From: Monocercomonoides exilis PA203
Lineage: Eukaryota; Protista; Preaxostyla
Assembly (NCBI GenBank): GCA_001643675.2
Contig: LSRY02000037.1
Span: 124,001 to 188,000, forward strand
Length of the DNA stretch: 64,000 bases
Direction of reading: 5' to 3'
Positions 1 to 64,000 of this stretch are shown one piece after another. Numbering within the stretch: the stretch's first letter is position 1; every line of letters starts with the position of its first letter. The notes under the pieces were generated by a model. That model saw only the letters and a program-made list of their open reading frames with translations. It did not search any database and was not told where the DNA came from. Made by a program: the position numbers and the translations under genes.

Positions 1-1
1 T

Positions 2-3000
2 TATCCTCAATTTGATCCAACTGCCTCGCAATTTCAACCTTATCTCACGCCTCTTGCTGCTCAGCACGCCCTGCCATTTCCACCAGACGATCCAGCGATT
101 GTGATAGAGGAGAGGGAGAAGACAGAGGAGGAGAAGAGAAAGGAGAGGGAGAAGGAGGAGAAGGAAGAAGAGGAAAATGAAGAAGAAGAAGAGGGAGAAG
201 AAGTGAGAAATGAAATGGATATGAACAATGCTGAAGGAAAAGAAGGAGAGAAAACAAAGAAAATCAAAAAAGAAAGCAAGAAAAGAGCAAAGAAAGAGAA
301 AGGAAGCGGATTTGACTCTGTTTCAGCAGCAGCATCAACATCAGGAATAACATCAATATCATCATCATCTTCTTCTTCTTCTTCTTCCTCTTCCTCTTCC
401 TCTTCCTCTTCCTCTTCTTCTTCTTCTTCTTCTTCCACCGTTCTTGTCTCATCCACCGCTCCTCTAGTGAATAGTGAGTCATTCATGACTGCCCCTCTCT
501 CTGTGAGTGACCGCCCTCATCTCTTCTCCTACGGACAAGACGCTGTTGCCCCTTCATACTCTTCTTCAATCGCTGCTTCAGCTTCTTCTTCTTCTCTTTA
601 TCCTTCTTCTTCTTCTTCTCCAATGTATATCCCCACATCCTCTGAGATTGAGTCTGCCGTGCAGATGAGCGCGTGTGTGAGTGAAATCACAGAAATCGAT
701 GAGAATGAGCCACTTTTCAGTCGTTCTTCTCTGCTTGTGAATGACACGAGGGAAAGAATAGCGATGATGGCGAAGGCGATGAAGGAGCTGAATGCGGGGG
801 AGAAGAGGAAGAGGGAAAGGGAGAGAGAAAGAGAAAGAGAAAGAGAGAGGGAGAGAGAAAGAGAAAGAGAAAGAGAAAGAGATATGGAGAAGGAGAAAGA
901 AAGAGAGAAAGAGAGAAGTAGGATGATGAGGATGGGATATCTTTCATCATCATCTTCTTCTTCCTCTTCTTCCTCATCCACTTCTTCTGATAACTTCGAA
1001 TATCTTCCAGAGCCCATCAAAGAAATCCCTGTGATGCTGTTTCTAGTTCCAGGAAAGATTCATTTGTTTGAGCTTCCTTCGAAGGAGAAAGAGGAAGACG
1101 CGAAAAGAGAAATAGAAAGAGAACAAAAGAGAGTTGAGATGGAAAGAAAGAAAGAAGAAGAGAGAAGAAAAGAACAAATGACTAATTCTTCTTCCGTTTC
1201 TTCTCAGATGATTAGCGATGATTCTAATATAGCATTATCGCAAGAACAAATTGAAAGCAGAAACCAACAAAACTCAATCACAACAACATCATCATCTTCT
1301 CCTTCTCCCTCCTCTTCCTCTTCTCCTCCTTCTCCCCCCTCTCTTCCCCCCGACATCGCATGCATCATCACCCAAGGCCGGCGCATCGTCGCCCAGCTCG
1401 TCTTCCCCTCATCCATGCCCTTCGTCACCGTCTGCCGCGAGCTCTCCCTCTTCACCCGCCCTTCCCGCCAGACGCCTTCCTTCGTGATGAAGCAGTACTC
1501 AAAGGGAGGAATCCCCAAACCCCCCATCGATCCAGTCACGTTTGCCACGACTGTGAGGGTGGCTGCGCAGGACGCAGAGGGAGTGACGGTGCTGAAGATA
1601 CCGCATGTGGAGAATGTGCCGTTTGAGCGGTATTTCCAGCCGGAGTTTCACGGGGCTGACACATCGTATAGGACGGATCCTGCACTGTTTGAGAGGTATG
1701 GGGACAGATGGGGGGAGGAAGGAGAAGAAGAAGAGGATGAGGAGGAAGAAGAGGAGGAGGAGGATGAAAGCAATGCTTCATCATTATCATTGCTTTCTGA
1801 GAATCAAAGGCATAATCGAGATGGAATGGTACAATTTGGTGGAAATGGAGGTATATCAATGATTGGCATATCTGGTGAATCCAATGAACTTCTCAAAGAT
1901 AAAGAAGGAGGAGAATTAGAAACAAAACGAGAGAAGAAGAAGAAGTCAACGAAGAAGAAGAAAGTTGTTATTGCGAATTCGGAAGAAGGATACAGCAGCT
2001 GTGGCTGTGGTGTGTCGTTTGGAGATGTTTGGGGGTGGAAAGGAGAAAAGAGAAGAACATACAGAAAAGCCAAGATGATTGCAGAAAGAATGAGGGCGAT
2101 AGAGAAAAAGAGGAAGCAAAAGTTGAATGGAAGAGGAAGGGAAGAAGAAGATGAAAAAGAAAGAGGAGAAGGAGATGACACAGGAAGCGTTTGCATTGAA
2201 AATTATGCAAAGAAAGATGGAGCTAACGACGAAAGACTGATAAGCAACACGAAATTGGAAGCAGAAGTAACCAAAGAGCATAACCTCATCCCCGCAAAAT
2301 TCTCTTCTCTTCTTTCGCGTCCAAAGAAGCTCACAAAAGCCATCCAGGAGAAGTTCTACACACTCACCAATGATGAAAAACTGCGTCTTGCTCGTTTAGC
2401 GCGTATAGCTTTGAGAGACCGGCATATTTCGCAATGGTCCATTCACATGTCTATTGGCCACACAGGGGAGTGGATGAAGGAGTCGTACCACTTCATCATG
2501 AAACTGAGGCTGTACATCAAACTTGTTGAGATCGCTATGAAGGAGCGCACAGAAAGACTGCTGGAAAAGCTGGCGAAGTGGAGGAAGCAGAGGGAGGAGA
2601 GGAGAAATGAGATGGGAGGAGGAGAGAAAGAAGGGGAAAGGAGGAAGTTTGGAGCGGGTGATGGAGGATTTGATGACAGTGCATCAATTTTGGCGCAGAG
2701 GATGTTGAGGCAGAGGCAAGGCAGCATGTATGGATGGGGTGGGAGAGGCGGGAGAGGAGAAAGCGATCGATATTCAGTAGCTTCTTCCACAGCCTCCTCC
2801 TCGTTGTCTTCATACAGCAGAGGGAATTTCCCTTCGAATGTTTCTTATTCCTCTTCTGCTGCTGGTGTTGGGGTTGAGACAACGTCGTATTTGTCTTATC
2901 AGTCTGGTTTCTCTGACCAGCAATCATTGGCATTTAGTGTGTATTCATCAGGATATTCACGAGGAGGAGCGAGAGAAAGAGAAAGAGAAAGAGAGAGGGA

Positions 3001-6000
3001 AAGAGAAAGAAGCAGAGATGGAGACAGAAACAGAGAAAGAGAACAAAGAAAGGACAGTCTTGACGGACGCAGCATCGCCTCCAGCTCGATCTATGCACCT
3101 TCACTCATATCTGGTTCAACGTTACCTTCACTCTATCACAGAAAATCCCCACAGCTCCCTTCCTCTGCTGTTACACCCACTTCTTTCATCAACCTGCAAC
3201 ATGAGTCGTTTCCACATGCAATGTATCCTGCTTCCTCTTCTTCTTCTACTTCCTCCTCCTCTTCTTCTGATCCAACAACCTCTTCTTCAATCGTCCCCTT
3301 CAACCAACTCACATCCTCCGAGCAGCTTCTGCGCCTTCTCCCCGAGCGCATCCGACGAGAGCTGACCATCTTGACGAAGATGATGGCGCGGATAACTGAA
3401 TTGAAAGAAGTGCACGAAGAACTCTATCGCTGCTTCACCCAGCACGAGCTGTATTTCCTGTGGCTGATGCACATTGGCGAGCTGTCGGCGATCCGACCAG
3501 AGCAAAAATGGAGGCGCAACTGGGTGAAAGTGATGGAGAAGCTGAAGAGCTGGTCGAGGAGGCACGAGAAGTGGGTGAGGGACGTGACGGAGAAGATGCG
3601 GCAGAAGCGAAGAAGACACAACAGAAACAGCAGGAGGAATGCAAATGGAGTGAATGCAGCTGGAAGCAAAGGGAAAGAAGGGAAAGGGAACAAAATGAAT
3701 AAGCAAGCAGAAGGAGCGAATCAACAGAAAGAGAAAGAGAATGAGAATGAAAAAGAACAAGGGCAGATGGATTCGACAGAAGCTGCTGAGAGTGAAGAGA
3801 TGAGGCCAGTTGACATAGGCGATGTGAGTGAGTTCAGAACACATCTTCCAGCTGTTCCACCCACAACAACATCAACGTCATTGCCATCTACTTCTTCAGC
3901 TTCTTCTGCTGTTGATGGAGCAGTCAGTCAGTTGCAGCAGAGTCAGTCTTCATCTGCTGGGGTAAATGGAGCAATGAATGGGAGGATGGCAGCAGAAGAC
4001 GAAGAGGACGATGATGAGAATGCTAATGGAATGAACAACATCATCCATCTTCCTGATGATGATATGCTTCCTATTGCTGGAGACAGACCTCCACTTGCAT
4101 TGCCTCCTCCTTCCTCTTCCTCTTCTTCCTCTTCTTCTGTTGAGAAACTCAGAAGAGGAAACACCACGCCCAGCCGAGCCAGCATGGGTTCTGCTAAGAC
4201 ACAGCCGTATTCCCAAGTGAGTGACAGTGCGAATCAGAGGAAGCAGAAGCAGAAGCAATTAAAAGAGAGGAAGAAGCTGTCTGTCATTCCGACTTCTCTG
4301 CTGCAGCCACTGCAGACGTCGTTGACAGACACGATTGGCTTTGATTTATACCCGGCTGACTTGAATGTGAATGAGCAGAGGGAGCAGTGGGTGGAGCTGC
4401 CGGGCGATAGTTTGTTTACAGAGGAGGAAGAAGAGAAGGAAGAGGTGAAGCTGAGTGAGGCAGTAGAGAAGGAGGAGAGGAGGAGGAAGAGAATGGAGCT
4501 TGGGGAAGAGATTTTGAGGAAGAGAAAGATGGAAAGGAGAGGAAAAAGAATGATGGAGGGAGGGATGGAAGAAGATGGTGACGAAGATAACAAAGAAGAA
4601 GAGGAAGAGGAAGAAGAAGAAGGAATATACGCCCAGAAGCGTTCAGGTGAAGACGAGGTTGAAAGAGAGAAGAAGGAAAAAGAAGTGAAAAATGTGTTTG
4701 GCGTTTCAGAAGACCGAGACGATGTGAATGACGCGGACGAAGCTGCAAAGGATCCATTTGACGAAGAGAACGCTGAGTGGACATGGAAGACAAGAATGAA
4801 ACCCGAACAGCTCAATCCATTCAATGATAATGATAATAATGATAATAATGATAATAGCAACAACAGTAATGGAGAAGAGGAAGATAATCTCTCAGATGTG
4901 AATGACGAAGAGAGGAGAAAAGAAGAAGGAGGAATGGATATTGAGGCAGCATCACCAGCACCGTTGTTACAGCCACTTTATCCATCCAGAGGAATAATGA
5001 ACAGAATTCACCAACACAAAACGTCAAAAGTGGTGAAGAGAAGAGAAAGGAGAAAGAAAGAGAGGAAAGGAGCAATGGAACAAGACGGTTCTGTTGAAGA
5101 AAGCAATCAAAGTGACAGCAACGGAAGTGGAAATGAGAGCATTGGCAATGAAAGAGTCGGCAGAATGGAGGAAGCAGGCAGAAGACGAATATATCATTCG
5201 CGTTATTCTTCTGTCAGACGCGTTTCCTCTGCCACTTCTCCAAATCAGCCATCCTTCTATGTACATTCAACAGCAACACCAGCAGATGCCTTCAACAGCC
5301 TGAAGAAGATGCATCCATCTTTGCCCTTCTCCCATCTCTGCCAGTTCACTCCGCGCTACCGCCGCCTGCGCCGCATCTACAACGCCCTAGAAAAATACGA
5401 AGACCTCTGGGACAACTTCTCCTCCACCCTCAGATGCCTGTGGCCAACCAGAGAGACCACAAGCGAAGCCAACCGCGTCCCACCACCAGCTGATCCCCCG
5501 TTGGAACTGGGTCTTTCCTCTAAGCACCTGCGAAGGCTGGTGGAGCGGTGCTGCGTTGCTGTGCGAGAATCGTCAGAGAAAGTGAAGCGCTATCTGCCGT
5601 CGCGTGTGATGCATCCGTTTGAGCACCCACACTCTCCTTTCATCCCTTGCAATCACGGCTGCCGAAGAGTCGGGATGTTCTACTCGTGGCAGATGAGCTA
5701 TCAAGTCGTGCTGCACAACAAGCACCACCGCTTCTTCCCAACCTCGTCTTCAGCTGTCTCAAAGGAAGACGTGAGAAAGGCGGTGGAGGCGAGTCCTGTT
5801 CCCGTTCTAACAGACGAAGAGAACGAGCGGATGGAGATATGGATGAAGCACAAGGAGCTTGTGGCAGAAAGACAGTTGGCAGTGAGGCATCTGCAAAGAG
5901 AGGAGGCAAGAAAAAGAGAGGAAAAAGCACTACGAAGCTTGGGATTTGAAGGTGTTGTGAATGGAGATGGCGAGGCAGATGAGACTTCTTCATTCAGACA

Positions 6001-9000
6001 TCTTTCAGTTACACAGCAAATTGAAGAGCAAAAAATGCAGCAATACAGAAGAGGAAGGAATGATCAAGCAATAACGCCACATCAAACTTCACCTTTCACT
6101 CTCTCTGCTCTTCCCCACCGCATCCCCATCCATCCTCGCCTGTATCAGCATCTCGTCCTTCTTTCAAAGAAGCCGTTTGTTTGCTCCTCTGCCACAGCCA
6201 CTTTTGGCTGGTTCAGCACTTTCTTTGACCCGCGTCGCCCGGTCTATCAATACGGCAGGTTCAGAGTGCCAAACACCTTCTGCCCTTCCTTCACAAACGT
6301 GCCTGTTCCCATCACTCTCAACCCATATTCCGCTGGTGGTGTGTTAAACGCTGCTTTTCTGAAGCAGACAAAGGAGTACATCACACGCGCCATTGCACAG
6401 CAGGCGATTCTGCAGCGCCGATACGAAGAGGCGATGGAGGCACAGAGGAGGATGTATCCACAGCAGCAGTATGGCTTTGGCGGAGGATATGGCTACGGTG
6501 GAGCAGCTGCTGCATCGCATGCACATCTTCACAGGGGATCCATCCATCATCAGAGGAAAGGATCTCTTCAGCCACCTCCTCCCATATTCACAAGAGAAGA
6601 GTTCGAAAGGTTTATTGCGATGGCAACGAGTCATTTTTCGCAGCCAGAGTATCGTCCGGTGTTGAAAGTGGATGTGCACTTTGGAGAAGGATGGAGAGAA
6701 GGACAGGCTGTGGTAAGTGTAGATGATTACATTAAGATGAAAAAGAAGAAGGAGAAAAAGAAGGAGAATAAAGGGAAGGGAAACAAGGAGAATTATGGAA
6801 GAGGGATGAAAGAAGAAGAAGAAAACGAAAAGGACAAAGCAAAAACATCAACTTCTTCTCATTCAATTGACGATGGTGTAAAGAACGAGTCTCGCAACTT
6901 CCACGGCCTGCTTGTTGTTGGCGACATCCACGGCAACTTCAAAGGCCTCCTTCAAGTGCTGTCTGTTGTGGACGAAGTCCTCTCAGCACCAGAAGGCAGA
7001 GGAAGCGTTGTCTTTCTCGGAGACTATGTCGATCGTGGCATTGAATCAATCGAGTGTCTTGTTCTGATCTTGCTGTACCGCCTGACGTATCCTCAGAGAG
7101 TGTTCCTGCTGAGAGGCAACCACGAATCCCACACCTCTTCTGAATATCAGCAAGTGAATGATGAGCTGAAGAACAGATACCCCATGAGTGAGCAGGCATA
7201 CTTCCCTTATCCTTACCCAGTGCGTGGCGCATACATCAGAGTCCACCCGCTTTTCGCATCGCTTCTGCAGCTGTTCAATATGATGCCATTGGCAGCTATT
7301 GCCACGCTTTTCTATCACCCTCCGCTGCCTGAAATTCCTCTTCCTCCGCAGAATGTGATTAGAGAAGTGAGTCAAATGGAGAAGGTGGAGAAGATGAAGA
7401 AAATGGAACAGAACAACAATGCCGTTCAGACAAATGATCCATTTTCTTCTTCTTCTTCTTCTTCTTCAAATAATATAAATAATAACAATAGAAACAAAGA
7501 AATGAATCAGTTAAATCAGATGAGCTCGATTGAAGGACAAATGAATGATGTGTCTGTAATCAGCGGAAGAAGCGACAATACAGCAACAGACAACACAAAT
7601 TCACTTATTTCTTCAATGGAAAACAATTCAACATCGATTGCTTCTTCTTCTTCTTTTCCATCTGCGAATCAATCTTCTTTAATGACAAATGGCATTAATG
7701 GAGAACAAACCATACAGCAACAAGTGCAAAGAATCAATTCTAAAGGAACAATTGTTGGAAAGGTGTCATTAACCGGAGATTCACTCATTACAGCCAGTGA
7801 AACATCAACTTCTTCCTCTTCTTCCACTTCTGCTTCCTCCTCCTCCTCTTCTTCTTCTTCTTCTTCTTCAACATTTCATCGTCTTCGCAGAAAGCGCTAT
7901 CCAATTCCAGTGTTTGAAGAGTTTATTCCTGCCCTCACACTTCGCCCTCACTTGCCAAAAATACATCGCCAGAGGTTGATGCAACAAAGTGCAGATGGAA
8001 ACAATGGAGGTATTTCATATTCATCGTCTTCTTCTTCAGCTTCTTCTTCTTCTCCTTCTTCTTCTTCCTCAAATTTCAATGATTCTTCTCAATTCTTCAA
8101 CACTTCACCTTCAAATATCACTTTGCCTGGTCAAACTTCCAATGCTGCTTTTCTAAACACATCTTTCTCCACAACATTGCAGCAGACACCTAATTCATCA
8201 TCATCATCTTCTTCTTCTTCTTCATTATCCTCTTCACCATCTCAGGATTCACACAACTTACTGGTTACACCTCCTCTGCCTTCATCAACATTACCATCTT
8301 CTTCTTCCTCTTCCTCTTCCTCTCCCTCTTCCTCTCCTTCATCTTCTTTATCTCCTTCCACCCCTACCCACACTCATCACATCTCCCCTTCTGCCTTCCA
8401 ATCGCAGCAAGAAAAGACAAAACGCCTTCTTTGGCAGCAGATGTCAGAGAAAGAGAAGCTGAAGCAGGCGGAAAAACAAGACGTGGATGTATCACAGCTG
8501 GTTGAGAAGATTGGCGAACTCACAATAGAAGCACCAATTTTGAATGGAGTTGCAATTAATGATTCTTCTGTTCCTTCTGCTTTGTCTGTTGATGAGGGAA
8601 ATCTTTCTTCTTCATCTTCTTCTCTTGTTAAAACAGCTGATAATGTGCAAATAAAAGGAAACGAGATGGATATTGAACCAGAGCCAGTGAGCATCTACCA
8701 ACAAGGAGAGAGAGAAAATATGACACAGATTGGAGCTTCTTCGAATATTTCGTCTTCTCCTTCGTCTTCTCCGCAGTCGTCGCTGATGAATTCAGATGAT
8801 TCAGGGCAGTATCCAATGCTTATGGAGTCGATATATGGAAGAGATGCAACTGAAACTGATAACGATGATGATAATGACAATGACAATGAGGAAGAAGAGG
8901 AGGAAGGAGATGAGGAGGAGGAAGAAGGAGGAGAAGGAGGAGAAGGAGGAGCAGAGAAAGAAGGAAACTTGAATGGGAAAAAGAGTTTAATTCGTCATGA

Positions 9001-12000
9001 AACCGTTCGTCGTCACGTCCGCAAAAAGGATAGTTCTGCTTCATCTTCATCTTCAGCTGGAAATGAGATGGAAGGAGAGAAATCTCAGCACAGAAACGAA
9101 TCTGGAGGAGATGACAGTGAAGGAACAGAAAGTGTAACAGAAACAGAAGCAGCAGAGACGAGTGAAGGAGAAGGCAATATCATTCAAAATACATTTGGAG
9201 ATGGAACAACTAACACAAATGTAAATGGAATGAATATGACATCTTCACGGAACAATACTGCTCAACAGCAAGGAAAAAGCCAAGAAACCAAACAGACAAG
9301 CAATCAGAGAGCAAAACGAAGGAAAGCCAAAGAAGATGCATCTAAGCTCCCATTTGTTGTGAACATTCGAAGATGCCCATGCTGCCTTCCCAACAATAGC
9401 AATCAAACAAATACAGATTCATCAGCTATTCCTTTATCATCATCTTCATCCACATCTTCCTCTTCCTTAACCATCTCGCCATCAAAGCCCTTCCCCCGCT
9501 CTCCATTCGTCAAACCTTTCCGCTGCCGCTTCGACCGCACTGCCATCCGCTCTCACTTGGCTGATCCTCTTTTCCCTTCGCAAATACCACACAGAATCAC
9601 CAGACACACCCCGCAGATTGTGTCTGTCTGCCACCGCTGCCATTTCTGTGGGAAGTGCTCAGTCCATTCAGAGGGGAATAAGCAGAATAGAAAGGGGAAA
9701 AGAAAAACAGGAGGAGAAGGAGGAGGAGAGGAGAATGTGAATAATGATGGAATAAATTATAATCTTTCAAATTCTTTTTCCTCTTCTCAAAAATGCTCTT
9801 GTTTGTGTCATATTCACCATTCTGATGCATCTCATGCTCCAATCACTTCGTCGCCGCTTGCTTTATCTTCTGCTAATTCAAATGCTTCATTCATTTCACA
9901 TTCTGAAAATTCGCCTTTCACTTCATCTGTCAATCAAACAACGCAAACGTCAAACAACCAAATCATTGGATCTACCTTATCAGCATCATCATCTTCAACT
10001 TCTTCTTCTTCTATATCATCCATCAGAACAAATGAAACATCACCAGTATGGGATGAGTATGCTGCAGTTGTGGTGGAGAAAGGAAAAAGTGAAGCGGAAG
10101 AGAAAGACAGACTAATAAATGGCCTATCAAAAACAGGATTAGTTCCATTCAATTCTCTCAACATTTCAAACAATTCATTTCCTTCTTTGCCTTCTTCCTC
10201 AATCTCTTCACAAAATTCTTCAAATGCACAAAAATTACCACCACGTCTTCTCCCTTCCTCTCGCACTGAGAAAAGGTCGCTGAATGAGAAATGCCTTTGT
10301 TATTCAACAAAAGGCATCTTTTGTGCAGCTTCAACCCCTCAGCGTTCATATGTGTGCATCGAAAGGGGGAAGAAGAATTCGTTTGACGATCGCTCAAAAC
10401 AAGAAGAAGAAGAAGGAATTGCATTTTCTGGCTCTTCATTTGCTGCTCATTCAGGAGGTGACGTGCTGATGGCGATGGATGAGGAGAAAGCATTGGGAAG
10501 AGGAACACAACTTCCCCTGCATCTGTCAAGACGCTCCCACACTTTCACAAGCTCTTCTGCTTATTCACACAACCAGCGCAGTAACATGAAATTTTCTTCT
10601 TCTTCAAAATCTTCAGCTCAACACGGCTTTTTGAATGTGGATGATGAAAATGACACCACAAATGACTTTGAAAACGACTCGCCCACTCCTCTTTCATCTG
10701 ACATTGATATGTCTTCTCTCTCTTCCACAGCATCTGGTCTGTTCCCCAAAAGAGGGAGTCCAGAAAGCAACAAAACAAAAGCTTATCAACAAAGCGTAGG
10801 AAACAACACTGGAATGGCTATTAACACGTCTGATTATTCATCATCATCTTCTTCTTCTTCTTCTTTCGGATTCACACCCGTTTTTGAAGCACCAGCGCCT
10901 CGAAAATCTCGTTCAGCACCTCCAACTGACATGTTCATGCCAAATGCTGTGGGAATTATGTATTCACAGTCTTCTCAAGCATACCAGACGCAACAAACAT
11001 ATCAGCAGTATCAGAGAAACATTCAGGATATTTCAAATGTCCAGCCATTCATACCAAGCAGTGGAGATGCATTCACTTCGAGCTATCCTTCTGCTTCTGA
11101 GCAAAGTGGTTTGCTTGATGCATCTTCATCATTATCTTCAACCACATCTCAATCATCTTTCTCTTCATTCCCTGCCTCCTTCACCACTGTTTCCTTTGCC
11201 CCATCTCCTTCCATTCCATTCATGCGTTCTCTTTCACCTCCTCCAGCTTCTTCTTCATCTTCTTCCAGTTCGGCCTTTTATTCGCCTCTCCGTGCTGTCA
11301 CAGGATCCTCCTCAAAGCAGTTCACTTCGTTTGCGATGGGAATGGCCCCTCAAACAGCAGATTCAACAGCAAGACAATATTCGCAGCAGCAGCAACAAGA
11401 GAATCACCAGGGATCGCAGATATTCCAGTCGATCTACGGTACAGATAAAAACTCTTCCAATTCTGATGCTTCAAACCCATCTTCCATTCATCTCACTAAC
11501 TTTGATGGCTATCAACACGTCACACCATTCATTTCATCTGCTCAGAACATTCAGCAACAGAACAATGTGAACAATGGCCAGTCTTCTTCAAGGCATCCAA
11601 TGAGCCACAAGGAGCTGATGATGCATTTGATGCTGATGCACAACCGGAGAGTTCAGAAGAGAATGCGAAGAGATGGAGGAAAACGGTGGAAAGTGGACTC
11701 AGAGGATGATTCGCTGCATTTGGGCAGGTCTGTGCATGGAGCGATGGGGAAGGAAGGCAGAGGCAAAGCAGCAGCTGTGAGAGGGAGAGGGAAAGAAGGT
11801 GGGAAAGATAAAGATTTGAAATTGAGTCTTGATGAAAGCGATTCATTGGCAATGAATGCAAGTGGAAAGATTACGAATGGCCTGGCGAATGAAGTGGAGT
11901 TCGATGAAAGTGAAACCGAAGAAGAAGAGGAGGAGGAGGAGGAGGAAGGTGAAGACGAAAGAGATAGAGAAGAAATTACAGAAAGTTCACTTGGATCAAT

Positions 12001-15000
12001 TGGGTCAGTTGTGATGCAGAACGCAGATGACACTGATTTGATGGTATCAGACACATCAAAAGCAGAAGAAAGAGGAGCACACCACAAAAAGAGCAAACGT
12101 TACAAGATTTCAAAGAAGAGTTCCCAGAAAATAAAGAGAATAAAGTCGAAGATGGACTACACTCCTTATCTGAGCTGTGTGTGTTCATGCAATTTTATCC
12201 ACTTTGCCCAGAGTCAGCAAATAACTCTTCAAGAACAAGCAAATTCTAGCGTTAGAGGAGGAGATGGAGCAATGCAGATTGGTCAGTTGGGAGAACAGAA
12301 TTTGAATCCATTTCAGCAAAAAGATGGGAAAATATCATCAGCAGAGGTGTTTGAGGTTGATTCCACGGCAGGAAGCATTCTTCTCTGTCGTGTCGAGAGA
12401 AAGGATAGTCAAACATCAGCTGCTCCTTCAAATACTACAAATTCATCAAATACTTCATTGAATGCAAATGGTGCAGTTGTTGCATCTCCAGCATCTGCCT
12501 TTGCTGCTTCATCGATGAATATGACGTTGTTGAAAGATACTTCTCAGATGTCTACGCTGCCTTTTTCTCCTGCTGGGCATTTTGCTTCCTCTTCTTCTCT
12601 CCTCAAATCGCCAATCTATTCTAATGGAAGCGTGCTTTCCTCTCCTCAGTTCTCATATAACTCTTCTTCTTCATCTGATTCATCTCAAACCTCTTCTGAC
12701 TTTATCTCCACTCAGCAAGCATCGCTTTTATCATCACCAGCAGCATCGTCTTTGAATGTAACTTCTCCGTTTCTTTCGCAAAACATCACAAATGCGCAAC
12801 CTGGTTCGTCTGCTGTTTCTGGAGGAGCAAGCGAAGTGGAAGGATCTCCGGTCCTGCTTCATCCGTCACCTGTGCATTCAGTTGGAATGGAGCAGATGGA
12901 AGATCTCGGATTCGGAGAGAAGCAGCCTCAAGCAACATTACAAATGCAGTCGCTCAGTGGCACAGGTGCAATCTCATTTGGCTCTCAGCCTGATATGTTT
13001 GAGCCCACATACCAGCAAGTTTCTTCGGCGTCTGATAATGTCAATGCAGCAGACACACAGCCAACTGTGCGTGAGGCAAATCCTGTGCCAGCATCCACTT
13101 TTGTGCCTCCAGCGCCGCACGTGGAACGTCGGAGAATTATTCTTTTGCATGGAGGTATTTCTCCGATCCTGCCAATCCCATCACTGGAAGACGAGTTCAC
13201 ACATATTGCTCCACTGGACATAACAGACAAGCAGAGGAGGAATCTGCGCGATGGATGCAACCAGGTGCTTCGGGATCTGCGCACACGGGAACTGGATCTC
13301 ATCCTGTCCACATTGTGGGGTGATCCAGGAGACAAGGACCAGACAGACTCAGGCCGGCCGTACTTCTCGCCGCAGACAACCGAACGATTTGCCGTAAAAA
13401 ACAAGGCTGATTTGGTTATCAGAGCGCATCTTCAAGGAGCACAGGGAGCATTTGTGTATCATGGTTCACGTATCTTGACTTGCTTTTCAGATCCTGATTA
13501 CTGCTGTAATCCAACTCAGGGAACTGTTATGCTTCTGAAATTGACACCAAACCCATCTCAAACAAGATCGTCAATTCATGTGCCTTTGAGTTCAGCACGC
13601 ACTTCACAAGCAGGAGCGATTTCAGCTTCTCAATCCTCATCATCATCGACTTTTTCTTCTTCTTCAGCTACACTTCCACTCACACGCACATCACTTACGC
13701 ATGCAGCTGATAAAGCCCTCAACCAGCTTGTTAGAAAACTGGAGCAATCGCAGGAAGAATACTTCAACCAGCTGCAGTACGATATCGAGACAAACAACAT
13801 CGACCCAACACATCGCCCGCCTCCTCCTCCGCCGAAGCCTCTGAGGCAGAGAGAGAAGGGGGTTGTGTGCACCCGCAATTTGATGGGTGAAGAGATCGAT
13901 GGGACGGGCGATGTTGACTGGTCACTGTTTCTGGAAAAGGGGCTGGGAGAGCTTCTGTTTACTGACGAGTCACTCAAAAGACTCAAAAAGGACGATTCAT
14001 CGACAACAGATTCCTCTTGTTCAAATATACCAAGCACTGTATCTGCAAAGGCAGCATCTGCAGCTGCATCGTCACTTCCACCTTCTCCGTTGTTCACGAT
14101 CGATATGATTAAGTTGGACATCTACGACCATTCCACAACCATCACGCCAGAAACGTACGATATTTTGTTGAAGGAACAGGAGCAGCGAAGGGTTGTGCGT
14201 GAGGTCGAGCATCGCAGTCAACAACATGCCATCGACTCGCTCCATCGAAAGCTGATGAGTCAAGCTCTGAAAATTGTGGAGGCTGAGAAAATGCACTTTG
14301 TGGATTTCCATGTGAAGTCATTCGCTTTGGAATCTTCAACTATGCCACTTATTTCAAACGTATCAGCATCGTTGTCTCAACCATCATCAGCTGCATTGCC
14401 TTCCGCAGTATCGCCATTCTTGCAACTTCCATCTGCATCAACTCTTATCTCTGCTGTTGTATCTGATCTGATGATGCTTTTGTACAACAACGGTGCTGTG
14501 TCTGACTGTCTCTGCAAGCTCGGCGAGTTTGGCAGCTCTGTCGTCCACTGCGAGAAGGAGCTGCTTATTGCGAAGGTCAGAGAAAGAATCAAGCAGGTAG
14601 TGGAAGAAACAGAAAGCATACGACCGATTCTGGACAGCATTCAGCAGCAACTCTCACTTCAAGCACAACTGCAGCTGCAAATGCAATACCAAGTGCAAAT
14701 ACAACCGCAAATCCTTTTTGCGGGAAGCGAAACACATAACATCTTGTCGAGCAATCATCAAATGCCGTTCATTCAGAATGAGCCGCTTGCAGTTCAATCC
14801 AGTCAACTTGAGAGACTTTCTATCCAACAAGTAAGTACGACAACTCCTTCTCTCGAGCCCTTGCAAATATATCCATCTTCTTTGAATCCTGTGCAGCATC
14901 AACAAGAATCAAGCTTGGAAATGATGCTTCAAAGGAATGAAGAGAATCCAGTTGAAAAAAATAGGGAATCTTTGCTTGAAGGTGGAGTTCAATGTGAAGT

Positions 15001-15115
15001 ACCTGCAATGGGCATTTCAGATAAAGATGAAAGCAATATCAACGATATGGAAAAAGATGAAGAGGGTGAAGACTTATTTAATGATATATTGAATACTGAT
15101 ATCTACGGAAAGTGA
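2..15115 (+). CDS. Giant (>5,000 aa) PPP-family Ser/Thr phosphatase-like protein with extensive poly-Ser/poly-Glu low complexity; 5' end lies outside the window
   Basis: The frame is open from nt 2 (YPQFDPTASQ...) to TGA at 15113-15115; the track start at 101 is only a GTG. PPP motifs occur in order: GDIHG 6920, GDYVDRG 7019, GNHE 7115, MPLAAI ~7283, LLHGGISP (His 13148), LWGDP 13316, GR (Arg 13355), IRAH 13421, FSDPDYC 13484. Confidence 0.9.
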   Translation, partial: YPQFDPTASQFQPYLTPLAAQHALPFPPDDPAIVIEEREKTEEEKRKEREKEEKEEEENEEEEEGEEVRNEMDMNNAEGKEGEKTKKIKKESKKRAKKEKGSGFDSVSAAASTSGITSISSSSSSSSSSSSSSSSSSSSSSSSSSTVLVSSTAPLVNSESFMTAPLSVSDRPHLFSYGQDAVAPSYSSSIAASASSSSLYPSSSSSPMYIPTSSEIESAVQMSACVSEITEIDENEPLFSRSSLLVNDTRERIAMMAKAMKELNAGEKRKRERERERERERERERERERERERDMEKEKEREKERSRMMRMGYLSSSSSSSSSSSSTSSDNFEYLPEPIKEIPVMLFLVPGKIHLFELPSKEKEEDAKREIEREQKRVEMERKKEEERRKEQMTNSSSVSSQMISDDSNIALSQEQIESRNQQNSITTTSSSSPSPSSSSSPPSPPSLPPDIACIITQGRRIVAQLVFPSSMPFVTVCRELSLFTRPSRQTPSFVMKQYSKGGIPKPPIDPVTFATTVRVAAQDAEGVTVLKIPHVENVPFERYFQPEFHGADTSYRTDPALFERYGDRWGEEGEEEEDEEEEEEEEDESNASSLSLLSENQRHNRDGMVQFGGNGGISMIGISGESNELLKDKEGGELETKREKKKKSTKKKKVVIANSEEGYSSCGCGVSFGDVWGWKGEKRRTYRKAKMIAERMRAIEKKRKQKLNGRGREEEDEKERGEGDDTGSVCIENYAKKDGANDERLISNTKLEAEVTKEHNLIPAKFSSLLSRPKKLTKAIQEKFYTLTNDEKLRLARLARIALRDRHISQWSIHMSIGHTGEWMKESYHFIMKLRLYIKLVEIAMKERTERLLEKLAKWRKQREERRNEMGGGEKEGERRKFGAGDGGFDDSASILAQRMLRQRQGSMYGWGGRGGRGESDRYSVASSTASSSLSSYSRGNFPSNVSYSSSAAGVGVETTSYLSYQSGFSDQQSLAFSVYSSGYSRGGARERERERERERERSRDGDRNREREQRKDSLDGRSIASSSIYAPSLISGSTLPSLYHRKSPQLPSSAVTPTSFINLQHESFPHAMYPASSSSSTSSSSSSDPTTSSSIVPFNQLTSSEQLLRLLPERIRRELTILTKMMARITELKEVHEELYRCFTQHELYFLWLMHIGELSAIRPEQKWRRNWVKVMEKLKSWSRRHEKWVRDVTEKMRQKRRRHNRNSRRNANGVNAAGSKGKEGKGNKMNKQAEGANQQKEKENENEKEQGQMDSTEAAESEEMRPVDIGDVSEFRTHLPAVPPTTTSTSLPSTSSASSAVDGAVSQLQQSQSSSAGVNGAMNGRMAAEDEEDDDENANGMNNIIHLPDDDMLPIAGDRPPLALPPPSSSSSSSSSVEKLRRGNTTPSRASMGSAKTQPYSQVSDSANQRKQKQKQLKERKKLSVIPTSLLQPLQTSLTDTIGFDLYPADLNVNEQREQWVELPGDSLFTEEEEEKEEVKLSEAVEKEERRRKRMELGEEILRKRKMERRGKRMMEGGMEEDGDEDNKEEEEEEEEEGIYAQKRSGEDEVEREKKEKEVKNVFGVSEDRDDVNDADEAAKDPFDEENAEWTWKTRMKPEQLNPFNDNDNNDNNDNSNNSNGEEEDNLSDVNDEERRKEEGGMDIEAASPAPLLQPLYPSRGIMNRIHQHKTSKVVKRRERRKKERKGAMEQDGSVEESNQSDSNGSGNESIGNERVGRMEEAGRRRIYHSRYSSVRRVSSATSPNQPSFYVHSTATPADAFNSLKKMHPSLPFSHLCQFTPRYRRLRRIYNALEKYEDLWDNFSSTLRCLWPTRETTSEANRVPPPADPPLELGLSSKHLRRLVERCCVAVRESSEKVKRYLPSRVMHPFEHPHSPFIPCNHGCRRVGMFYSWQMSYQVVLHNKHHRFFPTSSSAVSKEDVRKAVEASPVPVLTDEENERMEIWMKHKELVAERQLAVRHLQREEARKREEKALRSLGFEGVVNGDGEADETSSFRHLSVTQQIEEQKMQQYRRGRNDQAITPHQTSPFTLSALPHRIPIHPRLYQHLVLLSKKPFVCSSATATFGWFSTFFDPRRPVYQYGRFRVPNTFCPSFTNVPVPITLNPYSAGGVLNAAFLKQTKEYITRAIAQQAILQRRYEEAMEAQRRMYPQQQYGFGGGYGYGGAAAASHAHLHRGSIHHQRKGSLQPPPPIFTREEFERFIAMATSHFSQPEYRPVLKVDVHFGEGWREGQAVVSVDDYIKMKKKKEKKKENKGKGNKENYGRGMKEEEENEKDKAKTSTSSHSIDDGVKNESRNFHGLLVVGDIHGNFKGLLQVLSVVDEVLSAPEGRGSVVFLGDYVDRGIESIECLVLILLYRLTYPQRVFLLRGNHESHTSSEYQQVNDELKNRYPMSEQAYFPYPYPVRGAYIRVHPLFASLLQLFNMMPLAAIATLFYHPPLPEIPLPPQNVIREVSQMEKVEKMKKMEQNNNAVQTNDPFSSSSSSSSNNINNNNRNKEMNQLNQMSSIEGQMNDVSVISGRSDNTATDNTNSLISSMENNSTSIASSSSFPSANQSSLMTNGINGEQTIQQQVQRINSKGTIVGKVSLTGDSLITASETSTSSSSSTSASSSSSSSSSSSSTFHRLRRKRYPIPVFEEFIPALTLRPHLPKIHRQRLMQQSADGNNGGISYSSSSSSASSSSPSSSSSNFNDSSQFFNTSPSNITLPGQTSNAAFLNTSFSTTLQQTPNSSSSSSSSSSLSSSPSQDSHNLLVTPPLPSSTLPSSSSSSSSSPSSSPSSSLSPSTPTHTHHISPSAFQSQQEKTKRLLWQQMSEKEKLKQAEKQDVDVSQLVEKIGELTIEAPILNGVAINDSSVPSALSVDEGNLSSSSSSLVKTADNVQIKGNEMDIEPEPVSIYQQGERENMTQIGASSNISSSPSSSPQSSLMNSDDSGQYPMLMESIYGRDATETDNDDDNDNDNEEEEEEGDEEEEEGGEGGEGGAEKEGNLNGKKSLIRHETVRRHVRKKDSSASSSSSAGNEMEGEKSQHRNESGGDDSEGTESVTETEAAETSEGEGNIIQNTFGDGTTNTNVNGMNMTSSRNNTAQQQGKSQETKQTSNQRAKRRKAKEDASKLPFVVNIRRCPCCLPNNSNQTNTDSSAIPLSSSSSTSSSSLTISPSKPFPRSPFVKPFRCRFDRTAIRSHLADPLFPSQIPHRITRHTPQIVSVCHRCHFCGKCSVHSEGNKQNRKGKRKTGGEGGGEENVNNDGINYNLSNSFSSSQKCSCLCHIHHSDASHAPITSSPLALSSANSNASFISHSENSPFTSSVNQTTQTSNNQIIGSTLSASSSSTSSSSISSIRTNETSPVWDEYAAVVVEKGKSEAEEKDRLINGLSKTGLVPFNSLNISNNSFPSLPSSSISSQNSSNAQKLPPRLLPSSRTEKRSLNEKCLCYSTKGIFCAASTPQRSYVCIERGKKNSFDDRSKQEEEEGIAFSGSSFAAHSGGDVLMAMDEEKALGRGTQLPLHLSRRSHTFTSSSAYSHNQRSNMKFSSSSKSSAQHGFLNVDDENDTTNDFENDSPTPLSSDIDMSSLSSTASGLFPKRGSPESNKTKAYQQSVGNNTGMAINTSDYSSSSSSSSSFGFTPVFEAPAPRKSRSAPPTDMFMPNAVGIMYSQSSQAYQTQQTYQQYQRNIQDISNVQPFIPSSGDAFTSSYPSASEQSGLLDASSSLSSTTSQSSFSSFPASFTTVSFAPSPSIPFMRSLSPPPASSSSSSSSAFYSPLRAVTGSSSKQFTSFAMGMAPQTADSTARQYSQQQQQENHQGSQIFQSIYGTDKNSSNSDASNPSSIHLTNFDGYQHVTPFISSAQNIQQQNNVNNGQSSSRHPMSHKELMMHLMLMHNRRVQKRMRRDGGKRWKVDSEDDSLHLGRSVHGAMGKEGRGKAAAVRGRGKEGGKDKDLKLSLDESDSLAMNASGKITNGLANEVEFDESETEEEEEEEEEEGEDERDREEITESSLGSIGSVVMQNADDTDLMVSDTSKAEERGAHHKKSKRYKISKKSSQKIKRIKSKMDYTPYLSCVCSCNFIHFAQSQQITLQEQANSSVRGGDGAMQIGQLGEQNLNPFQQKDGKISSAEVFEVDSTAGSILLCRVERKDSQTSAAPSNTTNSSNTSLNANGAVVASPASAFAASSMNMTLLKDTSQMSTLPFSPAGHFASSSSLLKSPIYSNGSVLSSPQFSYNSSSSSDSSQTSSDFISTQQASLLSSPAASSLNVTSPFLSQNITNAQPGSSAVSGGASEVEGSPVLLHPSPVHSVGMEQMEDLGFGEKQPQATLQMQSLSGTGAISFGSQPDMFEPTYQQVSSASDNVNAADTQPTVREANPVPASTFVPPAPHVERRRIILLHGGISPILPIPSLEDEFTHIAPLDITDKQRRNLRDGCNQVLRDLRTRELDLILSTLWGDPGDKDQTDSGRPYFSPQTTERFAVKNKADLVIRAHLQGAQGAFVYHGSRILTCFSDPDYCCNPTQGTVMLLKLTPNPSQTRSSIHVPLSSARTSQAGAISASQSSSSSTFSSSSATLPLTRTSLTHAADKALNQLVRKLEQSQEEYFNQLQYDIETNNIDPTHRPPPPPPKPLRQREKGVVCTRNLMGEEIDGTGDVDWSLFLEKGLGELLFTDESLKRLKKDDSSTTDSSCSNIPSTVSAKAASAAASSLPPSPLFTIDMIKLDIYDHSTTITPETYDILLKEQEQRRVVREVEHRSQQHAIDSLHRKLMSQALKIVEAEKMHFVDFHVKSFALESSTMPLISNVSASLSQPSSAALPSAVSPFLQLPSASTLISAVVSDLMMLLYNNGAVSDCLCKLGEFGSSVVHCEKELLIAKVRERIKQVVEETESIRPILDSIQQQLSLQAQLQLQMQYQVQIQPQILFAGSETHNILSSNHQMPFIQNEPLAVQSSQLERLSIQQVSTTTPSLEPLQIYPSSLNPVQHQQESSLEMMLQRNEENPVEKNRESLLEGGVQCEVPAMGISDKDESNINDMEKDEEGEDLFNDILNTDIYGK

Positions 15116-16371
15116 TGCTATTTTTCCTTTTATATTACTTATTTTTGAATAACTTGATTTTTTCAAATGTTTTCTTCATTTGACATTTTTTTTTTATAAT
15201 CTTTTTTAAAAATAGTTTTCGTATCTCTCATAAAATGATACTTTTTATTGAATTGAATAAATTATATTAAGCAGTCAAATAGAAGTGAATAAGTAAAATA
15301 AAACAATGAAAAGTGAATAACAAATCTCATTTTGATCAAAAAGATTCAAATCAACAAGATTTGTCCAAAAAATAACAGAAAGAGATAAAAAGTTTCAAAA
15401 CGATGGAAAGAAATAAATAATTTGATGAAAAAAATAAAAGATAAATATCCATTTTCATTTGGATGCACAATAATTTTATATTTTTCTTGTGACAATTTAA
15501 GCATAACTTCCTGTTGAGGAACAAATCTCAGTTTATAAAAACAAATTTGAACATTGTTTTAAGAACTTATCAATTTTTTAATGTGGAATGAAATCACTTG
15601 CTTCATGAATCTGGTTCAACTCTATTTTTTCTAGTATTTTTCATAATTTTCTTATTTTTTTTCTATAATTTTTTGCATAAGAATGACAGACTTGTGAAGA
15701 TATGATTTCAGATAAGTTTTTAATAAATCGTTGTATTTTTCAAAAACGCAAAAAATATTTCACGTTTGTGTGAGCAAGTTAGTGATAAATTACAAATTCA
15801 AGTCGTAATTATGAATTGAATAAACTGAAATTTTTCACTGAAAGAATATAAAATTGAATGAATATTGATATGAAATTAAAATCATTTCAACGCAATAATC
15901 TCTCAAATCAAAATGAAAATAAACTCATCAATAAATATTCTTCTGTTTAAACGCAAAAAAAGAATAATTATAAATTGTGAACGCAAGGGTGTGGAATTAC
16001 ATATATATACATGTTGTTGAAGATGAAAGGGTGTTGGAGTCACAATGTCAACAAAAATCAAAAGACATCTCTTTTACGAGTGTCACTCTCAAAAGATGTG
16101 AAACGAAACTGATTGCAAAAGATGAAATCAAGAATATATAATACTGCTAACATTCACATGATATAATCACAAAACCCAAACGATATTCAAACAAAATCTC
16201 ATCCAACAAAAATAGAAATTTTTAATTTGAACAAAAATTCAACAAAATTCAACACAAACAAAAATACATTGAAGTTGCTTTCAAAAACAAAAAGACTGGA
16301 AAAAACACATCAAATCTATTCATTCACTTCGTTCACATCAGAATGTTTCCCTTTGTTTGGAATTAGCTTTT

Positions 16372-19300
16372 TCATTGTGCAGCATTCTCATTCGTATTTG
16401 TCTCACTTTCATCACTTTTCTCACATCCACTTTTTTTCATTTCCTTTTCTTCAGAGGACTCTTCCAATTCAATCGCATCTGACATCGTCACAATCACCAT
16501 CTCCGCTGGAAAGCGCTTCATGAACTCCCGCTTCAGCTGCGTGAGCGACGGACGGTCTTCTGCTGACGAAGAAATGCAATTTTTGATGGTTTCATAATAT
16601 GAGTTTGCTTGTAACTCCTCCAATGCAGGTCTTTCTCCATTCACAATCTTCTGCCCTGCTCCCTCCCCATCATACTCTCCAAACGGTATTTGAAGAGTCA
16701 AGCACTCCCACAGCATCATCCCAATCGAAAACACAACTGACTCCTTTGTTGCCCCCATCTTCTTGTTGATCAGCAGCTCTGGTGCCTTCCACCTCAGGCA
16801 CTCTTTTTTGAAACTATCTTCATCCTCAAAGGCAGATGAAGGTGGTGGTGAATCTGTGAATCTCTCGCTCATCACCGAAACATTGGAGGAAGAAGAAACC
16901 ATTGTCACCAAAGAGATGGAAGAAGAATCTGAATCATCTGATGAAAGCAAATCAGAATGCATAACGATGCAGATCACCATGTGCTCAGAGAAAAGAATAA
17001 TGTGTGGGCTGAGATTGGAAAGAGAAGAGAGCGAATTGTCCATTTCATCAAAGGAGTGGAGTGCGAGATTAGTCACCCAGAACAGGATTTGAGCTGCTGT
17101 CTGCTCCCTCTCCTGAAGAGTGCCTATCGCTATCTCTTTTGTCTTATTCCTTCCATGAAGCAGCATGAACAGCGAATCCCTCAGATCCACAATCAGCTTC
17201 TCATGAGGAGATGAACATGCCATCGCATCCACCAAGTTCGACATCGATGAGGTTGTTGGGCACAGATCCTCACCTCGAACAAATGTTGTGTCTGTGTCCG
17301 AAGTATCTGTTGTTGAAGTTGATGAAATTGATGGTGATGGCGTTCTCTTTCTTGTCTCTTCCTCATCTTCAACCTTCTCGAGCATCCACTCTGGAATCCT
17401 GTCTGAATCTCTTCCAAGGATATATTCAGTTGATCCACTCTCACTCAATAAATGCTCCGATGACTCCGAATGTCCCAAGCTTTTTTCATATACTCTCTTC
17501 TTTATCCTTTCTTCGTTCTTCTCAGCTTCTCTTTCTGCCCTCCTCCATTGTGCCTCTGGAGACATCTCCATCGTCACCATCTCAAATGCCTTCGGATCTT
17601 TTCTGATGTTATCATTCACAATCTCTCTCAAATCTTTATTCTCATTCCTTGCCTTTCTCCATCGAATCGTCATGATAATAGATACAATAAGAATAATCAC
17701 AAGAATAACTGCCATGATTATAACAATCAATAACAAATAAGATTTCCCTTCTTTCCCTCCTTCAACAATCTTTTCATCATCTTTTTGATTTGTTTCACTT
17801 GCATTCTTCAGAATAAATGACTGAGTTGACGAAGGAGATTCTGCATTCCCAAACAAAATGTGCACACTCATCTCAACATCATCTCCACAACTCCTGATAA
17901 GATCCTTTGTCACACTTCCTTCAACTTCCCTTTCTGACAAAAATCCATTTGATTCAAAATCATGTTTTTCAATCTCTTTCTCCTCTCCTTTCCTCTTCAC
18001 AACTGCGAATGACAGATTGCATGGAACAAGAAGCATTCCTTTGAATGTAAGTTTCATTTTATCTGTCTCTTCTTTTTCTTCCACACTCTCCAGAACAGGA
18101 ATGAAAAATGATGAATCCCTTTCTGAAGCAATCCCTTCAAAACTGCACCCTTCATTCAACATCCAAAGTGATGCATTATCCTTCAATCCATCTCCTCCTT
18201 TCAAACTCATCACTTTCAATGTTCCTGAATCTGAACAGATGATGTTTCTTCTCATTGAAGGATATCCTTCAACTGAAGGATTATTGTTCTCAAATCTTCC
18301 ATCATTAACAGATAATGCTCCTCCACTCATCGTAATTCCACCTTCTGGTGAATTTGATATTGTTGTGTCTTTCATCATCACTGAACTCTTTGTGATGCTA
18401 ACAAGAGATCCATCCCATCTGCAAATCTCCTCTTCGTCATTCAAATATTGCTCATTCCTTTCCTTTGTTCCTCCATCAAACAAACATGATCCAATCAGCA
18501 CATCCACACACTCACAAATCTCCACCATTCTCCCTCTCTCATTTGTGCCCTGGCATTGAGCAAATGAACAGTTTAGCACACTCATTCTCTTTTCGGCTCC
18601 TTCCATCTTCATCACACTCTCATTCCCACAAACAGAGTTATTCTCAAAATTCACTTCCTTCATCTCCATTTCAACCTTCCCTCCAGCACAAATCAAACCA
18701 CATTCACTCATCACATCCCAAACTCCAATCTCATTCATCGAAACCTTTCCCTCTTTGGTGAACGAGAGAAGTGGTGCTGTGGTGTGAATCCCATCAAATG
18801 TTGTTTCTGTCATCTTCAGCTCTCCTCTCTCCACACCCACAATCCTGCTCTTCATCACCAGATCCATCGTTTCTGAGCTGAACAAACACTCCGAAATCTC
18901 CAATCTCCCATCCTTCTCTTTCACAATGCTTTCCCCATCCCACCCAAACATCCCCCCAAACACAAATCCACATCTCTCCACAACACACTCATCAACAAAC
19001 ACAATCACACTTCCTCCATTCATTTCATCTTCTTCAATCACGGTATTGAAATGAATGGTTGCCTGCACTCTCTTCAATGGTTTCACATTCAAATCTCCAA
19101 TCTCACACACTCCCCCAATCAGACATTCTCCATCAATCCACAATACATTCATGAGATTCTTTTCGATGTGCCGAACTCCACAGCAAATGCTTTGGCATGG
19201 CTTCTCCTGTGCCCCACACTGTCTGCTGTCGCTCCCTTTCACTGACACAAACACCTGCACCGTATAATAGAATGTGATCAGCGGAATCAGATCAACATCA

Positions 19301-22300
19301 ACCTTGTCAACATCATCCCTCCCACAAATCGAATTGTTCGACTTCAAAGCATCCTGGCTGAAGTCCAGAACAAACAGCGTCTCATTCACTTGCCCTGCAA
19401 TCGAATAGCACTTGATGAACACATCCTTCCCCACAAATGCCTCATTCATCACAAATCGAATGTTCTCCAGTCTCACCCCAAGAGCTGGCATATTCGTTTC
19501 AACTGATTCAGCTTTCGGATCAACTGCATCAACCATCAAACCTCCTCCTCTCCCATCCACTGTCGAGCACATGCACATCACCAACGAGCATCCTCTCACT
19601 TTCAATTCTGATTCCCCACTCTTCAGACACACTTTCACTCCTCCCCCTTCCTCGCTCCTCTCGCTCACACACTTCGTCAGCACACACCCTTCCATCACAC
19701 ACTCCACACCAACCCCAAACGAATCCACACTCACAACACATGCTTCATTCTCTCCACATGAAATGTTTGTGAATGTCGACTCATTCACTCTCACAACTGC
19801 GTTCGCATTTCTTTCTTCTCTTTTCGTGAATTGGAAATTGTGTGATCCCTCAGTCAGCGTGATCAGGCTTCCCCCTGATATTGTTGTGTTCGATATCGAC
19901 ATATTCACCACTGAAATCACTTCCACTTCTGCTCCAAACTCCACAAACCCTTTCGCCACACTCCACTCAGAAAGCGTCAAATCCACAATTGCAACACTTC
20001 CTCCATCCACTCTCACAACACAATACTCCATCTCTCTCCTTTCTTCCTCGCAATCTATCGAACAACACACGACTGAAAGCATTGCAGAGGATGATGAAGA
20101 TTGAATGAATGATGAATGCCTCCCCAATTCATTCGGCATTGTGAATGATATGTTCTTGAATGAAAGATGAACATTCGAAACAACCATCGATTCACCTTCT
20201 CCATTTCCATCCATTTCTCTCACTTTCAAAACTGTCCCTTTCTTTTCTCCTTCAATTGTCACAATGGGAGTTTCTGTTAATGAAGGAGCTGATGGAAATG
20301 ATATTCCTCTGTTCAGTGCTCCTGTTCCAACAATGTTGATGTGTGATTCCCCTTCTCCAAGTGGTTCATATCTCAGTGATATCAAGTGCTCAATCGATGA
20401 ACATGGTGCTTCTGAATATCCACACCCACTGAAGTCTCTTCCTCCCTCCTTCGAAACAAACCCATTCCCACTCCAGTTGCTCCAAAAATACACAACCAAT
20501 GGAATCGCATATCCATCCTCTCCTGTCATCTTCCTCTCCCATCCACACAACTCATCAAACGATCTCAACTCCTCTGAACTCATCTCCCATTTGAAGTTCT
20601 CTTTGTTCACAACCTCACTCAGATCCCATCCTGAAACAAATGCATTCTTCCCTTTCCAAGCATTGCATCCCTCAAATATCATTCCTTCCAACACAAATGA
20701 TCCAACCTCTTCAGGAAGTTCAACAAACATCCCTCCTCCAATTCCTCTTCCTCCATTCTCAACATCCTCTCTTGGCACTTCACATTCAGATAAATTCACC
20801 TTTTTCATTTCCAAGCTCCCTCCATTCCCCACTGATATCATCATCCCTCCTCCTTTCATCTCACTTCCACCTGAACATGTTGATGAAAAATTGCTTTCTT
20901 CAATACAAACACTTCCTCCTTCTTCCTTCATCCCAACATTCAAACATCCTCCTCCGTTCCCACCTTCCACTTCCACTCCACTCACTCTGCTATTCAAAAT
21001 CTCCAATCTCATTCCCTCACTCATTGATATTGGTGATTTCTCATTCATTGTCACTGACCCTTCCATCACAAATCCATTCATAATAAATCCTCCTCCCTCA
21101 ATGCTTATCACATTATATCCTATCTTTCCATCATTCATTGCCTCACGTTCAAATGAGACTGAACAGTTCGTCACACCGAGTGTTGATGTTGAATGAATGA
21201 ATGCTTTTCTCCTTGAATCCAACTGACCTTTCACAACAAATGAAAGTCTGCTCATTGTCAGTGAACTCGAACATCCAACAAGCCATTCTTGTGTGGCTGA
21301 TTTTCCATCACTCACATTCACCTGTATTTTCTCCTCCTCCAATGATGTTTCTCTGCCTGAAATACTCACATCAAATAAAGAAAATTCTATTTCATCCCTT
21401 ATCGATGAAGATGAGATAACCTCTATTTCTTTTGAACTTTCACTCAATCTTGAGTTCGCACAATAATCAACTGTCAAACACCCAAACCCTTCAAACCCAC
21501 ATCGGTTGTGATCCATCCCATTTCCTCCACTCCCATCAACAATCACTTTTTCACCCATTGAGCACAAATACACAAACAGTGGAATCACTTCATCTTCTTT
21601 CCCATCCTCACTCCCACTCAGCTTCAACACATCTTGTGGAATGACACTTGTGCCAAAAAAGGCAAATGTGCCTGTATTCACTTTTGACTCCAAAAACACT
21701 CCACTCCCACAATGAACAAACACATCCTTCCCATATTCTGCAATATTCTCATTCACTTTCGAAAACTCAACATTCTCTCCAATTGTCAATCCACATCCTC
21801 CACTCTCCAACAATACAAACATCCCTCCCCCTCTCCCTCCTCTCCCTCCATTGTTCTCTGCCTTGCATCCATCAATCACACTCGTTCCATTCACAACCAC
21901 TTCTCCATCTCCAATGAAATACACATTCATTCCTCCTCCATTTCCTTCCTCGCACTCACATCCCTCAATTGTTATGTTGCTCACCATAAATACCTCCTCA
22001 ACCTTCACACTCTTTGCCACAACCACCCCATCTCCACTCCTCAACTTCACATTCCGAATTGTCACATTTGCTAAAACACTTTCTTTTGATGAATGTTCTG
22101 GCTCAGAAAACAGTGGTTTTGAGACATTCATATTTATGATCTCCACATCGGTCATCAACAGCTGCGATAGTGGAACCACAAACACTGATGATGACATCAC
22201 ATATTCTCCTGTGTTACTCGTGGTGATCACAACATCCTCCAATGAGAGTGACCCACTTCCATCAGACACCACAACCACACTTGGCGAAAAAGGACTTGTT

Positions 22301-24486
22301 GAGTTGCAATCAATCTTCAAGTGCATCAAACGAAGACGGCCACCCGTCACGCTGAACAGAGTTATCGAAGTTGATGAAAGTGTTCCTGTTCCAATCGAAC
22401 TCTTCTCTTTGCCTGTCCCAACAACAGAAACCTTCATTGATTTAATCTCAATTGTTGTCTCTTCGCTTTTGTGATCTCCTTCCATTGGAATGACAATCAA
22501 GCTCGTCTGTGTCCTGCTTTGATAGACAGCCACTCCTATTGATTTGCAAGCACTTGACTCATCTATTCCACACATCTCGTCTTCAAAACCATCACTCACC
22601 ACAACAAACCGATTGAGAATCCCGCTCTTCAGCCAATCCCTTTTTGATGTTTGATCAAACGTCCAAGCATTTGCATTTTCATAATTGTACATATAGCACA
22701 CTCTCTGATAATCTGTGTTTGTGGTGTAGCATTCGCAAAAGGGATTGCCTGAATTCAAAAAGACATTGGAAAAATCCAGACAGACTATGTCGTGTCCATA
22801 TGGATTGGATGTTGTTCTGCACTTGCATTCATGGAAGAATAAAAAATAGCAATAAATCCCGCCAGCTGGTGCAGTTTGTTTAGCTGGCTCCAAATGAAAA
22901 CCACCTCCCCTGGCAGATGCATTGCACGAAATAAACCTGACGCTTCTTATCTTTAATTGAGACGGAACGTCATAACAGTACATTCCTCCTCCATAAATGT
23001 TTGAAACTGAGCATGAAGTGAAACTGCAGTCAAACATACACGCACTCTCCCCTTCTCCATTTTCTGTTGGAATGCATCCTGTTCCTGAAACCTGTAAAAC
23101 ACCAAGATAAAGTCCTCCTCCATAGCTATTCGCTTTGCAATTCTGGAATTCACATCCACTGATCCGAACACACAATTTCATTGAATGAATGAACATCCCA
23201 CCTCCAGAATAACATTGTGATGAACATGAGTCGAAAGTGCTGTCAACAATCTCAACCGATTTAATGTGAAAGCACATGATTCCGCCTCCGTATGCATATG
23301 CAGTGCATCCGTTGAATGCGCAATGAGAAACTGAAAGTTCTCCATTTACCTTGTTGTGCATGAAAATGGCCCCTCCACTCGATATTCCATCTTCATATGA
23401 GTCACTTTCTCCAGTTGTATTCGATCCACTCCATTCACACCAAATGAATGTATTTTGTCCATCAGTTGTTTCGTTCTGTCTCCCTGGATGCTGTTTAGCA
23501 TCTTTCGACCCGATGAATTCAACGTTTATTGTCCGACAACATCCAACGAATGAAGTGTTTGAGGCTGTCAGAGAGGCCAAGGGGTTGTTGAGAGAAGGGA
23601 CAATACCTCCATCATATGCATCACAGACTGATGAAAATGAACAACTGTTCATCAAGCTTGAAATTTGAGATGATGTTGCTGTTGGTGGTGAATAATCAGA
23701 AGATGCTGTTGAGATGTTGAAAAAAGTGAGTTGTGAGAGAGATACAAGAGGAATAGAGGGCGATGAAAGGAATGGCGCTGATGAGACACAAAAAGAGGAG
23801 AAATGAGAGGAACAAACTGAAACATGACATTTTTCTGAATGAACCCCTTCAAATGGTTTTGAAGAGAAGAGAGATGGGCATTTCTGAAAATGTGAATTCA
23901 AAGGGAATCGGAGAGATATGTTGGTGAACAGCCCACAACTTCCACTCAAACAAAATGGTGGCATTTCTCCTCCAATCTCTATCCTGCATCTGCTCACTTC
24001 GATGAAACATCCTTTCACTGCATTCAATACACTTTGGTCATCATTTGGCACCAATACCAGGGAGTGGAGTTTTATTGAAGAATTGGCAATCATCAAACAC
24101 CCTTCAATCCAACTTTCTCCCTCAAATCTTTGTTGTTTCCTCATTTTTCGCTCATCAGACATGTTTGTTCCTCGAGCCATTTCATTTGGGCTGGCTTCTC
24201 CGAATTCGAGTTTTTCATCATTCTCTCTTTTCGAATCTCCAATCTTCCTTTTTTCACATTTCTTCGTTATTTTCGTTCCACCTTCTCTTCCACCGTTGTT
24301 TGTTTCCAATCCAATTTCATTGGCAAAAACGTCCTTATGAAAGGTGTCCAACCAATTTCTCTCAAGATAATCATCAATTCTTTCTTTCTTGTATTCCCCC
24401 ATCTGACATGTTTCTTCATTTGTCACACTATTGCGCATGCACTGAAAATATATTATGCAGGCAAAACAGCATATTCCCGACAGCAT
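16372..24486 (-). CDS. Giant single-pass receptor-like protein (~2,704 aa): Cys/Gly-rich beta-helix-like ectodomain, TM helix and C-terminal degenerate kinase (pseudokinase) domain
   Basis: Uninterrupted ORF. First ATG is at 24486 (MLSGICCFACIIYF, hydrophobic); the track start at 24498 is GTG. Repeated GGG(A/M/L) and CG-x(5-6)-C modules. TM LLLIVIIMAVILVIILIVSIIMTI-RWRK at ~17660-17740. Kinase C-lobe motifs RWKAPELL, VFSIGMMLWECLTLQIPF, GERP and RPS. Confidence 0.88.
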   Translation of the reverse strand: MLSGICCFACIIYFQCMRNSVTNEETCQMGEYKKERIDDYLERNWLDTFHKDVFANEIGLETNNGGREGGTKITKKCEKRKIGDSKRENDEKLEFGEASPNEMARGTNMSDERKMRKQQRFEGESWIEGCLMIANSSIKLHSLVLVPNDDQSVLNAVKGCFIEVSRCRIEIGGEMPPFCLSGSCGLFTNISLRFPLNSHFQKCPSLFSSKPFEGVHSEKCHVSVCSSHFSSFCVSSAPFLSSPSIPLVSLSQLTFFNISTASSDYSPPTATSSQISSLMNSCSFSSVCDAYDGGIVPSLNNPLASLTASNTSFVGCCRTINVEFIGSKDAKQHPGRQNETTDGQNTFIWCEWSGSNTTGESDSYEDGISSGGAIFMHNKVNGELSVSHCAFNGCTAYAYGGGIMCFHIKSVEIVDSTFDSCSSQCYSGGGMFIHSMKLCVRISGCEFQNCKANSYGGGLYLGVLQVSGTGCIPTENGEGESACMFDCSFTSCSVSNIYGGGMYCYDVPSQLKIRSVRFISCNASARGGGFHLEPAKQTAPAGGIYCYFLFFHECKCRTTSNPYGHDIVCLDFSNVFLNSGNPFCECYTTNTDYQRVCYMYNYENANAWTFDQTSKRDWLKSGILNRFVVVSDGFEDEMCGIDESSACKSIGVAVYQSRTQTSLIVIPMEGDHKSEETTIEIKSMKVSVVGTGKEKSSIGTGTLSSTSITLFSVTGGRLRLMHLKIDCNSTSPFSPSVVVVSDGSGSLSLEDVVITTSNTGEYVMSSSVFVVPLSQLLMTDVEIINMNVSKPLFSEPEHSSKESVLANVTIRNVKLRSGDGVVVAKSVKVEEVFMVSNITIEGCECEEGNGGGMNVYFIGDGEVVVNGTSVIDGCKAENNGGRGGRGGGMFVLLESGGCGLTIGENVEFSKVNENIAEYGKDVFVHCGSGVFLESKVNTGTFAFFGTSVIPQDVLKLSGSEDGKEDEVIPLFVYLCSMGEKVIVDGSGGNGMDHNRCGFEGFGCLTVDYCANSRLSESSKEIEVISSSSIRDEIEFSLFDVSISGRETSLEEEKIQVNVSDGKSATQEWLVGCSSSLTMSRLSFVVKGQLDSRRKAFIHSTSTLGVTNCSVSFEREAMNDGKIGYNVISIEGGGFIMNGFVMEGSVTMNEKSPISMSEGMRLEILNSRVSGVEVEGGNGGGCLNVGMKEEGGSVCIEESNFSSTCSGGSEMKGGGMMISVGNGGSLEMKKVNLSECEVPREDVENGGRGIGGGMFVELPEEVGSFVLEGMIFEGCNAWKGKNAFVSGWDLSEVVNKENFKWEMSSEELRSFDELCGWERKMTGEDGYAIPLVVYFWSNWSGNGFVSKEGGRDFSGCGYSEAPCSSIEHLISLRYEPLGEGESHINIVGTGALNRGISFPSAPSLTETPIVTIEGEKKGTVLKVREMDGNGEGESMVVSNVHLSFKNISFTMPNELGRHSSFIQSSSSSAMLSVVCCSIDCEEERREMEYCVVRVDGGSVAIVDLTLSEWSVAKGFVEFGAEVEVISVVNMSISNTTISGGSLITLTEGSHNFQFTKREERNANAVVRVNESTFTNISCGENEACVVSVDSFGVGVECVMEGCVLTKCVSERSEEGGGVKVCLKSGESELKVRGCSLVMCMCSTVDGRGGGLMVDAVDPKAESVETNMPALGVRLENIRFVMNEAFVGKDVFIKCYSIAGQVNETLFVLDFSQDALKSNNSICGRDDVDKVDVDLIPLITFYYTVQVFVSVKGSDSRQCGAQEKPCQSICCGVRHIEKNLMNVLWIDGECLIGGVCEIGDLNVKPLKRVQATIHFNTVIEEDEMNGGSVIVFVDECVVERCGFVFGGMFGWDGESIVKEKDGRLEISECLFSSETMDLVMKSRIVGVERGELKMTETTFDGIHTTAPLLSFTKEGKVSMNEIGVWDVMSECGLICAGGKVEMEMKEVNFENNSVCGNESVMKMEGAEKRMSVLNCSFAQCQGTNERGRMVEICECVDVLIGSCLFDGGTKERNEQYLNDEEEICRWDGSLVSITKSSVMMKDTTISNSPEGGITMSGGALSVNDGRFENNNPSVEGYPSMRRNIICSDSGTLKVMSLKGGDGLKDNASLWMLNEGCSFEGIASERDSSFFIPVLESVEEKEETDKMKLTFKGMLLVPCNLSFAVVKRKGEEKEIEKHDFESNGFLSEREVEGSVTKDLIRSCGDDVEMSVHILFGNAESPSSTQSFILKNASETNQKDDEKIVEGGKEGKSYLLLIVIIMAVILVIILIVSIIMTIRWRKARNENKDLREIVNDNIRKDPKAFEMVTMEMSPEAQWRRAEREAEKNEERIKKRVYEKSLGHSESSEHLLSESGSTEYILGRDSDRIPEWMLEKVEDEEETRKRTPSPSISSTSTTDTSDTDTTFVRGEDLCPTTSSMSNLVDAMACSSPHEKLIVDLRDSLFMLLHGRNKTKEIAIGTLQEREQTAAQILFWVTNLALHSFDEMDNSLSSLSNLSPHIILFSEHMVICIVMHSDLLSSDDSDSSSISLVTMVSSSSNVSVMSERFTDSPPPSSAFEDEDSFKKECLRWKAPELLINKKMGATKESVVFSIGMMLWECLTLQIPFGEYDGEGAGQKIVNGERPALEELQANSYYETIKNCISSSAEDRPSLTQLKREFMKRFPAEMVIVTMSDAIELEESSEEKEMKKSGCEKSDESETNTNENAAQ

Positions 24487-25757
24487 TGAGTCCGGCACCC
24501 AAGTGGAATATCCTTTTCTTTTTTTCCTGAATTCCTTTTTCTAATATGGGAGAAAAACTTTGAAAACATTCATTTCAAAAGTGAAACTGTATTTTTATTT
24601 GTAGTTGCATTTTTTCAACATTATTCAAAGGAAGATAAATTATTGTATTGATCATATGAATAATATTAATTGAGAATTCAACAATTTTGATGTGTTGATA
24701 TTTCATCAACCAACAAGTGTACAACGATATAATGTGGTTTCTTTGATATTATATAATATTTAGAAGCATCTGAGAACGATTAGTCAATTCACTCAAATTT
24801 AACAATTGGTCAGTGGATTGTTATTCAAAACATTTGTTTGTTCGAAGAACTGAAGAGCTTTTGGAGAAATATTCACAATTTCATATCCCAGTGTGATATA
24901 TTGTGTTTGTTGAGAATTTGTATTTTTGAACTTTCAAACATCAGAAACAATGATTGATTTCTGAATTGAAGTTTGAAAAGCGAATCCTGGCCAAAATGAA
25001 TGTTTTCAATCAAAGACATGATCCACACAGGATTTATTTATTCAATGATGCACATTTTGCATTTTTTGAAATGTGGATGCATTTTGCATGCTTTGAACAG
25101 AAAAAGATGCTATTTCAGTCAAAAGAGATTCGCCAAGGGCTGAAACACTTGAAAATGGACATTTTCAGCAAAAGCAAAGATTATATTGGAAAAGATGGAT
25201 TTTGAATAAAATGTTTGCCAAATTGTGATTTTTTCGAACAATTTCAAGAAAACAAAACCATTTGTTTGATCATTTATTGGAATAAAAATTCACACCTGTT
25301 TTTATCTATTTTCATATTTTTTATTTCAATAGAACAATACGAGAGCAATGGACAACGTCTTATGCGCCTTGTTTGGGGCAGATTTGTTTGACAAATTGCT
25401 TTGGTGAAAGAGGCAAAGGAAGAAAAATGAGCAGACGAATACAAGGAGCTTTGGAAAAGTGGAGAAATGATGAAGTGAGATAGAATATGGATGAATGATA
25501 TTTTTTTTTTTTCTTTTTGGCGGAAGCGATGGAGAAATGTGTTGGGCGTGGAGGACGATTTGGGATTGAATTGCTGTTGAGGAGAAGAAAGAACAAGAAT
25601 TGTGCTGATGATTGCACAATGAAGGCATCAGATGGAAACTTGAAGTGAAGGAGATATCACTTCGATTTCATGTTCTATTTGTGTGGGTCGGCATTGAATG
25701 AGAATGCTTGGAAGCAGCAGGAGTGGAAAGGGTTATGAGCGAATTTGGGTGAGGATG

Positions 25758-25760
<3 letters not shown>

Positions 25761-25806
<46 letters not shown>
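25761..25806. repeat. (GA)23 microsatellite
   Basis: Perfect GA run seen directly. Confidence 0.97.
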
Positions 25807-25809
<3 letters not shown>

Positions 25810-27282
25810 GCAAAGCAGAGGAAAAAGAGAATCAAGCACAGCAGCAAAAGGAGATTTGGATGCACAAATCGTCATATTCACAGGTGCAACAAAGTTTCAT
25901 TCGGAACGTGAAAAAATAAGGAATCATGAGCTGTCGACGAATAAAGTTGATGTTCAATGAAATTTCTTCTTCTTCTTCAACACAACAGTCTCCAAACAGC
26001 CCTCAAACATCATCAACTCCTTCCTCACAATCTTCACTGATTGCTTTGGAAGTGCATGAAAAACACAAAATGGGTGGATTATCTTCTGCCTCTGATGATT
26101 TTAAGCCACATTTCACTTCTTCCTCTCTTGTGAATTCTGGGAGGAAAATCAATACAACTTGTGGTGATTGAGCAGCAGAGAAGAAGAAGAAGAAGAAGGG
26201 AAAGGGAAAGAATCAGAATATTCTTTATGCATTGGCAATGTGTTCTGTCATTGTTGTCAATTTGTTCTTCTCCAACTTCATCATCTTCTTCTTTTCATCT
26301 ATCTCTTTGTTTTTCCTCTTCAACAACTCCTTCCATTTTCATCTGTTTTGTTCTTCAATCTTCTTTATTTCATCCATCGTCACTTGCCTTCACTGAATTA
26401 AATGGACACAGAATCCGATTGGATGAGCAGCCAATCTGGATCTGGCTTTTCTGACTCTTTTGCGAGAAAAGCAAGGCAGCAAGACAAGAGAAATGTTACT
26501 CTCTTCGTTGGTCTCTCATGCACCTTCTATTCTTTTTTGTTATTTTCATCATCATCTCCTTCATCTTCAGCAACAATCACTTATTCTCAAATAGACAAAA
26601 GCACACAGATCAACCAGTTCTGCTTTTGTATCTTGTTTGAAGGATACTGTTTCGTATGAATCGCTTTTCTGCTATGTCTCTTTTTTAATTTCCACTCACT
26701 CAACATGTTTCCAAATCATTTTTTTTTTCGGATTGCAACTAACTGCTAAATCCGAAATTTCCTTACATTTTTGGAAATGTGACAATTTAAATGGGTTATT
26801 ATTTTTAAATCCATGATTTTTCTGTAAAAAATAAAATTTGTCAGGAAATTTTCTTTGAATAATGATAAATGAACACTTTAGAGCTCTTGTTCCATTCAAA
26901 GACAATTTTAACATGACTAAAATCTCAAGCATCATCATTTTTGTTATTATCTTGATTTTATCATTTAAATGGAAAAAACTATTTTTTTTGTAATAAAACC
27001 TTCTTTGAATCAACACCCCGAAAATTTTATGATATCAATTATGATCAACCAGTTCGTTTTTGGAATTTTATTATTAAAAAAGGATATTATATGATGTTGA
27101 TATATAGTTGGTGTTATTAATAGTGGACACTTTCAATAACTGTTGACAGTGGCATTATCTCAACTACCATTGATAGTTGCTTTTTGACAATTGACCTAAT
27201 TATTCCCTCAATGCTAATGAATTTATAATTCATACAGATATGAAACAACTTTCTCTGCAGTGTTAAGAAACAAATATTATTA

Positions 27283-27679
27283 CAGATATCGCATAAAATA
27301 CCGGACATCGCACAAAATACCGGACAAGATCGATTTCACAATAACTGAAAATGGAATAATTCTGACAATTTTCCTCAGAATATATCTTATCAATACAAAC
27401 TCATTTGAAATACAAAACTTTCAAAATAGCTTCATTTGTGCTCAGAAAAAATAAATATCGACATCTCGGAGAAACTCAAAATCCTATTTCTCCGAAAATT
27501 CAAATAATAATTTTTTCGATATTCAGTCTTCATGAAAATGATAGTTTTATATGCCAAATGAGTTTGCATTGATGAGATATATTTTGAGGAAATTTATCTG
27601 AATTTTTCTTCTTGCGGTTATTGAGATATCGATCTTGTCCTGTATTTTTTGCGATGTCCGGTATTTTTTGCACAATCTG
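27283..27679. mobile_element. ~397-bp hairpin MITE with TA target-site duplication (Tc1/mariner/pogo-type)
   Basis: TA|CAGATATCGCATAAAATACCGGACATCGCACAAAATACCGGACAAGATCGAT... pairs with ...ATCGATCTTGTCCTGTATTTTTTGCGATGTCCGGTATTTTTTGCACAATCTG|TA. The arms match for ~140 bp and again near the centre (TCGGAGAAA/TTTCTCCGA around 27481). Confidence 0.85.
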
Positions 27680-27730
27680 TAATTTTCGGAGAAACAAAAT
27701 CATTCAAGTTTCTAAAATGAATATTCGAAT

Positions 27731-28545
27731 CACCATTTATTATTCATATTTGGTTAACTTATTATTCAAAATTGTAGAGAAGTTTATACGAAATTGGTAA
27801 ACTTCTTATTCAAAATTTATAAAATTGAGTATTTAAAAAAAAATTTTTTTTTGTTTTAAGCCTTCCATTGATTGAGTGTCGAAATGTGATTAAAATATCA
27901 TATTCAGTCAATATTCAAAATGAAGAATAGAAATTGAACCTTTAATTTTATTATTTGTAAATAAACATGAAAATTTCCGATTTTTCAGGAAAAAATCATG
28001 ATCAAAGAAATCGGATTATCTTTGAATTATTTCACCTCACATTGTCAGATTACACATTATTCTTTCAAAAAACATTATTTGCAATCATACAAGATCATGA
28101 AATCATTAATTTTTCATCATTGAAAAAATCTTTGAATGTTCTTTCAAAATTCATTTTTTGTTCATAATTGTTTTTCAGAATCTTGAAATAATACAAATGA
28201 TATATTTTGATTGAATAATGCATCGTTGAACAATGTGAGATGAATTTATTTGAGAATTAAACGATTTCATGGATAATGATTTTTTCCTGAAAAATCGAAA
28301 AATTTCATGCTTATTCACAAATAATAAAAATCTGGGTTCAAATTCTCATCTGCATTTCGAACATTGAGTGAATACAATATTTTCAATATTTTCTGATATT
28401 CAGCCATAAACCAATTTTTCACAAAATAATTTTTTTTTGAAAAATACGAAATTTGATTAATTTTGGATAAGAAGTTTTGCAACTGAGAATAATAAGTTGA
28501 CCAATTTCGAATAATAAGTTTTCCAAATTCGAATTATAAATTGTG
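27731..28545. mobile_element. ~815-bp foldback/MITE element (whole-length imperfect palindrome)
   Basis: 27948-28015 (TTATTATTTGTAAATAAACATGAAAATTTCCGATTTTTCAGGAAAAAATCAT) matches the reverse complement of 28262-28327. Symmetry persists out to CACC (27731) and TGTG (28545) and inward to a centre at ~28138. Subterminal ~22-bp tandem repeats are present. No intact TA TSD is seen. Confidence 0.8.
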
Positions 28546-28762
28546 TTCAAAAAATGTTCATGAAACATTTATTTTGAACCAGATACAAGATTTTTCTTGA
28601 TTTAAAGTGAATATCCAATTTTTGTTCATCATTAATCAGTATGCATAACATGTTCTGATTTAACAAATTATATGTTTGTTTTTCATTTACAGAATAATAT
28701 ACCATATTTTAATTATTCTTATTACCAACTTATCCGAACAGCTGAACCGTTGGCTTTATACA

Positions 28763-31700
28763 ATGCTCATAGAACTTTTGTTTCTTATTCGTTTTCAAAC
28801 TGTTAATTGCGATGGATGCAATATTCATGCTTCAACAATTCATGAACCTGCTCAACTGATATCATGCCTGAATGAATTTCCGGTATTATGCTGCTGATTC
28901 TTTCAATTTTTAAAGTATTTTATTTCCATTTTTAAGTTGAATGAGCTGGATAGTGTTACGTTGGCTATAAAAACATATTTCGATGGATATGCTTATCGTG
29001 ATAAAATGTTAAGAAAATTTTCATATTTCCATTCTTTGGGATATGACATTCAACATACACTTGATAACATTGAAAGAACAACTTATTCAAACGGCTTTCA
29101 AAAACACTTAGCAATTCTTGAAGCAGTTGGGAAAATGAATGATCCTCAAGCAACATACAGCCTTCCTTGCCCTCAAGACTTTCTGTATTTTTCTATTTTT
29201 AACTTTCAAATACGCTACCGGGAAGATGGTAGTCCAGATAAGGTGTACGTAGTGGAAGGACCAACAGGACTTTTATGGACATTCATAATGATGGGATTAG
29301 AAAAAAATATTGTTGGTCTTGAAGTTTCAGCAATTGCTTTTGATGGTGAAAATTATCCAGAAAATGAAACTCCAGCCGAGTCTATTGCAAAGTGGGTTGC
29401 AGAAAATTTGCATTTTACGAGAAATGTTGCAGCAAATTTAAACTATGCATTGATGATGCCTCTGGCATATCGACTTGCTGGGCAGTATCCTCCTCCTTCA
29501 GACTTCAAAATCAAATATTTGAGAGCGAAAACACCAGAAGACGACCAACCACAGCCAGCAGGCTCGAACGAGCTTTCAAAGAGTGCATTTTCAAATAATC
29601 CTAATAACAACAGAGACAATAATAATAATACCAATCAAGAGACCCCACCTGAGATGATTGAAGATGAATATCCCATCAGATTCTATGCGTTTTCGTCGAG
29701 CAACGTTGCAAATTTGACTGAATTTTGTCCGCAAATGCCACTTTACTACTCGAGAAACTCAAACAATGCTTCAGCTACACGTTCGCAATCGTCATTTTCT
29801 TCTTCTTCTTCTTCTTCCTCCTCCTCCTCCTCATCCTCTTCCTCTTCCGCTTCCTCTTCCGCTTCACCACACTCATCCAATAACTCCACACACACGCACA
29901 CTGTGGCTGCCTCCGCCTTCCGCCGAGCGCAGCAGAAGATGCTCAAGCGCCAAAGGCAGCTGTTTCTGGGGGGAATGCGCTATGCACTGGATGAAGGAGT
30001 GCTGGTTGGAATTGAAGGAGATGAAGAAGGAAGAGAAGGAAAAGAAGGAAAAGAAGGAGAAAAAGAAGGAGAAGGTAAGAGAATTGGAAGAGGGAATGGA
30101 AATGACGAAAATATTGATGATGGTAACAACAATACAAATAATAATAATATTGAATCAGATTTCAATGAAAGTGATGGTGTTGGCAATGAAGATAGGCGGA
30201 AAGAAAAGAAATTTGTTAACAAAGCAGCCAAAAGCAGTAAAAGTAGCAAAAACAGAAGAGGATGTGCGAAAAGAAGAGGAATTCACTTTTGTCTGGATGA
30301 TGATGACATCAATGCAAAGATTGCAAAAGTGTTTGAAAAAGAAGGAAAAGAAGGAAAAGAAGGAAAAGAAGGAAAAGAAGGAAAAGAAGGAGAAAGAGAA
30401 GGAAGAGAAAGAGAAGGAAAAGATACAACATTCAATGGAGATAGAGAAGAAGAAGAAGAAGAAGAAGAAGAAGTCAAAGACGAAGATGATGGTAAATACC
30501 CTCCCTTCACAACATCTTCATTCATCAGCCGCTTCAACTTTGATATAAGCCAAATCAAAATGTCACCAGAGTTAATGAAAAAAGCATATCACATCGAAAA
30601 TAAGACAAGAAATGCTGACAAGAATACTCAGAACAATCAATGGAATTCAGTTGATGCAAAATCATCTTCTTCGTCATCTTTCTCTTCCTCTTCTCCCTCC
30701 TCTTCCTCTTCCTCTTCCTCCATTCAAACTCCACCAAATCTCAATCAAATCTCCAACCACCATCAAAATGAACCAGATGTGCAGTATCTTCACTTCCATC
30801 GCTCTCAACACTCAAAAGAGCAGCTGATGAAACAATACTCAAATACATTGAACACAAACAATGATGATATTTCTTCTTCTTCTTCTTCTTCTTCTTCCTC
30901 TTCCTCTTCCTCCTCTTCTCCTTCTTTCTCTTATTATTCATCTCCAAATTTCCAATCAGACTTTTTTGATACAACTGTCTCTATTCCAATTGTGCCCGTT
31001 AATTCGAAATTGCGTCGTTCTCATTCAAATTTGCCAAGCAATGAAGAAAATGAATCATCATTATTATTCACTTCGAATTCATCATCATCATCATCATCTT
31101 CTTCTTCTTCTTCTCTTTTACGTAGTTTACGTTCAACGCCTTCTTTAACAATTCCAAGACCTCATTCATACAAACACATTGTCAGACACAACAAAGTGGA
31201 AAAGACAAAATTTAACAGAAAAGATTGGAAGAGCAACAATCAAACAACGTCTGATACAGATAATGTTGATGAAATTGCAAATAACACAAATCTTTTGAAC
31301 AATAATTTAGTTCATAATAAAACTTCATCTTCTTTTTCCTCCTCCTCCTCCTCCTCCTCTTCTTCTTCTTCCTCTTTCCCAAATGCAGCCGGCGACCCAC
31401 TCACCCTCAATCTCATCCTCTATGCAAAGGGAGTCGTTTCCTATTATTCCCACGATCTGAAGCTGGGTGTGCTTGTCATCTCCTCTTTCAGCTCCTCTTC
31501 CTCTTCTGTGTTTGCCCAGGCTGTCCTGACAGCTCTGGAAGAATACGCCAAATTAGATGCCGAGAAGCTGATCATTGACTTAAGGATGAACACAGGGGGT
31601 TATCTGGATCTGGCCTACGGATTGTTCAAAATCTTGTCTCCGAACAGTTTCCCTGTTTACCCAGAAGCAGACATGGCAAAGTCTCCATTGAATGATTACT

Positions 31701-33328
31701 TAGCCCCTCTGCTGCTGGATGGGCAAGGAGTGGCAATGACAGACTACACGACGTTAGAGAGGATTGGCGATTGGTATGCTCAAACGGTGGAGAAGACAGA
31801 AACAATGGAAGAGGCGCCTTTCACATCACGCACAAGGCAGTGGTCAAAGCCCGCAGCACGCAACTCTGAGCTGAACGACTACTTTGCAGCGTATGCGGAT
31901 GTGATTCTGGAGACGTACAAGGAGAAAAAACCGTTCGATGCGCACTCCATCATCCTCCTCACTGACGGATTGTGTGGCAGCGCCTGTGCCCATTTCGTGA
32001 AGCACATGCAAGTCTCGCACGCCGCACGAGTAGCCACTTTGGGAGTGGATCCGCGTGATCCTCAAGGGGATGTTGATTCGAGCTCGTTTGCCGGCGGAAC
32101 GGTGCTCAGCTCAGACACCATTGAGGCTGTGGCAATGCAGCCGGATTCAGGCATTGATCTGACGAAGCTGCCGCCCACGATGCCGCGCAAGGGGATGAGC
32201 CAGACGTTTACTGTGCTGGACATGCACAGCTGGGAATGGGGGGAGAGAGAAGATGGGCTGCCGCTGGAGTTCAAATTCACTCCGCCGGATTGGATTGCAC
32301 CGAGAACGCCGTCGTTGGACGATATGGAGATTGAGTCACGGCTGCAGATGTGTGTGTCGGTGGCAGAGCTGTTTCAGGAGAGGGCAGCGTGGGAGGTGAA
32401 GGAGGATGCTGCATGCACAGGAGTGACAAGCTTGTCGGGGGGCGTGTGGAATGGAACGGAGGTGGTTGAGAAGGAGAAGGAGAAGGAGAGGAGGAAGATG
32501 AATGAGATGAAGGGAAAACAAGAAAAGAAAGAAGGAAAATTGTCATTTGTGTTTTCTTTTATTCTGAAATTATTTGGTATATCAAACAAAAACTCTCTTT
32601 CATCAGCACATTCTTCTTCTTCCACCAAGCACTTCTTCCCTCGTTCTTTCCAATCCTCTTCCTCTTCTGCGCACAAAATCTTTGGTCGCCCAATCGATCC
32701 AGCCACAGGTGAGTTTTCAACCACAATATGTGTCTTTGCGAGGTGCGATGATGGTTTTTATTTGAATGCAGACGATGTTTGTGTGGAGATACCGAAGCTT
32801 CCAGAGCTTCCACAACAGGAGCCGACGATCAATCCGAAGGATTTGACGCCACCTCCACCACTGGAGGAGAGCGGAAGAGTGGAAGGAGGAGGAGGAGGAG
32901 GAGAAGAGGCGATGAAGATGGAAAGGCAGATCGAAGGAGAAGCTGAGGAGAAGAAGAAAGAATCTACTCCATCTCCTTCCTCTCCTTCCTCTCCTTCCTC
33001 TCCTTCCTCTCCTTCCTCTTCCTCTTCTCCATCTTCTATTTCATCATCTGTGCTTATTTCAGTCATTGTTATAGCAGCTGTGGGAATGGTGGCTATTATT
33101 TCTCTTTTGATTGTTTTGTCTTTTGTAATGCGACAATCATCCGATCGTGCTGGAAAACGGAATACAAAAAGGATATTTCCATTTGACTCAAAAGGAGAAA
33201 GAGCAGAAGTTGGGTTCGAAGAAGAAGAAAGCGTGGTTGCCCTGACAGAAGGAAGCAGAAGAGGAAGTGTGGATGTGAGGAAAATGAAAGAGATGGAAGA
33301 GGGAGAGGAGGAGGAGGAAGAAGAATAA
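28763..33328 (+). CDS. Signal-peptide-bearing, C-terminally membrane-anchored peptidase S41-family (tail-specific/CPAF-like) protein, ~1,503 aa; exons 28763-28882 and 28937-33328
   Basis: Exon 1 MLIELLFLIRFQTVNC...CLNEFP joins in frame through a 54-nt GT..AG intron. S41 motifs LIIDLRMNTGGY (~31570) and LLTDGLCGSACAHF (Ser at 31979). Hydrophobic TM VLISVIVIAAVGMVAIISLLIVLSFVM at ~33050-33130. Confidence 0.8.
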
Positions 33329-33593
33329 AAAATTGATTGTTTTATTTTTTTTAATTTATAAGAAGGATTTGAGGATGCTGAGCAGGTGTTTTTGTTGGGG
33401 ATTGAAAAAAATCTGGTTTGTTTTCTTTTCTTCTTCCTTCTTATTCTTTTTCTTTCTCTTTCATTCATTTTTTCTTTGCTTTGAAAGACGAAGTTAGTTG
33501 TTTACTGTTTATTTTATAAAAGTCAAATTGCTAAGTTATTTTAATGTTTGTGATGGAAGAAGGGAGAAGGAAGTGAATGAAATGTTGAACAGT

Positions 33594-33594
<1 letters not shown>

Positions 33595-33649
<55 letters not shown>
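33595..33649. repeat. (AG)~27 microsatellite
   Basis: Perfect AG run seen directly. Confidence 0.97.
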
Positions 33650-33652
<3 letters not shown>

Positions 33653-35227
33653 AATGTATTCATTTAACCTGTTTTTAACGAGCATAAATTGCCTTGCGTT
33701 ACTTTTTTCATAGAATGCTTTTTTTATTTTTAATAGTTCATTTTCAAGAGCAAATTGTGAATATATGCTTTTCTTTTCTTTTTAATTCTTTTCTTTCTTC
33801 CTTTCATCTTTTTCTTTTCATTAAACAATTCTTTTTGTCATTTATATCCGCAAATTATTTAATTAGAGTTTGGAATAAGAGCAGTGTTGTTTTTGCTTCG
33901 TTGAATGATAGTCTTACAATTATATATTTTTTTGAATTTTTCATTTTTCTAATTCTTTTCCTTTTGTTTGTCTTCAATTATCTTTTAACTTTTATTCAAG
34001 AAATAAGATTTCATATCTCCTTTTATACTCTTTCAATTTCTTTTCTTTTCTTTTCTGTTTACTCTTTGTTTAATCTCTGTCTATTCGTAGCATCTTTGAT
34101 TTCTTTCGTTATATAAGGAATTTATCATTATTAGCATCAAACTCATTTCTCCTTCTCCTTCTCCTTCTCTTTCTTTCATGTTGTTTAATTAGTCTTATGT
34201 TTTTTCTTAAAAATTCACTTCAGTTATTCTTTTCTTGTTTGTTAGATCTTTCTCATAATGTGTGATATTATCATTTCTAAAGAAACAATTAAATTTTGAA
34301 ATTTATTGAAAAACCAAGCAAATAATAACTTTCTTCAATTTAATGAAAAAAAGAATGAAAGGGTAATATAAATGTTAAACTTATTTCTCGAATTTTCATC
34401 TTTCATCTCTTGCTTTCTATTTGTTGATTGTTTCAAATGAATCACAACGACACACAAAACAATTCTCAAAATAAAAAAGTAAAAGAGAAATGAGAAAAAA
34501 AGAACAGAAAAGAAAAAGAAAGAAATTTTGAAATGAGAAAAGTCAAAAATAAATAAAAAAAACGATTGTTTGATGATAAGAAAATTGAAAGAACTTTAAG
34601 AAAAGATTGCTTCATTTCTTAAAGTTTTGTATAAACGAGTTATACAAGAAATAAAAATGAGCATGAAAGGTTATTCACAAAAATTATGAAAAAAAAAAAA
34701 ATCTTTTGTTTTTTTAATTCGAATCTCAAAAATGTTGAAAGAAAAAAATTTACTTTGAAAAAAAAGTCATTTCAAAAAGAAAAAACAAATTTGAAACAAT
34801 AAGAAGAAAACAATTTAATAATAATAAAAAAAATAAAAAATCCTAGGAAAAAAATGTCTTCTAAGATTTTCAAAAAATAAAACCGCTTGAAAATTACAAT
34901 TGAAAATAAAAAGAAAAGAAAAGAAAAATTGCGTTGATATTTAACACAAATAGGAATGAATTCACATGAACGTCCAAATTAACTAAGCTAATGAATTTCA
35001 ACAATAAAATAAGAAATAATCATAATAAAATAAATAAATAAGAAACTCTTCACATATATTTCGGAGAATGAAATATTTAGGAAATTTAGATTTCATGAAT
35101 TAGTCTTCTGAAATGCATGTACACCTTCCACAAAGACAAGAATCTCTCAAAAGAAATACCGATCTTTGCTAATATTCGAATTTTGGAATGAATTTTTTCC
35201 ACCAACAAAATCAAATTTTTTGTGTTC

Positions 35228-36614
35228 TTAGCCAAGATATCCGAGTTTCTTGATGTATTTGTACCTGATTGAAAAAAAAGTGAGCAAGGCAATTAAAAGT
35301 ACAATCAAATATAAAAATAAAAACAATAAATAAATAAATAAATAAATAAAAAAATAAAATAAAAAATAAAAAGAATTTTTAAAATATTAACACACTGTTC
35401 GGGTATTTCCATCAAGCAATGCATTGCAAACATTGGCGCAAAGTTTTCTGAATATTTCCTTTGGATTGCGTGAAACTCAACAAATTGGAACTGAAGGGAT
35501 TTATGAATATTCCAAGAATTCATATAAATATATAATTTGTTCAATCCAAATGTACACATAATAATTTATTTTGAAAAAAAAGAGTGAAACAGAATTATTA
35601 TCAAATAAAAATTTAAAAAAAATAACATTTTTTTCACATACGTTATCGAACTTTCGTGTTGGCAATTTATCATCGAATTTTTTCATTAGATCCCAGGGAC
35701 CATCACCAACACCAATACAAATAATTGAAAGCGGATAATTTGACGCCTCCACAATTGCTTCACTTGTAGCTTTTTCTGCTGTCACTTCTCCATCTGTTAC
35801 AATTATCAAAATATGATACTGAAAAAAAGAATAGAAATTTACGAAAAACATAATATTTTAAGCGGATGATAATTGATCCAAGGAAACTATCAAAACACAC
35901 TGAACGTTCTTTTTTAACGATTTCAATCGCTTTATGTATCAAAGGAGCAAAATTTGTTGGTCCTGAAAGATTAATTCCTGGTGTTATTCCTCTGTATCTG
36001 TCTAACACTTCCATAAATCCAACCGGCTCTCTGTCAGGAAAGAAAGGAAATACACTTTTATCTCTAAAATTGTACCATTTCGTTTTTAAACAATCATAAA
36101 AATTAAAACGTATATAAAAATTTCTGATGCATAACACACGAAGTGTATATATCGCCAAAGCCAAAAGACGGAATGATATGGTCATCTTATAAAATAAAAT
36201 TTTTTTTGAAGAAAGAAATACAAAACTTTATCAAACAAAACACTGATCATACCATCAAAAGGCTCAAGTGTTTCTCCGATAAGTCGTATGACTTGCATAT
36301 ATGGATTTTCAACCGAAGCATCATGGAGGTTCCTTCCATTAAAAGTTCTTTCACCCTTCGCAAATAAAAAAAATTCAATTTTTCAAAGCTCAGCATAAGA
36401 TCCTTTAAAATTTGTACAAACGGTATATAAATTTGATTTTGTGTAATCAATTCCAAAAATTAAATTCGAACTTTCAAGCCCTGCTTGTCGAATTGCTGTT
36501 TGAACCTTATAAAAAGCATCAGTGATAATCACAAATATAAGGAAAAAATTCAACTTCTTTAATTGATTTATATTTATCTGGAATCGGCTTTGATGTTGAT
36601 GATTCACAACCCAT
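35228..36614 (-). CDS. Copine/RGLG-type vWA-domain protein, 254 aa, 8 exons (36614-36555, 36505-36422, 36355-36253, 36185-36140, 36063-35901, 35818-35642, 35490-35396, 35264-35228)
   Basis: Seven GT..AG introns give a 765-nt in-frame CDS. Motifs [87 protein letters not shown] and LMEIPEQY are typical of the RGLG/copine vWA domain. Confidence 0.9.
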
Positions 36615-37086
36615 TTGATCAATAATTGCCCATAACTCTAAATGTTTTATAGAAATAACAAAAACTAAAACAGAGAAACAATTTCTTTTCATTTCTAAAA
36701 TTTAAATGAACAAAAATTCAAAAATAGATACTGGGAAATTTTAAAACGTTTCGTGAAATTTGAGTGTTTGAAATTTGATATCTAATACTTTTTTGAATAT
36801 TATTCCAAAGAAAAAAACTTTGATCAAGCGTTAAACCTTACAGCTGTACCACCATTTCATATGGATTTTGTTCTTTGTATATTGTTCCTCTCAAATGAAC
36901 GAACGAAATTATTTGTTATTTTCTGTATTGTTTTGAAACAAAGAATAAGAAACATTGTAGCCAATCGATGAAATACACGTGGCTTCTTCGAATGTGACTT
37001 GTCAAAAAATGTACCACTGCGACTCTGCCCCAATGAAGCACTCAGTACGACTGACATAAAAATAAGATTTAAATGAAACAATTTAC

Positions 37087-37943
37087 TTAACGTGAACTTT
37101 CTCTTCTGCCCTTCCATGCTTCAGGAGATATTGAACGGGGATGTGAAGATCTTGAACGAGATTTTCTCGATCCACGTGGAACTGAACGACTGTATGAGCG
37201 GCGCCTCGGTGAACGTGAATATCTACGTGGACTTCGAGAATACCTTCGTGGACTTCTGGAATATCTACGCGGGCTTCTTGAATAGTATCTTGGGCTTCTG
37301 GAATATCTTCTTGGCGATCTTGATCTTGAACGATATGAATGAGATCTGCTTCTTGAGCGATATCCTCTTCTTGAAGGTTCTCTGGAATCTCTCATCCATG
37401 GTCTATTACTGTTATGCGGTTCAGGACAATCTCTTGCCAGATGTCCTGGTTTTCCACAATTAAAGCACCCAACAGAACGAGGAGCACGACGTGGAGGTTC
37501 GGGACAGTCTCTTGAAATGTGGTCCTGAGATCCACAGTTGTAACATCCAGTCCTCGAACTCCTTTCTCCAGGCTTAGAATGCGATTCTTCAACGGTAATC
37601 GTTCTCCCAAACATTTCCTTTTTGTCCATTTCCCTGATTGCCTCCTCAGCACATTTTGGATCGCGATACACCTTGGATAGAAAAATAAAAGATTATTAAA
37701 TCAGTTTATTACGATAAAAGATTATCATAGAAAGCAATGATATCATTGTTAAGCAAACAACAAAACATTTAAAAAAATGCAAGCTTTGAAAAAAGAAAAA
37801 GCAGATAAAATACATACAACAAAAGCATAACCAGTTTTCGCGACGAAAGAGTCTATTTCCCCAAATTTGCTAAATGCATTTTTCAGTTCATCTTCTGAAA
37901 ATCCGAATCCAAGCCCCCCAATGTACAATCTTCCACTTGACAT
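37087..37943 (-). CDS. SR splicing factor: RRM + two CCHC zinc knuckles + RS domain (SRSF7/RS2Z-like), 236 aa; exons 37943-37818 and 37671-37087
   Basis: RNP2 LYIGGL and RNP1 TGYAFVVY joined across a 146-nt GT..AG intron. Knuckles [14 protein letters not shown] and [16 protein letters not shown] tail with tandem RRYSRSP repeats. Confidence 0.92.
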
Positions 37944-37959
37944 TTCGATCTTCCCATTT

Positions 37960-37969
37960 CCTAGAATGA
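37960..37969 (-). promoter_or_regulatory. Candidate initiator-like/5'-end motif TCATTCTAGG, 16 nt upstream of the SR-gene ATG
   Basis: A near-identical motif lies at identical spacing before the DcpS ATG. Function is inferred only. Confidence 0.35.
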
Positions 37970-38686
37970 GAAAAACATATACCCATTATGCTTTATTATA
38001 GATTCGTAAAGTTTTTCCTTTGTTTAACTGTAATGTTTCTAACCAATTTCATTACCCCAAGATATTAGAAGTGTTTCATCTGATGAATTCAATAATCTAA
38101 AATAGCATTTGTACGAAAATGAATGATTTAGAAAAATTTATTTCTTTGAATGGAAAAATGAAAAATAATGTGATTTTTAATTTCTTTTGGTTAAAAATTT
38201 TGCTCAGAACAGAAGAAAATGTAAGGATTATAAAAGCACAAAAACGATGTTAACGAGCAAAATGGAATAATATTCAAGATTCTGAAAATTAAGTTAAAAA
38301 TCAAAAAACTGGAAAAGGAGAAAAACAAAGATAAAAACAATAAGAAAATACTTAGCTAAGATGAAAGAAAAAATAACGTGCAATTTCGCCTCAGCATAAG
38401 AGAATAAAATGGTCAAGCACCTTAATCCAATTTAATTAATGAATTTTGATTTCTCGTTGACATCTGAAATTTTTTTAATTCAGTTATTCTCTAATATAAA
38501 CTAACTTAGTAGAGAATTCAACGTTTGAAAAAAAAAATTCTCAAGAATAAATGCTCTCAACTTTCTGATTGCTAAAAAAAAACTAGCAAAAGTACAAATA
38601 TTCAATCAATAAAAAAAAAATTGCACGAAGCAATGAAGATGGATGCCATAAAAAAATTATCTTCAAAAGAATAATATCTAAATTGT

Positions 38687-38891
38687 GGCTGATCCCCTTT
38701 GAAATCAAACTTTCGTTCGAGTTTTGATCAAAAATTTTTTTTCAATGAGAATAAGAAATTTCATGTTTTTCTAAATTAACTATTTAATAAATAGTGTTCA
38801 TGTGCTTTCAGCACTTTTTTCGTTATTCTCATTGAGAAAAAAAAAATTGATAAAAACTCGAACGAAAATATGATTTCAAAGAGGATCAGCC
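38687..38891. mobile_element. ~205-bp MITE with ~68-bp terminal inverted repeats
   Basis: GGCTGATCCCCTTTGAAATCAAACTTTCGTTCGAGTTTTGATCAA...TCAATGAGAATAA pairs with TTATTCTCATTGA...TTGATAAAAACTCGAACGAAAATATGATTTCAAAGAGGATCAGCC. No TSD recognised. Confidence 0.8.
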
Positions 38892-38936
38892 AGATGCTAT
38901 TTCAGCATCAAAATAATAGCGGATGGCAAAAAAAAA

Positions 38937-39967
38937 TTACTCCTCAAAGACAAAACCGTCTGCTTTCATAGCCGAAACAATTTCGTGTGTCTCTGAAAGA
39001 GGAATTGTCAAGTTAGATTTCTGATAATATTCTGGGTCCCTCTGCAGATTGTCAATAATGTCATCAACCAAGATACACCTAGGCCCACGCATATCTCCTC
39101 TTTCAATGTTTATCACGTGGTAGTGCAGTTGCATAAACGAAGGGAGGTAATGCACGTAGCATAACAACTGTGCTGAAGGTACTCCGTATTTGGCTTTTGC
39201 AGCTTTCATCGCTTCTTCTTTCATTCTTTTCAAAAATTCAATGTGACTTCCATTGATATCGCGAAGAGATTTGATTTTTCTTGTCTTTGCCAAAACGGTA
39301 AAGTAAAGATACTTCATATTTCTTTCATCCCATTTGGTATCTGGAACGATTGTAAACCCTGTTTCAGGATCATCATCATGATAAATAACTCTCTCTTTTT
39401 CAGATATCCCATCGAGAATGTTCCAAACCCATTTCAATTCCTTTTCAACTGCTCTTGATTCGATGTATGATTTCACGTATTTTGAATAGATTTCTGGAGT
39501 CTCGCGAAGGACCAAAGTTTTCGTTGGTGTGTACTATTTTTTGATATTTGTTTGATATTTCAAAAAATAAGTGAAAATAAGAACAGAAAATTAAACAAAA
39601 TATGATATACCTTTTCAATGTCCTTTGGTGTTGCTGGATAGATTAGTTTTACAAATAGAGGATTGAGTCGAGGATCACATTTTCCAATAAAATTGTAAAA
39701 CTTGTCGTTGTGCTGAAGATTTTGGAGAAATTCAACAGGTAATATTTTATCTCCTTCCTCTGATCCAGCAAAAAAGATTGGAATATTGCTCTCTTCGAAC
39801 TGTGCCTTCAACAGAAATACAAGCGCAGGCTCAGGCTTTCCAGTCATATTTCCAGTAGCAAGCACGATCATATTTTGAGTTTCAGGAATAATGTTTAAAA
39901 TTTTTTCAAATTTAAAATCAGCCAAAGATTGGGGCATTATTTCCTTTGCTTGAGACTCTTCTGCCAT
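38937..39967 (-). CDS. DCPS: Scavenger mRNA-decapping enzyme (m7GpppX diphosphatase, HIT family), 317 aa; exons 39967-39611 and 39533-38937
   Basis: LIYPATPKDIEK|Y...RETPEIY, WVWNILDGISEKERVIY, PDTKWD, IKSLRD, HYLPSFMQLHYH and DDIIDNL match DcpS motifs. The 77-nt GT..AG intron is in phase 0. Confidence 0.93.
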
Positions 39968-39983
39968 TTTGATTCTTCACGAT

Positions 39984-39993
39984 CCTAAGATGA
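39984..39993 (-). promoter_or_regulatory. Candidate initiator-like/5'-end motif TCATCTTAGG, 16 nt upstream of the DcpS ATG, within a 192-bp divergent intergenic region
   Basis: Matches the motif before the SR gene. The divergent partner ATG is at 40160. Confidence 0.35.
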
Positions 39994-40159
39994 CTAATAT
40001 TGGGGCCTTTTTTTGAAACATTATTCCTTTGATTTATAAATCACAAAAAAAATGTACAGTAATAATTTCATAAACTGGTTTGTTGTTTAATAAAAAACAG
40101 ACTTTTTCTGTTTCCCAAAAAGTAATTTATAAATCGTTTTATTATATTTTTTTTATCAT

Positions 40160-43100
40160 ATGAATGAGGAAGATAATTTTATATCCAAACAAAATCTTAA
40201 CAAAAAAATAGAAGAAGTTGTTCATCAATATTACTTCGAGCATAAAGAATTTTTGGAACAGTATTTTTCACAAATCACAAAATTGTTTTCTTCTGGTTTA
40301 TTAAGTTTAAATGCGGTATTTTTATAATAATAACTTCTTACAAAATTAATGGTTATTATAATTACCGATATTATAATTGTTTTTTAAATTAGGAACAATT
40401 GCTTAATGTTCAAGATGAATGTGATGAAGTTTTTCAAAGATTTGCACAACAAATATTATCATTCTTTATTTCTGTTGACACTTCTCCTTCTGTAGAAACG
40501 GTTTGTAACAGTTATTATATTCTGACCTTTTTTATCCTTTCTTTCGATACATTAAATCATTTTTTATAGTTTTGGAAATATTTAAATCAAGTAATTGACC
40601 CTCAGTTTGAATATCTCAAAGCCCAAGTGAAGCAAAGGGATAAAACAATAGAAAATGAAAGAACAATGTTTTCGAAATTACTTTTAAATATGAAGGAGCA
40701 GGTTTGATGTTATTAAAATACCATTCTTTATTATTGATGATCTCTTAAAAATGAAAAAAAAAAGTTATTTCAAAAAGAACGACTTGGAAAATCGTATACC
40801 ATTGAAAATTTTGATCGGTTTCTCGCGGAACTGGGACTTGAAGGATTTAATGCAGGAGATATTTTTTCGTTTGGTATGGGTGGAGGAGCATCAATTGAAA
40901 AACTTGCAACAAAATTCAAGGAAGAAAAGCAAGCACTTGAAAGCCAAATGAAGGTTTGAGAAATTTGCTTTTATGACATTAAATGCATCAAATAAAAATT
41001 ATTAATTTTATTGTTGTTGTTATTTTGTTTTTTTATCTATTTTGAAACAATGAACCATTGGAATTCAATATGCTGCATCCTGCTCTTGTCTCTTGTCAAT
41101 GATTAACTTCGCCTCCAAACTACACTTCAAAAACAAAACATAATTAAAAATGAAAAAAAAAAAATAAATAAATAAAACGAAACAAAATTCTTAATTTCAG
41201 TTGAATGAGCGTATATTTGAAGCAAAGCTCGCTGCGAGTGAGGCAGCGCAGAAGGAAGCTCTGAGTGAATGTGATGAGCGGATGAAGCAGATGGCACTGC
41301 AACACAGCAAGTTAATGACAGAGGCGATGCAAAGACACAAGGAAGAGCTGGAAAAGGCAGTGAAGGCAGAAAAAATAAAAGGAAGAAAAGGGAAAGAAGG
41401 GGAAAATGAAGGAGATTTGCTGCAAAGTGCGATTGATGAGGAGCTTGTGAGGAGCGCAGATGCAGCAGCACAGAGGCAGATGATCAGAGAGAAAGAAGGA
41501 AGAATAGCAGAGCTGGAAGTTGAAGTGACAATGAAAGACAAAGAAATAGAAGAACTGAAGAAGGAGCTGAAGAAGAAGATGATGTTGGTGAATGGAGGGA
41601 AAGAGGAAGCTGAGAAGGGAGAGCAAAATGGTGGGGAGATGAATGGAAAGTCTTCATTGGCAGATTCTTCTGGTGGGAAAGAAGGAAGCAAAGGTGAAAA
41701 TGGAAATGGAAATAAAAGCAGAAAAGGAGAAGGAGAAGAAGAAGGAAGCAATTCTGATTCAACTTGGAATATGCAGTCGCTGATGAGTATCTCAACATCT
41801 CCTCTTCCTTCTTCTTCACAATCATCATCATCCTCTTCTTCTTCTTCTTCCTCTTCCTTCTCTTCTCTTTCTTCTTCTCCTTCTTCTCCAAATGAAATCG
41901 TTTCTCTGAGGAAGAAGCTGAAGGAAGCAGCAGAGCGCATCGAAAAATTGAGTGAAAACGAGCTGAGAATTGCAGAATTGGAAAAGGAGTTAGCCAAATT
42001 CAAAAACAGACAAGAAGCAGACGGAGTTTCTGGTTCAGTTAAAAAAGAAGGGACTGGAAGATCAGATGAGGGAGAAAGTGACGGAAGCGCTGAAGGTGGA
42101 GGGAAGGAGAGAAGAGAAAATGGATCATCATCATCATCATCATCATCATCCTCTTCCTCTTCCTCTTCCACATCTTCATGTTCTGCTGATAATGACAATG
42201 TAGTTTTTGATGATGAAGTCAATGACAACACTGTTAATGCATCTAATCAACCCTCTTCCATCAAAAGCTCTTTGCCTCTTCTTCCGTGCAGTCTGAATGA
42301 GATTTCAGAAGGCGCTGCAAAAGAAAGAGAGCTGAAGCAAAAGAGGGCAGAAACGAACTGGAAGCTGATGGTGACGAAGACCAACCACAAAGAGAAGAAG
42401 AGAATGATGGAGAGTGCGAAGAGGCAGTGGGAGAATGGAGAAGGGAATGGGGAAGGAGATGAAGATGAAGAAGAAGGAGGAAGAGGGGGAAGAGGAAGAG
42501 GAGGGGATGCTGATATTGATGATGGGAAATCTCGAAATGGAGGGAAAAACTCAAATGGAGGAGATCCAAAGAAGGTTAAAGGTACAGCGTCCTCCTCCTC
42601 CTCTTCTTCTTCTTCTTCTTCTTCCCCTTCTCGTTCCTCTGGCTATCCATTCAGCAAGCGCACCACATCCCTCTACACACCCCCGCCTGCGCCTCAGTTC
42701 CTGCAGAACAAACAGGCGAAGCACAAACCGAAGAAGTACAAAGAATACCAATATCTGCACGAGATGGAAGAAAGGCAGCAGCGCGCAGAAGAGAAGCTGC
42801 GGAAGATGCGGATGGAGATTGAAGAGTCGCGACGGAGGAATCTTTTGGGCATATTGGCTGCTGCTCATGTTCTTGTTGGGTCCATTTCTGAAGGAGAAGG
42901 TGGGGATGAATGCGTTGAGGGGTCAGAAGGAGCAGAAGCAGTGGGGATAACAGGAATAACTGAAAGAGGAGAAAGAGGAGAAAGAAGAGAAAGAGGAGAA
43001 GGAGAAGAGACTGATAGGGAGAAAGATGGAAGAGGTGGGACAAGAGGAACAAGAGAAATGGGAGGAAGTGGAGGAGAAGGAGGAGAAGGAAGAGAAGGAG

Positions 43101-44992
43101 GAAGAGAATCAACCTCAACTTCAACATCAACAGCAGCAGCAACAACAACAACAGGAGCAGCAACAGGAGCTTTGAGCAGATTGGGAGAAGGCAGAGAACG
43201 CAGGATACTTCCTCCTTCTCCTTCTCATTCGCATTCTCCTTCACATTCTCCTTCACATTCACATTCACCGTCACATTCATTTGCTCTTCTGGGAAAGCAA
43301 ACATCTTCTTCTTCTCTGCTCTCTTTGCATTCTTCTCGTTCTCCTCAATCTCCTCAAAGATTGACGCCAATGTTGAGTCGTGCTTCAACTTCGCAGTCTT
43401 TGATTGCTCCTTCTCTCACTTCTGCTCCATTGGCAAATACATTTTCGCATTCTCTTTCTCCTTCTTCTTCTGCTTTCCATTCACATTCTTCTTCATTCTC
43501 AACTTCTCCTTTGCTTTCACCAACAAGAGTTACTGCTTCTTCTTCACTTTCTCCCTCATCTCCATGTGCATTTGTTTCTTCTTCTCTTTCTCCTTCTTCT
43601 TCTTCTCATTCTCCTTCTTCTTCTTCTTCTGATATTCCATTGGCATATACCATTGATAACAGCACATTTTCAAGTTCTTCTATCAAAGAAGATGAACATC
43701 TCCATTCAAACAACGAAAACCACTCAATTTTCACTGAAATTAAAAACAACAAAGATCATTTAGATTTAACAAGTTCATCGAATTCATTAAATTCATCGAA
43801 ATGTGCTGTAAATCCATCAAGTTGCATTCAAGAAAAGACGAATGAATTTGCTTCAACAGAAAATAATCGTGAGCGTTCTGTTGGTTTGGATGGCAGCAAT
43901 GCTTCTTTATCTTCATCGCAAACATCTGCAGAAGAAGAAGAAAAGATTACTTCAACTTCCTCCTCCTCTTCTTCTCCCTCACTTTCTTCTTCCTCCTCCT
44001 CTTCTTCTTCTAATTCTAATTCTTCTTCTTCTTTATCTCCTCCATCTGTTTCTTCTTCTTCTTCTTCTTCTTCTTCTTCTTTATCTCCTCCATCTGTTTC
44101 AAAACCCCGCTCAACAACTTTATTGCCTTCAACATATGGTGACCCACTTTCTCATCCTTCTCATCCTTCTCCTTCTCCTCCTTCGTTTGATTTGAACCCC
44201 GTTCAGATTAATTCATTGGCTTCTCGATTGGTTTTGTCATCATCATCATCATCATCTTCTTCTTCTTCTCACTCATTTCCTTCTGACACTTCTTCCTCTT
44301 CCTCTTCCTCTATTTCCTCTTCTTCTTCTTTTTTTTCTTCTTCTTCTTCTTCTTCTGCTTCTGCTTCTTCTGCTTCTGCTTCCTCTTCTTCCAATCCATC
44401 CAATTCTTCTTCCTTTGCACGTTCACCAACATCTCCAAGAACTGTCCTGCCTTCTCTTTCATTTCACTCCTCTCATTCTCCGAAGACTAAGCCACAACGC
44501 ACTTCAGAACCTTTGGTGCTTCCATCATTACACATTTCATCATCTTCTTCATCTTCATCATCATCATCTCAATCATCTTCATCGCCTTCTTCTTCATCTC
44601 CTTCTTCTCATTTTCCTCCTCCTCCTCCTCCTCATTCATCAGATTTATTATCAACTACTCGTTCTTCTTCCTCTCCTTTTTCCTCTTCCTCTTCCTCTTC
44701 CTCTTCCTCTTCTTCTTCCTCTTCTTCCTCTTCCTCCACATCCATCAACCACAATCCTTCCAAAGAACTCAGAATTGTCTGTGAATCTGTGATGCAAACA
44801 GAGGCCAGCCAGCAAAGTGTGTCTGATGCTCGCCAAAGAATCGCTCTTCCTCCGCTCTGTTTGCCTCCCTCGCCGAAAGCTGGCTCTGAAATGCAGTCAT
44901 CAACAGCGAGAACGAGGAAATCTTCTGTTTCTGGGAGTTGTGATGATGATGCATTGAGAATAAGTGATTGCTTTTCTACTACTACTACTTCT

Positions 44993-45024
<32 letters not shown>

Positions 45025-45256
45025 TTCTTCTTCCTCCTCATCCTCAACTCATTCTTCATCATCACCTTCATCATCATCATCATCATCGTCTTCTTCTTCT
45101 TCTTCTGGCAGATGTCTATCTCCACAAAGCTCTGCTGCTCCACAGCCTCTTCCGGATATACGTCTGAATGAGCATCCATCCCCTCGTTTCGTAAGCGATG
45201 TTCCTTCTCTCACAGCTGTTTCTCTTTCACAAATGAAACAGAGAGAAAGCTTTTGA
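40160..45256 (+). CDS. Hypothetical ~1,546-aa protein with N-terminal coiled coil and a long Ser/Pro-rich disordered C-terminus; exons 40160-40315, 40393-40500, 40570-40701, 40765-40953, 41201-45256
   Basis: Four phase-0 GT..AG introns join stop-free exons (MNEEDNF..., EQLLNV..., FWKYLN..., LFQKER...) to the 1,351-aa ORF, which begins right after TTTCAG. Heptad-like EK-rich segments; no family recognised. Confidence 0.72.
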
Positions 45257-45382
45257 ATGATGATGAGAAGAGGAAAGGAATGGCAACTGCAAATGTGTGG
45301 CTGAACATCTGGATTTGTTGAATATATTTCGATAATATCTCTCGTTTCTGTTTTCTTTTTTCTTTTTTTTCTTTCTTTCTTT

Positions 45383-45592
<210 letters not shown>

Positions 45593-46332
45593 AAAAAATT
45601 CAAAACCTTTTTTATTTTTGTTGTTAAATAAACTGAGAATGGAATTTTTCAGAATATTTTGATTTTTGTGAACTCAAGTTATTTTCTTTTATTCAAATGA
45701 GAATGATACACCAAAAATAATTCAAAATCGAAAAAAAATAATTCATTTTCGTAAAAGAATGATTCAATTTCGTAATTTATTAATTCGATTTCGAAAAAGA
45801 ATAATTCGATTTCGAAAATGAATACTTCAATTTCGAAATTCATTTAAAACCGAAAATTTTAGTTTGTCTTGAGAATGGATTTCAGAAATTTTCAAGTTGT
45901 TTTTTAATCAATCAAATATTTTTACTCAAATAACTGTTTTTTTTAATAGAAATATGAATCTAATCATTTTTTTGAATTTTTTTATTCATTTTCGTAAATC
46001 ATCACTGAAATGAAAGAAATTTCAAAAAAATTATTTCTATTGAATTATAAAATAAAAATATTTTAATTTCAATCACGTTTATTGAAAAATAAAAAACAAG
46101 AATTTTTTCACCAATAGAAAAAAATTTTATTCTTTGGTATTAATATTTTAATCATCAATTTTTAATATGAAAATGAATTCATTTTCTTTTCAAATTTACT
46201 TCAAAATAAAATATTTTCTATCAAAATGAATGAAAATTATTTGAAGAAAATACATAATTTTTCAAATATTCAAAAACAAAGTGAATTGATGAAATACTAA
46301 TTAGTTGAATTAAAAACCCAAAATTCAAGTTA

Positions 46333-48343
46333 GGGTTATTATTTTATCCTGACAATTTCACTTTATTCTGACCCAAAAAAATAAAGTGAAAAAAATTCAA
46401 AAAACAACATGATAAAAAGAAAACAAAATCAGAATTAATTCTTCTGATAACTTTCATTTTTCCTTCAGCTTGATTTAATGCATGATCTTTCTTTTCATCA
46501 TCAGGATTATCGTTTTTGATGTGGATGAATTTTTTTATTTTTTTTCTTTTAATCCACTGCAGTCTTTTTTTCATCTTTCTCCTTTTCATCCATTTCATTT
46601 TTCTTTTCAATATTCATTTTCAAATGATTTTCCCATTTCTCTTAAAGATTTTCTTCGGTTATCACTTTTCCATAAAAGTTGAATCTATTTCTTCGGGATG
46701 GAAGAGTGAAAATCGAAGATTCGGGCAGTTTCAAAAGAACTGGCCCAGAAGAATAGTGAAGAACACCACTGCAGCCGAAAGCTAAGTGAATTACAGAAGG
46801 AGATAATGCAGTGTGGATGGCTTGAGGCAGAACGTCTGAAATTGCTGCTCGTTTGGATAAAGATGAAGAAGAAGATGGAGCCTCAAATCTGTTTGTCAGT
46901 TCAGATTTGAACACAGCAAACACTCCTCTGTCCAGTGGTTGACAGATGTGTGTGCTGTATGGCACAAAGGTTAAAACGTCGACTTGTTGTTTTTGGAATT
47001 CTTGCCAGATCGAAGGATCTGCGCAAGATGCATGCGAATCAAGAAGGAGAAGAATGTGTTCGTTTTCAAGTGACATGCGCTTTTTTCTTTCGATGATCGA
47101 AGGTAGAAGAACAGTGAGAGCACACCTTTTGAAGCACTCGTTGTCCATCCAGCCGCTTCCATTTGTCCATATCTCAAGAGTTGGGGATAAAAGGCTTTTC
47201 AGCTCCTCTGGAAGGTTGACACTTGACCATAGAATAATAAAAGGAAAGGCATATCCATCCGCTGCAACAGCTGCAACGTATGTTATATAAATCATTCTTG
47301 GTTGTTCTTTCGTGAAACCTGCTTTCGTATCTGCAGTATGCACAATAAGCTGTTTTGAGTTTGTAGGAACGCGCGTTGAAGATTCGTCGATGTTTATAAT
47401 TAAAGCTGGATTGAAATGGTATTTTTCGTGCAGCTCGTCGAGTGTTTAACACCAGGATTTTAAAACACTTCTGCACGAAACAGCCAGTCTGTTGATGTCC
47501 ATATTCTTTGGCGTTCCAGTCATCAGCTCAGGATGACGCTTGACAAATCCATACGTTGCTGACATTGAAACTTCCGCAAATGGTGCGTCTTCTTCATCGT
47601 TATCGTTTATTACATTTTCTATCTGAAAAACAAATGATTAAAACATATTAATAAAAATAAAGCAAACCAATTCTCTTGTTTTTTTTAAAGTTAAACATGT
47701 TCCAGACTTTGCTTCAATGTGAATAATATCCAAAACTCTATGTTCCTTTTTTCCGACAACTGCTGCAGGTCTGCCAATTTTATAAACCAACCTTCCTTTT
47801 CTCAGCGCTCCAACTACGTTCTTAATACCAGTGTAACTGAATTCTTTGGAATTAATCGCATCTGTGATATGAACAACTCCATCATCAACGATGTGAGCCA
47901 CTCGCTCCAGCCGACTATTGCATTTTCAATACTTGCGTAAAGACATTGCTCTTTGCAATTTTTTCTGACCTTCTTTTATTTTTGTTTCTGTGGATATTTT
48001 CTTTTTTTTAATAATATTTTTAAGATCATAATAATTTTTTATTTTTTTGATTGAAATGAAATTTAAAAGATTCAAAAAAATAACATTTCAAACAAACAGA
48101 AGGTTTTATGCCCCATGAAACCCTCCAATTCCACATAAAAGTTCAATGAAGAGGCTAAACCCCTTCATCCCCCTCCCCCCCATGCGAAATTTGGTTTGTT
48201 TCAAAATGTATTTATTTTTATCTATTGAATTCATAAATATACAAAAAATTCTAAAAAAAAATATGAAATTGTGGGAAAAGTTGATGATTAATTAAAAAAA
48301 AAAGGTCTTGATAAAAAAAAAGTTCAAGATAAAATTATAACCC
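46333..48343 (-). mobile_element. Inner ~2.0-kb pogo/Fot-like DNA transposon (TA|GGGTTA...TAACCC|TA) carrying the transposase
   Basis: TA|GGGTTATTATTTTATCCTGACAATTTCACTTTATTCTGACC versus right end (reverse complement) TA|GGGTTATAATTTTATCTTGAACTTTTTTTTATCAAGACC. The pair tightly brackets the transposase reading frame. Confidence 0.68.
46642..47946 (-). pseudogene. Decayed pogo/Fot-like DD35D transposase with a 45-nt intron (47623-47667) and in-frame stops
   Basis: Reconstructed frame: MSLRKY*KCNSR...GRP...TREL|IENV...FVKRHPEL...SWC*...IINIDES...NGSGWMD...LLLLDSHAS...PYSTHICQPLDRGVF, with 35 residues between the 2nd and 3rd Asp. Stops at 47926-47928 (TGA) and 47446-47448 (TAA). Coding-like sequence continues past the TAA at 46642. 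Confidence 0.85.
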
Positions 48344-50596
48344 TATTCATTCCACAAATTTAAAAAATATTCATTTTCGAAATCGAATTATTCTTTTTCG
48401 AATTTGAATAATTTTTGGTGTATTATCTTAAAAAAAAAAAAAGAATTTCGCTCTTTCGACGGAGACGAATCGCTTCATTTTTCCTTGTCGCAAAGGCCTA
48501 TCTGTAATACATGTTTGATTTGTAATTCAAAAATCAAAAAGTTTTTTGCGTCATTGAATCAAATAATAATTTACCATGTGATTTTCATGAATTTGAATAA
48601 AAAAAGAATGAAAATCATCACAAATTGAAAATATTTGGTTCAAAAATTCTCAAGTTTTTTAAAAATTATATATTATTTCAATTCCATAACATGCCGAAAG
48701 ATTGTTATGAGAGTGATAAATTGAAAACCTGAACCATAATGAAATCAATAATTCATATTCTTTTGAAAAAGGTTTATTTTAGTCCATCGCAACATTTTTT
48801 CCCACAAAACGATAATCTATGAGTGATACATATTATGTGTGTTGTACTATTTGATTAATTTTATTCAAAAACACATGTAAACGTGTTTTTCTTCAGATTA
48901 AAGAATTGCTTCAGCCAAATGGTAGCAGAAGAGTCCTGTTTTTGAATCCTGAAGCACACTCTAAAAATAATGATGAAAAGCTAAGAACATGATGGTACAG
49001 CTGATTTTAAGATTGAAGTCACTGAAAAAACAATTTTTTCAATAATTGTTGAAACTGATGGTGTGCTATTTATATTTCGCTGAATTGATTAACATGAACC
49101 GCTTAGAAATTTCTGCCATGCTTGAATGCGAAATGGTGATATTTTATTATAAGAATTCAGAAATGATCTAGAAATTTAACTTCATTCTATTCAAAAATCT
49201 GTCTCACAATTATTAGAAAGCCAAACTCCTTGTCAAAAGGAAAGTGCATGAATAGAAAAGAAGAGTATGCTTTTGTCGATTTCCCCCACCGAAAACTGAG
49301 GCAATGTTATCCGAACACAGAATAATTTTAAAGTTGATGAAAAGACACTTTTGCGAGAAATCCACATCACACCGAACGAAAAAATGCAAAAGTCAATGAA
49401 ACAATAAGGAGCAAATGCAAAAATTGGAAGCGAACTCTGAAGAATAGCAAATAATGAGACAACGGCTGATGATAAGCGAAATGAAAGAAATATCAAGGGA
49501 TCTGAAATCAAATTTGATGAAAGTTGCAAGCTACACGATAGCCAAGCGAAATTTCATACGAAAAATCCAACTAAATGCAAATGAAAGTCAAAGCGGAAGG
49601 TTTTATTTGTTTTTTTATTTCATTTTATTTGTCGAATCATCTTTCCATGTTTACATTTTAACGTTCCAAAATCAAAAATTTTTGGAATCCCAATAGAAAT
49701 GCTTCCAGTCAGAAGAAATGGAAATGACTAAAAAATCCCATTACCGCTTCTATCAGGTTCATTTTCAGGATTTCGGATTTGCGGATACATATTTGTGCAG
49801 CTTGGTTTTTTTTAAAACAATAATTGAAACTGGATTCTGTTGTGAAATTGACTTTTTCGTTGATTTCTGAATTTTTATTCGATTATTTTTTTCTTTGTTC
49901 ATCGAATGTTATGCGAGCATTTTTCAGATGTGGAATTAATCATGAAGGCTACTGCCGATAACAAAATAAAGTCGGTGCTTTTATTTCCCCAACAAATTGG
50001 AACGTCACAGAAACTTTCATGCAACACTCAATATTTCGTTGGATTATTTTTGAAAACAAAAAGAACAGTCAGAAAAATGTGAACTGACTTTGATATCTTC
50101 AAAATTTTCCTTATACAAAGATGAAAGCTGGCTTGCACTCAGTACTTGGTGGGATTTTTGAGCAAATCTTGAGGTTTCAGATGACTTTGGACTTCAATTC
50201 ACAGCATTGATTTTTCAATGGGTTTTTGTTGAAGGTGTTTCTCTTTCGCAATTTCAGTTTCTTCAGAGAAAACGTATCAATTCACAACTATTTCAAATTC
50301 AGGCACATCATTTTATTTTCATGTTCAATGGCAAACAACTCAAGACCTACTAAATGGAGTTCATTTTTTCTCCGATTATTTAATCTTCCATGATGTCATG
50401 TGAAGAGATGCAAACGCTATCATCCGATAAAGTTATCTTCCAAACACGAAAAGACTGAGAGACATTGAAAATTGCAGAAATACTTATCATTATGAAATGG
50501 TTTCAACAGAACCAGATGTTGAATTGAACACTTTAATCAGCATATCATTTAATTTGGGGCTTGGGATCCACGTGCCATAATTAGGTTGTTATACAA

Positions 50597-53500
50597 ATGC
50601 CAAAACCTAATTTTCTTATGGAATCAACAAAGGACACATTTCTACGAGTTGTATTTTGCTGCGCTTTTCTATCTATCATATGCCAGCAAAGTTTTTCAAA
50701 AGAGTTTCAATATTCAACAATGATTGACCATCAGAACAACGATGATTTCTATTTATCCGAAAAAGAATTGATAAGGAAATTTATGTCCAGTAATTGTTGT
50801 ACCGAAACATCTTTTGTTGATTCGCAGATAATAAATGCGAAAGAGAAGCAAATAAATCAGTTTTCTCAGAAACAAACAACTTTAAACGATTATCTCCTCG
50901 TGAGTAATGCAACTCTGATGATTAAGAAAGCATTTATGATGCAAAAACAATTTGGTGGCGTTGCAAAAACGAACAGAAATTCACTGTTTTGGTGCCAAGA
51001 TTGTTCTCTGATATTCTCCAGTTTCGAAAATGCATCTACTTTTGAAGCATGTGGAGGATGTTTGAGGCTGCAGAATGTTAGCGTTACAAAGTTTTGCCCA
51101 TTCAAAGAAATCTTGCCGTTGACCTGCGGAAGAAACGATGTGTATTCGCAGCATCAACCAAAAATTAAATTCGGAAATTGTGAGTTTAATTCGTTGTTTA
51201 CTGAAAGGCAAACGTCGATTCTCGGGTGTGGAGATGTTGAAGACCTGGAAATCCATGAATGCAGTTTTCTGAACATTTCACAAAAATTCACCAAATATAA
51301 CACAAAGCACAGATATTGCTCATCATCAAAGTGGATTGGCTGCAGCGTTTATTCATCAATGTTCCACGGATGCAGCAATGCACAGTTTGGGTCTATTATT
51401 GTTCCGACCAACGAGAAACTGTTATTATTGAACTCTTCCTTTGAAGATTGTTCTGTAACACATTCGCCGCAAAACGGAACTGAGAATGCATATTCCACAG
51501 GAGATGTTATTGCCTCTTCTGTTATCTTCTCAGACTTGTCAAGCTCAACAACAGTTGGATTAGCTATGCGCCTTTCTGGTAATGCAACTCTGAGAGCGAC
51601 AAATTGCTCATTTTTGAATGTGAATTCTTCACTTGTGAACGAAGGTTTGTATGGTGGAGCTGTTTCTCATATCGGAAATGGATTTCATTTTTCATATGGT
51701 TGCAATTATTCGAATTGTTCTGCTGGATATGCTGGTGGTGGTTTGAACTCGAGATCTTCAGCTATTCAGAGTGTTAAATGTTGTATTTTTGAGCATTGCA
51801 AAAGTCGTCATTATTCTGGATTATTTTGTTATTATCAGTCAAATGGAACAGTATTTGCCAACAATTATGTTCTTTATTGCATTGCAAGCTATTATACAGC
51901 TGGGATGGGAGTTTGCTTCACCAAATGTTATCCAATTTTATCAGAATGCGTTTTTGGCTTTTGTGAAAATAATGCAAATTATGGAACACTTTCTTTTGTG
52001 TGGGAAAGTGCAAACAATACCACAGGAATTGTTCAAATTTCTTTTTGTTATTTTGAAAACAACACAATCGGTGCGACTGATTGTGGATGCGATATTTCGT
52101 CTTGGGGAAATAAGATTTATGATGAAAAGGTGATTTTTGATTCATTTGTTTCGTCTTATTCATCTAGTACACAGCCATGTCGCGTAACCATTGGATGGGC
52201 TGATAGAAGCGAATGGCTTCCGCTACTTCCAGAAACTGCACCATATGTGTTTGTTTCCTCGATATTTGGAGATGACAATAAAGAAAACTGCGGGTTTGGA
52301 GGGATTCCATGTGAAACAATACCCAAAGGAATGCTGAAAAGAACGAATTCACAGCCGCTGATTGTGGAAGAAGGTAGTTATATCCATGACGAAATAGCTG
52401 TGTCTTCAACAAATGTGACTCTGAGAGGAGAAGATCCAGAAACGTCAACACTGATATCGAGCAATACAGAAGAAGGAAAAGCGCTGTTTGATGTCACTGT
52501 TGGATATCTTTCTATTTCCCGTTTCACAGTCATTCATTCAAACAAAAATTCGAATCCTGGGTCTGCTGTTCTGAGGATGAGAGGAAATGGAAAGATTGAG
52601 ATATCAGATTCGATTTTTCGAGGTGAAGAAGCTGGAAGTGTTGCATCGACAACTTCAATGATAATTCTCGAAGGTGGAGAAACAACAATGAACTCAGTTT
52701 CATTTTCTCTATTCACAAGCATGTGCCAACTTGTATCCTTCTCAACTCCGTCTCAACTTTCTGTTAAGTCAGTTGTGTTTGATTCTGTAAGAAGAACGGT
52801 TGGAAATGGAGCGATATTTGAAGGAAGATTGAAGAATAATGAGATATGCGAGATGAACAACATAACATTTTCAGGATGTGAGTGCTCAGAAGGAAATGGT
52901 GGAGGAATATGGATGGAACTGGAAAGAGGTTCGATGTTCTTTGTGGGAAACACTTCTGATGGAAGCGGAACAGTTGTGTTATCCGGTTGTAAAGCAAAAC
53001 AGAAATCTGCATCTAATTTATGTGGATGCGGAGGGGGCATATATCTTTGGGTTGGAGATGAAGCAGATACGTTTGCGCTGAAAAGAGTTCGATTCAACGA
53101 TTGCAAAGCTTCGAAAGGCAATAATGTATTTGTTAATGCATCAAGATTGATAGGGCTGGTCAACACAGCTACAATCGGGTTTAATCTGTCGTTGTCGGAC
53201 TTTGACTGTGCAAGAGGATCTGAAAGATCAACAACAGGAGATGAGTTCTGGATTCCACTGGTTGTGTATCTGTGGAGTAATTTGACCACATTTGCTCATG
53301 TTGGAGGGACAGAAGGTGCAGATTTCAGCAGATGTGGTTTTGCTGAAATCCCTTGTGAAACAATTGGGCAAGCAGTTAGTGTTAGGTTTGAAGAGAAGAA
53401 TCGATACATTGAACTCCACAACCCATTTGTCTTAAAAGAGGAGCTGAATCTGAAAGGATATGAATGGATGATCATGGCGAGTTTGAATGGAACGTCAATT

Positions 53501-56500
53501 GAATTGGAGCAGGAAGGAACGGGGAACACCAAAGGGATGATTGAAGTTCAAACTAAAGCGTTGTTGAGTGGCATTTGCTTTGCCATTCCAGAGACACTTG
53601 GCTCTCATGAAGCTGTTGTGCAGTGCGATTCAGGGGCATTTAACATGGCAGAGTGTGGGGTGGGTGCGAAAAGAGGAGCAATTAGTTATTCTTTTTTGAG
53701 GGTTTCTGGAGGTCAAGTTACTGTTAATAGACTGGCTGTGAAATCAATGGAGTTTTCTGCGGGATCGTTGTTGAAGATCACAGAAATAGGAGATGAGAAT
53801 TGCACACTTTCTGTGAGCGAATCAACCTTTGAATCAATAAGCACGAGTGAAGGAAATATTCTATTATGCGAAGGCGAGGCAAATGTGAATATAAGTGATT
53901 GCACAATAAAGAAAGTGCTCAGTTCAAAACAGAATGGAGGAGGTGTGAGCATTTTGTTCTTATCAAGCACAAAGCAGAAGATTGTTGGGATTGATAATTG
54001 CACTTTTGATGAATGTGCAGTGTTGGATGGAGGAGGCTGTGGAGGAGGAATGTTTGGGTTGATCTCAGATAGCACTGTTTTGAAGTTGACAGAGTGTTCA
54101 TTCAGTGGCTGTGCTGCGCCAAGTGGAGAGGAGGAAGGGTTTGGAGGAGGAATATATCTTCAACTTATGGAAGAGTCAATTGACTTTGTTGTTTCTGCTC
54201 CAATATTTCCTTCATCAAAGCCGAATGCAGCAAGCCATGGAAGAGATCTGTTTATTCGATCACCAAATCTGAAAAGAACTGTGTCGTCAGACACATTTCC
54301 ATTTGTTGAAGAAGCAGATAAGGTATCGATGGAATCAATGGAAGGTATCGATGGAGATGATACTGATGCTTTCATTCCATTGATCCTATTTTTCAGGGAA
54401 ATAGAAGGGAAGATATATACTTCGTCACAAAGTGGTGTTAACACTGTTGTGTGCGGATTTGAGGAATATCCGTGCTTGTCAATTGATTACTCGCTTCTGA
54501 GACTTTGCGAAAGTGTTGAGAAAATCGTATATGTGAAGGATGCAGTTGACATGAAAGAAGAAGTGGATTTGAGTGATGTGGAATTGAGGGGTGATGGTCA
54601 AGAGAAGGCAGTTCTTTGTGTTCAAGAAATAATGGATGGTGAAGGAAAGAAAGTGATGAGCACTAAAAGTGCTACACACATTGTGAGGTTGAGGGTGGAA
54701 GCTCCATTGGCTTTTACGAATGGAACAACTGTTCTGATCGCTTCAGACGGAGTTGAAGGAGAACTTGAGATTGAAGACTGTTGGTTCACGATGAAAGGCG
54801 AAGAAGTGGGATCAATTGATTACACACTAATTGAGTCAAAGGGATCTTTTCTTTGGTTTGTTGGTGTCAGAGTTGCAAACATAAAGACCAGAAAGTCGCT
54901 TTTTATTCTGTGCAACAAACAGTCATCTGAGAGGAATCGCGAGAATCCATCAATTCAGTTGAAGAACTGCACATTTGAAGGATTGGAAGTGCAAGGTGCC
55001 GATTGCTCAGTTCTTTTTGAATCAACATTGAATGTCGAATGCTTGATAACAGAGAATAATATGACAAATATCAGTTCCTTGGAGAGTATTGAAGGCGGAG
55101 CGATGAGATGTGCCCTCGGAAATAATGGAATGCTTTGTGTGTCAAAAAGCAATATTTCAAGATGCAGAGCAAAAACAGCAACTTCTGGAAAAGGAGGGTG
55201 GTTGTATCTGGAGTATGGAAGCACTGCAACTTTCAAGATTGAAAGTCTCTTGTTTGGAGAATGTGATGCATATTGTGGGAAAAACATGTATATTCGAGGA
55301 CAGTGCCTCTGGAATTCACTGGGCCGTGAACAAATTGGCCAGGAAATATCTTCAGAAAAGGTGAGGTGGAATGAGTTTATATGCTTTGAGGAGGAAGAAT
55401 TGTTGGAGGTTCCTCTGGCTCTATTTACCAGTGAGTGGGAGCTGCCAGCATATGTGGAAGGAGAAAGCGGAAGGAATTACCCTCTGTGTGGATTTGAGTG
55501 GTTTGGATGCAGATCCATAGTATATGCAGGGGATGTGCGATTCAAAACAGGGAAAGCAGGAGTCAGATTACAAAGAACATTCAGCTTTAAAGATGCAGTT
55601 GTTCTTTCTTCTCGAGGTTATGATATTGATGTTGAGAATATTGGAGATGAGATTGAAGTTGAAGAAGGAGGAAGCGGAGAAGGAGCAGGTCTAATAAAGT
55701 GTGTGAACGAGGTTAAGTTGTCGAAAATGGTGTTGGTGCTTCCTTCATTGTTTTCACCGACAGCCAGAGAATGCTTAGTGCTGTGTGAAGGGTCAAAAGT
55801 GGTGCTTGAAAAAATGGGAATGAAAATGCAGACAGTTGGGAAGCAGTGTAAATACAGCTTGGTGAAAGGAGTTGGAGGGGCTGTGATCATTAGTGAATTG
55901 AATCTTGTTGATTTTGAATTTTCTGCATTGCCAGCAATTGAGCTGAGGGGCGGAGGCGTCATTGGAAATGTGGATAATTTGGTGATAAGAAACACAAAGA
56001 GAAACGGGAATGGAGGGCTTGTGGAGATTGATTGCGAAGCAAAAATGAGCATTGTGAATTCATCTGTGTGTGAGGGGACGTTTGCTGGCCATTGCGTATT
56101 GATGGTTGATGAAACAAGCGAACTGAGCTTGCAAGAGTGCAATGTGAGTGATATGTCAAGATCAAACGGAGATGGTGGGGGTATTGTGGGGGTTGTGGGA
56201 GATGGGAAGAAGATAGAGGTGAAGAAATGCAATTTCAGTCGAGTTTCGTGTTCCTCAACTGGCTCAAAAGGAGGATGCATGATGGTCAGAGTGATGAACA
56301 GAGGAATGTTTTTGTTTGATTCCAACAGTGTTGAAGGATGCAAGGTTCCAGCAACTGAAGGATTTGGTGGAGGGCTGCATCTCACGTTGGAAGATGCAAA
56401 TTTGACATATTCGATGAAGAGTGTTGCTTTTGGTGAGAATGACGCACAGCGTGGGGCGGATGTTTATCTGGTATGCAAAAACCCGAGGCAGATGGTGGAT

Positions 56501-59500
56501 CCATTGCTGTGGGAAGGGTCAGCGGAGGTTGGGGAGGATGAGAGCAGAAAATGGGTGATAGATCCATCGGATGAAAGAATGAACATGACGCTTCTGCGGT
56601 TTCTGTTTCCTTCAGACGATGATATTATTTATGTGGATGAGAGAGAAGGAAAAGAAGTGGAAGGATGTGGCTCGAGTGTGAGTCCGTGCATGGAGCTGGG
56701 ATATGGATACAGCAAACTTGGAGATACAAGAACAATCCTGCACATTCAGGACTCTGCGAGTCTGGTGAGTGAGATTGATCGCAAAGACGAGAAGCTGATG
56801 ATCCGAGGTGAAGAGCGAAAATCTGAGATGATTGTTGGAATTCATGGACATGTTATGCTTTCGACTGGTTCTTTGTCGACTTCACTAACATTTCAGAATA
56901 TCATATTTACTCTTCCTATTTCACGAGGCAAGTATGGAGAAGTGATCAAAGGAAAGGCTGGGCGAGTGAATGTGATTTCTTGTGTATTTGGAGGAAAGCC
57001 TGATTCTTGGGCAGTGTGTCCAACGTGGATAATTCGCGGGGAAGGAAGTGTGGTGCAGATTGATAACACAAGATGGGAAATGATGGATTTTGGCACAGAC
57101 AGCGGAATTTGTGTTTTGCATTCAGGAATACTAAATGTTGTCGGAAGCACAATATCTGAAGTGAATTGCAGCAGCGAGGCGCTGTTTATCTGCAGCAAAG
57201 ACTCGAGCATGGTAATAAATGACACATGTGTCATGAATTGTCGATTTTCCATTGGCAGCGTGATTCGAGCAAAAAATGGAACGATGGTGGGCATCGAGAA
57301 TGGCACATCATTTGAGCGATGCACTTCGAATGAAGGTAATGGTGGATGCATAAACTGTGAGTCAGTTGGAAACTGCAGCGTGCGGGTGAAAGATGTTTCG
57401 TTTCTTTTCTGCGGGGTGAATGAAATGAATGGAAGAGGAGGAGCAATTTATTATTGGATGTTCAATGATTTGTCGAGTGAAATCGAGTTCTCAGCACTGA
57501 GTTTCCAAGATAATCAGGCGCATGAAGGGAGAGACGTGTTTGTTGGAAGCGTGAATTTGAACAAATCTGTAACTGCCAATAGATTTTGTTTTAAGCTTTT
57601 TGATGATGACGGGAATCAAACATCATTTATTGAAGGGACAGACACAACTATTTTCAACGGAAAAGCGGTAGATCTTGCGTTATTTTTGGCTGAATACACA
57701 TCTCACTCTGTTGTTGTTTCCCCATCTGGTCTGGATCTTGTTGGGTGTGGAGGCGAAAAAATGCCGTGTCAAACATTTTGGAGTGGATTTGGACATCTTG
57801 AAGATTCAACTCTTGGTATGAGAAATTTACAGATTGAGCAAATTGCAAATGTCCAAGATGCTTTTGTGATGACAAATCTGAAAATAAGTTCTTTCGCAAC
57901 AGATTCTAATTGCACCCTTCAGATTGATCCACAGTTAAACACACACGATGCTGATTGTGTGTTTTTCACATCAATTGATGTTCAATTTGTGCATGTTATA
58001 TTTTCAATTCCCATCGCTTTGCCTCCTTCTTTGAAAAGTCTGATTATGTCGATTTCAGATCTGTCTTCTTCGTCGACTCTTATTCTCACAAATTGTTCCT
58101 TCAATCTCTGTGATATTTCCTCTGTGGATCGATTAGTTCAATGCTCTCTAATTTCAACAGCAGGAGGTTTTGTGGAATTGGAAAGCTGTGTTTTTGAGAC
58201 GCTTTCATTTTTGCAAGTGCCGTTGGAATTTGAATCAACGGTTCATGTGAAAAACAGTTCTTTTGTTGATGTGGAAGCGCCAGAAAGTGCTTCAGGCGGT
58301 GCGATGAAAGTGACACTTGGAACTTCTGGCCAGTTGGAAGTAAATGGAGGGGAATTGAAGCATTGCAGATGCTCGAAAGGAAACGGAAGAGGAGGAGGAA
58401 TGTGTGTTGACTGTAGAGAAACAATTATATCAGACTTATTGGAGCTGAGGAATGTTGAGTTTGAAAAGAATGATGCATGGACGGGGAAGAACATCTATGT
58501 GCTGTCATCAGATTTGAACAAAACAATCACAACTGATTCATTTGCATTTGATTTCACAAAATCACAGAACGATAGCCGAGCATTTGTGGGAAGCGACTTG
58601 ACGATTGGTGATGTAGATTTGCTTCGATTTTTGATGCCTTATTGGAATAGCGAGATATTTGTTTCTTCAGGAGGATTTGACTTGCTGCATTGCGGGAATG
58701 AAAATGAGCCATGCTTCACATTTTGGATGGGAATGAGCCATATTGATTGGAACGCGAGAGAGAAAATGATTATTGTTGAAGGTGAAACAGCTGTTGCAAA
58801 TGAATATGAGCTGTCATTGTTCAGGATTGTTTCATCAAGCGTAGAAAGAGAAGAAAAAACGAAATCAAAGTTGAAGTTTTTGAAGAAGTTGAATGGATCA
58901 AGTGGGGGATATATCATCAACAAAGAAAATCTTACGATAGAATTGATCATTCTTTCAGTTGATTTGCTGTATGAAGGCTCGGCAGAGAGTGTGATTGTGA
59001 ATGAGAAAGGTGTGCTACAGCTTGAGAAATGTTGTTTTGAAGTGAAAGAAGCAGAATGCAGTTTTATCGAGATGAGAAAAGGAGTGCTGGAAGCGAATGA
59101 TCTATCAATGAAATTATCTTCAACAGGAATGAGTGTTTTCATTATTTATTCGGGAAGCATTTGCCGCTGTAATGAGCTTGAATTCGCACAGATAAGTATT
59201 TCTGGGGGATGTGTGTTTGAGGTGAAGACAAAAGCGGGAAACTCAAACGAAAGCGGGATGGTTTGTGTGAATGGATCGACTTTTGACACATTGGAGCGGG
59301 GAGACAATGGGGCATGCATAATTCACACAGATAAAGAGAACGAAATCGATGTTGAAGTGAATGGATGCAGCTTTGTGGATGACAAGTCTGAAGAAAGTGC
59401 ATGCGGGGGAGTTATGCATTTTTGCATCAACTCAGGTGGAAGATTAACCGTGAGTGACACAACAATGATGAGATGCAGCTGTTCGATGAGCGGGAGAGGA

Positions 59501-62500
59501 GGCGGGGTGTATGTGAGCACAGATAATACAGGAGAGTTAAACTTTGTGTTCAGGAGGATGAAGTTTATTGGAAACACAGCTGGGGTTGGAAACGACATAT
59601 ATGTGCAGTGCCATAACATTTCAAGACAGATAAATGACACTCAATTCAGATTCTCGCTGAAGGAAGGTGCATATTCGTCAACAAACGCGATATACGGATC
59701 GGACACGACTGACCACGTGATGGATACAAATCTGATGGACTTCATTACAATATATGAAAGTGATATGATAATTGTTTCATCATCTGAAGGGAAAGAAGGA
59801 AAGAATGAAAGGCAGTGCGGAACTGTGGTGATGCCATGTGCAAGCGTTGGGTATGGACTGCGTCATTTGACAAACGAAGTGATGAGTATGCTGCTTGTTG
59901 ATGAGAAATCGGTGATTGAGGAAGCGATTGTATTAGATAGCATGACGTTCTTGTCTCGAATGCAAAGCAACGCAAATATTGAAGTTGTGTCAGATATAGA
60001 ACAAGCGAGTGATACCATTATTGAGATTCTGAATAGCGTGACTATGGCGATGCTGAGCTTCAAATTTCCTGCTGAGTTGCTTTCGTTGCATGCATCGTTT
60101 ATTTCCGTGAAAGGCGGGAGTTTAGAAGCAAATGGCTGTACCTTTTCTTCATTGAATCCATGGAATGAAGCGAACAGTCTCTCTTTTCATCTTGTATATT
60201 CAATGGCAAGTGATTGCACTTTTGACAAATGCGTGATCAGCAACTTATTCTTTCAAGAATCGGTGTTTAAGTTCAAAGAGAGTTATGCAACCTTTTCATC
60301 TTGTAGTATAACAGATTTAATGCATTCTTTTGGTGTTGTGGATCATTTTGAAGGGAGACTTGAGATGATAAACACAATGATTGGAAATATTTCAAGGAAA
60401 GGTGAGAGTTCAGCTTCAGTAATATCAGGATTTTCTTTGAAGGTTTCTATCAAAAACTGCCTATTAAAATCAAAATGTGCACAAGTGGAAAAAGGAAGTC
60501 TTGCAGACTTTATGGAATGCTCATCTGTGGAAATGGAATTCTGCACAATTGAAGGAAGAATATCATCAGACAGTGAAGAAATGCAAGAAAGAGCAAACTC
60601 AGATGAAGCATGCTCATGGAATGGATCTCTTGTTGATTTTGGGGAATGCCAAGTGATGATGAAAGACACAGTTGTTTGCAACTCATCTTTTGGAGGGATT
60701 TCATTTGATCGAAGCAATGTGACAATTGAAAATGGAGAATTCATGAACAACAATCCAATGATCGGGAAATATCCATCGATTCGAAGGAACATTGTTTGCA
60801 GCGATGATGCGACAGTGAATGTTGTGAGCCTGAAGGGCGGAGATGGAGCGAAAGAAAACAGCTCGTTGTGGATGCTGAACAAGGGGTGCAATGCGGAAGG
60901 GATGCTGGAAGGGCTGAAGTCTGTGCTGTTTATTCCGGTTCTTGATTCAGTGAGCATGGCAGAAGAAGGGGCTGTGATGAGTCTGAGCTTCCGAGGGGCG
61001 CTTTTCATTCAATGCAAGCTGGGGTTTGAGATTGTGACAAGAATGGGAAGCACAAAGCTGATTGAGAAGTGGGAGTTTTCGGAGGGCGATTTTGCATCAG
61101 AAGCAGAAGTGCACTCGTCGATTTCGTCTGCGATGATCACTTCTTCACCCGACGAGTCGGAAGTGGCAGCAGCGATCATATTTGGAGAAAAGAATGCAGA
61201 AACGGATCTGTTCGTTCTGAAGAACAGAAGTGAACCTCAAACAAGGGGAGATGGAAAACTTGTTGAAGGAGGAAAAGAAGGAAAATCATCTTTGTCGTTG
61301 ATTGTGATTATTATGGCCATTGTTCTATTAATAGTTTTGGTTGCATTGATTATTTTTGTAATTCGATGGAGAAAGCAAAAGAGAAGAACAGAAGAATTGG
61401 AGGTGATTGTGGAAGACACAGTGAAGAAGGATCCGAAGGCATTTGAGATGGTGACGATGGAGATGTCACCTGAGGAGCAATGGAGGAGAGCAGAGAGAGA
61501 GGCAGAGAAGAAGAATGAGGAGAGGATAAAGAAGAGAATAAATGGAAAGGAGATGGTTCATTCGGAGTCATCGGAGCATTTGCTGAGTGAGAGTGGATCG
61601 ACTGAATATATTTTGGGAAGAGATTCAGACAAGATTCCTGATTGGGCACTGGAAAAGGAGGAGGAGGAAGAGATAAGGAAGCGAACACCATCACCATCCA
61701 TCTCATCCACTTCAACCACTTCAACGACTGATTCAGATTCAACATTTGTTCGATCAGAGTGTCTGTGCCCAACAACCTCATCCATGTCGAATCTGGTTGA
61801 TGCGATGGCCTGCTCATCCCCTCATGAGAAGCTGATTGTGGACTTGAGGGATTCATTATTCATGCTGCTTCACGGAAGGAACGAGAAGAAAGAGATGGCG
61901 ATAGGCACACTGGAGGAGCGGGAGGTGACAGCAGCTCAGATCATGTTCTGGGTGGCGAACGGGGTGCTTCATTGCTTTGACGAGCTCAAAGTGGAGCTTC
62001 AATCGCTGGATGGTCTGAGTCCGCACATTGTGCTGTTCTCAGAGCACATGGTGATCTGCATTGCGATGCACTCAGACTGCTCGACAGACTCGGATTCATC
62101 GTCCATCTCATCATCAACGACTGTTGTGACATCTGCCAGTGATGATGAAAGTGACTCCCTTCCTTCATCATCTTTTGAGGATGAGGAAGAATTCAAAAAA
62201 GAGTGCCTTCGGTGGAAGGCGCCGGAGCTGGTGAGTGGAGCGAAGAAGCATGCGACGAAGAAGACAGTGGTGTTTTCGATTGGGATGATGGTGTGGGAGT
62301 GTGTGACGCTGAAGATGCCGTTTGGGGAGTATGACGGGTCGGGGGCAGGGGAGCTGATTGTTGAAGGGGCGAGGCCTCGCATGGAGATGATGGAGGGGTC
62401 GAGGCTGTCGGGATGTGTGAAGGAGTGTGTACTGCAGAAGGGCAGGGAGCGGCCAGAGCTGGGGAGGCTGAAGCGAGAGTTTTTTGGGTATTTCCCATCG

Positions 62501-62632
62501 GGAGCAACGATGGTGACAGCGACAGACGCGATTTGGCTGTATGAGGGGAGCGATGTGTTCTATGGAAGTGGGGGTATTTGCAGCAGCAGCGACAGCGACA
62601 GCGGCAGCACATGCACAGAAATGGGAGGATGA
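50597..62632 (+). CDS. Giant single-pass receptor-like protein (4,011 aa): beta-helix-like modular ectodomain, TM helix and pseudokinase domain; paralogue of 16372-24486
   Basis: Uninterrupted ORF with an N-terminal hydrophobic stretch (FLRVVFCCAFLSIIC) and eight CG-x5-C cap modules with GGG motifs. TM LIVIIMAIVLLIVLVALIIFVI-RWRK at ~61295-61375. RWKAPELV and VFSIGMMVWECVTLKMPF present. Confidence 0.9.
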   Translation: MPKPNFLMESTKDTFLRVVFCCAFLSIICQQSFSKEFQYSTMIDHQNNDDFYLSEKELIRKFMSSNCCTETSFVDSQIINAKEKQINQFSQKQTTLNDYLLVSNATLMIKKAFMMQKQFGGVAKTNRNSLFWCQDCSLIFSSFENASTFEACGGCLRLQNVSVTKFCPFKEILPLTCGRNDVYSQHQPKIKFGNCEFNSLFTERQTSILGCGDVEDLEIHECSFLNISQKFTKYNTKHRYCSSSKWIGCSVYSSMFHGCSNAQFGSIIVPTNEKLLLLNSSFEDCSVTHSPQNGTENAYSTGDVIASSVIFSDLSSSTTVGLAMRLSGNATLRATNCSFLNVNSSLVNEGLYGGAVSHIGNGFHFSYGCNYSNCSAGYAGGGLNSRSSAIQSVKCCIFEHCKSRHYSGLFCYYQSNGTVFANNYVLYCIASYYTAGMGVCFTKCYPILSECVFGFCENNANYGTLSFVWESANNTTGIVQISFCYFENNTIGATDCGCDISSWGNKIYDEKVIFDSFVSSYSSSTQPCRVTIGWADRSEWLPLLPETAPYVFVSSIFGDDNKENCGFGGIPCETIPKGMLKRTNSQPLIVEEGSYIHDEIAVSSTNVTLRGEDPETSTLISSNTEEGKALFDVTVGYLSISRFTVIHSNKNSNPGSAVLRMRGNGKIEISDSIFRGEEAGSVASTTSMIILEGGETTMNSVSFSLFTSMCQLVSFSTPSQLSVKSVVFDSVRRTVGNGAIFEGRLKNNEICEMNNITFSGCECSEGNGGGIWMELERGSMFFVGNTSDGSGTVVLSGCKAKQKSASNLCGCGGGIYLWVGDEADTFALKRVRFNDCKASKGNNVFVNASRLIGLVNTATIGFNLSLSDFDCARGSERSTTGDEFWIPLVVYLWSNLTTFAHVGGTEGADFSRCGFAEIPCETIGQAVSVRFEEKNRYIELHNPFVLKEELNLKGYEWMIMASLNGTSIELEQEGTGNTKGMIEVQTKALLSGICFAIPETLGSHEAVVQCDSGAFNMAECGVGAKRGAISYSFLRVSGGQVTVNRLAVKSMEFSAGSLLKITEIGDENCTLSVSESTFESISTSEGNILLCEGEANVNISDCTIKKVLSSKQNGGGVSILFLSSTKQKIVGIDNCTFDECAVLDGGGCGGGMFGLISDSTVLKLTECSFSGCAAPSGEEEGFGGGIYLQLMEESIDFVVSAPIFPSSKPNAASHGRDLFIRSPNLKRTVSSDTFPFVEEADKVSMESMEGIDGDDTDAFIPLILFFREIEGKIYTSSQSGVNTVVCGFEEYPCLSIDYSLLRLCESVEKIVYVKDAVDMKEEVDLSDVELRGDGQEKAVLCVQEIMDGEGKKVMSTKSATHIVRLRVEAPLAFTNGTTVLIASDGVEGELEIEDCWFTMKGEEVGSIDYTLIESKGSFLWFVGVRVANIKTRKSLFILCNKQSSERNRENPSIQLKNCTFEGLEVQGADCSVLFESTLNVECLITENNMTNISSLESIEGGAMRCALGNNGMLCVSKSNISRCRAKTATSGKGGWLYLEYGSTATFKIESLLFGECDAYCGKNMYIRGQCLWNSLGREQIGQEISSEKVRWNEFICFEEEELLEVPLALFTSEWELPAYVEGESGRNYPLCGFEWFGCRSIVYAGDVRFKTGKAGVRLQRTFSFKDAVVLSSRGYDIDVENIGDEIEVEEGGSGEGAGLIKCVNEVKLSKMVLVLPSLFSPTARECLVLCEGSKVVLEKMGMKMQTVGKQCKYSLVKGVGGAVIISELNLVDFEFSALPAIELRGGGVIGNVDNLVIRNTKRNGNGGLVEIDCEAKMSIVNSSVCEGTFAGHCVLMVDETSELSLQECNVSDMSRSNGDGGGIVGVVGDGKKIEVKKCNFSRVSCSSTGSKGGCMMVRVMNRGMFLFDSNSVEGCKVPATEGFGGGLHLTLEDANLTYSMKSVAFGENDAQRGADVYLVCKNPRQMVDPLLWEGSAEVGEDESRKWVIDPSDERMNMTLLRFLFPSDDDIIYVDEREGKEVEGCGSSVSPCMELGYGYSKLGDTRTILHIQDSASLVSEIDRKDEKLMIRGEERKSEMIVGIHGHVMLSTGSLSTSLTFQNIIFTLPISRGKYGEVIKGKAGRVNVISCVFGGKPDSWAVCPTWIIRGEGSVVQIDNTRWEMMDFGTDSGICVLHSGILNVVGSTISEVNCSSEALFICSKDSSMVINDTCVMNCRFSIGSVIRAKNGTMVGIENGTSFERCTSNEGNGGCINCESVGNCSVRVKDVSFLFCGVNEMNGRGGAIYYWMFNDLSSEIEFSALSFQDNQAHEGRDVFVGSVNLNKSVTANRFCFKLFDDDGNQTSFIEGTDTTIFNGKAVDLALFLAEYTSHSVVVSPSGLDLVGCGGEKMPCQTFWSGFGHLEDSTLGMRNLQIEQIANVQDAFVMTNLKISSFATDSNCTLQIDPQLNTHDADCVFFTSIDVQFVHVIFSIPIALPPSLKSLIMSISDLSSSSTLILTNCSFNLCDISSVDRLVQCSLISTAGGFVELESCVFETLSFLQVPLEFESTVHVKNSSFVDVEAPESASGGAMKVTLGTSGQLEVNGGELKHCRCSKGNGRGGGMCVDCRETIISDLLELRNVEFEKNDAWTGKNIYVLSSDLNKTITTDSFAFDFTKSQNDSRAFVGSDLTIGDVDLLRFLMPYWNSEIFVSSGGFDLLHCGNENEPCFTFWMGMSHIDWNAREKMIIVEGETAVANEYELSLFRIVSSSVEREEKTKSKLKFLKKLNGSSGGYIINKENLTIELIILSVDLLYEGSAESVIVNEKGVLQLEKCCFEVKEAECSFIEMRKGVLEANDLSMKLSSTGMSVFIIYSGSICRCNELEFAQISISGGCVFEVKTKAGNSNESGMVCVNGSTFDTLERGDNGACIIHTDKENEIDVEVNGCSFVDDKSEESACGGVMHFCINSGGRLTVSDTTMMRCSCSMSGRGGGVYVSTDNTGELNFVFRRMKFIGNTAGVGNDIYVQCHNISRQINDTQFRFSLKEGAYSSTNAIYGSDTTDHVMDTNLMDFITIYESDMIIVSSSEGKEGKNERQCGTVVMPCASVGYGLRHLTNEVMSMLLVDEKSVIEEAIVLDSMTFLSRMQSNANIEVVSDIEQASDTIIEILNSVTMAMLSFKFPAELLSLHASFISVKGGSLEANGCTFSSLNPWNEANSLSFHLVYSMASDCTFDKCVISNLFFQESVFKFKESYATFSSCSITDLMHSFGVVDHFEGRLEMINTMIGNISRKGESSASVISGFSLKVSIKNCLLKSKCAQVEKGSLADFMECSSVEMEFCTIEGRISSDSEEMQERANSDEACSWNGSLVDFGECQVMMKDTVVCNSSFGGISFDRSNVTIENGEFMNNNPMIGKYPSIRRNIVCSDDATVNVVSLKGGDGAKENSSLWMLNKGCNAEGMLEGLKSVLFIPVLDSVSMAEEGAVMSLSFRGALFIQCKLGFEIVTRMGSTKLIEKWEFSEGDFASEAEVHSSISSAMITSSPDESEVAAAIIFGEKNAETDLFVLKNRSEPQTRGDGKLVEGGKEGKSSLSLIVIIMAIVLLIVLVALIIFVIRWRKQKRRTEELEVIVEDTVKKDPKAFEMVTMEMSPEEQWRRAEREAEKKNEERIKKRINGKEMVHSESSEHLLSESGSTEYILGRDSDKIPDWALEKEEEEEIRKRTPSPSISSTSTTSTTDSDSTFVRSECLCPTTSSMSNLVDAMACSSPHEKLIVDLRDSLFMLLHGRNEKKEMAIGTLEEREVTAAQIMFWVANGVLHCFDELKVELQSLDGLSPHIVLFSEHMVICIAMHSDCSTDSDSSSISSSTTVVTSASDDESDSLPSSSFEDEEEFKKECLRWKAPELVSGAKKHATKKTVVFSIGMMVWECVTLKMPFGEYDGSGAGELIVEGARPRMEMMEGSRLSGCVKECVLQKGRERPELGRLKREFFGYFPSGATMVTATDAIWLYEGSDVFYGSGGICSSSDSDSGSTCTEMGG

Positions 62633-63630
62633 TAAGTGTTGGGGCTTCTGAAAGACGGTGATGAAAAGCAGAGGAAGGAGAAATGAAGATGAGAGTATTC
62701 TTTGATTGGTATTTGGTGAATGAGTGGTGATGGAGGGTGAAGGATTTGAAGGGATGTGATGGATGATTATTTGGGAGGCAGGAGAATGGAGCCATGGCAG
62801 AATATTGGATGAGATGGAGGAGCCACAGGGGTGGGAAAAGTTTGTTGGGAGCGACTTCTGAGCAGCTGATGTGAAAGAGTGGTTGTTTCTTCCATTTTAT
62901 TTTGTTTTTCAATCTTTTTATTTTTTAATTTTTTAATTTTTTTTATTTTTTTTATTTTTTTTGGAAATTACTCACCTCATGAACTTTTGGAGGCTATGCC
63001 CTATTTTCTGTTAGGTTTCAAATGATCTGTCGATTCTGATATTTTTTTGTATTCGGGATGTTTTCATGAGCCAGCGATTCGGAAATGAATATTGTTGGAT
63101 GAAGAAAATTTTCATGATCAAAGCGTTGAGTGATGATTATCCCAAAATAAAATATATTTTGACACTGTTGAAATGTTTTCAAACACATTAATTGTTGTTT
63201 GCAGCTGGACAGAATTCTACCAAAAATTGAATGATCCAAAATGAAAAATTTCTTGATAGAAAGTGAATATTTATCTGTGAAACATTGTTTCTCAAGGATT
63301 TTTGCAGTTATTTCATCTGAAGTGGTGGAAATATCCTTTTCAAGATTTTGATACATATATTTTATCTATTTCCATCCATCCATTGAAACATGAATGGCGT
63401 TGTGATTTTGCAATAATCTGATAATCTTGAATAATTTTGTTTTAAACCCGAGTTACGAATTGAAATTTATTTGGTAAATTGAGCGAGAGTTTATTTTTTT
63501 TTTTAAATAATTTAATTTAATTTTATAATTTTTGAAATCTTTTGGTTTCAAAAGTGCAGATGATGCCTTAGTCAATAAAAGGGAGAAGATAATTTGTTTT
63601 TCATTTGTTCTAATTTTTGAATAATTATTA

Positions 63631-63830
63631 GGGTGGTTTTTTTTATCCGGACTTTTTTTTATCCGGACAAAAATTTAAAATTTAAATATCTCAACAAATA
63701 TTCAATATTAATTTCCAGCAATTTGCACAGTTGTATGTTAGCATATATGACATCGATTCATATACAAATTTTTAATTGCAGTGTTGTATTTTTTTTGAAA
63801 TAAATAATTATTATTTTTGAAAATCCGACT
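63631..63830. mobile_element. Probable MITE left end (TA|GGGTGG followed by tandem TTTTTTTTATCCGGAC), related to the inner transposon TIR
   Basis: Same TA|GGGT start and doubled TTTATCC(G)GAC-like motif as 46333/48343. Weak internal symmetry around 63745; the right TIR is not found in the window. Confidence 0.4.
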
Positions 63831-63904
63831 TTTGATGAATTTTTCTATTAAAATAAAATGAGTAAGTCATCTTTAATATACACAACTTATTTTTTCCCAT
63901 GATA

Positions 63905-64000
63905 GGGTTATCATTTAACCCCAACCCATTTTTTTATTCTGACCCAAATGTTTGAAGCGAAAAATTTAGAAAAATTTAAAAAAATACAAAAGAAGAATCA
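63905..64000. mobile_element. End of another copy of the TA|GGGTTA pogo-like element, truncated by the window edge
   Basis: TA|GGGTTATCATTTAACCCCAACCCATTTTTTTATTCTGACCCAAA resembles 46331-46377 (TA|GGGTTATTATTTTATCC...TTTATTCTGACCCAAA). Confidence 0.55.

Follow-up and report, generated by a model that had tools for sequence, protein, structure and literature searches.

Can a protein phosphatase close its active site across a loop of almost two thousand residues? The question is raised by a locus of Monocercomonoides exilis PA203, where the motifs of a PPP-type catalytic domain stand on both sides of a very long open stretch. The window, that is the whole stretch of DNA analysed here, is 64,000 nucleotides long (contig LSRY02000037.1, positions 124,001 to 188,000 of the forward strand) and belongs to a Nanopore-based (ONT) assembly of 82.3 Mb in 101 contigs. 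An earlier note on this DNA had offered two solutions: either the active site comes together across a giant loop, or the insert is removed at the RNA or protein level. In our reading the locus is probably one translated gene, encoding a PPP phosphatase with a ballooned hairpin loop, the two halves of which close into a normal active site.

A phosphatase domain in two halves

The phosphatase motifs lie in a giant coding exon on the + strand (window 1..15115, with the stop codon at 15113-15115). Its frame is already open at the start of the window and comprises 5,570 codons in total, opening 1,697 nt upstream of the window. A family-conserved N-terminal domain was found further upstream (contig nt 121647-122279), followed by an AT-rich probable intron. 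The architecture described in the earlier note was recovered, but the gene is larger than had been assumed, as both the frame and the conserved N-terminal exon lie partly or wholly upstream of the window. We infer that the protein is made, and its predicted length is about 5,600-5,700 residues. It is missing from a collection of 15 billion proteins, in which the best match has 48% identity, and therefore has no support from an independent gene model. The N-terminal blocks are large and conserved, without known function, and in a Pfam search of the ORF Metallophos was the only domain, with TPR, EF-hand and IQ absent.

A coordinate check of the translation located every motif where it had been placed before (Table 1). 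The GDxHG, GDxVDRG, GNH[ED], HGG, Arg, RxH and Tyr motifs are all present. The Metallophos profile (PF00149) gave two complementary, non-overlapping partial matches in one open frame, which is what the earlier note had anticipated. Profile positions 4-104 correspond to ORF residues 2271-2399 (nt 6911-7297, E 1e-13), and positions 100-187 to residues 4335-4443 (nt 13103-13429), the latter with E 2e-3 in a long piece and 9e-5 alone (18.8-23.4 bits against a cut-off of 21.5). When PDB sequences were searched, the N half matched PP1 residues 58-145 (E 6e-16), with the alignment beginning at query residue 107, and the C half matched PP5 203-278 and PP1 185-274 (E 6e-8 to 3e-5). The domain is not contiguous as in the PPP family at large: 2,009 residues separate GNHE from HGG, in comparison to 48 in canonical PPPs. 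Judged from the residues, the split is a departure in architecture with no catalytic feature lost. A second, Lys/Glu-rich insert that had been reported is also there, between the PVLKVDVHF strand and GLLVVGDIHG.

Table 1. Features of the split phosphatase gene, with positions in the window.
Feature	Position	Strand	Evidence or remark
PPP N-terminal helix and first strand (FTREEFERF ... PVLKVDVHF)	6587..6682	+	conserved in paralogues
Small Lys/Glu-rich insert, about 70 aa	6683..6895	+	translation; PP1 alignment begins after it
N half of catalytic domain	6896..7309	+	Pfam Metallophos, PP1 match
GDIHG	6920-6934	+	metal ligands Asp and His; aligns with PP1
GDYVDRG	7019-7039	+	translation, PP1 alignment
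GNHE	7115-7126	+	translation, PP1 alignment
Strand MMPLAAIATL	7280-7309	+	end of N half
Insert at hairpin turn, 1,939 aa in frame, 5,817 bp	7310..13126	+	stop count, composition, RNA contigs
Proximal anchor FYHPPLPEIP	7310..7339	+	YHPPLPxIP in 5/6 paralogues (alignment); extends first hairpin strand
Cys/His island (CHRCHFCGKCSVH), ~42 aa, CSCLCH	9629..9811	+	insert-to-insert matches
Distal anchor PPAPHVE and strand RRRIILL leading into HGG	13106..13147	+	alignment, co-fold interface
C half of catalytic domain	13148..13555	+	Pfam Metallophos, PP5 and PP1 matches
HGG	13148-13156	+	first motif of C half
WGDP	13316-13327	+	covered by PP5 alignment
Arg in SGRPYF	13349-13366	+	phosphate-binding Arg; pairs with PP5 Arg
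RAH	13421-13429	+	His pairs with PP5 His
FSDPDY (SAPNYC-like FSDPDYC)	13484-13501	+	covered by PP5 alignment

The intervening stretch is coding

Between the halves the frame runs through 1,939 codons with 0 stops, in agreement with the stop-free coding stretch first described. The other five frames contain 63-133 stops over the same interval, and in 1000 shuffles the mean was 108 stops and the lowest count 72. The GC content of the insert is about 43% (0.45/0.49/0.34 by codon position) and its Ser content 21%. It is mostly non-repetitive but compositionally biased, with only short TCT and GAG tracts, and no other copy of a 500-aa central piece was found in the genome.

Four RNA libraries yielded contigs that bridge both borders of the insert and together span about 86% of 7250-13249, with 0 mismatches. 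The contigs are interrupted only at trinucleotide tracts, and no joint has GT..AG ends. The libraries are of total RNA depleted of rRNA, in which residual DNA is possible, and assembled contigs of this kind would hide rare spliced isoforms.

The introns of M. exilis have a mean length of 119 bp and 27.6% GC. A spliceosomal intron was rejected for the insert on its size, its GC content, its open frame and its colinearity in the RNA-library contigs. More broadly, excision from RNA, whether through alternative splicing or as a giant or nested intron, would leave a contiguous domain. Such excision is very unlikely, even in a genome as rich in introns as this one (about 35,000 spliceosomal introns) and even if a minor isoform is compatible with the contigs. 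A 5.8 kb intron would be far from the mean in both size and GC content, the sole joints in the contigs are 20-23-nt overlaps at trinucleotide repeats, and the same removal would have to apply to six paralogues too, in which every frame is open.

A self-excising protein element such as an intein would likewise sit in frame within a conserved catalytic domain. However, no Hint or intein Pfam match was found anywhere in the ORF. The insert begins with Phe-Tyr-His and finishes with His-Val-Glu, the next residue being Arg, and the junctions therefore have no Cys/Ser/Thr nucleophiles and no His-Asn. In the family the insert ranges from 216 to 1,939 aa with unalignable sequences. With its defining residues missing, an intein is effectively refuted, and we give it next to no chance. 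Removal at the RNA or protein level, the second solution of the earlier note, was thus not borne out by colinear RNA contigs and an intron-unlike, stop-free insert lacking intein features.

Two half-genes could also have been fused by an assembly artefact, given a Nanopore-based assembly and the low-complexity tracts in the region. We hold this to be extremely improbable, because DNA runs of 2016 and 2022 contain 75-98% of the sampled words of 6900-13500, the independent RNA-library contigs are colinear without mismatches, and the architecture recurs in the six paralogues and in a Streblomastix protein.

An oxymonad family with a shared insertion site

Six paralogues in M. exilis have fully open frames and carry the split at the identical beta-hairpin; their GNHE-to-HGG spacing is 288-1,731 residues. 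At this site the M. exilis inserts measure 216, 467, about 500, about 1,000, about 1,480, 1,651 and 1,939 residues. The same family includes proteins of Blattamonas nauphoetae (KAK2954185, KAK2960447, KAK2956627) and Streblomastix strix (KAA6392785, KAA6377188), annotated only as hypothetical or as 'PP2A catalytic subunit'. The comparison with orthologues that the earlier note had called for showed that both genera share the insertion site, with far shorter inserts. In Blattamonas these are about 12-60 aa long (GNHE-to-HGG spacing 71-107), the Pfam domain is one contiguous match and the Cys/His island is missing. Streblomastix inserts are about 40-234 aa long, with a spacing of 129 in P0005 and an insert of about 234 aa in P0152. 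Common to the M. exilis gene and these oxymonad giants are the N-terminal blocks, the hairpin insertion site and the proline-rich anchors; at the distal border a proline-rich stretch followed by E/R-R-R is kept in most family members.

In a phylogenetic tree a long branch with 100% support sets the family off as a separate clade from the canonical PPPs, of which five were sampled as a small outgroup. Scores of the halves against PP1, PP2B and PP5 are much the same. With this small sample, assignment to a named PPP subfamily (PP1, PP2A/4/6, PP2B, PP5, PPEF/PP7) was rejected, as neither clustering with one nor its accessory regions were found. On sequence grounds the gene is a member of a family of giant PPP-type Ser/Thr phosphatases that is specific to oxymonads. 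The short-insert Blattamonas protein P0011 groups with three M. exilis paralogues (L002/L003/L004, 86% bootstrap), and the expansion is therefore later than that split.

Identity in the insert is 43%, in comparison to 83-86% in the halves, and change occurs by large indels, the lengths differing by hundreds of residues. When inserts were compared with one another, the Cys/His island alone gave significant matches (L001, E 2e-5; L005, 9e-5; L006, 4e-4), and no Pfam family was found for it. The bulk of the loop evolves at a rate too high to suggest constraint. Compositional bias, position at a hairpin turn, fast indel evolution and intact catalytic motifs are features of lineage-specific low-complexity inserts, and the present insert is an extreme variant of that known type.

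The metal and phosphate ligands of both halves, the His of HGG included, are invariant in all seven paralogues of M. exilis as well as in the relatives from Blattamonas and Streblomastix. This bears on whether the split has killed catalysis, the gene being kept for its other regions as a pseudo-phosphatase or decaying domain. The extreme spacing, the weak Pfam score of the C half and the large conserved N-terminal blocks would all fit such a fate. However, every ligand has been kept jointly despite deep divergence, which is not what a dead domain would show, and we consider a loss of catalysis unlikely.

Predicted association of the halves

The N half and the C half were co-folded as two separate chains, and in these models reached an ipSAE of 0.80; the best of 3 controls reached 0.01. 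In calibration the mark used was reached by 51/78 solved complexes and by 2/108 mismatched pairs. At least 70% of the contacts agree between runs, and the partner pLDDT is at least 67. The predicted interface involves residues 17-34 (N-terminal helix/strand) and 234-246 (proximal anchor) of chain 1 and residues 6-18 of chain 2, and it recovers the canonical antiparallel LAAIA/RIILL pairing with an expected error of 0.4-0.7 A. The two halves are thus compatible in the co-fold, and the score may stem from PPP structures already familiar to the model.

The paralogue with the shortest insert (L003, 216 aa) was also modelled with AF2. Its halves have a pLDDT of about 85-96 and its insert lies below 50. 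The model is a complete PP1/PP2A-like fold and resembles PP2A, PP1, PP5 and RdgC with a probability of 1.00; for the catalytic-subunit chains the TM, taken by target, is 0.60-0.69. Assembly of the active site across the giant loop, the first solution of the earlier note, is therefore favoured at the level of prediction, by ligand conservation, the shared hairpin site, the co-fold and the short-insert paralogue model.

Since the halves come together in the models without being joined in one chain, a protease might cut the insert after its translation. The N and C halves would then make up the mature enzyme as a non-covalent heterodimer, the loop serving only as a pro-region or being discarded. 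A long, disordered, Ser-rich loop would be an easy protease target, but no processing-site motif is common to the paralogues, the anchors and the Cys/His island aside. Cutting seems improbable to us, about as much so as a dead domain, and it amounts to a variant of our main explanation that does not contradict it.

A model for the split phosphatase

In the explanation that we prefer, one uncut chain with a ballooned loop, the hairpin turn that joins the LPxAAI strand to the xxxHGG strand would be a permissive site in the family. It would have been expanded independently in each M. exilis paralogue to a fast-evolving, Ser-rich loop of 216 to 1,939 residues, predicted to be disordered. The two strands flanking the loop would pair antiparallel, which would bring the ends of the loop side by side. 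A proline-rich stalk, with YHPPLPxIP leading outward and PPAPxxE-RR returning, would lengthen the hairpin and carry the loop off the core. The N half would provide Asp, His, Asp, Arg, Asn and His and the C half His, Arg, His and Tyr, and together they would be able to close into a normal two-metal active site. We infer that the protein folds in this way and is active. Most of the loop would be tolerated, its sequence not being under selection, and the conserved Cys/His island may bind a metal or a partner.

The loop could also be a functional module, which we find possible though rather doubtful. A tethered Ser-rich arm would then act as scaffold, pseudosubstrate or phospho-regulated gate, with a Cys/His metal-binding knuckle (CH-R/K-CHxCxxCSxH ... 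CxCxCH) docking a partner or folding back onto the core. If true, the oxymonad family would represent a new PPP regulatory architecture, with the regulator inside the catalytic fold rather than in separate subunits.

Whether the loop is tolerated or used, the N half must wait until about 1,940 more residues have been synthesised and its partner appears, a real difficulty for folding. At eukaryotic elongation rates this wait amounts to several minutes of translation. A domain of ~300 residues, with all active-site residues kept, here holds at one hairpin turn an insert six times its own length, which is near the limit held to be tolerable in domain-insertion studies. The length series of the paralogues and the short-insert orthologues of two other oxymonads make up a natural system for the folding of discontinuous domains. 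The case also illustrates how genes of this kind come to be missed or fragmented by gene finders and domain callers. M. exilis is the model for eukaryotes that lack mitochondria, and signalling in this organism has been little explored. A private family of giant phosphatases belongs within the signalling picture of this organism, in which tyrosine-kinase-like kinases form the largest gene family (PMC6759080).

Relation to known phosphatases

The M. exilis gene shares with canonical PP1, PP2A, PP5 and calcineurin A the same signature motifs and ligands (GDxHG, GDxVDRG, GNHE, HGG, WxDP, Arg, RxH, SAPNYC-like), and the models predict the same fold for it. In PP1 the hairpin turn has about 3 residues (Asp166-Lys168), whereas the M. 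exilis gene has 1,939 aa there. Smaller inserts also distinguish it from canonical PPPs, between strand 1 and strand 2 and between HGG and WxDP (58 vs 34). Unlike in these enzymes, the catalytic domain is embedded in about 5,600 aa or more of protein, including N-terminal blocks that are conserved but uncharacterised.

RdgC/PPEF phosphatases have species-specific insertions of unknown function in the catalytic domain (PMC1885993), and RdgC is among the structural matches of the L003 model. The PPEF inserts are short, however, and the IQ and EF-hand regions of PPEF were not found in the M. exilis gene. In Plasmodium, PfPP-alpha/PPKL carries 'five unique inserts' and PP2C domains are split by inserts of 140-200 residues (PMC2559854). 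As in the M. exilis gene, lineage-specific and compositionally biased inserts split a phosphatase domain and leave the catalytic motifs intact. The M. exilis insert is roughly ten times larger and occurs in a different supergroup (Metamonada); in contrast to Plasmodium, one hairpin bears nearly the whole expansion, and the paralogues form a series of graded lengths.

Split catalytic domain

The earlier note had placed the conserved PPP motifs of this gene on both sides of a long in-frame insertion, and translation of the window showed all of these motifs at the expected positions. It had also predicted two partial PPP profile matches, and Pfam Metallophos indeed gave two complementary half-hits: profile positions 4-104 aligned with ORF residues 2271-2399 (E 1e-13) and positions 100-187 with residues 4335-4443 (E 2e-3, or 9e-5 with the piece scanned alone). 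In a search against solved structures the N half matched PP1 residues 58-145 (E 6e-16) and the C half matched PP5 203-278 and PP1 185-274, with correct pairing, in the PP5 alignment, of the Arg that binds phosphate and the His of RxH. Based on the motifs, the two half-hits and the structure matches, the PPP domain is confirmed to be split. At 13157-13315 the domain has a third expansion, a small one, with HGG and WGDP 58 residues apart in comparison to 34 in canonical PPPs; in five paralogues the distance is 56-78.

Motifs of the split phosphatase and length of the GNHE-to-HGG-strand segment in the family
Feature or gene	Position	Strand	GNHE to HGG strand (residues)	Remark
GDIHG	6920-6934	+		motif position check
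GDYVDRG	7019-7039	+		motif position check
GNHE	7115-7126	+		motif position check
Strand MMPLAAIATL	7280-7309	+		motif position check
Cys/His island	aa 3177-3237, nt 9629-9811	+		CHRCHFCGKCSVH, variable linker, then CSCLCH
HGG	13148-13156	+		motif position check
WGDP	13316-13327	+		motif position check
Arg within SGRPYF	13349-13366	+		motif position check
RAH	13421-13429	+		motif position check
FSDPDY	13484-13501	+		motif position check
Canonical PPPs incl. ordinary M. exilis PPP L007			48	
Blattamonas			71-107	
Streblomastix KAA6377188			129	
M. exilis L003			288	
M. exilis L002			539	
M. exilis L005			560	
M. exilis L001			1,082	
M. exilis L006			1,536	
M. exilis L004			1,731	
This gene			2,009	

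The ORF listing gives one very long ORF on the + strand of the window (101-15115, 5,004 codons). The frame is already open at window base 1, and its full genomic length is 5,570 codons with a start 1,697 nt upstream of the window. The listed GTG start at 101 is thus an artefact of the window edge, with 566 further open codons upstream, the first ~70 codons of the extension resembling AT-rich non-coding sequence. The conserved N-terminal domain of the family (GF-x-CVFVFDEP type) is located at 2647-3279 of the upstream DNA piece L008 (G000:C33:119001-124300), in the same phase as the frame but past a stop, which suggests a first exon followed by an intron of ~300-400 nt. Two further blocks are common to this gene and its Blattamonas and Streblomastix relatives (window 5315-5800, aa ~1752-1898, and 6158-6307, aa ~2020-2069). 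One is Cys/His-rich (PFIPCNHGC ... HNKHHRFFPTSS) and the other, CSSATATFG...FDPRRPV, lies ~200 aa ahead of the catalytic domain. No Pfam family was found for either block, and Pfam analysis of the Blattamonas and Streblomastix relatives detected Metallophos only, the N-terminal blocks being without match. On the 3' side the gene is followed by a 1.25-kb spacer (15116-16371, 24% GC) and a convergent ORF of 2,708 codons at 16372-24498 on the - strand.

Coding status of the insert

Between the strand end at 7309 and the strand start at 13127 the insert has 1,939 codons and 0 stops, as compared to 63-133 stops in the other five frames; shuffling it 1000 times gave a mean of 108 stops and a minimum of 72. 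As this stop-free length is beyond chance, the insert is kept translatable by selection. Ser makes up 21% of its residues, followed by Asn, Glu, Gln and Thr. True repeats are limited to a handful of short trinucleotide tracts (TCT and GAG), and no second copy of a 500-aa central piece was found in a search of the M. exilis genome.

Removal of the insert at the RNA level, which had been put forward as an alternative, was not borne out. M. exilis introns have an average length of 119 bp and 27.6% GC (PMC8767320), whereas the insert is 5,817 bp long with ~43% GC (24% in the neighbouring intergenic spacer). Among sampled words of 6900-13500, 86-91% were present in four RNA libraries. The assembled contigs (not reads) of these libraries covered ~86% of 7250-13249 with zero mismatches and broke solely at trinucleotide tracts. 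The left border was crossed by contig pieces running from ~4600-5000 through 7434, and the right border by pieces running from 11971 through 13249 to ~14950-15090. No GT..AG joints were found in the contigs over 7250-13249, and all listed contig joints had sides of 20-23 nt within Ser- or Glu-codon repeats. With colinear contigs at both borders, an intron-unlike length and GC content and no stops, excision from the RNA is highly improbable. The library labels read metatranscriptomic, "synthetic metagenome", 2024, and we infer that the libraries belong to an M. exilis culture study, which they fit, where total RNA was DNase-treated and rRNA-depleted (PMC12308965). Several of the contigs stop at ~14950-15090, just 5' of the stop codon, and none of these enters the 24%-GC spacer.

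Misassembly of the split gene is very unlikely, since 75-98% of the sampled words of 6900-13500 were present in DNA runs of 2016 and 2022 and the paralogues have the same architecture. An intein was excluded: no Hint match was obtained in the Pfam scan, and the residues at the junctions are not those of an intein (the insert begins with Phe-Tyr-His and ends with His-Val-Glu, then Arg). The insert is most likely translated. That it is translated and then nicked by proteolysis, leaving an N/C heterodimer, is unlikely.

A word-indexed protein search with ORF residues 2165-2420, covering proteins of 2,750-8,750 aa, gave no match, and an exhaustive search found relatives shorter than that. The protein of this gene was missing from the collection of 15 billion proteins searched exhaustively.

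Paralogues and orthologues

Searching the M. exilis genome with each half gave six further loci (L001-L006) where both halves lie in the same order within one giant open frame, and the frames of all six fetched loci were open end to end. In the alignments the insertion point was identical across all family members, and its borders carry conserved proline-rich anchors (YHPPLPxIP after the first strand, PPAPxxE-(E/R)-RR before the HGG strand). None of the ligands for metal or phosphate varied within the family in either half; a pseudo-enzyme is considered improbable. The nearest relatives of the protein belong to two oxymonads, Blattamonas nauphoetae and Streblomastix strix, and public entries for the relatives carry no annotation beyond hypothetical protein or "PP2A catalytic subunit". 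At the common insertion point, Streblomastix KAA6392785 carries an insert of 234 aa.

A maximum-likelihood tree was built from two conserved blocks together with sampled canonical PPPs. The oxymonad family formed a clade, and the branch dividing it from the sampled canonical PPPs had 100% support. This gene grouped with L001 (halves 57-60% identical), and Blattamonas KAK2954185, which has a short insert, joined L002, L003 and L004 with 86% support, indicating that the large expansions postdate the Monocercomonoides-Blattamonas split. The halves of the closest pair, L002 and L003, are 83-86% identical, and those of L004 are 66-81% identical to both. As the inserts of L002, L003 and L004 (467, 216 and 1,651 residues) are essentially unalignable despite such similar halves, the loop has a fast turnover of both length and sequence.

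L006 (G000:C12:125300-132000) is in three pieces, with a main hairpin insert of ~1,480 aa, an additional ~60-aa Ser/Pro-rich insert from GDLHG to GDYIDRG, and a gap of 227 residues of poly-Ser and Arg/Glu runs from HGG to WSDP. The unsplit PPP L007 (G000:C20:772162-772992; Metallophos 4-190, E 9e-30) is located in a 2,715-codon frame with Lys/Glu-rich flanks, indicating that long low-complexity flanks are common in the M. exilis genome, whereas the hairpin split is confined to the oxymonad family. Apart from the protein itself, the N half was closest to P0001 (48% identity), a 195-aa protein from a 1,353-nt ENA metagenome contig. P0001 has degenerate motifs (FLKDIVDRG for GDYVDRG, RLCDHEF for RGNHES) and may be a decayed copy from another relative.

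Structure models

For co-folding, the N piece (6590-7400) and the C piece (13100-13600) were supplied in their natural form as two separate chains. The ipSAE was 0.80 (0.79-0.82 in three runs), while the best of three controls scored 0.01. The runs had at least 70% of the contacts in common, and the partner pLDDT was at least 67. In the calibration of the tool, 51 of 78 solved complexes attained this mark, as did 2 of 108 mismatched pairs. The best-defined contacts paired LAAIA (chain 1, 235-239) antiparallel to RIILL (chain 2, 12-16). The pairing corresponds to the canonical hairpin of PPPs, which in the co-fold is extended by the flanking anchor residues into a longer ribbon. Since the model knows PPP structures well, the co-fold indicates compatibility of fold and is not proof.

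The natural sequence of L003, which has a 216-aa insert, was modelled as a single chain with AF2 and an alignment of 48 sequences. Both halves had pLDDT values of ~85-96 and the insert was below 50; an earlier model from a 7-sequence alignment was poor (mean pLDDT 41.5). The model matched the catalytic subunits of PP2A, PP1, PP5 and RdgC with probability 1.00, the TM scores by target were 0.60-0.69 for catalytic-subunit chains, and the alignments covered both halves.

Conserved motif in the loop

The Cys/His island, an exception to the weak constraint on the loop, was also found in L001, L005 and L006 (E 2e-5 to 4e-4) and was the sole significant match between inserts. A Pfam scan of the island in four paralogues gave no family at E up to 10. 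The island looks like a small putative metal-binding knuckle. In the other subfamily a possible second Cys knuckle (SCPP-x-LS ... C-x-x-CG) was seen in the inserts of KAA6392785, L002 and L004, although the matches were weak (E 0.3-0.4, against a tiny database). If genuine, it may mean that the hairpin insert was ancestrally a small Cys-rich module.

Proposed working of the split enzyme

In PP1 the hairpin turn Asp166-Lys168 begins the strand that ends in His173, which places the turn at the end of the beta-sandwich remote from the metal site. Insertion at this turn would keep the loop ends adjacent and the catalytic face unblocked, so that the loop could grow without breaking the fold. The loop itself would be largely disordered and weakly constrained, carried on the conserved proline-rich stalk, and the enzyme would close round it to form a normal two-metal active site. 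The halves probably still work together, and the strongest argument for this is that their ligands have been conserved jointly in three genera and in no fewer than seven gene duplicates. Folding poses a real problem, since ~1,940 residues separate the emergence of the N half from that of its partner.

Comparison with known inserts

In searchable papers naming Monocercomonoides or Blattamonas along with "phosphatase", the oxymonad split-PPP family was not described. Inserts within phosphatase catalytic domains are already known as a kind, and the present case is a variant of them. Plasmodium PPKL has "five unique inserts" and 140-200 residues interrupt the PP2C domains of Plasmodium (PMC2559854). 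The catalytic domains of RdgC/PPEF contain species-specific insertions of unknown function (PMC1885993), and the PPEF structure paper makes no mention of inserts in the catalytic domain. In comparison, the M. exilis insert is ~10 times larger, it is found in Metamonada and nearly all of the expansion is at one hairpin. It also differs from the known phosphatase inserts in having a graded series of paralogues and an embedded conserved Cys/His motif.
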